Assembly (NCBI GenBank): GCA_044892525.1
Contig: CM097885.1
Coordinates: forward strand, 35,714,001 to 35,778,000
Reading direction: 5' to 3'
DNA length: 64,000 nucleotides
Source: Schmidtea polychroa
Lineage: Eukaryota
The position numbers were made by a program, and so were the translations under genes. The notes beneath the pieces are model-generated. The model did no database searches. It worked only from the letters and a program-made list of their open reading frames with translations, and was not told where the DNA came from. This document shows, piece after piece, positions 1 to 64,000 of this stretch (within the stretch, counting starts at the first letter, position 1; every line of letters starts with the position of its first letter).

Positions 1-430
1 CATTTTAATTAAGATTTTCACCAAAGTAATAATATTAAGGGCTAGTACGTGGTAGTATGCTGAGTAATTTAAATATGGCCAAACAAATATTACCCCTTTA
101 AATTTTCACCGATATCATTGACTTTTGTTTGATGACTTTTAAAGTAACGGCCTCAAGCAGAAAAATAAATATGATTAAACTTCTTTCAGAATGCTTTTAC
201 CTTTACACAATCTTCCCACATCTTTTATCTTTGAAACATCATAAGAATTTGACTAAGTTTTTAGTTTCTTTTATGGAGCTTTCTCCTAGTTATTTACTTA
301 CCAACGAGAAGTTGGAAAATCATAAATAAATTTAATTATTTTTATTTGCGGTTCACTGACTGACATGTCGTCTGTTAAACTCAGGTATTTCTTTTCTAAT
401 TAAATTGATTTATTTTTTTCAATAAATCAA

Positions 431-795
431 TTAATTTGTATTTTCTAATTTCATTTTCGTAAAATATTCTGTCAAATTCATCTTATAAATTGCATGAGGC
501 AACAGATAACCTTCATAAATTGGCATAGTGTGTGGTACACTATGTCCGGAATCTAAAACAATGTCAATAGTTCTTAAAGAATAAAGCGACAGAACAGCTT
601 GGAAAGCAAAATACATAGCAGGAGCACTGAATGTTTCAAACAGGATTTGAGTAATTTTTTTCTGTTAGCTTTTGGATTCAGTAGCGCTTTGGTAAGAAGA
701 ACTGGATGTCTTTTCGCACAATTCTCAATAAAATGAATTATGCCAGATTTTTTGCATATCATTCCAGTTAGCAACTGTCAACAATGCCGGTGATT
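431..795 (-). pseudogene. Actin-like pseudogene fragment
   Basis: Actin motifs spread over shifting frames: [73 protein letters not shown]. Contains stops and frameshifts. Confidence 0.8.
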
Positions 796-1178
796 AACAA
801 TGTTAATAATAATGAAATAAAAGGCAAAAATCAAATTATATATTTAATCTCTCGATCTTCATTCAATGCAAATGGCTCACTCGATTTCATCTCACCTCCA
901 ATGCCATAAATACTCTCATTTCATTGGATCATTTGATATTGCATTTATTAACATTTCCACTAATCAAATAGTCAGAAATTCAAAAGGATAATTAATTAGA
1001 ATTTATAAAATACCGCGAAAATTATTCAATATAGCAAAATATTTCTGGTAAAATAATCAAAATTAATTTTAATATAACTTTTTACTAGACTTATTTGAAC
1101 AATTGAGAATTTATTTTATTTAGACTTCAAAAACAAATATAAAAAATATAAAATGCATTTTGTATAGAATATATAATT

Positions 1179-1825
1179 TTAATCTCGTTCCACCCAGATG
1201 ACATCTGATGAATCTCTTCTGTGATTTCTTTTCTTTTTCCGAGAAGGCGATTTACTTCTGGATTTTTTGTGTTTTTTGCTTTTTTTCTTGGGCTTTTTCA
1301 ACTTTTTACTAGACTTATTTGAGGAATTATTGAGATGCTTCGATTGGGAAATTATTTTACAAGAGTCGCTTGAGCTTTCAGAATCTTCATTAACTGTTTG
1401 GATGGAATTTTTTAACGGAGAATAATTGATATAGGTAATGGTTTCTGGCTGTTTTCGCTGAGATGTATTTTCATAAAGATCATGAGTCCATCTATCACCT
1501 AACCCTATCCAGTCAAATAAACTAGAAGATTTTTCTTGTTTCTTTTTCTTTTCTAATATCCTTAATTCATTTTCAATTTTATAATGTCGCCTGATTTCTC
1601 TTTCTCTTTTGTCCATATGTTTGGCGATTAAAGAAGATACGTCATTTTTTTCAGAATTAGATCTCGATCGTTTTCTTTTTTTAGACTTTGATTTTAAGTA
1701 ATCTTCCCAAATTTCTTTTTCTTCTATATGCTTAACATTAAATTAAATCAAAATGAAAAAAAACTTACATTATTGTGTAAAATAGCATGCTTAATTTCGT
1801 TATTTAAAATATTTTTATAACTCAT
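1179..1825 (-). CDS. NKAPD1 (C11orf57)-like Lys/Ser/Arg-rich protein, ~202 aa, two exons (1825-1769, 1730-1179)
   Basis: ATG at 1825. A GT..AG intron at 1768-1731 joins MSYKNILNNEIKHAILHNN in frame to HIEEKEIW... and the 145-aa ORF. The N-terminus resembles NKAPD1 ([21 protein letters not shown]); also a DRWxH motif and K/S/R-rich tail. Confidence 0.65.
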
Positions 1826-2476
1826 TATAAATTATAAAGTTAAATTATAGCATAAAAATTTTTGACACTTTGTTACAGAAATAATATTTTTTAAATATTT
1901 GAATATTCTAAAATATTTAAACAAACTATTATTTTTCTAAAATAAAATTCCAACAATTAGGTTTTATAGTTTTAATTTTAAATTTTATGATTATTAAAAA
2001 GCAAAGCTACATTTACGATATATTTCAAAAAATTTTTAATTTAATTCAATTAATTAATTTGTTTAATTTTAAGTATTTTGAATATATATAAATATTTATA
2101 GAAGTTGTAAAATATTTTATTATAAATTTTGTTTTAATTGTTCGTAAGTGCTCACATTTCACACTAGTTGAAGTTCTTTTTGTTGCATTACGCTCCTCAC
2201 CAAACATTATGTTACAAAGGCTACACTTTCAGTTTTACTTTTTTATTTTAAATAGTAATGTTATGATTATTAACTGACTTAATTTCTAATTTCATCATAG
2301 TAAACAATTGTTGGGTCAGAAAGTAAGTAATTAAAATGTTCAATTAAAACTAAATATGTAATAGTAATTAAAACAGGACGTTGAAGCAGTCAACATAAGC
2401 ATTTTTGGCTGAATACAGTAAGCCATATCCTTGATTAAACTAATTTTTTTTTAAAAATAACAAACACCACTAACCA

Positions 2477-3337
2477 ATGCAAACAAACACAAACGACCCC
2501 TTTCGACAAAAAAACACCACATCAACGAACGACAACACTAACCCTCATATCAACCCATTTTCCATAAATTCTATTATTAACCCAAAACAGAACATTCCAA
2601 ACTGCTTCACGGACGAAAATAGAACCCCGCGAAAATGACTAGACTTCGCAAAATTAGCTTTAACACTATCAGGCGTAAAGTTGACAAAAACCTTATGTTA
2701 AAAAATAATCACAGCCCTCCCCAGCAACAAACTCAATGAAATTGCAGACCAAGTAGATGAAATCTCAAAAAGTGAGGACCCTTATGACAAACTATGTCAC
2801 ATACTAATATCAAAAAACAAAAGACAAATGTTGGAGTCCTGCTTAAACAACACACAATTAGGGGACAATAAACCTTCCGATTTCCTCAGACAACTAAAGC
2901 ATAAATTGGAGCAACCAAATATCACCAGTTCAGGATCAAACGAAATGGTTAAAAAATTATTCCTGCGCGCTATGCCACAAGAAATACGATTAATCTTAGC
3001 CGCAAATTACAAGGCAGACATAGAAACACTAGCAGAAATAGCAGATCAAATCAACGAAGAAATTAACCCCACAATCTACAGCACCCAAAAACAGTACAAA
3101 AACCAATTATACCGCAACGAACAAACAACAAACAATAAGAACAAAAATTCCGAAATAAAAGAATTCATAACCAACCTCATGAGCTCACTGATCCGCAAAT
3201 TCGATGAAGTAATGATGGAAAACAAACAAATTAAACGTGAACTCGCCGAAATAAAAGAAAAAACCCAAAGACAACCGTCCACCAAACTATTATATCAGAA
3301 ATCGGTCAGATTCACGAAACTGGAAAAACAAAATTAA
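2477..3337 (+). pseudogene. Gypsy gag (degenerate)
   Basis: DPYDKLCHIL...LNNTQLGDNKPSDFLRQL...KKLFLRAMPQEIRLILAA...LAEIADQI, typical of CsRn1/Mag-type Gag. Upstream part has stops. Confidence 0.8.
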
Positions 3338-3397
3338 AGATGAAATTTGCTACTACCACCAAAGGATCGGGAACAAAGCATAAAAATGCAATAACTC

Positions 3398-3686
3398 GTG
3401 CAACTACAAAACACAGGAAAACTGATGAAGTCGCCATTAATCGCACCGACATTTGGCGACAAAAACAAAACATTCACGGTGCATTCACAAAAAAGCAATT
3501 TCCTGATTGATACAGGTTCCATCATCTCCCTATTAACCCACAAAATGTTCAAAAACCTAAAAACAACAAACGACAAACTTAACGCAGCTAACGGTACCAA
3601 CATAAGTAGATTCGGACAATACACTACGACAATAACAATCAACAACAAAGAATACAGCTGGTCGTTTACTATAGCCGAGGTACAAC
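3398..3686 (+). pseudogene. Gypsy aspartic protease, 5' part (cut by the Polinton)
   Basis: FLIDTGSIISLL active-site motif, LNAANGTNI, and WSFTIAEVQ, which continues as QPIIGADFL after 17180. Confidence 0.9.
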
Positions 3687-3950
3687 AGTGGATGAATGGC
3701 CTTCACGGACCCAACCCTCCCTAGCCTCCAACCCCAAGACTCTTCCCACCCATACTAAAAAACTAAACTTTTTCATCTTTTAACCCCTATTTTACATCTT
3801 TTATTCATAAAAACCCTCAAATACACGAACCCAACCCTCCAACCCAACCAAGGAAACAAAGTGATTGAAGTGGGAAACTTGAAAAGGGTAATCTCCGTGA
3901 AGGCCATTCATCCACTACTCTAAAATATAAAAAATTTAAATCTTAAAAAC
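3687..3950 (+). repeat. Polinton left TIR (~265 bp)
   Basis: Reverse complement of 16906-17174, with only a few substitutions and indels. Confidence 0.95.
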
Positions 3951-3971
3951 CTCATAAAATATATTTAAAAA

Positions 3972-5262
3972 ATGAACAACACAAATCTCAAAATTCAAAA
4001 TAAAAATAAATTAAATCTTGATTACAATAAAGAGTTTATGCAAGAAATAAAAAAAATTGATATTTTAAAAATATCACCAACTTCAGGATCTATTGCAAAC
4101 TTAAATCGTTCAGGTGATATAATTTTTCAATCTCTTCAAACATCATACCCTATAGATATTTGTAATGCTAAATTATATTATAAAATTGAATTAGAAATTG
4201 AACCAAACAAAGATATAACTCTAGAAAACAATTTCTTTCCAAATTTATTCAACAACATGAGATTAAAACTAGGATCATCAGAAATTGAAACTGTTTTGCA
4301 TCCGGGGGTATATTCTACAATGTTAAATTTTGTTTTGACTGGTTGTGATTATAAAAATGAATATGGTGAATTAGCAGGTTGGATTCCTGATGTTAATAAA
4401 GGGGATTTAGACAAAGATGGTTTAGATATAAATTATGGTTACCATAAAAGAGTTGAACTTTATAAATCTAAAAAATTTGAAGGTTATTTTGAACTAAAAT
4501 ACTTATTTGGATTCCTTCAAAACTATAACCATATACTTCATAATGATTTTATAGAATTAGTTTGTAATAGACTAGAAGGTGATAAAAGATTGTTCTATGG
4601 AGGTGTAGATACAAAAGCTAAATTAAAATTAAAAACACTTGAATTACATATACCCGAATGGACATTAAACCCACATTCTGAAATCAAACTCCTTGAAAGA
4701 TTAAATTCCAACAAATCTATAAATGTAAATTATTTAAATAGAATATGTGGTGAATTTAGTATGACAGAGGGTTCAACATATTCTATAAAGGTAGCAAATT
4801 TAGCATACCGACCAAGATATATCTTGATTGGATTCAAAGAAACAGATTCATCTTTCCAAAAAAATAACAACTGTTTATTCAAAAGATTGGAAATGATAAT
4901 TTAAAAACAATACAAATTCAATTAAATAGTTCTTATTATCCAATAAATTGAATGGAATTTAATATTGAAAATAATGAAAACATATTCCCATATCTAAATT
5001 ATATTGAAACATGTTATGATTTGAACCACAATTAAGTTTAGAAGATTTCAAAAATGTATATTCTATATTTTGTATAAATGTTTCTGATCAAGATGATGAC
5101 CTTGCTATAAATAATGTTGATGTTACACTTCATATAACAAAGGATTCTAATTTTAAAGCTAAAATATATACATTAATATTAGAAGAAAAGAAAATAGAAA
5201 GGAAATTATATGGTGGAAAGATTTCAATAATTGAAAATGTACGAGGTGATGCACAAAATTAA
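3972..5262 (+). pseudogene. Polinton major capsid protein (double jelly-roll, PY/hexon), disrupted near the C-terminus
   Basis: 310-aa ORF (LNRSGDIIF, LENNFFPNLFNNMRLKLG, ELKYLFGFLQNY, RPRYILIGF). It continues after a frameshift at ~4875 as LKTIQIQLNSSYYP...YSIFCINVSDQ, with a further stop and frameshift, to TAA at 5260-5262. Confidence 0.85.
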
Positions 5263-5279
5263 AAATATCTCTATATAAA

Positions 5280-6731
5280 ATGTCTCTAAATAAATCCTAT
5301 TATTGACGTGAAATTTGTAATTGTCAAGTTACAAGACATCATAAAGCAAGCCATGTTAAAACTAAAAAACATATACTTAGATCTAAACTAGCAATAAAGA
5401 CCTTAGAACCCAATTCTTCAAGTAGATTTATTTTTGAGAATCAACTCTTTGAGAATCAACTCTTTGAGGGTGGTGACCTACAATCTTCAAAAACAACATC
5501 CACAATATTGAAACCCTTTACTACTGAAAAATATCCAGGTGAAAGACATTTATTTAAACACAACTATACTGGACCAGGAACACGTCTAGATATTAGATTA
5601 GATGAAAATAATAATCCTAAACAAGGAGAAGAACCAATAAATAGAATTGATCAAGCAGCTTTAAAACATGATATTGCTTACAATTCAACAAATCTTAGAG
5701 ATAGACACATTGCTGATGTGAATTTAATACATGATTTAAATAATATCCAAAACCCATCAACCCAAGAAAAGATTCAAAGAGCTCTAGTTAAATTAGCAAT
5801 GAAAGGTAAGATTTTCTTTGGCTCAGGACTTCTTAGAATAGCAAAAGATGTTGCTAATAAAAAGATTATTCAGCAAGCAGACACTGAGAATCAACTCTCT
5901 GATTCTACAAATTTACAAACCCCAACAGAATCGCAAATAAAATATGCCAACGAATTACACCATGAATTTAGAAAAAATAAAAAATATTTAAAAGTTCAAG
6001 TACATGAAAAAGATCAAACATGGTCTGCTGATTTAGTCTTTATGCCAACCAAATCATCAGACCCTGAAAAATATAAAATAATTTTAACAGTAATAGATTT
6101 ATATACAAGATTTGCTTTTGCAAGATGTTTAGAAACCAAAACAGGATATTCTATTACAGAAGCATTTGAAAATATATTTGAAGAAAATCAAAGAATCCCA
6201 AAATATTTATGGTGTGATAAAGGAACAGAATTTTACAACAAAGTTTTTACAAAGTTTTTAAATGAAAATGATATTAAATTATATTCAACAGAAAACGAAG
6301 GAAAAGCAGTTGTAGTTGAAAGATTAAATAGAACATTAAAAAATAAAATGTGGAAATATTTTACTGCTATTGGAAAACAAAAATGGAACAATGAATTGTT
6401 ACAAAAGATTGTAAATGAATATAATAATGATGTACATAGTTCTATAAAATCAACACCTTTAAATGCTTCCTTGAATCCTTTAAAACTTATGAATCCTGAA
6501 ACCGTTAAAGTGGTAAATGAAAAACCAAAGTTTAAAATTGGCGACCGAGTAAGAATATTTAAATATAAAAATAAATTTGAAAAAGGATTCACAGCAAAAT
6601 GGACAAATGAAATTTTTATTATAAATAAAATACATTATACAATTCCAATAACATATAGCATCATTGATTTAAATAATGAAAAAATATTAGGTAGATTTTA
6701 TAATAATGAACTACAGAAAACAGATTTCTAA
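5280..6731 (+). CDS. Zn-finger / parvovirus-type phospholipase A2 / retroviral-like (rve) integrase fusion; one TGA at 5304
   Basis: PLA2 Ca loop HNYTGPGT and catalytic DQAALKHDIAY. Integrase DDE motifs WSADLVFM, LWCDKGTEF, VERLNRTLK. ATG 5280 is in the same frame and gives YY*REICNC...HVKTKKH. Confidence 0.92.
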
Positions 6732-6735
6732 CCCC

Positions 6736-7520
6736 TTAAAATAAACTTTTCCATATTTCAGTCTCTTCTCTATCCAAATAAATATAATTATATTTTTCTT
6801 TCCAATGATTATCAACAAACATATCAAACATGTGCTTATCAGGTTCAACATTTGAAAATAAATCACTATAAATCATATTCTTATCACGCTTATCTAATTT
6901 AAAAAATATAAAACAATTAGAATTATTTCTTATAGAGTTTTTATCTAAAGCATAATAAGTTTGAGATATATAAATAACATTACAATTATTATGTCTCCCT
7001 CGTGTAAAATAACTCTTTTGAATCTCTTGATTTTTCATATTAACAACATCATCAAATATAACTAGATTCTTTTTATCTTTAGGAAGTAAATCACAATGTA
7101 AAACATCTTCAGGTTTATTAGAGAATAAAACTTGAATTGCCTCACCTTCATAGATTAATCATTTTTATTAATAATATCTGATTCTAAAATCTTTTTCTTA
7201 TACCAATCAATCATATCACAAGGCTGAAAAACCTCTTCAGGACATCTATGTTGATTTTTAAAAATATCAATTATGGCTTTTTTAGTTAATTTATTTTCAA
7301 ATCCACATTTCAAAAGTTGTAATTCTGGTTGATTTATGGTCGTAGAATAAAAGATTAAATTATTATAATCTAAAAAACCATCTTCAAGCAACATTCTCAA
7401 AAGAAGTACATTCTTACCACATCCAGAAGAACTAACAATTAATAATCTAAAATTATCAGGAAATAATTTATTATTAAATTTAGATTTATGTCGAGTTAAA
7501 ATTGGTTTCCAAATATCCAT
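6736..7520 (-). pseudogene. A32/FtsK-like DNA packaging ATPase (frameshift at ~7155)
   Basis: Walker A region LLIVSSSGCGKN, Walker B KNLVIFDDV (~7045-7075), and FTRGRHNNCNVIYISQ...IRNN motif. Confidence 0.9.
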
Positions 7521-7536
7521 TTTTATTTATTATAAA

Positions 7537-8063
7537 ATGACAACTGAAGTATCTTTACAAGAATTAATAAATTCAATTAAAATTAATCAGTTGTAATCGA
7601 TGGTAAAAAATATTTTATTGGAAAACATGTAAAAGAACAAGTTAAAGAGAAACTAAAGGAGCAAGCTAAAGAAGGTGGTATTCTTCCTCTAGCAGCTTTA
7701 ATACCTGCAATCATTGCAGGTTTATCAGGTGCTGCTGGAATAGCTGGAGGAATTGCAACTACAGTTCAAAAAGCTAAAGAATCTCAAAAGACAGACCTAG
7801 AAAAAGAAAAATTACAAACTGAAATTGATTCAATGAAAAAGAAGGGTAAGGGGTTATATCTCAATCCTTATAAAGGTAGAGGTTTAAATGATTTTTTAAA
7901 AAATCAAATTTCTACATCTAAATCTTTATCTTCAAAAGATAAAGATGATTTAAAAAAAATATGTAAATCTTTAAAGAATGGATGTGTTTGTAAACTTAAA
8001 AATGGTAAAGGATTGTATTTAAAACCTTGGAAGGAACAAGAAAATGGTATAAATTTAAATTGA
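7537..8063 (+). CDS. Adenovirus pX/mu-like core or membrane-active protein (frameshift at ~7590)
   Basis: The frame upstream of the 76-aa ORF reads KEGGILPLAALIPAIIAGLSGAAGIAGGIA, similar to adenovirus pX (RGGILPLLIPLIAAAIGA). It is followed by repeated GKGLYLxP motifs. Confidence 0.7.
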
Positions 8064-8085
8064 TAGTATTTTATATACTATAAAA

Positions 8086-8854
8086 ATGGTATACGAAGAA
8101 AGATTAGCACTTTTAAAAAAAATTACAATCAGAAAAAGACATCTATAATAAAAAAGATACGGCTCAACACACCGAATCTATAATATTAAATGAGGTAATG
8201 ACGCAACAACAACAACCAACAATTAAAGCTATAAAAGGATTAGAATCTCTAAAATCTAAAGAGTTGGAAGATAAAAAACAACAAAAAGAATTGGAGTGGC
8301 ATGAAGATGAAATGATTTTAAAACCTCTTAAAGTTGATCCTAAAATTAGAGAGGGTTTAAGTGATTCAATTAGACCCATATTTAATACTAATGCTAAAGG
8401 ATATACAATAATAACAATTAATAAACAAAACTTTACTTTATTATATACATCTTCAGAAGATAAACCACGTTTTCGTTCACAAAATCTTTATAATAATGAA
8501 TACTTAGACTTTGAATTTACAGATGATTTTTATAGATTAATTTGTGGATATCCTTCAGATGATATTAAAAAAATTGAAAAATATTTAAATTTAATAAAAT
8601 TAGTAGGTGGTAGTTCAAAAGCAAAATATATTCAAGATTTAAAGAATTATTTAAATAAAAATGAAAGGGGTTATATTGTTAAAGAAGGTGAGGGATTAAA
8701 CCCAATCAATCTTTTTATTGAATTAAGAAAACTATTAGCAGCTAAAAAAGCAGGACATAATAATTTAGATTCTGATATTTTAAAGATTTCTAAAGAATTA
8801 TTAAAACAAGGAATAATTTCAAAAGATAAATTTAATAAATATATAAATGACTAG
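8086..8854 (+). CDS. Conserved Polinton protein (PZ-like); probable 5' frameshift
   Basis: C-terminal ELRKLLAAKKAGHNN...ISKELLKQGII motif, recalled from Polinton proteins next to the protease. TATAAAAATG at 8086; main ORF 8198-8854. Confidence 0.55.
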
Positions 8855-9350
8855 TCCTCCGAAGGCAGTTCCGAAGGTTTTCTCAATATTAGATTTTTTA
8901 AAAACATTTGGAATAAATACAAAAACAAATTTTGATTTAAAAGATTATGCAGACTATTTAAATTTAAAAATTAAAATATTAATGAATGATGAATTATCGA
9001 GTTTGAAAGGTTCGAAGATCAAAGACACAAAGGTTCGAAGATCAGTGAATAATATAATAATTAATTATCAAGATTCAAATGAAAAGGGATCTCATTGGGT
9101 TTGTATATATAATAAATCTATGGACGAAGTCCCACTATACTTTGATTCTTTTGGGATTAAACCCACTAAAGAAGTAGAAGACTATCTTGAAAAAAATTAT
9201 ACTTTTAATTCTTTACAAGTTCAACCTAATAATACTAAAATATGTGGTATTACAAGTTTATATGTTTTGTATAGATTGAATAATTCAAAAGGGGATGGTT
9301 TTGAATCTATAATCCAAGAAATTTATAATAATCTAAAGTCTCTATTATAA
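8847..9350 (+). CDS. Adenain-like cysteine maturation protease
   Basis: IINYQDSNEKGSHWVC (His), YFDSFG (Asp), QVQPNNTKICG (Gln, Cys). Confidence 0.92.
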   Translation: MTSPPKAVPKVFSILDFLKTFGINTKTNFDLKDYADYLNLKIKILMNDELSSLKGSKIKDTKVRRSVNNIIINYQDSNEKGSHWVCIYNKSMDEVPLYFDSFGIKPTKEVEDYLEKNYTFNSLQVQPNNTKICGITSLYVLYRLNNSKGDGFESIIQEIYNNLKSLL

Positions 9351-9380
9351 CTATAAAAAAATGGAAGATAATTTAAAAAA

Positions 9381-10127
9381 ATGGTAAACATAATGTCAGA
9401 TAAATATTCAAGAAGTTTATTAATAAATTCAAATGAATCAAATTTTACTATAAATTTTGAAGATTCAATAAATTTAGATCAAAATTTAAATTATGAATTA
9501 GGACTCTTGTGGTTTAGCTGTTTTAATACTATTTTTAATATAAATATTAATAATAATAAATTTACTATAGTTAAGAGGGATATTAACCCCAAGACAATGA
9601 AAAATAGTGTATTTGAAGAACACGACACTATAACAATCGAACCAGGATTATATGAATTAATGGATTTAGCTAAAACAATTCTAAAAGAAACAAATGGAAA
9701 TGTAGAAATAAAAGTAGATATTCAAACTTCAAAATGTATTACAACTTTAAAAAATGTTGGACTTGCTGTTACTATTTCTAGTTTCTTTCATACTATTTTA
9801 GGTTTTGAAGTCAGAGAATATCCACCATCAACTATTAAATCTAAAAATATTATACAAATAACAAATATAAATTCTATAAATATAGAGTGTGATTGTATAA
9901 TGGGATCATACAATAATGGTAAACATGCAAATATTTTATATTCCTTTCCTTCCAATGTTGTTCGAGTTGGATATAAAATTGTTGAAAGAATGAACCCCCC
10001 AAACTACTTACCTTTATGTAGAAAAAACATAATGAATATTAGTTTTAGAATTGTTGATGAAAATGGAGAATTAATTAATTTTAATGGAGAAAAGATTTCA
10101 ATGTGTTTACATTTGAAACAAGTCTAG
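9381..10127 (+). CDS. Polinton minor capsid protein (penton, PX)
   Basis: FTINFEDSINL..YELGL, INIECDCIMGSYNNG..ILYSF, YLPL..ISFRIVDENGELINFNGEKI..LHLK. The true start may be ATG 9361 with a 1-nt slip in an A run. Confidence 0.85.
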   Translation: MVNIMSDKYSRSLLINSNESNFTINFEDSINLDQNLNYELGLLWFSCFNTIFNININNNKFTIVKRDINPKTMKNSVFEEHDTITIEPGLYELMDLAKTILKETNGNVEIKVDIQTSKCITTLKNVGLAVTISSFFHTILGFEVREYPPSTIKSKNIIQITNINSINIECDCIMGSYNNGKHANILYSFPSNVVRVGYKIVERMNPPNYLPLCRKNIMNISFRIVDENGELINFNGEKISMCLHLKQV

Positions 10128-10145
10128 ATTTTTATTACTATAAAA

Positions 10146-11081
10146 ATGAATTATAATAATTTTAATAAGTTGGGATTATATAATGATGGATTAAAAGATG
10201 AAGATGTTATATCTCTTACAGAAAAAAGATTTGTTAATGAAAAAGGAGATTCAATGAAGGGTGATTTAATTTTAAATGGACACCAGATAAAAGAATTATC
10301 TTCTCCAATTAATGATTTTGATGCAACTAATAAAATATATGTAGATGTAGTTGTTAAAAATTATACTGATTTAACAACAACAAGAATTGATTCAATGGAA
10401 TCCAAATTTAATAAATTACAAACCCAATTAAATGAAGAAGCTAAAAAGATAGCCAAAGAAAAAAATAAAAGACTTGTGGATAAACAACTTATGGATAATA
10501 AAATTAATACAATATATAATATAATAAATGAGATGATTACATCGTTTAATAAAAGATTTGTTAAATTAGAGTCTCATACAACACACATTAACACAACACA
10601 CACTATTAGAAAAAGAGCGGCTGAATTAGAACAGAATAATATATTATTACCCAATGCATATAAACATTTTATAGAATCAACTTTAATAATAACAAATAGT
10701 AAAGAATGGTCTTGTTTTATGGTTGAAAAGATTATTGATCCTTATTTCTTTTTATTTAATGATGATGATGAAACAATGAAATGGTTTGTTAAATGTGATT
10801 ATAATAGTAAGTTTGAAAAGGGTGATGTTATAATAACTGGTTATGATTTACCACATGGACATTGGCATGATAATACTGATTCATATAAAACACATAAAGT
10901 TAAAAGTAAGAATATTATTTTTAAAAGCACACTTGTGCATTATATAGATTTAATATTTTATGAAAAAAAGGTTGATGTTGATCAAGTTCGTAAAGCGTTG
11001 TATAAAGACATTCTCTCAACAAGAATTTCTTATGATATGCGAGTGTTGGTACCAGATAATAAAGTCTTGTTGAGAGTTTAA
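10146..11081 (+). CDS. Putative fibre/spike protein
   Basis: GDSMKGDLILNGHQIKEL..P....DATNKIYVD fibre-type motif, then a coiled coil and a globular C-terminus. Lies directly after the penton gene. Confidence 0.55.
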   Translation: MNYNNFNKLGLYNDGLKDEDVISLTEKRFVNEKGDSMKGDLILNGHQIKELSSPINDFDATNKIYVDVVVKNYTDLTTTRIDSMESKFNKLQTQLNEEAKKIAKEKNKRLVDKQLMDNKINTIYNIINEMITSFNKRFVKLESHTTHINTTHTIRKRAAELEQNNILLPNAYKHFIESTLIITNSKEWSCFMVEKIIDPYFFLFNDDDETMKWFVKCDYNSKFEKGDVIITGYDLPHGHWHDNTDSYKTHKVKSKNIIFKSTLVHYIDLIFYEKKVDVDQVRKALYKDILSTRISYDMRVLVPDNKVLLRV

Positions 11082-11098
11082 GTTTTTTTATTATTAAA

Positions 11099-11698
11099 AT
11101 GGAAGTACGAAGTCCAGAAGTAAGAGAAAAAAATATTTATCCAGAAATATGGAATCAAGATTTTAAGAATCAAAAACCATCAGCTCCTACAGAACTTGAA
11201 GTCATGAGAGTAAAAGAATTTAAATCAGAGACTTTACATTTACAAGATTTGTTGAAACATTATAAAAAAATTAAAAAAAGATGGAATAAAGGGAATACAG
11301 CTTTAAAGATTATAGGTTATTCTTTAGGATTTACATCTGCAATACTTACAATTGTTTTACCTATAACTTTACCAGTTGTTACTCTTGCACCTGTAATACT
11401 TGGAAGTATTTCTGTAGCAGATACTTTCTTGACTGAAATGGTTTCTTTATCTTATACTTCAAAAAAGAAAAGTTTATATCGTGAAGTTTGTTTGATAATA
11501 GAATTAGGAATCTCTAAATTATTTTTATTTCAACTAAAAGCATTGGAAGATGGAATCTTGACTGATGATGAAATAATGAAATCAAACCAAATAATAAGGG
11601 ATATTAAAAATGAAGTTATAAAGTTGAAAACTGCAAAGGTTAAAAGTAATGAATATTCTAAAAAAATACAACGAGAGAAATGGTTAAAAACGAATTAG
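11099..11698 (+). CDS. Polinton membrane protein with a hydrophobic hairpin and PSAP motif
   Basis: Hydrophobic stretch IIGYSLGFTSAILTIVLPITLPVVTLAPVILGSISV; KALEDGILTDDE; N-terminal IYPEI and PSAP. Confidence 0.65.
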   Translation: MEVRSPEVREKNIYPEIWNQDFKNQKPSAPTELEVMRVKEFKSETLHLQDLLKHYKKIKKRWNKGNTALKIIGYSLGFTSAILTIVLPITLPVVTLAPVILGSISVADTFLTEMVSLSYTSKKKSLYREVCLIIELGISKLFLFQLKALEDGILTDDEIMKSNQIIRDIKNEVIKLKTAKVKSNEYSKKIQREKWLKTN

Positions 11699-11988
11699 TC
11701 AATATTTTAAAAATAAAAAATGGATGAAATTGAAAAAGAAATAAAGTCTTTAATGGACTCTAGGTTGATGGATTTCAAGAGTTTATCACTTGAGGATAAA
11801 ATTAAATTTGGAGAAAAGTATTATATAATTTGTCTTCAAATAATTCAAATAATTATCATAATGATTCAAACCCAAACTATTTAAATGACTTCAAATTATT
11901 AAGTATACAAGATCAAATTGAAAAAGGAGAATATTATTTTGCCTTATTCCCACAACTAATTAAAAAATAAAAAAATAAACATATAAAA

Positions 11989-12441
11989 ATGGATGTCTTT
12001 ATAAAAAAAGTTGAACAACTTTCAGTAGTTGATCCTTCAATATTAAATAAGATTCAACAAAAAGAGAAAGCTTTTGAGTTTGCTAAAGTTAAGAGTGAAA
12101 ATCCTACTTTTTCTCAATCTCAAATTTGTAAAATGATTGGTACTTCAGACTCGACGATGAGAAGAATTAGAAAAGATTTAGGAATTGATTCCCCTTATAG
12201 GCATACAGCTAAAAAGAAGGTTTTAGAAAAAAAGGCTTTTTATTGTACAGATTGTTCAAGTAATGTATCTTCTCAAAATCATAAATGTATCAAGTCTATG
12301 AAATATAAAAGAAATGATCGTATGGCTTCTGGGACAGTAACCTCTGGGATTGATGTAGAAAATTTTTTAGATCAACAACCTTCAACCACTAGGATATTTA
12401 GCAAGTGGGGAGAAGAAAATAAAACCTTAATAAATGAATGA
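11989..12441 (+). CDS. Helix-turn-helix DNA-binding protein with a CxxC..HxC motif
   Basis: ENPTFSQSQICKMIGTSDSTMRRIRKDLG has an HTH pattern; FYCTDC...NHKC follows. Preceded by TATAAAAATG. Confidence 0.65.
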   Translation: MDVFIKKVEQLSVVDPSILNKIQQKEKAFEFAKVKSENPTFSQSQICKMIGTSDSTMRRIRKDLGIDSPYRHTAKKKVLEKKAFYCTDCSSNVSSQNHKCIKSMKYKRNDRMASGTVTSGIDVENFLDQQPSTTRIFSKWGEENKTLINE

Positions 12442-12727
12442 TCGTGTTTTAAGGTTGATAAGAAGTAATCCTATTATTAAAAAGGAATCAAGTCTTGCAT
12501 TAAAAGAATATGATGAGAAATCTCCAAAGGATAAAGCCTTGCATGCCATGCAACTTGCTATTAGAGAGCCTGTGTTACTTTGGATTATAAATGATGTTGA
12601 GATTGAAAGAGATTATCTAAAAAAAGAGTTGATAAAAATATCTAATGAGATTAAAGCTAGAAAGACTTCAGCCAAGGTAGAGCAAGAGAAAATAAAAGAG
12701 CAAGTAAAAAAGATGTTAAAACTGTGA
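12434..12727 (+). CDS. Polinton hypothetical coiled-coil protein (97 aa)
   Basis: Overlaps the stop of the previous gene and starts with TAAATG. Confidence 0.5.
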   Translation: MNDRVLRLIRSNPIIKKESSLALKEYDEKSPKDKALHAMQLAIREPVLLWIINDVEIERDYLKKELIKISNEIKARKTSAKVEQEKIKEQVKKMLKL

Positions 12728-12881
12728 AAGAAAAAATTTTTATTATTGAAGTAGATGGTTTATTTTTTAATTTATACAAACCTTTAATAATATCAATTAA
12801 TAGTGTTTTGGATAAAAGTATTTTGTCGTCAGTTAAGGACTTTAGGTTTTCAAATATTGATTTTAAAGGTATTTCAGTCAT
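12657..12881 (-). CDS. Small Polinton protein with a C-terminal hydrophobic helix
   Basis: Starts with TAAAAATG like the other viral genes. Tail IFSFTVLTSFLLALLFSLALPWL. Confidence 0.4.
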   Translation of the reverse strand: MTEIPLKSIFENLKSLTDDKILLSKTLLIDIIKGLYKLKNKPSTSIIKIFSFTVLTSFLLALLFSLALPWLKSF

Positions 12882-12908
12882 TTTTAAATTACTATTTTAA
12901 AATTTTCA

Positions 12909-12960
12909 GAGGCCTTCAGCCATCAGTCAGCAGTTTCAATCATGGATGACTGAAGGTCTC
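12909..12960. terminator. 16-bp stem hairpin just downstream of the pPolB stop
   Basis: GAGGCCTTCAGCCATC ... GATGACTGAAGGTCTC, 14/16 Watson-Crick pairs, in an AT-rich intergenic gap. Function is inferred. Confidence 0.45.
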
Positions 12961-12969
12961 AATAATATG

Positions 12970-15900
12970 TTATTGTTGATTGATCATGAAACTATCTGTA
13001 TATAAATATTTAGATTCTATGTTTATAGTGTCTAAAATATGATTATTCATATTTATAGGATATTGTTCTATATCTAATTCTAAATATTCATTTCGACTTT
13101 TTGGGTAGAGTATTCGAACTTCATACAGTTGAAGATCTGTTATGTTTGTATTATATAATTCATTCAAGATCTTTAAATTTTTTATATGTGGAATCATGTC
13201 ATTACCAATTGGGAGTGTCTTTTTTAGATCTGATAAAATATACCTCTTATCATCATAATTAGATAATGATATTTTATTCGATTCCTCTAAATACATGTTG
13301 TGTTTCTCAGATTTAAGTTGATGTACTTTTACCATTTTATCTGGTTGATTTTTATTTAGAATATCCTTATAGTCTTGATGTGGTATATTCCTAGAAACTG
13401 ATTTCTGTATACCTTTATTTTTGTTGTCTTTAGATGTTTTAAGTTTTGGAGGTATTAATACTGGTATGTCAAATGTTTGATCCATAATTCTAATTGAATG
13501 TTTTTCTATCTTTAGAGCATCAATCATTTCTAGTGAATATTGTTTAGCCCTAATAAAGACAGCATCAATTATTGGAGTATTTGGTTTTTCATCTTTAAAG
13601 GTGAATAATTCTCCAGATGAATTTATTAAATTGCTTAGGATTTCATTTTCAGATATTTCCTCTTTTAGGTTTTTAGTATATATTTTTAAAAACATGCTGT
13701 CTGTATCCATAGCATGCATAGATATTCTACCCTTAAAATGTGGTAGTAGAATATCATAATAGGTTTCATACATTTGTAGTTTTGATAATTATAAAATGCT
13801 GAAACCTATAAAGATTGGTTTGTTATAAGTCTTTTCACCATTTTTTAGTTCAACAGCTATTAGGTTCTCTGAAAAGACTTCCGCATTTTTAAATGTAGGT
13901 TTTGAAAGCATTCTGTTATATCTTGCAAAATCCTTTGGGCTATTTGTCAACAACTCTACTCGAGTATATTTATCAACATTTTCCATGGTTTTCCCAAAGA
14001 CTGAATTATTTAAAAGCTTATAAATCATGTCTAGGAAAGCATTTCCATTTCTTTTTGCTTCATTCCTAGATTGGATATTTCCCTCTATAAACTTTTTCAT
14101 AAATGGTCTTTGGGAAAACTTTATTATAGAATGGATATTTTTTATTTTCATCCCATGAGAAAGATAAAACTTCAACAACCTATAGTGACAAAGATAATAA
14201 GTTTTATCAGTTTGATCACATAAAAGTTTTGTTGTTGTTGGTCTATCTTGTTGGGATGATAATTCATTGGAATCTACTTTCCTTTTTACTGGAGCAAAAT
14301 GAAAGTATCTAGTAACATATTTTATATCATCGGGGTATTCTAAATCACATTCTATTATATATCCCACTTCTGAATCTTTTTCTGTTGATAATATTTGATT
14401 CATGAGTTTTCTTAGCGAAGTCCCCTTGGGGATATTTATGTATTCAAAGTTTCCAATTGGTAAATATTGAGTCATTACTCCTGAATATAGAGCAGTTGCA
14501 TCAATATACATTATTTCTGATGGATTATTTAAACTCTCCATTATTAATTCAAAATCCTGATCTGTTTTTATTTCTACACCACATGCTTCAGGATCTTCAC
14601 TAAAGAATTTCTTATAGAGGGATAGGAAGTTGTTTGCAGTTATATGTCTATTCCCCATTACGGAACTAACACCTCCTCTAATATTTTCTTTAAGTACATT
14701 AAACATGTCGAGTTCAGTTAATAGTTCTATAACCCCTTTTCTTTAGTCCACATAGTATATATTATATACTATGTGGACTAAAGAAAAGGGGGTTATAGAA
14801 CTATTAACTGAACTCGACATGTTTAATGTACTTAAAGGTCGATCGCGATCTACCGGTAGATCGCGAAGGATTTTTTAGTAGATCTTCATAAAAAAAATAT
14901 TTTTTATATAAATTTAGATTTTATATAAAATTTCTGTTTTATGCTTAAATTTTTTGCCAATTTTCATGTTCTGTGTTCCATTTCTATGGTAATACTAAAT
15001 AACATTTTTTAATTTTGATTTCACCATTTCCAAAATGTTATTTAGTTTAATTTAGTTTAATTAATATTATGTAAGTATTAAAAAAGTAGATCGCATACAC
15101 ATTTTGGATGTGAATGTAGCTCTCCTAGAAAAATTAGTGGGCACCCCTGGTATATAATAATATATCCCAAGCTAGAGATGGGGATGTTATGTAGTTGTAG
15201 GGTTTTAATTCAAATGCCTTGCAAAACCCTTCGAAGCAGTCTGCAAGTATATAAACATCTAGGGATAAATACATGTCAGTATATTCCACAATGTTTTTAC
15301 AGGAGAATAATTCCCACATTTTATTCCCTCGATTATATTCCTGATCACTTATATCTGTTTGATTTAATGTTGAAAAGAATTCCTCTTTCCCTGGTAATTC
15401 TATTTTATTATATCTATCAAATGAGTTGATGTAATCATAAGGATAGATTCTCTTTGCTAAACAGGTTTTATATTCCTCCTGGGGAATATTATTTTTTACT
15501 AATACTTTTTCTATTGTGTGCTTAAAGTCTTCAGGTTTCATAGTCTTTGCTATTCCATCCAAGGACATTGATAGAAAGTTTAGGGAATCTATAAACTTCA
15601 GTCGTCCATATTGAATACATTTATATTTTTCTTTTGTTAGTCCTATGACTTTAAAGGAGTTTTTAGCATTTGCTGCTAAATGCTTTATGAATAGGTGGAT
15701 GTCATATCCAAAAAGATTATGGAATATGACTGGTACAAATGTGGGTTTTCTACAATTTATATTACAGTTGTTATGTGCTGCACCCCTAAAGTTATTTACT
15801 TTTTTAAAGTGATCATGATCAGGAATTTTTCCTTCAGTAAGTGTTTGTTTACACATCCAACAAGTTGTTGCGTTTTCATATTCTTCCCATTGTTGTTCTG

Positions 15901-16869
15901 AAAAGTTTATCCTTTTGGATATATTAATTCATTTTTATATTGCTTATATTTTGTAGGTCTTTCATTATGATTTTCTTGAGGATGTAAGTGTGCTAGTATT
16001 GACCATTGGAAACATTTATTATCCTTATTTCGAATATTTATAATGTGAATAGAAGTAAAGGGGGTAGGGATATATGATTTAGGGTTTGGAGGTGCTCCTC
16101 TCCAATATTCAATTTCAAGTGATTGAAATGAAAGGAATTTTAGGTTTGAGTCTCCTAATTCTTGTTCAACCACTCTATGCTCTTCTCCAACTTTATGAAT
16201 AATATCTTTAATTGTTTTTTTAAATCCCTTGGTTGAGAATAAATAATTATAAGATGTTTCAATAATACGGTCTAGGACTGTTGTGTTTACATCTTCCCCC
16301 CTCCAATATCTTGAGTGGATTCTAATTTTATATTTAATAACATTGAATCTTGATTTACCAAATTTTTTTATAGCATCTTCCATTGATTTTTTTATGTTTT
16401 GTTTATTTCTTTTTATATACTCTAAAGATGAAGAGGATATAAATGGTTGTTCAAATTTATCTACATGGTTAAAGTTATCCCAATTATATTTTTCTTTTTC
16501 AATATGTTCTTCATCTTCTTCTTCTTCTTCTTCTCTAACTTTTATATCTTCTTCTTCAGGGTCTTCAGGATCTCTTTTAACAATAGCACATTGTTTTAAA
16601 TGTTTTAAATAATAAGATTATGTGGTGAGTTTTAATCTACATATAGGACATTCAAATTCTTTTCTATTTCTTTTAACCCCAATACAGTTTTTAAAATGGT
16701 TATCATATCCTAAAAGTAAATATTTTTCTTTACATTTAGGACAAAGTTTTGAGTTTGTATCATTTAGTCCAACTGTCTTTAATAAATGCTCTTTGGATTT
16801 TTGGTGTGATATTAGTGCTCTTCTATTTTTAAAATTTTTATTGCATATTTCAAAGTTGTTAATATTCAT
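12970..16869 (-). pseudogene. Protein-primed family B DNA polymerase with N-terminal Zn fingers, TP-like region and Endonuclease VII domain; disrupted
   Basis: NIRNKDNKCFQWSILA; EndoVII DHDH..FRGAAHNNCN; exonuclease FHNLFGYD, FIDS, YPYDY, LDVYILAD; polymerase IRGG, YIDATALY, KLLNNSVFGK, MDTDS, KQY, KGI. Stops at 16618 and 13789, frameshift at ~15910, insertion at 14762-15149. Confidence 0.95.
14838..15149. mobile_element. hAT (Charlie/SPIN-like) MITE inside pPolB, left TIR missing
   Basis: Right end GTGGGCACCCCTG, followed by GTATATAA. The left flank ends in GTATATA. Subterminal palindrome GATCGCGATCTACCGGTAGATCGCG. Confidence 0.75.
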
Positions 16870-16905
16870 TTTTTAAAAAAATTTTTTATTGGGTATGCTA
16901 TTTTA

Positions 16906-17174
16906 GTTTTTAAAATTTAAATTTTTTATATTTTAGAGTAGTGGATGAATGGCCTTCACGGAGATTACCCTTTTCAAGTTTCCCACTTCAATCACTTTGT
17001 TTCCTTGGTTGGGTTGGAGGGTTGGGTTCGTGTATTTGAGGGTTTTTATGAATAAAAGATGTAAATATAGGGGGTTAAAAGATGAAAAAGTTTAGTTTTT
17101 TAGTATGGATGGGAAGAGTCTTGGGGTTGGAGGCTAGGGAGGGTTGGGTCCGTGAAGGCCATTCATCCACTACT
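16906..17174 (-). repeat. Polinton right TIR
   Basis: Inverted match to 3687-3950; ends ...CATTCATCCACTACT, followed by the TSD. Confidence 0.95.
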
Positions 17175-18204
17175 TACAACAACCAATAATCGGTGCCGAT
17201 TTCTTAACACACTATAACTTACTCGTAGACTGTAGAAACAAAGACTTAGTCGAAAACCCCATCACAAAAACGAAAACAAAACTATCAACAACCAATTACT
17301 TTCCACAAATTGACAATGGAGTAATACAAACTAACCCAACCAATAAAAAAGAAACAATCAATCATAACACTCTAAAGTTAGACAACTAGACCCCAAAAAA
17401 ACCAGAAATCACTAAAGAAATATTTAAAGAACTACTCGACAACAAAATAGTAAGACATTCAAACTCAAAATGGTCTTCCGCACTCATGCTCAAATAAAAG
17501 GCTAATGGGGAATGGAGAGCTTGCGGCGACTACAGAATGCTAAACAAAATCACAGAAGCAGACAATTACACCCTGCCAATAATACGAGATATTATCAACA
17601 GATTAAAAGGGGCAAAGTTCTTCTCAAAAATAGACCTCCAAAAGGCTTACCACCAAATTCCAATCAGGAAAGAAGACATTAAAAAACAGTCATCGTAACA
17701 CCAATTGGCATGTTCGAATAAAACAGAATGCCTTTCGGTTTACGGAATGCAGCTGCAACATTCCAACTCTTCATGGATCAAACCCTAAAAAACAACCAAA
17801 ACACAATCTCATACCTAGACGACATATTGATAGCAAGCTCAAATAAAGAAACACAACTAAACGATGTCGAGAAACTTTTTCAAAACTTCGATACTGAAAA
17901 TCTAAAGATTAACATCCAGAAATGTGAATTCTTTAAAAAGGAAATTGATTTCATAGGACACACATTAAACGAAAGAGGGACAAAACCAATATAAAATAGA
18001 ATAAATACAATACAACAATTCAAACTACCAAACACGATCAGAGAACTAAGACGGTTTTTGGGAATGGTAAACTTTTACCACGCATACATACCAAACTGTA
18101 GCGAAATATTAGCCCCTTTAAGCGAACTAATTAAAACAAAAAGGAATATGAAAATCGACTGGACAGAAAAAACGATCAGAAATTTCGAAATAGCTAAAGA
18201 CAGC
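17175..18204 (+). pseudogene. Gypsy protease C-terminus and reverse transcriptase (degenerate)
   Basis: QPIIGADFL; GEWRACGDYRMLN; FSKIDLQKAYHQI; MPFGLRNAAATFQ; YLDDILIAS; LRRFLGMVNFY. Confidence 0.93.
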
Positions 18205-20164
18205 TGGTGGTTACTTAGGGGTGTGTCATTTTAAATTTTAAATATGTTAGGTGTAATTTAGATATTCTCTCTACTCTTTCCTAAGCACCTCCATGACTAT
18301 TGTACTTTAAACCATTTGTGTACCCATGGCGACGACCATGTTGGTACTGTACACAAGGGTGAAAAACAATGAGCAGGTGAGCTCTATTGCTAAAACTACT
18401 CCCCATTGTATTTTCTCTTCGGGTTCTAGACGGCCGATAGAAGGACTTACGTCATTAGTCATTTTCTATTTCTACTTTCTACTTTTCTATTTTATTCAAC
18501 TATGGTCCTCATATCTGGATATTTTCTATTGTTCCTCTTCAAAATTGTGTGCAGGGAGGCTGCCTTAGTTTTCTGTCATAAATCATTATGTGTTTTTATA
18601 ATATTTGTCGATAAATGTCGTTCCCTATTTTCAGCGGTTCTTGTGAAAAATGTAACTTAATTTTTAAAAATTTAAGTAGGGGTCTGCCCTTATTCTTAAG
18701 TTAGTAAACATGTTTCAACACTTCTCACTGAAATTTGAGCAGGGATCTGCCTGTATTTCCAATCCTGAACTATCGGATATCTTAACCATTCGTGGTTTGT
18801 ATAAGATTGACTAAACCTACTTTATCTACCGACAACTGAACCTATCTATCCTATTATTACTCCTAACTCAGTGATATCTATGAAAATAAAGGTGACTGGG
18901 CCATCATATACGATCTAAATCTAAACAAGGCCCTAAACTATCTCAAATTGACTTTACTCTCTCTAATCGTTATATCTCTATCTATATCCTCTAACCCGAT
19001 GAACCCAACTTACGAAACATCTGTCGACCAACCGCACGTGGTGCCGTCCGTCCACAAACCTCTCCCCATCTGGAGCATCGACACATAAATTCATTATAAA
19101 TTCAATTCAACTACAATTATTATTAAAATTATAACCGAGTCAAAATAAATAAAATACTTATTATTAAAATATTAACGAAAAATAACTTCTATTTAAAATT
19201 TTATTAATTCATAAAATTATATAAGATTACACTTAAAAACATCAGAAAAAAAAATAAAATACCAATATAAATGAAAATCAATTTCAATTTAAAAATTTTA
19301 TTATTTCAAAAAATTAGATAACATTAGACTTAATAAAAATTGCATCTAACATACAAAAAGTCAAATTTACCTTACCGCGATGGCATATACCGACAATTGA
19401 GAGCGCCTGACATGTCTGGTGAAAAGTAAATTTTTGATTGAACAAGTTTTTAAAACTGAAATTTCAATCCGTCTTTATACTGATTGAATTGTATGCCTAC
19501 GCATTCTCTGCTACTATATCCAATTAGAATGCGAGACAATTCTGATTAATTTTTTGCATGCATGTATGAATGTGTGCAATTATATTTATTTTTTAATTTT
19601 ATTAAATTTATTTAAATTTATTTTTTAATTCTAATTTTTATTAATTTTTAAGATTTATTTTTATAAATTCTATAATTTAAATAGTTTTTGCTAATTTTAA
19701 TATAGTTTTACAAGTCTTATAATTTAAATAAGTTTAGTTAGTTTTATTTTAGTTTCATTGATTTAAACAATTTGATTTTATAAATTTTTATAATTTATCT
19801 AATTTTACTACTTTTATTCTACTTTTTATCATTTTCCAGTTTACTAGATAATTTATTTTAAATTTTAAATTTATTTATTTAGAAATTTTTCATATTATTA
19901 ATTAATTTATTACCCATTATTTTATTTATTATTATTTTATTTTTTGTTGTTAGCTATTTCGAATGCGATGTTTCTCCTAATTGTGTTAGTGATCGTAACC
20001 TTTTTTGCGTTCCTTTATTTTATTACCCGGGTCTTATTTATCATCAATGTGTTATGTACTTTAATTTGTATTGATTGGTGTTTTAATTTAACTTGGTGCG
20101 ATTTTTATGTTATATATTTTTGATTCATTAAAACAAGCTCCCGATTCTCGGTTCTAGCCCAACA
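18205..20164. mobile_element. Probable solo LTR (1,960 bp) inserted in Gypsy pol
   Basis: Termini TGGTGG...CCAACA, flanked by CAGC on both sides. Removal restores KDS-LSRATLLGHP. No recognisable coding content. Confidence 0.7.
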
Positions 20165-21823
20165 CAGCTTATCCCGAGCAACCCTGCTGGGACACCCAAA
20201 TCCAGAATTAGACTACAATTTAGCAATAAACTGTTCGAGTTTCGCAATGGGGGCAACGCTATATCAAGAAAACCAGTTCGGTAAACAACCTGTCGGATTC
20301 TTTTCAAAAAAACTAAAAATACACCAAACCCGGCATTCAACTTTTGACCGGGAACTCCTTGCGATACATGATGCCATAAAAGATTTGCAACACCTACTGG
20401 AAGCCCGGAATTTTAAAATCCTTACCAATCATAAACCGTTAACAAACGCAATACAAATGAAAAATCCATCACCAGGCAGATAAGACAATTTAATTTCATT
20501 TCACAGTTCAATTGCACGATCGACTACATCGCAGGACCAGCAAACATTGCAGCAGATACACTATCGAGGATTGAAACAGACATAAACACACTGCAATTCA
20601 GTGAAATTATCGAAACCGAACAGATTAAAAATAAACAAGAAAAACCCTTAACGAACTACCAACGAAACATAGCCTATAACTAAAAGAAAATAGACAAAAT
20701 CTGGTATGACATCAGCAATGAAAATTCCCCAAGACTCTTGATACCAACAGAATTCAGAAACACATGTATTTTAAAAGTACATAACCTCAAACACCCAGGA
20801 AACAGAGCTACGTACGAAATAATCCATAATAAATATATATGGCAGAATATGAGAAGAGAAATAAAAAACTTCGTGAAAACATGCAAAAACTGCCAGATTA
20901 ACAAAGCATCAAAAAGGTTAACAACACAAAAAGTAAATTTTCCAACAACTCAACCATTCGATATGATACATATTGATATAGTAGAACCACTAGCACCCAA
21001 CAACGGCTATCGATACCTGCTTAACATAATAAATAGAAAAACAAACTGGTTCGAAGTCAGTCCACTCAAAAAAATAACAGCAAAAACATATGCAACAACT
21101 TAGAATTCAATTGGATAGCCTACTACGGTCAACCAAAAACCATACTCACCGATCAAGGAATACAAACCGAATCACAGCTTTTCGAAATACTTTGCAAAAA
21201 ATATAACATCAAAAGAAACAGAACAACCGCCTGCAATCTCCAGGCGAACGGGAAAATCGAAAGGTTGCATAGAATAATTAAAGAAAGTATAAGCTCAAAA
21301 GCTGAAGGCAGAAATTGGTTAGAACAATTACCAACAATACTACTGGGACTAAGAAACACTCCAAATTCAATAGATAGCGAAAGTCCCGCATACAAAGTTT
21401 TTGACATAGGAACAAATATACCTTCGCTAAAACTAATTGCGAAAACAACAAAAATACAATAAAACAAACAACAAACGAGATTAACAAACTTGATCAAAAG
21501 AAAGACAAAAAAACAAAACAAGTGGTAAAACAGCCTTAACCACAGACTACGTGTTAGTAAAAAAGCGATTTACAAAAGGTTTTGAATCAAAATACGAAGG
21601 GCCATACAAACTACTAGAACTAAATAAAAATGTGACCACGATACTCAAAAATAACCAAGAAATGCGAATAAATATTCACAGATTAAAACACTACCACCAA
21701 GAAGATCCATACTACTACAATACAACAAACAACAACGATCAAACAAAACAAGAACTCATTCCAATCAACAAACATGAATCATTACAAGATCCCAATAAAA
21801 ACTCCCCCACACTAAAGATATAG
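20165..21823 (+). pseudogene. Gypsy RNase H and integrase (degenerate)
   Basis: PVGFFSKKL..STFDRELLAI, TNHKPL; HNLKHPG..C..CQ Zn finger; IHIDIV, TDQG, ERLHR; YEGPYKLL (GPY module). Confidence 0.92.
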
Positions 21824-21978
21824 AAGAAGCTGTACAGTGACTGTTTCAAATCAAACACCATGCACAAAAACTAAAATCAAATAAAAAATGGTATTATGTA
21901 CAACTTTTATGTTTTATCTATCGTTTGGTTGTAACACACAAACCACTCTACATAACAAAATACAAATAAATGTAAATA

Positions 21979-23825
21979 CACCTAAATCCAAAATATAAAA
22001 GTTTCTATAATCTAAAAAAATAATCGATAAAATTATACTATAGCAACACACAAACTTACCTGTGTGCAAAAATTTAATGTTCCGAAAGTTAAAAGTTTTA
22101 TTTTAGGAATTGAGAAAGTGACAGAAAAATAATTTTACATACAAACACAGCACACATAATATATAAAATACACGCAAATTTAATATAGCTTTTTTTAATT
22201 TAACTTTATTACACCTAATCGCGAAAGTTAACATTGTCTATAATATACGTTGGTGTGCACACCACCTGAGGTGAGTCACCAATTATATGACAATGTTAAC
22301 TTAATTTCATTTTTTCAATTTTTCAAAAATCGTTTTAATTGAAGTAATTTTTAGGACTTGAATTTTGATTTTATATAATTATGAGATCATTATTCAAGTT
22401 CTTAAATATTACTGTTAGCAGTGGCGTACCGTGAGGTTCTTGCGCCTGGGGGCAACTGAGAAATTAGCGCCCCTTTATATATATATTTAATTTAATTTTT
22501 TTAAAGAATATTAATGACGAATAACGAAATTGGTTTAACAGATTTTAATAAGCGTATAAAAAATATTTATTGACTTAGACAAAATACAGTTTAACATTAA
22601 ATATTAATTCTTCTCGCTTTTGTCGTGGCAAAAATATCTATAATCTCATTAAAATCAATTTTTTCAAACATTTCTCTTTCTATGCTAAGAAGAGCTAAAT
22701 CGTTCAGCCGTGTTTGAGTCATAGCTGCTCTTAAATACGATAAAATTAATTTTAATTTACTGAAAGATCTTTCGCAACTGGCAATTGATACAGAAATTGT
22801 AAGAAGTATTTAAAATAATAAAGTTTTTGTGTTTTTATTTATACACTACACGTATAACTAAATATACACGTAGAAGTAAATATTGCAAATAACTGAATGC
22901 ACGCACATCTATTCTAAGAAACTAATGAAGTAATAAAAAATATATTAATCTCTTAGATCTTAAGAATAATTTATTACTTAATTTTTGTTCCAAATTGGCT
23001 TCCCTAATTTTGGCGCCCGGGGACAAATGTCCCCCCTGCCCCCCCCCCAGTTACGCCACTGACTGTTAGTCAGCATTTATAATATTGATAATATATAACA
23101 TTGATAATTAAATTTCAGGTGTTTTTTTAGGAATTTTATGGTATTTTATTTGGATTTATTTGGATTTATTTCGTAAAAATGTAAGTTAGATATTTTTATA
23201 ATTATAAATAAGTAAAGTAATCACCATACATTTATTTTTTAAAGACATTTAGTAAAGAATGGATAAAATATTTTTTAAATTTATGTAATCTGCTTTAGAA
23301 TTTTGTCTATTTCTGTAATTCTATGAAAATATTAATTTGTTAAAATAATTTATTAAAATTTACGATTTGCGATTTTTTTCCTGCAAATTCAAAGATGTCG
23401 AAGGATCTTCTTCAATATCTGTAAATCTAAAGAAATTTTATATCCTAAATTATTTTATAATTAAATCTTACGATGTATTTACTTTTTTTTCACTAAAGCT
23501 CAAGGTAGAGCAGTCAGAATCTGATTCAAAAGTTTTTTTGTACATAACTTTTTAAATAATTTGAAAATATTGATATGTTAATTATATGTTAATCAATGTA
23601 TATATCGCATGAAAAACACTTTACTTAATTTTGTATGTATTTTTCATTATGTGTGCTGTGCTTGTATGCTTAATTATTTTCTCTCACTTTTTAGATTCCT
23701 ATAATAAATATGTTAAATTTCGCAGCATTAAATTTCTACACACAGGTAAGTTTGTGTGTTCCTATAATATATATTTATTGATTTTTTTTTAGATTATAGA
23801 TAATGTTATATTTCGCAGTTAGGTG
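21979..23825. mobile_element. Non-autonomous Tc1-like element with ~200-bp diverged inverted repeats
   Basis: TA-CACCTAA...TTAGGTG-TA termini. 21979-22180 matches the reverse complement of 23627-23825 (shared ACACACAAACTTACCTGTGTG). An inner repeat of the terminal motif lies at ~22210. Confidence 0.65.
22419..23061 (-). mobile_element. hAT (Tip100-like) deletion derivative
   Basis: CAGTGGCGTA..TACGCCACTG TIRs and 8-bp TSD ACTGTTAG. Minus strand encodes the dimerisation domain SIASCERSFSKLKLILSYLR...LALLSIE. Confidence 0.92.
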
Positions 23826-24249
23826 TAGTGTATAATAAATGTCATAGAAAGATTTTCGAAAAGTATTTTCTTTTACTATACCGCCTGCGTTTGAGTAGCA
23901 TGGAGTGCATAAATCACCACGCATAACAAAATAACCATTAATCAACTAAATTATAAAAGAAGTTAAGCGTTGAGAAAACACAATATATACAATCGTCGAA
24001 TTAATCATGAGTTTTTTTTTCGTTGCCATATGTTATATTTGTACAAATTTGTGTATGACACATTTTTGTAATTTTTATCGACTCTGCACCAAGGGTGTAA
24101 TTTTTAACAAAAAATTGAAATGTATTGTACCAATATGATTTTGCGATGAGTATTTGTGTAAAATTCCTTAAAATGGCAATCATTTCTCTATATTCTAAAA
24201 AGGCCACTCTCCATAACGAATTTAAAATATAAATGATAAATAAAGACAA

Positions 24250-25200
24250 AAACGACAATAAATACTAATATTTATTTTTAAATACATCAACGACACCTAA
24301 TATTTGATAATAGAAACCTTAAATTTAATGTTCTTTCCAACTTACATAAGTCCTTCAAATCCTGTAACACATTGATTTCCCTCTTGGCACATATGTTGGA
24401 TCGAGGTTTGTCTATTGGTGACGGTGCCTGACTCCAAAGGTTTATAACTGAATTTTTTGCTTTATTGTACTTCTTACAAATACCAATCAGCATTTCATTT
24501 CTGGTCTCTGAACTAAAAGAAACTCCACTTTACGACGAATTCACACGCATCGACCATTCTTTAGTCAAGTCTTGTGTCCGGGGAGAGCAAAAAAGTCAAA
24601 AGTAGGTAAATGATTAGGGAATTCCATCTTGCATTCGAGAGGTTAGGAAGTCTAACAAGTAGGTTGACGTTAGGTAAATGATCATTTTCTTTGAAGTACT
24701 TATAAACTTCAATAAGGTGGTGAAGTAATTGCATGTCATCTCTCCATCCTTTAATTTGAACACACAGTGAAACACTGTCGTTTACAAATGTACCTTTTAA
24801 TTCATTGTAAAAAGTTTGAATCTTTTTTTACAAAGAAATAATTAATATCTGGTGATCCAATCTGGTGATACAATCAAATATATCATTTAGCGCATATTTC
24901 AAGACGGTATCAAGTATGTATTATTGGCATCCAATAAACACGAGTTCTTTTAACCCTGCAGAATTGGCAGCTCTCTGATGTTTGACAATGACACCTGTCT
25001 TCTTACCAGTGTTGACAGCAGTTGTGTCTGCTACAATCATTTTAATTGAACGCAATAGATTAAACTCATTAATAATATTTATAATTGAGTCAAAGATTGG
25101 CTCAGTTTGTCAACTTGATAAAATAAGGACAACTATACGGACTTCTCGGTCTTTATTTTTTATCAATATCACCTGATGCTCAACTCTATTCCCATCAACC
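24250..25200 (-). pseudogene. Degenerate hAT (hATm-like) transposase
   Basis: IKMIVADTTAVNTGKKTGVIV...FIGCQ*YILD; WRDDMQ; LPNLSNARWNS. Confidence 0.75.
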
Positions 25201-25449
25201 TAAAAAAATGTGTATGTGTTTTTGGTATATTACTGATTTATAGTCTTCAAGCTCTTTTTAATAAATTCAATGGAAAAAAGTTCTTGTAATAAATAATATC
25301 CCTTTGCCTTTATTTATATTAAATGATAAAATAATCTTAAATTTAATGATTATTGATTTAATATTTATATAAAAAGTAATTACTAAATTTATAAATTATT
25401 ATTAAAAAATTTTAGATTTCTTAAATAAAAAATAATAAAATTTAAAATA

Positions 25450-25988
25450 TAGTAATGATTCAGAGTTGAATGAAAAAAGTCTTACAGAATTTTGGATAAG
25501 GCGACAGCGAGAACATCCGTCCATCGCAAAAGAAGCATTGCTAAATTTAATAACTTTTGCTACAAACGTATCTTTGCGAAACTGCTTTTTCTTCATTGCT
25601 AATAATTAAGAATAAACATAGATCGTGCTTTTCATCGACCGCTTTGGTGCTAAACCTTCGAATTAGTATTTCTGAAATTTCACCGGATATTGATTATTTA
25701 TGTAAAAATATGCAATCACATCTCTCTCATTAAGTAATTATTTTAGTGAGAAATTATATATATTTTTTATTTTATATAATATTATTATTGTATTAATTTT
25801 GCAACTGATGTGGTTTTTTCAAAACTTGATTTGAAAGAATTTTATTTTTTGAAGTAATATAGATATTAAAAATATTGCATAAAAAGTAATGATAAATGGT
25901 GTTTTATTAGTGTTATTTTTTGGGGAAGATTGAATTCTTTTTTTCAGCTTTAGGGAACCACAATATAAAAAAGTTTGAGAAGCACTGC
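25450..25988 (+). mobile_element. 3' fragment of a hAT (Charlie/Buster-type) element
   Basis: SLTEFWIRRQREHPSIAKEALL..YLCETAFS..IKNKHRS..QSHLSH*; terminus GTTTGAGAAGCACTG. Confidence 0.8.
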
Positions 25989-26599
25989 CTTAGAATACTT
26001 TAAACATTATATCCGATTTGACTAGTACTTTTAGAATATTTAAAACACCCATGTGGTTTTACTACACTGTTGACTTTGACGCACAAGGAGGCAATCAGTG
26101 TTTCCAAATAAGATTGTTGGCCATGTAAAACTATTGTCCACCATAATCAAGATATTCAGTGATACAATACGCCTTATTAGAAGAACTATGTTTATATATA
26201 TGTATATATGTACTGAGTACGAACTCTAGGTTTACCCTCTGAATGTAAAGAACATTAAGTGCTTCAATAGCATATTAGCCTTTTATTATTATCATCTGTA
26301 ATGTATCTGTAGAGGTCTATTTTCTTCTCAGAGATTTCTTTAGTGTGTCTATTGTGGATTGCTATTCATTTACTAAGTTAGAAAACTCAACTGACTGATA
26401 GTTACCAAAGAAAACTATTTATACACAAATTTAAAGGCTTATTCGCTTACTTTTCATTCTTCCATCATACTTCATATTCAATATATCAAATGATTTATTT
26501 TTCATTTTAATTGAATATTTCAGATATTTCAGGATATTCATGATTAATGCTCACTAGGACAACAACCAGAAGAAAGAAGAAAAGATAAGTAGGGATGAC

Positions 26600-26720
26600 A
26601 CTATGGTCTTTGCATGACAATGCACATGTCCAGAAAGAAATCAAGTAGAATTGAGCAATCTAGCTTGACACATCTTTAGCACTATTCTTACAGTCTTGAT
26701 CTCGCACCCAGGTCTTCGTT
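26600..26720 (+). pseudogene. Mariner transposase remnant
   Basis: LHDNAH and YSLDLAP motifs, separated by a frameshift and stops. Confidence 0.5.
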
Positions 26721-28403
26721 CAACATTTAAAGAATCATTTGAGAGAAAAATTATTGACAATGCTAGCAGAAATATATTGGGCGACATGGGTCATCCATAG
26801 AAAAGCGAGACCATTATTGGTCAAAACCATTATTAAGCAAAACCAAAGTTCTACTGTATTTTTCCCACCTTCGGCAAAAGACTTATTGAAAGCACCTCGA
26901 AATTTGTCCTCAAATTGCAAAATCAGAAAGGTATAGACAAATCAATATTAGTGAAGGTGGTGGTTGATATCCAAGGTTATTAGAGTGGCATACAGAAGGT
27001 GATGTAGTGTGATTTTAACTGATTAGGTTTTGGACTAGATAAATCCCATTTTAGCAAAGTATGACATTACAAAACACAAAATTTCTTGATTAAAAAATTG
27101 CGTACCCAACGGAGATAATATTACATAATATTAAATGACTTCCATTAAATGAATACCAAACTTAAAACAGATATAAAAAACTATTTCAAAGGTCAGCCGT
27201 TCTAAAGGTAAAAAGTTAGATGTATCCCCTGTGTTCCTGTTGATTAATCTTCAAGGGAATTTTAATGTATTTGAAAGATTTGCTACAATATTTCATGAAA
27301 TGCATATCTTTATAATTTGTGTTGAAATTCATTAAATTCTTAGATTTGTGTTCACTAGATTGAACTTGTCCATTGAGATTCGGACCAATTTACCGACCGC
27401 TTCTCACTCTCTTTCTCAGTGAATTCCGATTGATATTATTTCCGTTCAACGAGTCAATGATTGAATCGTTAAAAGAATGTTTCATATCACACTTTATCGA
27501 TTTTATCTTTTCTGTATTCACTAAAGTTTCTGCTATATGTATTGGTATCAAAATTGGTTCATTTTTGTTAAGTCCACTTTCTTTGTAATGAAAGGGGATA
27601 TTTGAAATGTGTATTATTTTCCAAGATATTTTTGAATCGATATCAGAATTCAGAAGAACATCTTGATTGAAATCAACAATATTCAAAGACTTTGCTTTAT
27701 CCATAATTCTGTATCCTACAATAAACTGTATTGGCAAATATTATAATTCCCACGACATAATTTTTGAGATTCAACAATTCACGTGATCAAACACAGTCCT
27801 ACAATTCCAAAAAATAAAACGAGTTACAAAATTCTGAACGAAATCACACAACGACATGATCAGAATCAAAATGTAAAAGAGCACAGACACATGCTCAGCC
27901 AATCCCACTTGGCTCCACCACACAAACACAATCGGCTGTAGCACCTTGATATCAACCAAAATCTTACAATTGAACAGTATCATTTATTCAGATCACAATT
28001 TGATAACGATTCAATATAAGTATTTTGACCCGGAAAAAGGAAGTTTGACCCGGAAAAACGAAGATTGACCGCAGCTAAGGGATAATTTTCTCAAGTTATT
28101 CAAAATTTACAAAATGGCCTGTTGTTAATTGCTTTACATGATGATGGAGTTGTTTAGGTATATATTTAGTAAACAACATCAAGAAATTCAAGGTCTTCTG
28201 AACATGTTAATCATTAATTTTGTATTTTAAATGTTGCTGATTATATAATTTTTATTTTATAGTAAATCTTTACTTATATTTTCTTGGGTTTGTAAATTTG
28301 GTGCAAAATAATTTAAAATTAATAAAATTAAAAGTAAATAGTTTTTGGATGAAAATATATCGGCAAAATGCAAATGAAAAATGGATAAGAGGCTCCCCTA
28401 GAC

Positions 28404-29073
28404 CAGCTATGTTCAACCTGCGGCCCGTGGGCCGCTAGCGGCCCATTCAATAATTTTGTGCGGCCCGTTTTGTATAAATATTTATTGTAATGAAATATCA
28501 AATATAAACTTTTATTGTAGTAAAATATCACATGTGCGTTCAAAATTTTTTTTAATGTGTATTTATTTATTTTTTTATACAAAAAAAACGGTTACTTTTA
28601 AGATTTTTTTTTTAGTTTTTGCAAATGGAGTAAATAGATCTCCAGTCATCTTCTGAATTAAAATATATGTTTGAAGCCAATGATAAAGTTCAGTTTTATA
28701 AAAAATACATATGCAATGATAAATTTCCTAATCTAAGAAAACTAGCGATAAGCGTTACAGCTGCAATGGGGATCACGTATCTTTGCGAATCTTTTTTTTC
28801 GAAATTAAAGATTGTTAAATGTAAAAGTCGTAATAGATTAACTGATGAAAATTTAAAAAACCAATTACGATGTGCAACTTCCAAAATACCTGTGGACATA
28901 AAAAATTTATCTGAAAAAATTGAAAAACAAGTTTCACATTAAGTAATATGTATGTATATGTAAAACATAATTTAGTTTGTAAAAATTTTTTATAATAAAT
29001 AAATACGTGCGGCCCACATTATATTTTTATTTTTTATTTTGGCCCAGTAGCCAATTTCGGTTGGACACCACTG
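28404..29073 (+). mobile_element. hAT (SPIN/GTF2IRD2-like) internal-deletion derivative
   Basis: CAGCTATGTTCAACC..GGTTGGACACCACTG termini and 8-bp TSD CCCTAGAC. Encodes FPNLRKLA..TYLCESFFSKLKIVK..RNRLTDENL. Near-identical to parts of 39168-40403. Confidence 0.92.
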
Positions 29074-29644
29074 CCCTAGACAATGTTATTTAAAAATACA
29101 AAACAATTAATTATTTAATTAAAATACAAGTATCAATTTAATTATTATACAAAATTCTCTAGCTTGAATGGCATGAGGCGGGAATAAAATAATTTAAATT
29201 TTTTGGGGTCTTCAGCTTTTAGGAGCTTGGTAACTAAATTTAGAAAATTAATTATGAAGGACTAGCCCTATAGTGGTCGAATAAATTTAGCTGATAAGAA
29301 ACAACTCAATAGTGTAGAAAAGAGCAACTGACAAAGTCAAAGAAAATGTATTCAGAGAAATAGTATTAAAATCAAATCAGATTCGTTGAAATGAGGTGGT
29401 TTCTCGTGGGTTAGGGTTATTCAGGGGTCATACTAAGAATCAAACGTTGCATTCAGTTTTGAGGATTGAACTGTTTCGATTAGTGTAATAAAAATTAAAC
29501 CTATTATGTTAGGTTTGTCATTTCAATGAGGGCACGAGAAATGAAATTAAAATACATTTCCTACCGAAGAAACAATAATAACTCAATTATTTTATATAAT
29601 TATGTTATTATTTTCATTTTCACCATCCATTGAAACTTTTTGTT

Positions 29645-29660
29645 TCTTCTTCTTCTTCTT

Positions 29661-29691
<31 letters not shown>

Positions 29692-29743
29692 TTATTATTA
29701 TTATTATTATTATGATTATTATTATTATTATTATTATTATTAT
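29645..29743 (+). repeat. (TTC)n followed by (ATT)n microsatellite
   Basis: Read directly from the sequence. Confidence 0.95.
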
Positions 29744-30913
29744 TTTATTAATTAAAATTATTATTTAACAACACATCAACTTAAATAATTGTGAAAAGAA
29801 ATAACAATTCTAGCAATAGAATTATTTTAAGATTTTTTTGAAATAAATTGAAGAAAATTCTGCAAATCTAGATATTGATTGGATTCAGATGGGGGTAGAG
29901 GAAATTTATCCTATGTAAATGGTGTAAGCAGTTGCAATTAATAATGAAAAAGTCTCAGGTGGAATTATGCTCTCTGCTGATGATGAATTGTTCCCGCAGA
30001 GACTCGGAGAACAATTATCAGCCAATTCAGCTCCCTGAGTGATAAAATGTGACTTATTACCTTTATTACGTGTTGTCGAGGAGCAATTACAGAAAGATGA
30101 TTATTACCACATCTCCTGATTTGTGCTTTCATCTTTATTAGGTAATTGAAATAATACTTTTCCCCATTATTGTTGCTTTTTTGATATTCTGGATTGATAG
30201 GAAAAATCGATTTCATAATTCTCAGAGAGGAATTTTATCTACAATTTTTAGACAAATGCCATTGCAATTTGTTTGCTCTCAACGGCAATATTTTCATGGA
30301 TATATTCTTGGAAATTCTTAAATAAAATTCAATTAATTTTAAAAATTTAATAACATATTGTAATATACGATGTTAAACATGTAATTAACCTTGACATCAC
30401 ATGTTGACATATTTATAATATTTATTACGGACGTGATGTAATCATGTTGAAATATCCTCGCATATTTATTAATTAATTTTATTAGAAAAAATAAGTTGTT
30501 GATTTATACTTTATTTTCTACACATCCTTAAAAAATAGTTTGTAAATAATTAATGAAAATAATTCATAATAATAATATTAATTAATATTACGTAATAATT
30601 ACCATTTCTACTAAATTTCTTCTAGTTACCAAGATTTATATTGTATTATATTTAACTATGAATTTAATTACACTTTAAGTACTAAGATATTTTTTTAATA
30701 AATAATACAAGTACATGTTGACGGAGGTCTTTAAATGAATCCTCTTCTAACAAGCATGAAAATGCATAATCTTAACAAGTTTTTCGTAAGCAATTTATTT
30801 ATTAGAAAAAAATTAATATTTTACGAAACAGCTTAAAAGTCTTCGGCTATTGGCATATTTACATGACAAAGATTATCCCTAGATTATTCAAAGGGTATTG
30901 CTGCCGTAATAAG

Positions 30914-30915
<2 letters not shown>

Positions 30916-31000
<85 letters not shown>
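30916..31000 (+). repeat. (AAT)n microsatellite
   Basis: Read directly from the sequence. Confidence 0.95.
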
Positions 31001-31478
31001 TTTAATTAAAATTCAAAAATTCCAGAAAAAATTGTACCAGAAAAATGATTGTAAAATTTCCCAATGATGCATAGACAACATTTGTTTGATCTATTCTCAT
31101 TGGTTGAAATATTATGTAAATATTATTTATTTATTTGGCATTTTATAAAGAAATTTTATTCGAAATGAGTTGGTTCTCATGTCGGTTAAACTAATGCGAG
31201 TTATTTATTATGTTGGGATACTTGGAATATGTTTTAATAAAACATTTACAGGCGAGTCTTAATCAGAATTGAATTAAGGCACGCGGTAAGTGGGTTGTTG
31301 AAATTCCTATCATCTTTTTTTACATTTTGAAAATCTATTTGGCTATTTAAGTACATAGAGTAAGTAAATTGAATTTTATAAAATTTATGGTCACATTATA
31401 ATTAACTTTTTATAATTTTTTTAATTACACAAATAAACATGATGTAACTTATAACTTTTATAATTATTATCATTATTA

Positions 31479-31519
<41 letters not shown>

Positions 31520-32098
31520 TGAAAACGCCAATTGAACATCACTTATACTATATATTTCGAGATATTCATTGTCATCATCAGGTAGAAAGGAAAATAATCA
31601 TTATTTACATCATTCAAAGATAAACAAATTATTGATAGTTTTTTATTCATAGAATACGTTCTTTTCTTCTTTGATTTCAAGATCCGTCTTTTATATTGTT
31701 ATGTAAATATTTTATTAAAGTCGGTTTTCTCTGACTCCTCGTGTCCTTTTCTAAAAAAATAACTAAAACCCAACACAGGACAACTTTATTCAAATTTTAC
31801 CCCAATTACAATTATTATGCTTCCGTTTTATTTTGCGCCTTTAAAAATTACTCCAACAGGATATTGGAAAAGTGGAAGTATTATTTTTAAATAGATTATA
31901 ACATAAACGGAAACATGAAACTAAAATAAATATTTGAAAACGTCAATCGAAAATTACTTAAACTATTATTTAGTTTTTTTCGTTTCTACCTGATGATGAC
32001 AATGAATCTATCGAAATATTATAGATTAAATGATGTTCGATTGACATTTTTAAATATTTATATAAGCGCCATATTTAGCTTATGTTATAAATTATTTA

Positions 32099-32215
<117 letters not shown>

Positions 32216-33090
32216 TGTATATATTGTTGTTATTTTTGTTGCTATTTCTTTTGGAAAATTATGTGTTAATTATGATATTAAAGTGAAAATTGTATATTAA
32301 TTCTATTTATATACTTAAATTTTTATAAGAATTGATGTTTCGATAAACTTTTCAATTAATTTAGAAATTTTTTTACTGATAACCAAACCTTGTTGCTTTA
32401 TCGGATATTATTTGCCCGAAGGGAAATTCATAACCTCAGGGTTTCACATTTTCATTTTCTCCAGATTTCAACAGTGATATAGTGTTACGAAACTAATTTT
32501 TATCCCTTGTTATGACATGATTTTTTTCACTAATTGTAAATGTGTTAAATAATTTCAATTTTTTTTCATAATGTTCTATTTCATTAAACAAAAGACCAAT
32601 TTAATGAAAATAATTATCAAACTAATTATGAGGTTGTTGGATTTTTGTAATAAAATTCCACAGTGATTCGCTTCGTCTGTAGACAATAATTTCAAAATTT
32701 CCGATGAAGAAATTATTTTCATTGAAAAATATTTAATAAAATTAATAATAATATTCTATCTTCATAATTGTAACTTAAAATTTCAGGTTTAATATAATTT
32801 TAGTTTCAAATATTTCATTTGGATAAATATTTATTGAACAAATTGCGTATTATTTTTTCATATACGTACCCATTAAAAGTTTGTTTACCAACTCCTACCT
32901 CATAAAACCTCATAATAAAAACGACTATTATCATATATAATATTTTAATTTGACCATTTATATTTTTTTCTAAACGCGTACATTATAAAAATGAACTTTA
33001 ATTTTTACCAAATAAACAAAAAAAGTTATTTTATTTCAATAAAATACTGATTCAAATCACATTTCAAGTACATATAATATTTTATATTAT

Positions 33091-34650
33091 TTATTTTTTG
33101 TATTTTTCAACGGGATGAATTTTTTTCAAGATTGTTTCATCTTTTTCTAATATATCGGTAAATTCAGTAGAGTTTACATTTCGTAAATTAAATTTGACTT
33201 TTAATATTGCAGACAATGCATTCACAGATAATCGCGATTTATCGTCAGTCCAAATGTCATTGGCAATTGAAAACCCTCTCCACTGAACTATTTGTACCTG
33301 GCAAACAAAAAGCTGCTTCAACCATTTTTAAAATATTTAGGAATGGAATATGGTATTTTGTAAAGTGAGAAAAAATTTCAACCCAACGTTTGTCTGGTTC
33401 GATTGCATTTAAGTGCCATTCTACAAACTTTTCTTCTGTACAAATTGTACTACAATACAAATTCACTCTATGAACTTCATCAAATAAATCATTGTCGCCG
33501 ATTTCAAATTGAACTAATTTTTTCAAATAAGAAATTGTGACAGTAAATTGTTCCCATTATACATTTTCATAAAGTAATGACCATGCGAATATATACACTT
33601 TAAAATGTTGAGTCCATTCTTCTAAGAATTCCGAACAAATACGATAAAAACTGTCAACTTCCTTCATAAACCTTTTCTTAATATCATTATTTGACTTTTC
33701 AGCGTTTTTTAATAGTTGGGTAACCATAAAAGGAAGAAACTGTTTGTCTTTTCTGGTTTCAATTTGTTCTTTTAAATCTTTTAAAATTATAGCAACTTCA
33801 GCAGCAGAAATATCGTCCTTTTCAATTTTTTTAACAGTGTTGTGAAAAACTGTAGCTTGACTGTGGATAAATAACAATAACATTTCACTAATTTCATCAT
33901 TGAAAAACAAATTTAAGACTTTGGACATTTGTCAATGCTGAGAAAGTATGATTTTAATGGTTGATACAATTTCAAAACTCTTTCAATTGCTGGAAGTAAA
34001 GCTAACCAACGTACTTTTGAAAATCCTAATAGTTTTCGATATTCAACGCCAGCTTCTTCACAGTAATTTTCTAATGAAGCCACTCTTACAGTAAAACGAT
34101 GAAAAAACAGATAAATTTCAGGAATGATGATTTCGACATCAATTGACAACCTTGATGAGGCAGTATTAATTGCATTAGATAAAATGTATACGTTGCAGCC
34201 GACTCCAATAATGTTTCACTGAAATTTATTAATTAATTTTTTGTGGACATTGTTTATTCTTCGTCGCTTCAATCCACCGAAATTTCAGTTTGTGTTGTCT
34301 GCAGAAAAAGCCAATATTTTGTTAGACATTTTTTTATCATTAACACATTTAAAAATGTGTTCGGACAAGTACTCTGACGTTGCACTTGTAATTGATTCCA
34401 TATTTAATAATTGAACTTTGACTCCTCCTTTGATATCAAAATATCTAACCAGAATTGGGTACAATTTGATTTCATGATGATTTGATGCATTGGAAAACAA
34501 GGTAACATATGAGGCTTTTGACAGATCATTTTCCAAATTATCATCGCAGTAGTTTTTTAAAACATTAATAACAATTGCTTCACATATTTAGTTCTAGCAC
34601 AACTAAATGTTTGGCTGTAAAACATTTTGATTAATTTTGAGGTGCAATTA
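33091..34650 (-). pseudogene. Degenerate hAT (Blackjack-like) transposase
   Basis: YPILVRYF, FSADNTN, VRWLALLPAIERVL, LPGTNSSVERVF, WTDDKSRLS, across frameshifts. Confidence 0.85.
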
Positions 34651-36737
34651 GTACTGATATAATATATTTAATAAACAAATTACAAAAATTAAATTTAAAT
34701 AATCAATTAATTTTCAATTTAGACTATTTTGAATAAATATATTTAAAAATTTCTAAAATATTTTATTATAATTTTATTTTAATGTAATTTTAACAAACAA
34801 TCTATAGGTTAAAAAATTTTTTAAAACAGAAATTCAAAATTATTTAACTTAATAATTTAATACATTTAAAAACTACACATCTTCGCATATTCAACAATTT
34901 ACCACCCAAGTCACATGTGTTCACATCATTTTAATATTTTTCGGGGGAAACAGATATGAACAAATATATAATTGATCGGGCATCCCTAGACAAATTTTTT
35001 TAAAAAATACAAACTAATTAATGATTCAATTAATTACGGAAAGCAAATTAATTTATTTAAAAACAAAATCATAGAACTTGAAAGGCGAAATATCAGCCTG
35101 TCAAGCTACAACCAAAATAATTAAATTTAGAATAATTTTTCCTCTCGTCCTAAGCAATTAATTTAATTTGAAATCAACTAACGAAGGAGACTAATAACTA
35201 AAAAGTTATCCGAATCACCATAATGACTGAAGAAAAAAATTGAATGAAAATTAAACAGAAGTGAAAGAGTTTTGAAAGAGTCTAGGGAAATTTCAAGTAA
35301 AGGTTAATTAGATTCGTTGTTCTGCTTGAAGGGGTTTCCTCTAGGGCCACCTGGCATTACTATCGGTGCAAATTTGAACGATTGTGATTTGTAATAATAA
35401 TAAAAAGTTGTTGTGTTTAGTTCTTATTCTAAAACAAAACACGTGGAATTAGAATAATAACTTTTACCTTCCGAACAATAATTACAACTCAACAGTATTA
35501 TTTATTAATACAGATATAAATCTAAAGCAAGTATTTCCAAACTTTATCGAAGGTGGGCCATATTTTTATTAATAAACACCTCGCGGGCCAAATGGTGAAT
35601 ATATTTAACGAAAATGTAAAATAACAACACACGTTGTAATTGAATAAATATTGCTATATACATATATTAAAGGTTTACAATAAATATAATAATCTTATAA
35701 ATTATAAGTTATTAATTATAAGTTATAATGTAAACAAATCTTTCTTTAATTTTTTTAAAATTAACTAACTAAAATAATAATTATAATACAATATACAATA
35801 TTTATAAGTAAAAAAATAAAAAAAAACAAGTAAAAATGAGAACATGTTTTTAATTTTTAATGGAACAAGATTCTTGGTGAATTGATTTAAAAATGCTGAT
35901 TTCTTGGTTGCAGCATAAATTAAATGTTAAACAAATAAATGATAAGATAAGCTTTTGCTGCGAATATATATTAACTGAGAAATTTTTCGATTGTAAGATT
36001 ATTCTTTTCAATATTTTAGGCTTATTTTGTCAAATACTTGTTTAAAGAAATTACTCATAGCATTCTTATATTGTTGTTTATTCGACTTAACAGCTGAATT
36101 TCGAAAGCTGTTTGGTGGTAAATATAATATGTAAATATTAAAATAACTAACTTAAATAGGATAAAATCTGATAAATTTTCTTTTGCTCAGATAAAAATAT
36201 TTAATTGGATTTATTAAATAAGGTTGACTATGAATCAGTAAATATATCAAAAAAACACCGATATATTTATTGATTCATAGTCAAGCTTTTTTAATAAATA
36301 CAATGTCAATTGAAAAGAAATCAGTGTTGAAAATTGAAGAAATATTTAATGTTTATAATTTTTATAAAATAACTTTGATTTTACAACATTAATATTTGCA
36401 ATTTACCTGAGGCCTTCGCTACTCATTTCATTAAGAAGGCTTTTTTTCATTAACTATATTTTCAAATCATAATTATTGTATTGTCCTTTCAGTGTTTCTC
36501 TTCTTGTCCTACCCTTATTTTCTTCTATATAGGTCTTATTTGGAGAAGCTCTACGGAAAAATCATGTTTCGTTACAGATATCAATATTTTGAGGTGCGTA
36601 TTTATTTAATATTTCAAAAGTCTTTAAAATTGTAAATTTTAGATTCATCTAATAAACCATCGTCTCCAACAACAGCTTAACTGGTGATATTATTCAATTT
36701 TTTTTAATGAACTGATCTAAGATATATAGTAACTTAA

Positions 36738-37144
36738 CCCTTTATAGGACAAAATAATTATTTTGGAATTTGAATTTTAACTAATATAATTTAAAATACT
36801 TATTTTTTATTACAAAAATATAAACATTTCAAACAAGTATTAATTATATTTTTACAACACAAAACGCACAACGACACATTACACTGTTTAAATACATATA
36901 TAGTTCATTTTTGGATCTTTCACAGTGTTTTCACAATGATTAATTTAGTGACGCTGGCCTAAACGAGAGGATTTCTACGTAACAACGCAAACTTCACGCA
37001 GTTAGAAAAATAAATTAACCAAAGAACGTTCTCGAGAAAGTATTGACGTTTCAAAGTTTATCTTTATATGGCGGTATTAGAAATATAGACCTTAAAGCCA
37101 CTGGTTACTATATTAACCAATTTCAGCATTTGCCCTATAAAGGG
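36738..37144 (-). mobile_element. piggyBac deletion derivative
   Basis: TTAA-CCCTTTATAGGAC..GCCCTATAAAGGG-TTAA, with a Cys-rich tail remnant KQCNVSLCV on the minus strand. Confidence 0.85.
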
Positions 37145-38357
37145 TTAATAAACTATTTCAATAAACTGCGACTGACAGAAAAATGAATTATATAAGTACC
37201 TTAAGTAGATACATGCATTCATAAATTACATATCAAATAACCTTTGACACTCAGACAGTTTTTTTGAGTAATGCAAATACCAACTTCATGTCAAAATGAA
37301 GGATTTCGCATATTTTGATTTTAATTTTTTACCCCCTAATATGTACTATTTTAAGTATTTATAAAGATTTTTAATCTGTCACTAAAGTAATTGAAATATT
37401 TATTTATTTTTGATTTAGGTATATTAATTTCAATGATATGTTTAACGTATCCATAATATGCCAATCCGACAGTAATGTTAATAATTATTATAGATTTTTA
37501 AATTAATTATTTTTCTTTAAATATTTTAATTATTGATTAAATTCTATAATTACAAAATAATTTTTCCCCGCCAGTTATTAATTAAAACAAAAATCTACAA
37601 AAAAATATGTTGCTTTTATTTTAATGTAAATTATCTTTTGATAATTTCTTAAGTTTGATAAAATTAATTTTTTCTGCTACGAAAAAAAAAATAATTACAT
37701 TTAATTTCAGTGAAATTTTATCGATAAACAACAATAATTTAATTTCAAACAAAAAATTTAAGATTTTTAGTTGTTTTAATTAAGTATAAAATATTTTCTA
37801 CTTATTCCTGTTTTAAATTATTAATTCGACTCGTCTCGGGGTTTTGTTCATTGTGTTGCAATATTAACAAATCTGTCAATTACAGAAGACATCTTTTCTG
37901 ACAACTTCTCTTTTTTCGGAACCTTTTTAAATGAATTTGTGTCATATTATATTACCATTTCTGTTATAATTTCAGATATCTGATCCTTTTATTCATTTAC
38001 ATTTATGAAGAAAAACAATTTATTTTAATAAATAGAAATGATATTTTAATAATTTTGTTTGTTCCGATTTTATCTCTGTTTAATAAATGTGATTTTATTG
38101 TTAATTTTATACCACAGTTCTGTTTTGGAATGAGAAATGGCCTGTGCCAATGCTACTTGCCATTTATTATTTCAAAACTGTTAAAATTAAAAACAATAAT
38201 TGTTGTAATTCGTGAAATTTAATAAAATAATTAAATTAACACTAAAAATTTGAAATGTATTTTCAATCAAATAAACAAAATTAAGATTTAACATTGTACT
38301 AATAGCAAAATTAATATTTAAAATTTTAAAATTTTAATTATATAAAATTTTAATTAT

Positions 38358-38575
38358 CACGTTTCCTGCCAACCAGGATTATTTGGTTTAGTTTCTATTG
38401 TCATTTCTGTCTGTCGTTATTATAAAGTTCTAAATAAAATTTGAATTTTTCTAATAAACATTGCTTGTTGTATTATTTCCGCCCCCCCCCGATTATAAGC
38501 ATCTAGTCAAACCTGCTTGTCTGTGTGAAAACTTTTAAAATATCACAAGTAATCTTGTGGTTGGCAACAAATGTG
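38358..38575. mobile_element. piggyBac-like MITE
   Basis: TTAT-CACGTTTCCTGCCAACCA...TGGTTGGCAACAAATGTG-TTAA. Confidence 0.6.
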
Positions 38576-38764
38576 TTAAGAAACAGAAATCCTTTGCAGG
38601 CAATGATTAATTTAGCATTTCTTTGCAATCACTTGTCAATTAAAAACGAATTTTCGTAATAAATATATCTATTCAATTTATAATTTTGAATAACAAAAGT
38701 TAATAATAAAATAAAAACATTTTATAGAAATCATATTGTATTTCAAATTTTATAGTTGCAAAAG

Positions 38765-39150
38765 GTATGATATCGTTTGAAACAATGGCCCAGGCGAAGC
38801 CCAGGCATCCATTCACAAGTGCAACAAAAGTAGCTAGTTTCTTTTCATTTATCAGAAATGTTGTGCTTTCTTTACACATTAAGTAACCTTTTGTCTTCCT
38901 AATATTTAATTGAAAATGAAATAATGTATTTCATTGTATCTTTGCGTTTTATCCTTACTTGATGGCCAACTGGAGTTTAGCACTGGTTTCCGAAACCCTC
39001 AAATTAGTTCCAGTAGCATATTTTGTCGAAATTTCTGATTCACATTTTTATCTAAATATAACGATTTTTATTGAGTCCATAACACAAAAATGGAAATTTC
39101 CCCGATCATCTGCGCGATACCCACCCCCAAAATCTTTTTTCATACCCCTT
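38765..39150 (-). pseudogene. piggyBac transposase C-terminal remnant
   Basis: KETSYFCCTCEWMPGLRLGHCFKRYHT, resembling the Cys-rich domain. Confidence 0.6.
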
Positions 39151-39167
39151 ATGGTAACTCCGCATGC

Positions 39168-40403
39168 GACCCATTCAATAATTTTGTGCGGCCCGTTTTG
39201 TATAATTATTTATTGTAATGAAATATCAAATATAAATTTTTATTGTAGTAAAATATCACATGTGCGTTCAAAATTTTTTTAATGTGTATTTATTTATTTT
39301 TTTATACAAAAAAACGGTTACTTTTAAGATTTTTTTAAGTTTTAACACAAAAGAATTTATGTGCGCAAGTATTTGATATGAACCATGTGATGTCAGTCGT
39401 TATTAAAACAGTTAACGCAATAAAAAATAATTCCTTGAAACATTGTCAGTTTCAAGATTACCTTCAAGAACTAGAATCTGAGTACAGTGATTTGCTTTTT
39501 TATGCGAAAATTCGCTGGTTACGTCGTGGGAAATGTTTAGAAAGATTTTGGAATTTGAGAGCAGAGATTGGAATTTTTATGAATGAAAATGACCAAAATG
39601 TTCCTGAATTATATGATGTTTCCTTACAGATATTACTATGAAATTAAACGAACTGAATAGGCAGCTTCAAGGTGAAAACAAGTTGATCACAGACTGTTAT
39701 GGAAATATAAAAGCATTCATAACAAAACTGAAACTTTATGAAAGTCAATTAAAATCAAAAAGAAATCTGTCCACTTTACATTATTACATATATTTAATTG
39801 TGACAAAAAAGATTTTTCTAAATATGCACAAGAAATTACCAATTTACTACAAGAATTTCAGGAGAGATTTTCATATTTAAAGAAATATGAGAATATATTT
39901 AATATTTTCCTATGTCCATTTGACATTGTTGTGGAATCAGCTCCAACAAATTTGCAAATGGAGTTAATAGATCTCCAGTCATCTTCTGAATTAAAATATA
40001 TGTTTGAAGCCAATGATAAAGTTCAGTTTTATAAAAAAATACATATGCAATGATAAATTTCCTAATCTAAGAAAACTAGCGATAAGCGTTACAGCTGCAA
40101 TGGGGACCACGTATCTTTGCGAATCTTTTTTTTCAAAATTAAAGATTGTTAAATGTAAAAGTCGTAATAGATTAACTGATGAAAATTTAAAAAACCAATT
40201 ACGATGTGCAACTTCGAAAATACCTGTGAACATAAAAAAATTATCTGAAAACATTGAAAAACAAGTTTCACATTAAGTAATATGTATGTATATGTAAAAC
40301 ATAATTTAGTTTGTATAATTTTTTTATAATAAATAAATACGGCCCACATTATATTTTTAATTTTTATTTTGGCCCAGTAACCAATTTCGTTTGGACACCA
40401 CTG
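39168..40403 (+). mobile_element. hAT (SPIN/GTF2IRD2-like) element, 5' TIR lost, frameshifted transposase
   Basis: MNHVMSVVIKTVNAIK, IRWLRRGKCLERF, LNELNRQLQG, TYLCESFFS; right terminus TTGGACACCACTG, then TTCTAGAC. Confidence 0.9.
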
Positions 40404-42439
40404 TTCTAGACGAATTTCAAAGATTTATAGCTCATTCGATTCGTTACGATTTCCTCTACAAATTGCTAATATTGAATTACAATACAATAATTGCTAAAAA
40501 TCTTTATTTCTCATCAAACTTGTTGATTGATTTCATTCGATTCACATTAATATTCTCTATAAATTAATAATATCAATTTACAATAAATATTTGTTTAAAT
40601 TTCTATTTTTAAATTTTTAAACTTAAAAATTATAAAATATGCAAACTGACAATAATGATTTGTTAATACATGCTAAACTCTATATGTTCATGTCTAAAAT
40701 AATAACATCTTTAATATTTGTGTAAACATGATTAAGTGTACTTCATTTATATGTTGATGCCAATGTCTATTCTTTCAAGAAATTGTGGCAACGGAATCGA
40801 AAGTGCATTAAAACTAGCACTAAAACGAACTGCTAAGTTCTCTGGTAAACTGTTTCTGAAGAACGAATTCGTCAGTCTGTTCGGTTCTTTTTAAGAAATT
40901 TACATGAGCGTTCTGAATTTATCTGATTTAACTTCGATATTTTCAGAGGATTTCTATCAAATCTTTGTAAACCTAGATGTTGCCATTCACGGTGTTTTGC
41001 AAAATATTTTTTTCCAATGTTGAAAGTACTACTTTCAAAGTGATCATTTGGCCTAGATATTTTTCTAACTAATCTAATGTAGAATATGCGTTTCAAGTAC
41101 TGGAGCATCCACTTCCCCAATACATCTTTGTTGCATATCTATTCTTTTGATAGATCCTCGAACCTTTGCGTTGTCGTCTCCATTTCAGTCGCCTAGAAGG
41201 TTAATCAGTTTAGGTCCCCGTGATAGCTTGAAATTTTGCACAGTAAAATTCTGAATTTACTCTACTGATTATATCTTTTTTATTTTTCCATTACAAAAAA
41301 CAACAAAATGAACTAATTATTACTCCTCACGAAACAGCTCGACCAAGGCTGTTAATATTTTGTGGATCGCTAGTTTCTATTTTGAAAATAAAAGGATCAT
41401 ATTGGAATATCTTTTTATTTCATTAGCTATATGGATAAATATATATATATATATATATATATATTTATTTATTTATAATACTTTATATGAAAAAAATCTT
41501 CTTGTTATTTTTTTCTAATAAATTCAAATTTTCAGATTTTCTTTGATTTGGCCCTATATAGCCCTATTTTTATTAATTTTAATGATATTTTATGATTTTC
41601 ATGTTAAATCAAAAATAACGTGTAAAAAAATTTAAAATTTCTTCTTGACCGTGTTATTTCAAAATCGTGTAAAAAAGATTTTACTGTATTTTTAAATTCA
41701 AAGTGTTTTCCACAAAAATTCAATTTAGGAAAACTTCATTTTTTATGGCAAAATTGCACCTTTGGGGGAATAAAATATTTTGAGCCCGTCGCCCTCAAAG
41801 GGTTAAATTATATTATCATATTGTCGTAAAAAGAAAAGATTTTTGAAAATTGGATTTAAAATAACACATAAATGTGGATCTTTCGAATTTGTAGTCCCAG
41901 ACTCCGAACCAACAAAAAGAACATATGTAGAGGATATTTTCCAGTATGAAATAAAAAAAATACGTTAACAAATATGATAAGAAAAACATAATAAATCTCA
42001 TGAAGAAATAGATTATTTTCTAAGTAAAGTAATATGACAAAAAAAGTTTCAGGGAAAACATTTCTCTACAACTCCATTGAATTTTTACAATAGTGATCCA
42101 TTATAAATATTTTTTGTTTTAAAAATAAAAGTTTTGGGGGAATTTCAAAATGAAACATTTATCCCATACTATTAAATTGATTAAATTTTTTATTATTGTC
42201 ATTTGTGGAAAATTGCAAAAAAAGAAATTTTCCCTTTCTCCATCTGTCATTTGCGTGGTAATTTCTTCATGATAACAATAAATCAAACTATCAATCACGC
42301 TAATGCAATTGAATTAAAATATTTCTTCGAGCCTGTTTTGATGGGATTTATGAGTGTTAGGAATTTGGGAATAAATAATTTAATTCAGCATTTTATAAAT
42401 TTGAATGGGGATACTCTTTCTTGGAGGTTTAAGGTGCCT

Positions 42440-42740
42440 TAGTAATATGGTAACACCCAATTATTTTCTGACGGATCTCAGTGACAGCAAGTAAGAATAG
42501 ACAATGCTTATAACTCAAAACTAGTGAGAAAGAAATGGAAGCTTTAAAGGAAATGAAGACTGAGCAATCTCTATTATTTGTACGACACGCTTCAATGTAC
42601 ACGAGTACTTCTTCCGTATCAAAGATCGAAAATTATTGGCTAGAACTGTTAAAACATTCTCATAAACTCTTATTCTCATTCGTTCTAGATTTTTACCAGT
42701 TTAACTACTTGCAAAATAGCTTGGTAAATTTCCAATAAGC
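42440..42740 (+). pseudogene. Highly decayed mariner remnant
   Basis: LLFVRHASMYTS...WLELLKH...DFYQFNYLQNSL aligns by eye with the mariner HDNARPH..HPPYSPDLAPSDYHLF region. Confidence 0.45.
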
Positions 42741-43039
42741 GTTCGTAGAATTTTTAAATTTTAATAATTATTGAAAACATGCGATATGATGTGAAATGTC
42801 CTTGATAAGGTCATTGGATCCGAAAAGGAATGAGCAAAATGCTGTAAACACTTCTGTATTGGGTATTAAATTGAGGCTATGTGGATTGTTGTTGTTTTTA
42901 ATAATGAAATTGGTAAGTTTTTTTATTTATACGTGGTGCGTTATGTATGTCTTTGGACTCGGCAATAAAAAAGCTCAAATCAAGTTTAATTTTTGATTAG
43001 ATTTACATACTCCAACAATAACTAATTTCTCAATACTTA

Positions 43040-44013
43040 AGCCATTTTCCTCCACGCATCTCTACCATCGACGAAGAAGTAGCACAAATGCATTTTCGAA
43101 GAAATTTCGAGCAAGCGAAGTCAAGATATTTTCCACTTTCTTTAGTTCTTCTGCGGATTGGAAATGGTGGCCCTTCAGATGTTTTTTGAGATGATGCAAT
43201 AGCAAAGAATCACTGAAAGCAGGATATATTGAGGTTGCGCCAGAAGATGGAAGCCACACTCTTTTTTATAGATGTTTGAAGTATGAATTGGAGCGTTGTT
43301 ATGCAACAACCAGAGAGGCAGACCTAGAGATTTTTGCCTACGCTTCCGCACATCACGCATGAGTTCACTGTAATATTGGGAGTTCGTCGTGGCTTTACGA
43401 TCCAGAAATTCTATTTTAATGATGCCGCGAATGTCTCAGAACACAGTCATGAGATGTTCTGCTGCAGCGTTTGTTTGGAGCTGAGACACTTGGCATTCGC
43501 CACTCTGCAGAGTCTCTTGTTCATAGGGGACATAAAGGCAAATGAAAGTATCGTCTTCGGTCACAATATTTTCAAGAAAAGTATCGCAATATTTGTCGTA
43601 GAGTTTCAGGTTGGATTCGTAGCAACCCAGGTGATGAGCAGTCAATTCACCACTAATGAATCTGGGAACAAAGCGCGAGCAGAGTTTCTCAATAACGAAA
43701 TCCTTTAGGATGAAATTACTGATGTAGAGACGTTTCGCCAGTTCACTGATGCTGAATATACTTTCAGAGATACCAATTTTCTGACACAAATATATTGTTT
43801 CTCATCAGAAAATTCAGTCGGTTTTCATTCTCTATCCTCGTCGAAAACTGACTACCGGCCTCGTCTAAACTCTACAATCCAAATGTAAATCGTTGAACAC
43901 GCTAGACAAATCTCTTGTTAGACCGACTGTAGCTGTTAAATAGTATCTATATTTTCAGTGCCTTTCAGGACAAGGAATTTGATGACACTTCGATTTTCCA
44001 CACTTGACGACAT
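43040..44013 (-). pseudogene. Degenerate mariner transposase
   Basis: MSSSVENRSVIKFL, KLCSRFVPR, FLENIVTEDDTF, LLHNNAPIH, LKKHLKGHHFQS. Confidence 0.85.
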
Positions 44014-44450
44014 AATTTAGACGAAAATGACAAAACTGCCTCGCTCTTTCATCTAAAAACATCACAAACACAGCAACGGTAAATATGGAGCCACTAATGA
44101 GACCGCTATTTATTTTGTGTGTAAATTGAAAATTATTTTCTAAAAATATTGTTTAATACGAAAAATTAATTGATTATTTAAATTTAAATTAAATTTATTT
44201 TTAAATAATAATAAGAATTTCATTTTCTAGTTTAAATCTATTATGTCTAGTTTTTTATACTACCTGACGGTTGACGGTATGACGATTGAATTATATCGTA
44301 AAGCGCATGTTTGAGTGGTGCTTTAAATAATAAAATCATTGTATTTATTCAATAAAATATCAAACAGCAGACTCAGTCAACCAAAATGTTAACAGATAAA
44401 TTTCAGATGTACAACAGGTTTCGTCCACGTTGGTAAACCGATAAACCTTT

Positions 44451-45599
44451 GGCGATGGTCTAGAATAAGGATATGAAAAAAATAATAATAATCAATTAAA
44501 AATTAAATAATTAATATAATATTTAAAATAATATCGAATCATAAATTTATTCATAAATAGCAGAAACGGCCATCCAATACATGTTTAATAAATGCTCTTC
44601 ATTGTTTTTCTGCCGATTAACCCACATCTTGAAGTCAATAAATGACATTTTAGATTCAAAGGAACAGCCTCTTCTTCCCCGCAGATCCATTTTTAGATTG
44701 CCCCAGTGTCCCTCCATTGTATTCGTGTGGCATCCGGTTTCTTTGTTGACATATTCAACTTCGTGGTTTACTGCGAGATGTTTATAATCACAGGAAGGAA
44801 GCATACTTAAGTTAAAAGTTGGAGTGTAATACCCGGGCCACATATCAGAGTAAATTGTTGTTCCTGGTTTTATATACTTTTTAATATGTCCAATTAAAGT
44901 TTCTCTTGTTTTATCTTCTAAAATAACTGCAAACCATTTATTTGTTATTCGTTCAATGCCACCGAACATCCAAACTTCCGGATATCGTTTTCCTTTGTTG
45001 TACTTTGCTTTTTTTGAAATGAGTGTTTCGTCTATTTCGACGATACAATTCGGACCTCCAATTTTGAACTCATCTTCACTTAAATTCAACAAAGAAGTCG
45101 AGCAAATTTCGGACAAGAAATTGTTCCAATCTGCCATTGTTTGATTTAATAACTTTAACATTATCTGAACCTTTTTTGTTGGTATGGCCATGACCCAAAA
45201 ATACGTTAAATAGATTAACTTTTCGAGAGAAATTTTGGATTTCTCAAAAAAGCTCTTTTTTCTAACCGAAAATGATGAACAAGCTTTCGGGCATTTAAAA
45301 ATATAACCATCTTTTAAGGTATTTTTTTTTACTAATGACATCTGCTTGCCACAGGTACAATTAAATCCACTTTTTAAAACATTTTTAGATTGTAAATACT
45401 CGATTGTTTTCATTCTTTCTTTTGTAATTTCGATTATTTCGAAGAGATTTGGAAGTTTTTTCATTTTAAGGAATCAAAATTTATTATTTTAAATATTTTA
45501 TTAATTATTTAATTTTTAATTGATTATTATTATTTTTTTCATAATCCTTATTAATTGATTATTATTATTTTTTTCATATCCTTATTCTAGACCATCGCC
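44451..45599 (-). mobile_element. Merlin (IS1595/ISXO2-like) DNA transposon, complete
   Basis: TIRs GGCGATGGTCTAGAATAAGGATATG...; 8-bp TSD AAACCTTT at 44443-44450 and 45600-45607. Confidence 0.95.
44547..45464 (-). CDS. Merlin/IS1595 transposase, 305 aa, uninterrupted
   Basis: N-terminal CxC..CxxxC Zn ribbon; VEIDET, WMFGGIER, IYSDMW, VNH, HTNTMEGHW. Confidence 0.93.
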   Translation of the reverse strand: MKKLPNLFEIIEITKERMKTIEYLQSKNVLKSGFNCTCGKQMSLVKKNTLKDGYIFKCPKACSSFSVRKKSFFEKSKISLEKLIYLTYFWVMAIPTKKVQIMLKLLNQTMADWNNFLSEICSTSLLNLSEDEFKIGGPNCIVEIDETLISKKAKYNKGKRYPEVWMFGGIERITNKWFAVILEDKTRETLIGHIKKYIKPGTTIYSDMWPGYYTPTFNLSMLPSCDYKHLAVNHEVEYVNKETGCHTNTMEGHWGNLKMDLRGRRGCSFESKMSFIDFKMWVNRQKNNEEHLLNMYWMAVSAIYE

Positions 45600-48485
45600 A
45601 AACCTTTTATGTGATTTTTAAGAATTATCATATATTGGCAATATTTAACCGCAATAAGTTACAAAATTATTCGAGAGATTTATGTGGTTTGGTTGCTCTA
45701 GATGGCATCTCATCAATTGGAATCTTCGTTAAAAACTTGGAACTGTATCTTCCAGAAGAAATATTAAAAGGCCACCAGTAATCAGAGTCCACAAGTTTTG
45801 CAGCTATAAATTTAAAGAAAAGTAAGTACTAAGTTTGATATGGATGTGAAAATTAAACGAACACTTATAAGAAATTGTGATGTTTTTGAAAAATATACTA
45901 AAGTGCCATTTGAAGGGTAATGTCACGGGATTGGATAAAAGTATCAACATCATCTGAAGAATAGGGTTACTGAATATGCAATACAGCCTGATATACGAAA
46001 AAATTATGAAGGAAAAGGTTACAGAAATCATTGAAAAATATATAAAACTTTACTCCTGAATAGAAACATAAATATTTATTCAATAAATAACAATAGAAGT
46101 CCATAGGGAAAAGAAATAATTTCACGACTCATTCTCCAATAATTATTTAAAAGGAAAATTGAAAATTTTCAATGGCGGAAACGTGAAGCTTCAATAACCT
46201 GTGACTTGTTTGTTGAGCAGATGCTAGTTGTCTGTTTTAGATTCTCGTTATGGTAATTGAAACTCTGAGTTGAGAGCATAGTTACAAAAATTCCCTTTAT
46301 GACATTTTTTAGACGACAAAAGATCAAAAATTCCCCCCTCCCCATTTAACTCAGTCTGATTATTTGTCTGATAGAATTAAAACTGATTTTTCTCCTATAC
46401 TCTGGCTCCTATGGTTGAGGCTGGGTTATTTAGTGCAGTCAAACGATAAATAAATTGAAAATGTAAATTCGTTTTGTGTTTTTTGAGTTGAAAAGATTTT
46501 TCATCTCTAATTATAAATCTATTGCTTTCTTTTACAACATAATAAGGTACTTGATTTTCAATGAAATTTTCCCTATTCCTATTTTCCTATTAATGATAGT
46601 AAGTGTTTTGACAGATTATTTGAAATTGTATTTTTCTCTCAATGGTCCCTTTGATTTTCAAAAAATAACATATGCAGTCTTGCTCCATCATAATGATCAA
46701 TTTATCTCGATGATCTCATCAATTCACATTGAAAAGTGCTTCAAAAATACCGAATAAATGCTCTGTTGAGTCTAGAATGTGGAAAGACAATATATACGTC
46801 ATTTTTTCTTATTTTGTTTAAATGAAGTGGAAATTTCTTAAAATACTAAGTGGTTCTCATATAAAATTTTTTTGGTGTTTACTTTAAGATTTTAATTTTT
46901 TAAATATTAATGTAACAAATTTTAGAAATTAATATATTTTAAAAGTATCCTCATTTAAATTATTTTTTAAATTTAATTTAGCAGATTTCAAAGTAATTTA
47001 GAATTTTTGTTAATATTTTCAATAATGATTATTTTAAATTTAAATGATGTTAATACATTTTCATTAAGAATATACCAGAATGTTTTTTTGTTTCGAAATA
47101 TGAATCCTTGAACAATGTTGGCGTGGTAGGGTACATAGCTACTGGAAAATGACAGATAGGCCTCATAAAGATTATTGTATTGTTTTTATTATTTTTATGT
47201 AGTTTCTTAGCAGGATAAAGCAATTCTTGATGTAATTTATAAAGTCATACTTTTATATTCGTATTTGTGTATCCTTACTAAAGCTATATTCCTTTATTAT
47301 TCTGCGAAATGATTAATAAAGTGTACATGTTTATGAGACCCATTTTAATCAATGCGCGTTAAGCAAGGCTGGATTAAAGGTCATATTATCCTAGAAAAAT
47401 TGATGGTGAATTTGTGATACGCTTGTTAAATGTGTTGGGTTTTTATTTAACAAATCGATTAGTTTCTGACTTCTCTTGTAATTTTCCAATCAAATAACTG
47501 AAACCAAACGCAAGACAACTTTATTCGAAATTTATCACAATTACAATTAGTCGTTCGATTTGCGCCTTTCGAGCATAGGCAATCGTTATCGTATGGTAGC
47601 TTGCCCAAGGGGTAATCACATTTTCTGGTACGATAAGTTATAATTTTCTCTAGCTTTACTTGAATTATCTTCTCTTTGGGTTTCTTTGATTTAGTAAACT
47701 CTGTCTAATTTTGTTTCATCGACTAACTGGCAACTCGTCTATTTTTAACTTTTACTTTTATACTTTTCTGAAAGTCATTATCCGATATTGGATCAACATT
47801 ATTTTAATTCCTCTGTGGTTTATCGACATTTACCCAATAATTATCTGTATTTACCCAAATTAGGTAACCGTTATTTTAATACTTAGAGGACATATTTAAA
47901 TCAATCTGTAATAAAGGACGCCGCATTAGTTGATGTCGACCTATAAATGCGACTTATGAAATTAATAATTTAATAAAAAGGTAAAAATCTTTTTTTGCAT
48001 TCTCATAAAAAATATAACCTCTGTCTGAAACAAATAAAAAAGAACCGGTTTCGTACAATGATAATTTTACAAATATCACAATAAAAATCATCATCAAATC
48101 AAATGTCAATTGATGCAAGATCGAGGCCACAGATTTCTCACCTATGGTTTAAGAGAAAAATATTAATTTTTTAGATAGGTAAAACAATACCTGGCACTTA
48201 AATTATTTTTAATGTTTAAAAGTTAATAAATATTGATTTTTTTTAATAAATTAATATATCAAATATATATAATTCTGTTTTTGATAGGACTCAGCTCTTA
48301 ATGAGTTGAGACTTTTTGTGAACAATCTATATATTTAAAAAGCCAAAGGTTCTCTGAGGTTTGAAGTTCTAGTCTTTATATTCTAAGGTATAATCCGAAC
48401 CTAGCGTTTAGTTATCAAAAGAATTAAAAAATAATGAGATATTCATCAAACAATATCTTTATAATGCCAAAAGTTTATTAGTTAA

Positions 48486-48513
48486 CTAGCCGTATTCCCG
48501 TGCTTTGCTACGG
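48486..48513 (-). mobile_element. Helitron-like 3' terminus
   Basis: Minus strand reads CCGTAGCAAAGCACGGG (hairpin), then CTAG|T. Confidence 0.5.
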
Positions 48514-48991
48514 TTATTGTTTTCTAATTAATTATATATATATATATATAGCAAATGCTAATTAGTGTGTAAAATATACAAAATTCTGAGATATTCATAC
48601 AATATTTGTAAAATTGATATTAAAATTAAAATATTTCAAACTTGTTTTCTACAACTTGAATATTTTCTCTCTATTCCAAATGAATTGGAAATAATAGAAT
48701 TCATCAGCCTGATCCAAACAAACATGACTTGAGGTAAATCTCTTTCTTCAGCAACTGATCTGTAAAAAATGCTTCATTGGCCATTCTCATTTGAGAAAAA
48801 ATCACTGATGGAGTAAATTTAATAAATATTTCAAATAATTTGTTTTTTACGCATAAATTTTACAATCAGAAAATTAGAATGTATAATGAACATTATATTT
48901 CTGATATAATTACTCTCGAATAAGATTTCCTATCGACAATTATATAATAATTATCCTGATAATGATATTTCGAAATATGATGCTAGATATT

Positions 48992-51016
<2,025 letters not shown>

Positions 51017-52924
51017 TATCAAAATTAGACCTATAGTGTCCAACAAAAATGGACCAACAACTAAAACAAGTTGGCTCCTTGCAAAGATCTTGAAACCTTT
51101 ATTGGACACGATACCACACCATCTTCAAAGCAGCGACTGCCTCATGACAAGACTAAATAATAACATGACTTGTCATAGAAAATTCCAATACCCATTTAGT
51201 CTTGATGTCGTATCACTATACACATCTATCGAACCAACAGAGGCTATTCAATGTTTAGAAAAGAAATTAAGAGAAAGCAACTTGTTAATAAAGGAAATGA
51301 ATATCGAGAATATCACCAAACTACTTACTGTTATCCTCGAGAACACCTATTTTACCTTTGAACAAAATATCTATAAACAAGTTAAAGGTCTGCCTATGGG
51401 TTCTAGCATATCAGGACTGCTAGCAATCATCTTTATGGATAACCTCGAACGACAGACACTGAGGACCATACAACCCATCGGTTTCTATGCAAGATATGTA
51501 GATGATATCTTCATCACGACCAAAAAACAGAAAAGAAGCGGAGGAAATATTTCATACATTCAATGCGGCTCATCAAGATATTAAGTTCGAAATCGAATAT
51601 CCGGAAGAAGATGGATCCCTCAATTTATTGGATTTGAGAATCAAAATAGAAGAAAATACTCCAACATACGGGTTCTACAGAAAACCAGCTCGCAAAGAAA
51701 TATTTATGCACCAAAGATCAGCGCTTCCATACTTACAGAAAGTACATGTCATAAGAAACGAGAAACGAAGAATAGCCAATCGATGCACGGAAGAAAACGA
51801 AAACTTTAAAGAGCAATCAAATTTCAATAAAATCCTACACCGAAACGGATACCAAGGTGAGGACATTGAAAAAATGAATTCTACCCCAAGAAGATCTAGG
51901 GAATTAACACAAAAGAATCAGAAATATTTCTATCTGAATATCCCATTCATCAGTGACATACTCGACTTCAAGATCCTGAAAGAACTTAAACGTACCGGTC
52001 TTCCAATTCGGATAGCACATAAATCTTGGACATTGAGAAGGGCTCTGGCAGGCAACATAAATAGAGAAAACAATTGCACAATGAAAAACTGCCAGACACC
52101 GAAAGATATGTGCTTTAGAAAAAACATCGTCTATTGCATCACGTGCAATGTATGCAATGAAATCTACATTGGAAGTACCCTCAGGACATTGCACCAAAGA
52201 GTTAAAGAACATCTAGACCCTGGTGGAACATCCTCGTTGGGCAGACATCTCCGGCAGTGTCAGCCAACAGAGGAAAGAAAAAATATTTCAATAGAAATCA
52301 TAGCTAATGGAAACATCCAAAAGAAAAATGTCAGAATCAAAGAAGCAATTCTCATCATAAACAGACAGCCAAAGATCAACACTAAAGAAGAAATCAATGA
52401 AATCATGAATTTGATCTGTTGTCATTGACCTTGAGAATAACTGACAATATATAAAGAAATTAAAAAAAATAGAATAAATTAAAAAGTAATAATTAGAATA
52501 ATATAGAAAAAATTTTTTAAAAAATAGGGTTTGAAAATCAAAATTGACACATTTATTGAAATATTTAAATAGCATATATAAGTAGTTATTGGAGGCTTTA
52601 TTTAAAATATTTTCAAATATTTTATTAGGCTTCTAGAAGCTAATTATAGAAGCTGTAAAAAATTTAAAAATTTTTAGTTAGTGTCATTTTGAAATTTTAA
52701 ATGTAAAAATTATAAAAAATTTTAAAAGTTTTTAGTAAAACAATTCATTATATTTACAACCAATGAGAATTAAGAGAAAGGAAATAAAAGAAAGATTGAA
52801 GGGTATTTTGAGGAAGAACATTGCTAAATTCCAGGAGATTGACAAGGACTATCGTATAGTCGAAAATTCTTTCATTAAATACATTATTTGCAGCAAAAGG
52901 CTTAAATTATCATTTTATTGTTTT
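51017..52924 (+). mobile_element. Penelope-like element, 5'-truncated (RT + GIY-YIG + 3' region)
   Basis: Starts at KIRPIVS and has the same motifs as the left copy. One extra A at 51522-51527 shifts the frame; stop at 52428. Confidence 0.95.
52835..52873 (+). ncRNA. Candidate minimal type I hammerhead ribozyme
   Basis: GAGA-TTGACAA-G-GACTAT(CGT)ATAGTC-GAAA-AT-TC-TTTC: U3-A8 core variant, 6-bp helix II, palindromic AATT helix III. Lies in the Penelope 3' region. Confidence 0.45.
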
Positions 52925-52925
52925 A

Positions 52926-52988
<63 letters not shown>
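52925..52988 (+). repeat. (AAT)n microsatellite right of the Penelope insertion
   Basis: Read directly from the sequence. Confidence 0.95.
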
Positions 52989-52989
<1 letters not shown>

Positions 52990-52990
<1 letters not shown>

Positions 52991-53717
52991 CGTGTTTCTC
53001 CGAAATTAGGCCCTAACTCAATTTTTTTAAAAAAATTAAATTGTAGCCCTAACACCGAAATTAAGCCCTAGTAAATATTAAATAAAATTTCAGTTCGTTA
53101 TATATTGTTAAAAATTAAAAACATAGTTATATTAATATTTATAACTATTTGATAAAATTGAATAAATTTACAAAGCATATTTACAAAGTTTGGATATTGG
53201 CATAAATAAGCCATTTAAGAATTATCTTCGGGAGGAAATTAAGATCTATATTGAAACCAAAAGAGAACGAAATGTGAAAGGTAATTATCTCAAACCTAAA
53301 TTACAGGATGTTGTTGGTTGGGTAAAAGCAGCTTGGAGTAAAATCACAAATGAATTCGTTTTCAACTTTTTACGTGTCGATTATTTGGACAGATCCTTTT
53401 CATTAGAGACTTCAGCAATTGCTAAACATGAACGTTTGGTCCGTTAATTTTAAGGGAGTTAGAATCACAAACAAGACCTGCTGATTTTTCAATTTTAAAT
53501 GATCAAGACAATGTTTTAAAAGAAGATGATATGGTTGTACTAAAATAAAAACATTATAATTGATTAAATTTTTATTTTGAATATTTGTATAATTTTTAAA
53601 ACTTTATTTTTATTCCAAAAATAGAAACCTCCCGAAATTAAGTCTCAAGTGTAGTTTCGCCAATTTTTTTCTAAAAAATTATATTTAAGTCCGGGGCTTA
53701 ATTTCGGAGAAACACGG
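52990..53717 (+). mobile_element. pogo/Tigger-like deletion derivative
   Basis: TA-CCGTGTTTCTCCGAAATTA..TAATTTCGGAGAAACACGG-TA; DDE_1 fragment YLQSLDIGINKPFKNYLR..VVGWVKAAW. Confidence 0.9.
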
Positions 53718-53742
53718 TAATAATAATAATGATTATTATTAA

Positions 53743-53833
<91 letters not shown>
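53718..53833 (+). repeat. (AAT)n/(ATT)n microsatellite
   Basis: Read directly from the sequence. Confidence 0.9.
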
Positions 53834-53835
<2 letters not shown>

Positions 53836-54399
53836 ATAAATAGTCAAATATAAATAGCAACAATTTAATTATAAGAAAGCACCACTCAAATATTCGTCTT
53901 AGGATATATTTCGACAGTTTTCTTGTTGATACACGTAGAATAGAATAACTGTAGAAATTATAGATTTTTGAACAAGTTTATTAATTATATTAATTATTTA
54001 ATATTTTTAATAGAAATATTTTATTCTTTAAAAATTATAAAAATCATAATTTAAATAATAAATCATTTTTTAAATAGTAGCAATTAAAAAAAAGAAATTT
54101 AAAAATATTGAAATTTCAAATTATTTAATTTAATAATTTAATAATTATTTAATTTAACAACAACAATCAATATATATAATATATAAAAAATTATTTAAAA
54201 AACATTTAAAACACAAGTATTCACTGCATTTTGCAGGCTAATTTTCGAATCCAATGACTTATCAATAGGCATTAACTATTAACTATTTCACTATTAATTC
54301 ACGAAATACATCCTAAATTCAACATTTTTATCCGAAAAGCCTCAAATCTAAAAATCACACTACGTTTACTTTTTAAATACATAATACATAAATACATAA

Positions 54400-54860
54400 A
54401 CTATTTTGAATAAATATAACAGCATTTAAAATTTTTTATTTAGACTTCGTAATATTGCCATTTGAATTTGAAATATATTCAGTTGCAAACATTCTTCCAG
54501 AAATTCAATAAAGGAAGAAGAATTTAAAGAAGAATTTTTTCATTAGAAATCAACTCCGGTAAACAAATATTTCCACCTCTGTTTGCAGGTACAATCAAAT
54601 TCACAGGAACCTTTATTGGGGAATAACCGTACTTTTTAGAAGTATGAAGGTTGAATCCTGTTTCATCTAAATACAAAAAAGAAGAATTTGGTAACTCACG
54701 TTATTTTAAAGCAATTTTTTCGTTTCGCCGTAACCTTAAGAGAAACAGGTTTATCCGATATTTTTCTTAATCTCTTTCTTGTTAAATCTAGTTTCTTATA
54801 ATATAACGAAATGGAGGATTGAGACAAACAATTACGCTCAGATAATGGAAACTGCTAGTT
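54400..54860 (-). pseudogene. Tc1/IS630-like transposase remnant
   Basis: FLYLDETGFNLHTSKKYGYSP...VPANRGGNI. Confidence 0.7.
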
Positions 54861-55385
54861 CGCAATTGAATATTCAAACAACCGAAAATAGGAGAGTCGT
54901 ATTCAATGAAATGTATTGAAACAAAATCTACTCGACTTGCTTATGAAGAGATTGATAAAACTGATAATGATAATTATGTTTTACCTATTATTCTTATGTT
55001 CCTACATTTATATTCAATGTTTTGCATTATGCAAATATAAAATTGCAGTCTGCTATTAGTTGCTAGTATGCAACTAGATCATGAAAACTGTTTATATACT
55101 ACGTTCACAGCTAGCTATATAACCAGCAGAAATATATGTACATTAAGTATCAGTTGAACGAATATAATTATAATTGAACTTTAGACTGGATATTTATTGT
55201 CTATATCCAATAAGCTTTAGCTGCTGTACATTTACTACATAAAACCACCAATTCTATCGACAAACTTACCATATTGTCTACCAACGAATTATTTGTTCGT
55301 TTAAGTTGTCCATTTGCAGCTTCCAATCAACTTTCTTGGTCTCGAAAAATAGTTCAGCAAATTTAATGAAATATTTACTACTTAA

Positions 55386-55458
55386 CCGTTTGCGGACAGA
55401 ATAAGCTATCGTATAAGCCATTTAAGGCCAGCATTGTTGGCCTACCGTTCGCAAACGG
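55386..55458. mobile_element. 73-bp TTAA-flanked piggyBac-like mini-MITE
   Basis: TTAA-CCGTTTGCGGAC...GTTCGCAAACGG-TTAA. Confidence 0.65.
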
Positions 55459-55627
55459 TTAATATTTGCCTTGATTATAACACACTTATTACAAGTTCAA
55501 CTTATCCTATATTTTATCTGTAATTTTTTTAAAAAATTGTTATCACTCATCATGAACAGTTAATCTAAATGTAGTTTAAAATAAAGGAAACTTTTTTAAA
55601 TGTCGGACGAATTAACAATCTTATTAA

Positions 55628-55692
55628 CACGTTGACGGACACTTGCGTCTATAGCCGTCATATATCACTTGTTTCTACTGTCCGTCAATGTG
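55628..55692. mobile_element. 65-bp TTAA-flanked piggyBac-like mini-MITE
   Basis: TTAA-CACGTTGACGGACA...TGTCCGTCAATGTG-TTAA. Confidence 0.65.
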
Positions 55693-56056
55693 TTAACATA
55701 AATATTTCGTTCAATGATTTATTTAATTTATATCAAAAAATTCAACACTTTAAAAAGGAAAGAAAATATATTTTGCTTGAGTGTTTAATTTCTATTTTAT
55801 TAAATCGTAAAATCAAAATTTTCATATGTCATTGATTAGTAAACCATATAATATTACTTTAAAATAGATATATAATATCGTTGGTACTTGAATTCAGTAA
55901 TCAATGAGGCAGAAAAAGATGAGATAATTACAATATTGCAAACTTCATCACTGACCTTTGTATTGAACACTTAGTCCATTTCACAGTCATTGTATTAGCA
56001 TTTTATATTCAAAATGTTTTTTACTAAAAAATAACTTTTCTATTAAAATACAAAAT

Positions 56057-57013
56057 TTACATGGCTATTTGCCCCACAATAAATATGTGCCACCTGTTAT
56101 ATAAATCGACTTTGTTTTGACAGAAATTTGACCAAGCCAATTTAGAAGTTATACTAGTAAACTTGTCTACACTAAAAACAACATAAAGAACACTGTTCCC
56201 AGAGATGAATTTAAGTGATTGAATTTGTATGTCTTTCTTGCTGTTTGGAATAATTTGAATACAAACTCCAGATTCTTTCATGCTCGCATCTTTAGTTTGT
56301 AAAGAAAATGATACATGGAGTAAATTGTCATTTGTGAATTTGAATTTTTCGGAAACTTCAGACGATATCATTTTATTTCCAAATCCAAAAAATACAACTT
56401 TAATATAACCCCTTGCAACAAATAAATTAATATTTGTCATTCGTTGAATATATACATCTAATCTAGACATTGTTGAGTCTAATTTAAAAGTTAATGCAAT
56501 TTTAGGGTCTGAAGAACATACACTGCCACTAGAAATATTGCTAGTTTGTCTATTGAGCAATTTAGAAGTTTGATTTTCATTTACATTCATGTAATCAACC
56601 TGTTCTTCTGTTAGATGAAGAATATTTCTAGAAACGACAGAAGTAAGATCCAAGTAATCCAATGCCTGGTAATTATCAGCTATTTTAATTTTTTTTATTA
56701 AAGATTGATGAGAAATGAGTTCAACAATGAGGCCCATAGTTCCAATTTGGGCAGCCTCTAAATTTTCAAAAATCAAACTTTCTTCAAACATAAAATATAA
56801 CGAATTTTTGTGTTGGATTTTTCTACCTGTTGATAATGAAATTTTCTTGGGTAGTAAAGTGAACATTAGACTTGCTTTGTTAATCAAAGGACAATTTGCA
56901 TTTACAAGAAGTTTGCTTACACAAATAATTAATTTCTTTCTTCTATGGTCATATTTAAGATACAAATCTGCTGTAGCAACATAATCAGTCATTATTTTTT
57001 TATAACTAAACAT
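56057..57013 (-). CDS. Divergent tandem-C2-domain protein (synaptotagmin-14/16-like)
   Basis: Uninterrupted 318-aa ORF. C2A-like LYLKYDHRRKKLIICV..LLPKK..FEESLIFEN; Ser-rich linker; C2B-like PKIALTFKLDSTMSRLDVYI..YIKV; C-terminal W..RWH. Confidence 0.6.
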   Translation of the reverse strand: MFSYKKIMTDYVATADLYLKYDHRRKKLIICVSKLLVNANCPLINKASLMFTLLPKKISLSTGRKIQHKNSLYFMFEESLIFENLEAAQIGTMGLIVELISHQSLIKKIKIADNYQALDYLDLTSVVSRNILHLTEEQVDYMNVNENQTSKLLNRQTSNISSGSVCSSDPKIALTFKLDSTMSRLDVYIQRMTNINLFVARGYIKVVFFGFGNKMISSEVSEKFKFTNDNLLHVSFSLQTKDASMKESGVCIQIIPNSKKDIQIQSLKFISGNSVLYVVFSVDKFTSITSKLAWSNFCQNKVDLYNRWHIFIVGQIAM

Positions 57014-58847
57014 TCAGTTCAGTCATCTGTAAAGTTTTCACTTAGTTACAAAGGTATTTTAAATTTCTCAATAAATAAAGATATATTTTTCTGGAATATT
57101 ATTAATCAAAATAAAATATTAAAATGTTAACTTAGATATAATTAAAAAATAATGACTTTCGTTTGTTTTAATATCTAGATTTTATTAATAAAATTGTAAA
57201 GTTTTAAATTTGGAATTTGCAACTGATTTTTTTGCAATTTCAATTTTGTCATCAGATTCCTATATTGGCTTAAAGAAAACATCTTTAAATCGGCATGTTT
57301 ACTGACAATCTGGCACACTTACATTTTAAACCACGAAATTCACTGAATCCTAGAATTTCTAGAATAAATCCATTCCAGGATGATTCAATAGGTAATTTTT
57401 TATTAATTTCATTTTCAATTTATATTATTTTGCTTCTCACAAGCTCAGAAGAATATCCATCACTTGGTTTGACTCGAACAATAAGTAATAACCTATTAGT
57501 TGAAGATCATTTCAACGAACCTTTGGTAATTCGCATATTTATTATTTCAGTACATTTTCATAAAATTTGATTATTTCAAATTTAATAATTTTCTATTTTT
57601 TAATATTATTTAATTAATAAGAATCGAAATCTCTTAATTTGATAATTATCAAATTAATTTGTCTAAACTAATTTTCATTAAAAAATTACTTTAATAATAA
57701 TAATATTTAATAAACATTTACGTAACTGTAAAATGTTTTTTACTTTTGAAATATCACTTATATTTCATAATTTAAACTGATAAAACATTTTAATTGCTAT
57801 GAAAAATGTATGTGTGTGTTTAAACATTCGCTGCAATTTCTAAAGGTAGTGTAGTTTCGAGTTCATTTGACTCACTTTAGGTCAATATAATAAACTTAAT
57901 TCCATCCAGGGTTGAATCCAGTGAATTGGCAACCAGGCTTGAGAACCTAACCACTTCACTAATAAACAACATAGGATGGCACACTTTTACCATTCATATA
58001 TCAAATTTAGAGATACTTTTGATATTTCAAAAATTAAACGCACAATGAACCCATTATCTTTGTGTCAAACATTAATAAAGTATCTAATAACATTCGACTG
58101 TTGTAAGTTACAATATATCGAATCAATTGGTTGATAGATGGCTAATGTTTACCAACAAGGGAAAGGAGTTAAATTCACGCCTGATGTATTACTTTCACGA
58201 GATTAGTATATTCTTACATAAAATTGGACTTTATGAAAGAAAACTTAATCAGAAAACATTCTCCTGTTTCTCGTCTGTATAGAGATAATGAATTATTCGC
58301 TTATACTGTAAAATCTTGATTGCTACCTGAAGTGTCCTTGTTCTCAAAAGACTAATAGTTTAAACCTCATCATCATTTCAAACAGTTTTCAGTAGGTCGT
58401 GGATTAAAATTAGATTGAAGACGTCAAATATGGAACTTAAGGGTTATTGGATATACAATTAAGTTTTCACTATTACCAATAATATATTTGGCCAATTCTA
58501 ATATTGTTAGTTTTTATAAAGATAATTATTGTTTTAATGCTTCAATTCAATTAAATTTGCAGTTATTGAATGTTCTTATTTGAATTTTATGGCATGAATG
58601 TCAAATGGATTAATGATCAAGAAATCATTTAGTTGCTTTAAACAATAACTACTTATTAACACACATAAATGGAAAAAGCACAGTGACTGCATCTAAAATA
58701 TAAAGATATTGGGAAGATGATACGAGCAAGCTAATAGTAAAACTTTGAAAACAGAGAAGAAATTCAAACACAAGTGTTACCCAAGATTTTCACAAATTAC
58801 TAATTTAATCGAAACTATTCTTAATTTTTTTGGTTGATGCTTTAAGT

Positions 58848-60719
58848 CAGTGATTCTCAACCGCCGGGTCGCGACCCGGTACCGGGTCGTGGAAGATTTT
58901 GTGGGGGTCGTGAGCAAATTTGAAAAAATTTTTATTTAATGCTAATTTTTTACAATTAATCAATAAATATAATTTTAAAATTGCTAAAAATTAATCAAGT
59001 TTTTAATAATCTAAAATTATTTTAATAATATAAAATTATATCATTATAATGAAAATTAAAAATTAATAAAGTTTAAAATTTTGTTTAAAATACTTCAGTT
59101 CAGTTTTCTATCGCAAACGTGAATCATTTCTTTTTAAGTATTTTGAGAATTTCACCAAAAAATGTTTATTGTTGCATAATTGTAAAAAAAAACTTTTTCC
59201 AATCCTAAAATGAAACGTAAAAGAAGACAAGCAACATTAAACAATTTTGTTATAAAGGTTAACAATAACAATTCAACAGCTGTTGAAAACAATGATGAAG
59301 AAGAAGTTCAGTATCCACCCGAATAAAAGAAGAGGTCAAGTTTTGTTCGCAAATACAACATTACTTTTTTAAGATTTGGATTTATTTCTTGGCCTGGATC
59401 AGATGCAAGTTGTCCCAAACCACAATGTATCATTTGTGGGGAAGTTCTGTCCAATGAAAGCATGAAAGCAAATAATTTATCACGACATTTGAACTCAAAA
59501 CACAAAGAATTGGAATCACAACCAATTGATTTCTTTGAGAGAAAAGCTTCTGAGATAAAAAGCCAAAAAAATTCATTTCAAAAGTCCCTTTTAGCCAACA
59601 AATCACTTTTAAAGGCTTCTTATTTGGTTGCTTTTCGAATTACCGAATGTAAAAAAGCATTTTCAATTGCTGAAAAACTAATAAAACCATGCTTGGTGGA
59701 TGTTTGTTCAGAGATTTTGGGTTTAAAAGCTGGTGACAAAATGAAGGCCATTCCTTTATCCAATGACACAATTGGAAGAAGGATTGAGGAATTATCGGCA
59801 GATATTGAAGATCAACTCATCGAAAAGGTCAAGAAGTCAGAGTCATTTGCAATCCAAATGGATGAGTCAACAGATGTTACAAACAAAGCAGTTCTTTTAT
59901 GTCATGTTAGATATGTTGATTATGACAGCAGTGACCTCAAAGAAGACCTTTTGTGTTGCAGTGAGATTCCCTCTTACACAACCAGTTCAGAAATCTTCCG
60001 CATCATTGATGAATATGCCAAAAAAAATTCTTTGAACTGGAAATTGTGCATTGGATTGTGTACAGATGGTGCAGCAAACATGGTTGGCAGACTTTCAGGT
60101 GTAAGAACAAGAATCCAAGAAGTTGCTGGTGATACATTTAAATTTACTCACTGTGTTATTCACCGTGAGCATTTAGCAGCAAAAAAAATGTCTCCCGAAT
60201 TACATGAAGTTCTTTCAGTTTCAATTCAGATTGTTAATTTCATCAAGAGCAACGCACTCAATTCCCGATTGTTCACAATTCTGTGTGATGAAATGGATTC
60301 AGGAAATTCGCAGTTGCTACTTCACGCTGAAGTGCGCTGGCTTTCCAGAGGGAGAGTTCTTACAAGGATCTACGAGTTGCGAGATGATTTTCAGCAATGT
60401 CAATTATTAAAACGAAGCAAAGAAACAGGTTATTTACTGGCCCTGCTTTGCGACTTGCTATCACTTCTTTAAAACCAAGAATAGACAAACTGGTACGAGA
60501 GAAAGAGCAACAACAATCACACTAATTTATAAAATTATGTTTCTAATTGTTTTGATTTCGTTATTGTTGATCCTTTTATAATAAATATTTTGTTCATCTG
60601 TTAACTTTTTTTTAAATTATTAATTTTGTTAGATTGTAAAGTCAAACTGAATTTACGGGTCGTGAAAAAAAATTGAGATTATTTACGGTCCGTACTGCTT
60701 TTTGGGTTGAGAAACACTG
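58848..60719 (+). mobile_element. hAT (Buster/ZBED5-like) element with an internal deletion
   Basis: CAGTGATTCTCAACC..GGTTGAGAAACACTG termini; 8-bp TSD CTTTAAGT. Confidence 0.95.
59210..60526 (+). pseudogene. Buster-type hAT transposase, truncated
   Basis: PQCIICGEVLSNESMK BED finger; IPLSNDTI; QMDESTD; CTDGAANM; HCVIHREHL; EVRWLSRG. Jumps out of frame to the C-terminal FSAMSIIKTKQRNRL..QSH*. Stop at ~59324. Confidence 0.9.
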
Positions 60720-60984
60720 CTTTAAGTCATTCGCAATTGATAATGTTTTAATGGACAAAAATCTTTCATTTTGAAGAAAGTGTTTTCTGAAAAATAGATT
60801 ATCAAATCTGGGAAATAATATGCAAATATTGAAAATTAAATTGGCACCGGGATTAATTGATTGTCGGAAAATAAAAAAACAACTGAAAATATCAACTAAT
60901 TAATACATCTTTAATTCAATTTTTTTCAACAGTAAGAAATATTATAAGTAAAATTTTTTCTGATTTAAATTTTCTGATTAAAGC

Positions 60985-62024
60985 CGGAGATATTGTTGAA
61001 ATTGATGGTACTCCGAGGAGGGGTGAATATAAAACAGTAAATGCAGAAACACGGCTGAGAATTTTAACGCAATATCAGAATGGAAATGATGCGAATTTTA
61101 TATCTAAATACGAGTCCATTCCCATTTCAACTATAAGAAATATTTTATCGGTCTTCAAAAACACGGGAAGAATGGTCCCATTGCCAAAGGGTGGAGCAAA
61201 AAATGTAAAATTGGGCGAAGAGCAGAAACAATACATAAGAAATCTGGTGGATGAAGATTGTATGATATCTTTGCGCAAACTCAAACACAAAGTCGCAGAA
61301 CGATTTAGCATAACGGTGTCGGAATCAACTATTTTCTATTGTTTGAAAAAATTGCACTATTCAATGAAAAGGATTTCGCTTATTCCCACCCGACGCAATG
61401 ACGAACAATCGATTGTTGCGAGAAGACTGTATGCATCAAAATTTATGGAAATCGAGGAAACATTATGGTTGAGATATTTATTACTTGGATGAAGTTGGTT
61501 TCAATGTGTCACTATGATTCAAACGTGGTAGGTCTACAGTAGGAAATCCGGCGGTATTAAATGTGCCCAATATTAGGTCTAAATATCTTTCTGTTTGCTG
61601 TGTGATGACAAGAAATGGCGTTAAATTTTGGAAAGTAAATCATAATCCGTACAACACTGAATCATTTATTGGATACATCGACGGGTTTGCTGATTTTATT
61701 CTCGAAGAAAATATTAGAAATTCAATATTAATAATGGACAACGTTGCATTTCACAAGAGTGCACGTATTAGGAATTTATGCGCTGATCGAAATATTGACA
61801 TTGAATTTCTACCTCCGTACTCCCCCTTCCTCAATCCAATTGAGAATCTATTTGCCAAGTGGAAGGAATTTGTAAGAAGGAGTAATCCGATGAGTGAAAA
61901 TGACTTGTTACTTGCTATGGAAGAAGGATTGAGGACAATAGCGGAAAACGATTGCGAGGGATATTATCGAAATATGAGGAAATATATTCGGCTTTCGATT
62001 CAGGGATTAAGTATTGTTGATTAA
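60985..62024 (+). pseudogene. Tc1/IS630-like DD34E transposase (frameshift at ~61465)
   Basis: HTH region; LDEVGFN; IMDNVAFH, 34 aa, then LNPIE (FLPPYSPFLNPIENLF). Confidence 0.88.
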
Positions 62025-62176
62025 AATGTTGACGTTTTCGATTTATGTAAAACTTTTAAACTACGTGTAAATGTAATCTAAACCAAATTGATTTGACTAC
62101 AAACCAAATTGAATAGAAATTGATTTGAAAAAATATAAATAAAACCAAATTGATTTGAAAAAAAACCAAATAGACT

Positions 62177-63904
62177 TCAAAACCCTGTAAAGTAAGATGT
62201 TAAAAGGCTTAATATGTCCAAGCTCTTGTCGTTCAATGACGATAGAATTTTAGTTGCGAATTTACCACATCCTGAGAAAACTCGTTCAGATTTCACACTA
62301 GCAAACGGAATTGAATTCAAATCGTTGTAGCATCTTTCGAGATTTGGTTCCCACGTTCCCTTCATTAAGCCACGACTACAAAATGATTCACATGCCAATT
62401 TTATAGGTTCAAGTGTTTCAATCAAATTACAAATTACTTTTAATTCATTCTCGTCAAATGACACAGTTGATCCAACATCGATTAATGATTTCAAAATACA
62501 ATTCTTTACTTGATAAAATCGTTGCAACATAAAGAAAAGACTGTTCCAACATGTATTAACACCGAAGATTGAAGATCGCTGCCAAATTGTTCCTTGATTT
62601 GTTTCTACAGAATTTCGTTTTTTGTCGGTGATTTTCGGAACAATTTTACTGCAGTTCTTATTTTTTGGACCAATGGATGCAAGTTATCCGCCAACTCCAG
62701 CTCTTCTTCTTCACTAACATTTGAAATCCTTCATCTTCATCTCTATCCTCCCATTCACTGTCAGCATTATCTCCAGATACTTCCTTTGATGCAGATTTAG
62801 GTTTTTGTAGAGCACATATAAGATTGCTAGGTGCACGGCATATTGACGTGATGACAACCATCACGCGCTATCATACGGGCCAGTACTGCTTCAAGAAAGT
62901 TATCACGAATGACAATACTTTGCGATTGAGCGTTTTACTCATTGGATTTCCTAGATTGCTTCGCTTTGCTGGTGGTTCTGCATTTGCCGAGGGGGCCTCT
63001 TCATCTTTATATTGGAGTGCATTGATGACAAGTGCGTGTGAAAACAACTTGTTGATTTTACAGGTATCTTCAATATTTTGACATATTTTGCATTTGCTAA
63101 ACTCTCCTGACACTTCACGTAAGAAGTACTTCCAATTTGGTGTTTTTTCAATCGCAGTTTGCCTGCACTCATTAAAAATCAATTTTTTATTTTCAGATAT
63201 GGGTGTGAACTATAAATTTTAATTAAAAAAGTATTTTAATCGAATTTATATCAATTACTTTACCGATAATATGAATCTTCAATTGTACAACATTCGAAAT
63301 AATTCATTCAATTCAGTCCAAATTTGAAATTATGTTTGTAAATCCATTTTCTACTTGGGACGATATTTTTTATTAAAAACTGAGTTTGCAGAAGACTTAG
63401 CTGACATGCAACACATTTATTTTCACAACGAGCTAGATTGTTTGTAACATTAAACAGGTACATAAGTATTCATACATTTATTTATTTTACGGGTGTATGT
63501 AGTTGTGAAAAGTAAGTGAAAAATTATTTTTTTGACATCAGCTAAGATGAAAATAGAGACAGTCAAAAGGTAAAGAAATTAACAAAATATTTAGTAAGCC
63601 TCTATAAAGGAGTTACAAATATGATTCTATAATCAAGATCAAATTTAAATATTATTTAAAAAATTTTGAATTTTTATTCAATTATCTATGACGTTTTATT
63701 CTGAGCAATTGGGTGATAATAATAAATAATCGATACCAACACCGAAATACCGGGATTGTCAAAATCTCAATACCGGTATTAGGGTATTAGAAAAAAGTCC
63801 GAGATAATGGGATACCTGTGGGGATCGCAATCCCGGAGCCTTTTTTATCAGCGAGGTATTTCGGGATTGCTTTTTGTTGATCCCAGGATCCCGGGATTAA
63901 CCTA
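62177..63904 (-). mobile_element. Degenerate hAT (Ac-like, BED finger) element
   Basis: WKYFL..SKCKIC BED remnant, CIHWSKK..IVRKSPTKN, TCWNSLFFMLQRF, SVKSERVFS. Terminus TAGGTTAATCCCGG with CGGGAT/CCGGTAT subterminal repeats. Confidence 0.8.
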
Positions 63905-64000
63905 ATAGAATTTTGTTATTATTTATTTGGAGAAACTGAAAAATTTTACAAAATTTAATTTTAAAATTTTTTTTATTTAGAAAAAAAGAAAAAGAAAACA

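Follow-up and report, generated by a model that had tools for sequence, protein, structure and literature searches.

Each end of a 13.5-kb Polinton/Maverick element carries, within its terminal inverted repeat (TIR), a second and inverted copy of its own tip. The nesting is genuine and characterises the TIRs of a single Polinton subfamily; the layout is apparently undescribed, and its function is putative. The element occupies positions 3687–17174 of the window (the whole 64-kb stretch of DNA analysed), between outer termini designated A (left) and D (right).

Terminus A (3687–3709, plus strand; 23 bp, a single AGT unit) recurs inverted as inner copy B (3894–3919, minus strand; 26 bp, two AGT units), which is complete to the terminal base and whose AGT end points to the genome interior. 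At the right end, inner copy C (16937–16962, plus strand) and outer terminus D (17149–17174, minus strand) are each 26 bp long with two AGT units. The preliminary description had reported a perfectly inverted copy at both ends, and hence four termini in the element; its coordinates are right and its count is confirmed. The terminal motif occurs exactly four times in the window (3690–3709 and 16943–16962, plus strand; 3894–3913 and 17149–17168, minus strand), each time mismatch-free, and none of 100 shuffled windows held any match. The chance of such an arm at any given TIR is about 1e-13.

The arms form a 23-bp stem on the left (3687–3709 paired with 3894–3916) and a perfect 26-bp stem on the right, with no palindrome of 6 nt or more inside the arm. 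They enclose spacers of 184 nt (3710–3893, C-rich on the plus strand) and 186 nt (16963–17148, G-rich on the plus strand), which have the same orientation relative to the tip. The left spacer has a 12-bp direct repeat at 3709 and 3829, and an imperfect stem extension of 5 bp (3714–3718 with 3885–3889) lies 4 nt past the arm. At 17007–17042 and 17123–17148 the 3'-ending strand is rich in G runs, with four runs of three or more G directly before the outer arm; these stretches are possible G-quadruplex or GC-box sites.

The left TIR (3687–3961, plus strand; ~275 bp) matches 16899–17171 at 97% (blastn), the right TIR (16899–17174, minus strand) being its inverted match. Of 271 aligned bases the two share 269; their alignment has three gaps, two of a single base within the spacer and one of 4 bases at the inner edge. 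Going inwards, each end consists of the tip, the spacer, the inverted tip and an AT-rich stretch, after which comes the first gene. The AT-rich inner part (3920–3961, plus strand) contains a TATA-like word and may act as a promoter; the left TIR stops 10 bp short of the capsid ATG (3972). The left tip is one AGT short, and B would template exactly that AGT.

A perfect 6-bp target-site duplication (TSD; 3681–3686 and 17175–17180) flanks the outer copies only. Each ~235-bp end had also been proposed as a self-contained mini-element. The unit does have inverted termini of its own; what weakens the proposal is that the TIR extends a further ~40 bp past the inner copy, making the unit part of a longer repeat, and that the TSD lies at the outer copies only. 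An assembly artefact as the source of the layout was ruled out: the two ends are in agreement, the TSD is undamaged, and the junctions are covered by contigs.

The element, its genes and its surroundings

The element belongs to the Polinton/Maverick group, which it resembles in its protein-primed DNA polymerase (pPolB), rve integrase and double jelly-roll capsid, and probably in its ATPase-like and protease-like genes. Passages in PMC8097293 give vertebrate Mavericks TIRs of 46–1,447 bp, (AGT)2 or (AG)3 ends and a 6-bp TSD; here the TIR length is in that range, the TSD is 6 bp, and the right end reads (ACT)2 and the left end one AGT. The insertion interrupts a Gypsy-type retroelement, with a gag/protease region on the left (2828–3686, plus strand; gag-asp_proteas, E=0.0002) and a reverse transcriptase beyond the Polinton (17728–17994; RVT_1, E=6e-18). 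Empty sites were found in runs X5 and X18, where Gypsy contigs leave the window at 3687 and go on like the right flank.

The double jelly-roll major capsid gene (3972–5253, plus strand; Pfam PF21738, E=1.4e-17) is broken into three frames, and its three pieces match the relative P0121 at 89–94%. It is the first gene behind the TIR here and internal in five related loci (L002, L003, L004, L011 and L013). A region of parvovirus-type phospholipase A2 (PLA2) plus rve integrase follows (5298–6731, plus strand; PF00665, E=3.7e-12; 83% to P0001); its integrase open reading frame (ORF; 5799–6731) is open and its 5' part is broken. An 18-bp motif occurs three times in this region (5435–5467, 5885–5902), two of them in tandem. 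PLA2 and integrase domains (PF08398 and PF00665) are fused in P0001, the nearest integrase relative, and a PLA2-like domain stands fused ahead of the integrase in many relatives (P0001–P0120). According to passages of Starrett et al. (PMC8502044), the PLA2 domain marks the 'Alpha' adintovirus virion module and is joined to a pX-like tail; the fusion to integrase in the nearest relative of our element differs from that arrangement.

Two further genes are assigned more cautiously. A packaging-ATPase-like gene in two ORFs (6736–7520, minus strand; Pox_A32, E=0.0045, below cut-off) is 46–59% identical to neighbours of the capsid gene in L003 and L011. A candidate adenovirus-like protease (8847–9350, plus strand; Peptidase_C5, E=0.073, weak and below cut-off) is 44% identical to a gene in L002 and had no useful match in PDB. 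Clear homologues of both genes lie beside capsid or polymerase genes in related loci. The ORF at 11989–12441 gave weak helix-turn-helix matches below thresholds and is a candidate DNA-binding protein.

The pPolB gene (12970–16869, minus strand; PF03175, E=2.6e-10) is in pieces, begins with an N-terminal C2H2 finger and has relatives 33–53% identical; its alignment, used as a profile, matched no solved structure. It lacks the region matching residues 279–642 of P0181, the nearest full-length relative (window 15904–15925), which we read as an internal deletion of roughly 1.1 kb, and it carries an insertion of ~410 bp within 14688–15148. At the left end of this insertion, ~75 bp that include polymerase coding DNA are doubled as a near-perfect hairpin (14688–14761/14763–14837), which resembles a hairpin-opening excision footprint and is followed by a small palindrome (14843–14866); the right end of the insertion we take to resemble a hAT-type terminus. 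An endonuclease VII-like (His-Me finger) motif lies in the polymerase (15761–15862, minus strand) and in 76 of 120 relatives. PF02945 scored above cut-off in all three relatives chosen for the motif, and was called neither on the polymerase piece of the window nor on P0181. Neither capsid nor polymerase matched phages. Judged by its reading frames this Polinton copy is dead, because its capsid gene is in three frames and its polymerase has a large deletion and an insertion.

Elsewhere in the window, 49662–52429 is a 2.8-kb near-perfect inverted duplication of apparent retroelement DNA around a 38-nt centre, and 21977–23827 is an element of ~1.85 kb with diverged inverted ends of ~200 bp, within which an apparent second insertion (~22420–23060) has GC-rich inverted ends.

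Further copies and related loci

Contigs of 4 of 24 runs (X1, X5, X7 and X18) were compared with window positions 3600–4500. X1 is possibly the window's own source, and its contigs drop rare variants. They cover every TIR bin, at a summed depth of 10,437–102,046, with 4,172–12,318 over the Gypsy flank and up to 2.2 million over the capsid gene; these sums are not copy numbers. Nine TIR indel variants are listed, all in the spacer and two of them within 5 bases of the inner arm. Two match the right TIR of the window, one may, and at least six are absent from both window TIRs, so more copies of the TIR exist, and the nested layout is probably multi-copy. None of the listed X1 gaps or joints removes the inner copy (skips of 35 and 45 bases in the capsid gene were listed). 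The X1 matches listed also include neither a substitution in the TIR nor a joint that changes strand, and none of their loose ends lies at 3919. The outer tip must itself give rise to loose ends, and these too are missing from the matches listed, so the lack of such joints and of loose ends at 3919 carries no weight. The TIR is all but uncovered in X5, X7 and X18, a hole that proves nothing.

Conservation of the arms is within chance and gives no sign of selection: the probability of no arm difference between the two TIRs is 0.42, and that of none of nine indels falling in the arms is 0.17. For all nine indels falling in the spacer P = 0.027, a value biased by base runs in the spacer.

Contigs of X1, X5 and X7 with capsid genes 85–95% identical to that of the window have other DNA upstream (loose ends before 3968–4002), and one X5 contig has 367 unlike bases upstream of its related capsid gene. 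A nested TIR next to the capsid gene is thus the mark of a single subfamily, and these close relatives do without it in that place. The preliminary description had held that related copies without the inner repeat would speak for a one-off rearrangement. No loss of the inner copy is listed in X1; the upstream DNA of close relatives differs.

Alignments of capsid, integrase and polymerase yielded 60 loci from 54 contigs for a wider survey. None of the 54 contigs, at most four of which reach an end, has a tip-anchored inner inverted copy. L021, L030 and L061 are the only loci with TIRs, their tips not starting with AG and probably clipped, and L050 opens on a motif of terminal type; at the inner TIR edge, all four are without an end motif. 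With four informative ends at best, the wider survey is weak. L050, a polinton-like contig, also has a 24-bp palindromic repeat dispersed over several internal sites (1553–15760), and a fold-back at the end of L026 proved to be polymerase-like coding DNA, not a TIR. A single-protein locus search confirmed none of 13 candidates.

Searches with the terminus itself were negative. A 22-mer had no match in viral contigs; a 16-mer gave 10 single internal matches (16–21 of 26 arm bases), none paired, which were dropped as chance; a 19-mer had two matches in bacterial genomes against ~4 expected by chance, also dropped. The TIR had no match in plasmids.

Possible origin and function of the nested ends

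Our preferred reading, held tentatively and at somewhat less than even confidence, is that the nested end was made by fold-back copying, was passed to the other end through a panhandle, and now serves as a local duplex origin or as a template for end repair. During strand-displacement replication, a strand end ~210 nt inside the genome would fold back on the terminal region, pairing being helped by the short imperfect match beside the arm; it would copy the final 26 nt, run off at the tip, and then resume on the genome. Alternatively, an end may have been joined into its own TIR. Panhandle pairing of both TIRs would then carry the new end to the other side. Inner copies that end at the terminal nucleotide with both AGT units are as expected from run-off copying or end joining, and a layout present at both ends, within a TIR reaching ~40 bp further in, fits a transfer of sequence from one end to the other. 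Microhomology is the weak step, because the similarity past the arm falls short of significance (48 of 300 shuffles), a result on which an older, longer duplication behind the arms was also rejected.

The geometry supports local fold-back at each end. Folded as single-stranded DNA, the end gave z = -5.8, and none of 200 shuffles was as good; the last 3' base is predicted to pair, flush, with the inner copy at a probability of 0.91 (left) and 0.94 (right). Predicted stabilities are -31 and -34 kcal/mol for the local stems and -322 kcal/mol for the full panhandle, so that pairing between the two ends is ~10 times more stable than a local stem. The spacers add no folding energy beyond the arms, shuffled spacers being as good in 140, 134, 93 and 120 of 200 cases, and a structured spacer was rejected on these counts (93–140 of 200). 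An Rfam scan of 3500–4100 gave no match, nor did a bacterial promoter scan, which is not relevant to this DNA. The earlier proposal that a displaced strand folds locally at one end thus finds support in its geometry, through the predicted 3' pairing, but draws no support as to use of the hairpin or selection for it.

If used, a single-stranded end of ~240 nt would form a 26-bp stem with its 3' base flush against the inner copy, rebuilding, with no part played by the far end, a duplex terminus at which a terminal protein could prime. The inner copy could also template the restoration of lost terminal bases, such as the AGT of the left tip, or the hairpin could prime second-strand synthesis, which needs a resolving cut. 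Against the preferred reading, protein-primed replicons do not need a hairpin, the palindromic tips published for protist elements (below) accompany mainly non-pPolB replicases, and a flush 3'-OH that is extendable into a snap-back product could be a cost. This copy, moreover, is dead and still without its AGT unit.

Had the layout no function at all, it could be a frozen accident: a single instance of fold-back or end joining, in the founding copy of a young subfamily, that was passed on to both ends and inherited passively. This neutral account follows close behind as a lesser but credible possibility. The two TIRs differ by only ~1%, so perfect arms need no selection, in keeping with the arm statistics (0.42 and 0.17); the upstream DNA of near relatives differs, the layout is unseen in the few related ends, and other fold-back accidents occur in the window (for example, 14688–14837 and 49662–52429). 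An adenovirus 5 mutant with embedded terminal repeats, attributed to Haj-Ahmad and Graham (1986), reportedly arose in laboratory culture: an extra segment of left end plus right end is said to have been added at one terminus and copied to the other, the original terminus being kept behind it. Here no third terminus lies behind the inner copy. Against a mere accident, the subfamily has apparently multiplied and its spacer diversified with no listed loss of the inner copy, and all nine indels fall in the spacer (P = 0.027, with the abundance of base runs there as a bias).

Less probably, the inner copy would act in duplex form, giving the integrase, the zinc finger of the polymerase or some other protein of the element a second site to bind, next to the first-gene promoters at each end, for autoregulation or as an aid to end synapsis. 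The capsid ATG follows it at 52 bp and the polymerase ATG at 67 bp, the TATA-like word follows it within the TIR, the polymerase begins with a C2H2 finger, and the ORF at 11989–12441 has its sub-threshold helix-turn-helix matches. Binding, however, needs neither inversion nor completeness to the terminal base, and we consider this explanation unlikely.

We regard as more doubtful still a composite element, in which the 233–238-bp unit is a past or present mobile miniature Polinton and two copies bracket the core. Each unit does have perfect inverted termini bearing the family end motif, as each long end of KolobokP and of bacterial composite transposons has its own short inverted termini, and KolobokP is described in passages of PMC9587614 as a eukaryotic precedent for composites and solo units. 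Its ends are direct repeats with many solo units, whereas here the ends are inverted, the repeat outruns the unit by ~40 bp, the TSD lies outside the outer copies only, and no solo unit occurs in the 64-kb window.

A parvovirus-type rolling hairpin, in which a 3' hairpin primes the whole second strand, a nick resolves it and the spacer inverts each round, is highly improbable: the A...A' topology is that of the AAV ITR, the predicted 3' end is flush, and the endonuclease VII-like polymerase motif could nick, but both spacers have the same orientation, a Pfam scan of 16 element ORFs of at least 80 aa found no Rep/HUH gene, the polymerase encoded is of the protein-primed kind, the end is the usual (AGT)2, and the nuclease motif, at 76 of 120 relatives, is available but not specific. 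The likeness to AAV, as passages in PMC11575299 describe its ITR, comprises terminal A...A' arms, a priming 3' end (here a predicted base-paired hairpin) and a TIR-internal D-like stretch. Our element differs in its unstructured spacer, in having no spacer flipped between its two ends and no Rep/NS1 HUH nickase found, and in being a double-stranded integrating element with a pPolB. Bidnavirus ITRs are stated, in a passage of PMC4061559, not to form such hairpins.

Nested termini in Polintons were found nowhere in the literature searched, a body without most subscription papers, Repbase reports, Kapitonov and Jurka 2006 and Pritham 2007, which agrees with the preliminary description, where this is not known as a standard Polinton feature. 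A tip copy inverted inside each TIR does not appear in the published passages on Polintons and adintoviruses that were available; the accessible parts of 10.1101/2023.08.22.554363, PMC11414722, PMC11296320, 10.64898/2026.10.13.758929, PMC8363768, PMC6431247 and PMC3511435 likewise hold nothing on nested termini, and nothing was found in the published C. elegans TIR table.

The nearest published likeness dates from July 2026. Passages in bioRxiv 10.64898/2026.07.28.741278 describe palindromes beside the TSD in several subtypes of Halocafeteria virophages and PLVs, mostly with non-pPolB replicases, and offer a hairpin-priming model with accidental annealing as an alternative. These share with our element a TSD-adjacent self-complementary tip in the TIR, found in all complete copies of some subtypes. 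They are tight (52 nt) and belong to protist elements, whereas the arms here, 23–26 bp long and 184–186 nt apart, belong to an animal element that has a pPolB and no palindrome with a gap of 10 nt or less beside its TSD. As described in that source, the screen was limited to a 10-nt gap and would have missed our layout. The end may be described as a long-loop form of the protist virophage palindromic tips with parvovirus-ITR topology, and it belongs to neither group.

Streptomyces telomeres, as presented in passages of PMC5449611, are likewise capped by a terminal protein, and the tip of their 3' overhang can pair with an inner palindrome so that lost terminal bases are repaired. The Tap/Tpg system differs in being bacterial, with an internal origin, a dedicated primase and many short palindromes, and the same passages state that fold-back end repair is not reported for adenovirus- or phi29-type replicons. 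By analogy, each step of the preferred fold-back reading would have a precedent, in virophage/PLV hairpin priming, Streptomyces repair and the embedded ITRs of adenovirus 5.

A possible local release of the viral ends

A bolder and rather doubtful extension is that an animal Polinton lineage evolved ends that define and release themselves locally. It bears on how an integrated Polinton, joined to host DNA and without terminal protein, regains a protein-capped linear genome. A length of ~240 nt is about that of one Okazaki fragment. Were local release to operate, ~240 nt of single-stranded DNA would place the virus-host boundary exactly at the base of the 26-bp stem; the host flank would become a flap open to cutting by the integrase or by the endonuclease VII-like domain of the polymerase, and with the flap removed a duplex origin would stand ready for terminal-protein priming. 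The provirus would thereby become a free genome without a 13-kb single-stranded racket, with ends that are a hybrid of parvovirus-like and adenovirus-like types. By the standing model, as cited in bioRxiv 10.64898/2026.07.28.741278, excision follows once the two distant TIRs have annealed.

As a neutral accident, the layout would be a modest case of copy-back rearrangement at the ends of Polintons. Otherwise, a duplex terminus within 240 nt would offer an oligonucleotide-sized substrate for work on how ends are recognised and repaired and flaps are cut, in a long-loop form that escapes screens for tight palindromes, and would widen the hairpin-tip idea from mostly non-pPolB protist elements to an animal pPolB element.

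Follow-up and report, generated by a model that had tools for sequence, protein, structure and literature searches.

How Polintons enter cells and deliver their integrase is an open question, and no Polinton particle has been studied so far. The window analyzed here, a stretch of 64,000 nucleotides from Schmidtea polychroa (assembly GCA_044892525.1, contig CM097885.1, positions 35,714,001 to 35,778,000), raises this question in a specific form, as a Polinton in it encodes a phospholipase A2 (PLA2) together with an rve integrase in a single frame free of stops (5307-6731). A precursor of lipase and integrase that is cut at defined sites would make the delivery question testable. We ask whether the fusion is a real gene, whether its product could be taken apart by the element's own protease, and how lipase and integrase are joined in relatives.

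The fusion gene and its host element

The gene belongs to a Polinton/Maverick of the adintovirus type, a decayed copy of 13.5 kb (3687-17174, given without a strand, as are its terminal repeats) that is inserted in a Gypsy-like protease ORF. Two terminal inverted repeats (TIRs) of about 265 bp each (3687-3950 on the left and 16906-17174 on the right, the left one with 98.5% identity to 16906-17171 over 266 columns) are flanked by a 6-bp target duplication with identical bases at 3681-3686 and 17175-17180. The left end at 3687 is three terminal bases shorter than the right end, although the target duplication is perfect, and each TIR holds an inverted copy of its own terminal 23-26 bases about 210-240 bases inward (16937-16962 / 17149-17174; 3687-3709 / 3894-3919), so that each end could fold back on itself. 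Pfam profiles match a protein-primed B-family DNA polymerase (pPolB; PF03175, E 2.3e-10), a double jelly-roll capsid protein (PF21738) and an A32 packaging ATPase (PF04665), and penton and cysteine protease were recognized via similarity to ORFs of relatives. The protease and penton ORFs are open; the capsid, ATPase and pPolB genes are fragmented, and since the fusion gene also contains a stop, this copy must be regarded as dead. The element family is very abundant in the host, with 45,561 contigs of run X1 on 5.9 kb of the element, a figure that is not a copy number. At several genes, a TATAAA(A) or ATAA box is fused to the ATG (5272-5282, 7529-7538, 8840-8849, 10138-10148), which is a weak signal given the AT-rich DNA. 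Outside the Polinton, the window contains a Penelope-like element with reverse transcriptase and GIY-YIG domains in a near-perfect nested palindrome (49156-52933, arms 98-100% complementary), a non-coding repeat in two copies 11 kb apart (28432-29081 and 39160-40411, blocks 84-99% alike), and transposase remnants of the ISXO2-like, zf-BED/DUF4371 and Tc1-like types (44547-45473, 59327-60472 and 60887-62024, the last assigned by eye).

The first-pass annotation had described a single frame from 5280 that encodes a zinc finger, PLA2 and the integrase. PLA2 and rve indeed share the frame 5307-6731 on the + strand, and both domains are recognized by Pfam (PF08398 at 5547-5792, E 1.9e-9, above cut-off; PF00665, E 7.9e-12). 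However, the C2H2-like zinc-finger region in the 5' part of the gene (5280-5372, + strand) is incomplete in the window copy, and the frame opened by the ATG at 5280 meets a stop at codon 9 (5304-5306), so that this copy is unable to make the fusion from that start; the next Met is residue 174, past the PLA2 active site. An altered genetic code as the reason for the stop was considered and rejected, because the pX-like ORF of the element (see below) terminates in TGA and the breaks outside the fusion gene are frame changes or a TAA. In P0001 and P0124, the two closest relatives examined, the frame is open and the zinc-finger motif is complete. Both lack the 15-bp tandem duplication in the linker before PLA2 (5436-5465, + strand, units at 5436 and 5451), which is therefore apparently private to the window copy; the duplication had been noted before, and we found a third, 13-bp copy of the unit at 5886. 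The PLA2 domain is of the parvovirus type (5547-5813, + strand) and its predicted activity rests on an intact calcium loop and His-Asp-Tyr-Asp set, with YTGPG at 5565 and HDIAY at 5667, so that the YxGxG loop, HDxxY and the second Asp are all present. The rve (DDE) integrase with its C-terminal domain follows at 5940-6731 (+ strand), with D, D and E at 6030, 6216 and 6318. Intact PLA2 motifs and a DDE integrase that lacks a chromodomain had both been read from the sequence at first pass, and both observations hold: PF00385 did not match the window protein, which ends before the position where a chromodomain would be, whereas some fused relatives have one. The C-terminal pX-like domain of PLA2X-type proteins is absent from the window PLA2 protein, where the integrase takes this place and the pX-like match lies in the separate ORF 7587-8063.

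The expectation that similar fusions exist elsewhere was borne out by a domain search. It matched 546 proteins of similar length, the best 120 of which were aligned and profiled for both domains; with our own profiles, both were found in 117 of these 120, and two further fusions are labeled in the supplement of PMC11071296. Catalytic residues are kept almost throughout the best 120 (PLA2: H in 116, D in 115, Y in 117 and the second D in 117; integrase: D in 120, D in 120 and E in 119). A scan of viral contigs with the single window protein as query gave no match. As the window copy is broken in at least four genes, one could suspect that decay or misassembly had joined two neighboring genes by accident, but the relatives refute this reading, to which we give next to no credence. 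P0001 has 84% identity across the whole query and is fused in frame, and the window protein falls within a clade of 40 (support 0.989) that comprises 37 in-frame fusions and three members that are fragments or show no PLA2, with no split form among them, a count that leans to fusions as 33 rows came from the search for full-length proteins. The window junction, which is in frame and has no stable fold (z -0.84), does not show the split frames with a slippery site that mark a programmed frameshift. Its linker has a longest A-run of 5, and no junction indel is among the best-supported indels listed for four public runs, beyond which there are 43 more. That the PLA2-integrase fusion is real can thus be taken as practically certain.

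Structure prediction, which had been suggested as a check, yielded a model from 117 sequences with a mean pLDDT of 83.8. Its low-confidence residues 39-72 and 182-186, counted from the ATG, hold both of the glycine motifs discussed below, but the same model draws a continuous helix through the second motif, although pLDDT falls below 50 at residues 182-186. A prediction without alignment reached a pLDDT of 33 and was set aside. In a fold search, the model matched the integrases of foamy virus, mavirus and MELD virus; a PLA2 match was not seen among the matches listed, which the integrase dominated, and a sequence search of the PLA2 part against the PDB gave weak AAV capsid matches only (E 0.3).

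Glycine motifs as candidate protease sites

PLA2 is bounded by two glycine motifs, as had been noticed at first pass. Candidate cleavage site 1 is a Gly-Gly/Asp motif (5469-5477, + strand) within FEGG-D from 5463, where a cut is putative, and candidate site 2 is a Gly-Ser-Gly-Leu motif (5820-5831, + strand) within FFGSG-L from 5814, with a presumed cut and a presumed register. Among the best 120 relatives, site 1 has G in 94, G in 83 and D in 89, with a gap at the Gly columns in 21, and site 2 has the first G in all 120 and the second in 97. Adenovirus adenain cleaves at M/I/L-x-G-G/x and M/I/L-x-G-x/G, and the window sites resemble its substrates in having a GG or G-x-G core. At site 2, most relatives lack the M, I or L that the strict adenovirus consensus demands at P4; the residue there is K in 64, R in 19, A in 13, F in 7 and L in 7; in the window, P4 is F at both sites. 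Both window sites do fit, by sequence, the rule of the mavirus protease, GG/X or GX/G at a domain boundary: the consulted parts of the mavirus study describe cleavage at GG/X and GX/G and particles in which the integrase is found along with a lipase-like protein that has been cut (Born et al. 2018, PMC6048507).

The motifs recur in other proteins of the element, in agreement with the first-pass annotation, with five in the ORF of a pX-like core protein (7587-8063, + strand; weak Adeno_PX match, E 0.0094, below cut-off) and two in a PZ-like (Adintoc3-like) ORF that was recognized by a profile match to relatives (8117-8854, + strand). The pX-like ORF contains a GG-IL site, similar to that of adenovirus pX. 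When glycine motifs followed by a hydrophobic residue were counted in loci thinned to 70% identity and compared with shuffles, they were enriched in the PLA2 part (49 vs 14.6 ± 3.8, 3.4x), in pX-like proteins (42 vs 10.3, 4.1x) and in PZ-like proteins (21 vs 9.1, 2.3x). There was no enrichment in the integrase core (7 vs 11.3, 0.6x), penton (0 vs 4.9) or major capsid protein (12 vs 11.6, 1.0x), and the ATPase reached 1.5x. The motif is also enriched in pPolB (25 vs 12.1, 2.1x) and in a small SLATT-like set (5 vs 1.4, 3.5x), and all these counts are not independent, because conserved positions are inherited. A likely processing enzyme, judged from its sequence, is encoded by the open ORF 8847-9350 (+ strand), which has the H, D, Q and C motifs of an adenain-like cysteine protease and 31% identity (E 4e-18) to the protease ORF of locus L056; it had no Pfam match, and a PDB sequence search returned no protease match.

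Stand-alone PLA2X proteins are flanked by the same glycine motifs, and site 2 may therefore in part represent the end of the PLA2 fold. In relatives, the motif after PLA2 switches between GxG and GG at one place, and what follows it varies: among 150 cluster representatives from a PLA2-domain search, it was the integrase in 25, a short tail in 25, a pX-like domain in 1 and another sequence in 22, with 77 not scorable. A DUF5679-like zinc domain heads many PLA2 precursors. In locus L094, a stand-alone domain of this kind is followed by a long Lys-Ser repeat (2986-3282), a sequence that suggests a DNA-condensing core protein. The PLA2 fold does not explain the motif in a second type of fusion, in which the integrase follows the protease and there is no PLA2. 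This type was found in six proteins (L023, L030, P0494, P0495, P0502 and P0532) at two places in the tree, and in all six the linker that leads to the integrase contains GG or GxG, compared with 2 of 26 stand-alone proteases that have such a motif within their last 20 residues. All six are protease-integrase-chromodomain fusions (L023 at 4458-5957 and L030 at 7459-8925 among them), and in a viral contig the protease stands in front of PLA2 with an M-S-G-G linker (L092:2359-3369). PLA2X is joined in frame to the protease in some insect-type elements (L003:340-1371, L008:471-1535), and in others the two ORFs overlap (L004, L005, L006 and L009). The consulted part of the Buck et al. 2024 supplement (PMC11071296) has the label PLA2X-Adenain but no 'Adenain-Int' label.

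From these sequence comparisons and the analogy to mavirus, we infer a maturation by the element's protease at the glycine motifs that flank PLA2. The adenain-matured, packaged polyprotein of the first-pass annotation is supported in so far as the motifs are conserved, mavirus offers a precedent and the motif is present in protease-integrase fusions, but the strict adenovirus P4 preference is not seen at site 2. It appears rather probable to us that the product is a particle-core polyprotein that is packed and cut by the element's own protease. In working relatives, the zinc finger, PLA2 and the integrase would be translated late and as one chain, which would be packed with the DNA via its front part; the protease would then cut on either side of PLA2 and release lipase and integrase, the freed lipase would breach the endosome at entry, and the freed integrase would insert the incoming genome. 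The integrase would thereby be a passenger on a virion protein, like Pol on Gag.

A rather unlikely alternative to this cleavage model is that the fusion is packaged but functional uncut, or cut at the first site only, with Gly-x-Gly capping the final PLA2 helix and serving as a flexible hinge. Such a role would agree with the facts that the motif closes PLA2 in every context, even without an integrase behind it, that P4 for a GX/G cut is K or R in 83 of the 120 relatives, and that the linker past the motif can shrink to a single residue (L038). However, this leaves the linker motif of the six protease-integrase fusions unaccounted for, the alternation of GxG and GG affects exactly the two forms that the mavirus protease cuts according to the consulted parts of PMC6048507, and pLDDT drops at site 2. 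Still less probable, in our view, is a function inside the cell rather than in a particle, with an element that spreads as a transposon only and has retained its PLA2 part to scaffold the integrase or to anchor it to a membrane. The very high number of family copies in the host would suit such a mode of life, but the catalytic residues of PLA2 are kept in 115-117 of 120 relatives, the fused and -1 loci of at least 4 kb mostly carry capsid, penton, ATPase or protease genes, and the alternative partner of the integrase, the maturation protease, is also a virion protein.

Split relatives and the predicted -1 frameshift

How lipase and integrase are joined was compared at 91 loci that were selected by integrase score, a choice that favors unbroken integrases. 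Viral contigs contributed 11 of them, and the other 80 are the best of 508 in a metagenome scan (23 of 64 parts). The two domains are fused at 25 loci. At 20 loci there is no PLA2 (many of these loci are short, and two are protease fusions), at eight PLA2 is a separate gene on the opposite strand, and at 38 the integrase ORF comes immediately after a PLA2 ORF. Intact relatives with a stop separating the two domains had been named beforehand as evidence against a joint polyprotein, and such a stop is formally present at these 38 loci, but most of them are -1 overlaps without a usable Met: 30 overlap in the -1 frame (two of which, L002 and L066, are one contig), five are shifted by +1, and three have a same-frame stop. 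When grouped at 70% integrase identity, the 35 shifted loci fall into 11 clusters, and every cluster has a -1 member.

In 26 of the 30 -1 loci, the first Met of the integrase frame lies past the first catalytic Asp, and internal initiation would therefore yield a dead enzyme; the integrase has its own usable Met in four of the 30, as it does in the published AdintoBK012049. The overlaps without a usable Met fit a single polyprotein made by slippage better than two independent genes. The heptamer A-AAA-AAC, which is the gag-pro slip site of MMTV, occurs in slip phase 16 times among the 516 codons of the overlaps, compared with once among 13,363 other codons, for which synonymous shuffles predict 6.0 ± 2.1; within the overlaps its phase counts are 16:5:1, the 16 being those in slip phase, and A-AAA-AAN as a whole is under-represented elsewhere in the same genes. 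A canonical X-XXY-YYZ heptamer of some kind is present in 25 of the 30 -1 loci and A-AAA-AAC in 16, and four junctions have neither a canonical heptamer nor a similar scorable site (L001, L002 with its duplicate L066, and L056). The PLA2 stop comes immediately behind the heptamer in four loci. Nine of the 16 A-AAA-AAC junctions, but not the other seven, have a predicted downstream hairpin beyond synonymous shuffles (p <= 0.02), whereas none of 75 control windows falls below z -2 and none of nine -1 junctions with other heptamers has a hairpin. The hairpins begin about 5-8 nt past the heptamer and have three unrelated stem sequences. One stem is common to six loci, with 93.7% of cells paired and four pairs changed on both sides, which is weak covariation from six related sequences. 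The nine loci with heptamer and hairpin are spread over three parts of the tree, amid in-frame relatives.

A second class of junctions has runs of 7-9 A and no hairpin, and here -1, +1 and in-frame forms occur among close relatives (L015, L017, L080, L090; L074, L077, L078). A search with the split PLA2 of L056 matched 1,101 proteins, the best 120 of which gave 103 scorable ones; 96 of these end at most 20 residues past the glycine motif, nearly all with a lysine run, and Lys-Asn is present in only 6 of 97 short tails from these best 120 of 1,101 matches. In long-contig assemblies, split clusters of the long-A-run type have 350 and 205 members, compared with 365 and 88 in fused clusters, and the abundance of both forms fits homopolymer noise. 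Singleton clusters of fused DUF5679-type proteins do not show that the split form is the normal state, given the fused clusters of 365 and 88 members.

The split relatives might in general be unprogrammed, that is, in-frame fusions that gained or lost one A in a fragile A-run through decay, assembly error or transcriptional polymerase stutter, and overall we consider this explanation unlikely, with a clear difference between the two classes. It is likely for the long-A-run class, where neighboring relatives take all three frame states, no hairpin accompanies the nine junctions and both states are abundant in long-contig assemblies, and the choice of loci by integrase score would also enrich cases in which the integrase itself is unbroken. 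It is unlikely for junctions with A-AAA-AAC and a hairpin. There, fragile A-runs as such do not account for the breaks, since 40 other A/T runs of at least 6 in 30,969 nt of the same genes show only two further breaks, both in L082, and a random gain or loss would explain neither the phase bias of the heptamer and its avoidance elsewhere nor the regular spacing of three unrelated stems; furthermore, the context T-C-A6 is found in none of the 25 fused loci. Programmed -1 frameshifting is therefore, as far as the sequences tell, a strong likelihood for the A-AAA-AAC-plus-hairpin class, whereas it is doubtful for the long-A-run class, which may represent homopolymer noise, decay or polymerase stutter.

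Relation to known systems

The in-frame fusion has been labeled before, as 'PLA2-Integrase' in two elements, Adinto6405 and Adinto15303, in the supplementary file media-3.zip of Buck et al. 2024 (PMC11071296). These two proteins resemble that of the window in the order of GG motif, PLA2, GxG motif and integrase, in frame and without chromodomain, but they lack the N-terminal C2H2 finger. In the consulted part of the main text, the fusion is not discussed, and -1 frameshifts are proposed for penton and hexon-adenain only. In Adinto13074 of the same supplement, the integrase that comes after PLA2X is annotated to begin at a Met past the first catalytic Asp, which is the pattern of our -1 loci, and an adintovirus integrase in the sense of these authors has a C-terminal chromodomain, in contrast to the window integrase. 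A PLA2-integrase precursor, its cleavage or a frameshift at the junction was not found discussed in the portions consulted of the full-text literature, including PMC4061559, PMC12567637, PMC4584293, PMC11131425, PMC8097293, PMC12721341 and three preprints, a scope that left subscription papers and Repbase reports mostly outside; annotated genome maps in the supplements of PMC11071296, PMC8502044 or bioRxiv preprints could already show the frameshift. What is new here is the evidence for the integrase as a cleavable tail of virion proteins and for a likely frameshift in relatives.

PLA2 of Polintons has been regarded as the likely entry enzyme in the consulted parts of several studies (PMC3671162, PMC4642659, PMC5803895, PMC8502044), and those on Alpha adintoviruses and insect Mavericks propose that PLA2X is packaged and breaches the endosome (Starrett et al. 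2021, PMC8502044; Geisler 2018, PMC5803895; Yutin et al. 2015, PMC4642659). As far as these sources describe it, PLA2X shares with the window protein the parvovirus-type PLA2, the intact catalytic residues and the flanking glycine motifs, but in those elements the partner of PLA2 is the pX-like domain, and a separate gene encodes the integrase with a chromodomain, whereas in the window the partner of PLA2 is the integrase and the pX-like ORF is separate. Mavirus, in the consulted parts of Born et al. 2018 (PMC6048507), matches our proposal in its clan CE protease with GG/X and GX/G specificity and in particles that contain a processed lipase-like protein besides an rve integrase. It differs in that the integrase is a protein separate from the lipase, which is an alpha/beta hydrolase and has no relationship to PLA2.

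The chance is about even, in our estimation, that a large group of Polintons has reached a Gag-Pol strategy. The integrase would then always be the tail of a virion protein (PLA2 or the protease) instead of a gene of its own, it would be released at a glycine motif, and lineages would switch repeatedly between a fixed in-frame join and a programmed -1 frameshift (A-AAA-AAC and hairpin), which would set the ratio of lipase to integrase. The lineage of the window would have a fixed 1:1 join in frame, and other lineages would dose the integrase by a -1 frameshift or attach it to the protease. This strategy would explain how the integrase enters the particle, and also why many annotated Polinton integrases start past the first catalytic Asp. 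If the frameshift is real, a Gag-Pol-like control exists in a dsDNA virus-like element and new natural eukaryotic -1 signals can be added to those known; many Polinton integrases in databases would then be annotated without their first catalytic residue, and intact elements would have been miscounted as decayed. In retroviruses, the integrase enters the particle as the tail of a structural precursor, Gag-Pol, from which the viral protease frees it, and in some lineages this precursor is made when ribosomes shift to the -1 frame on a slippery heptamer that has a structure behind it. Unlike retroviruses, however, the window-type element has a dsDNA genome, a jelly-roll capsid, a cysteine instead of an aspartic protease, no reverse transcriptase and a lipase as the carrier, and the likeness is therefore one of analogy and not of membership.
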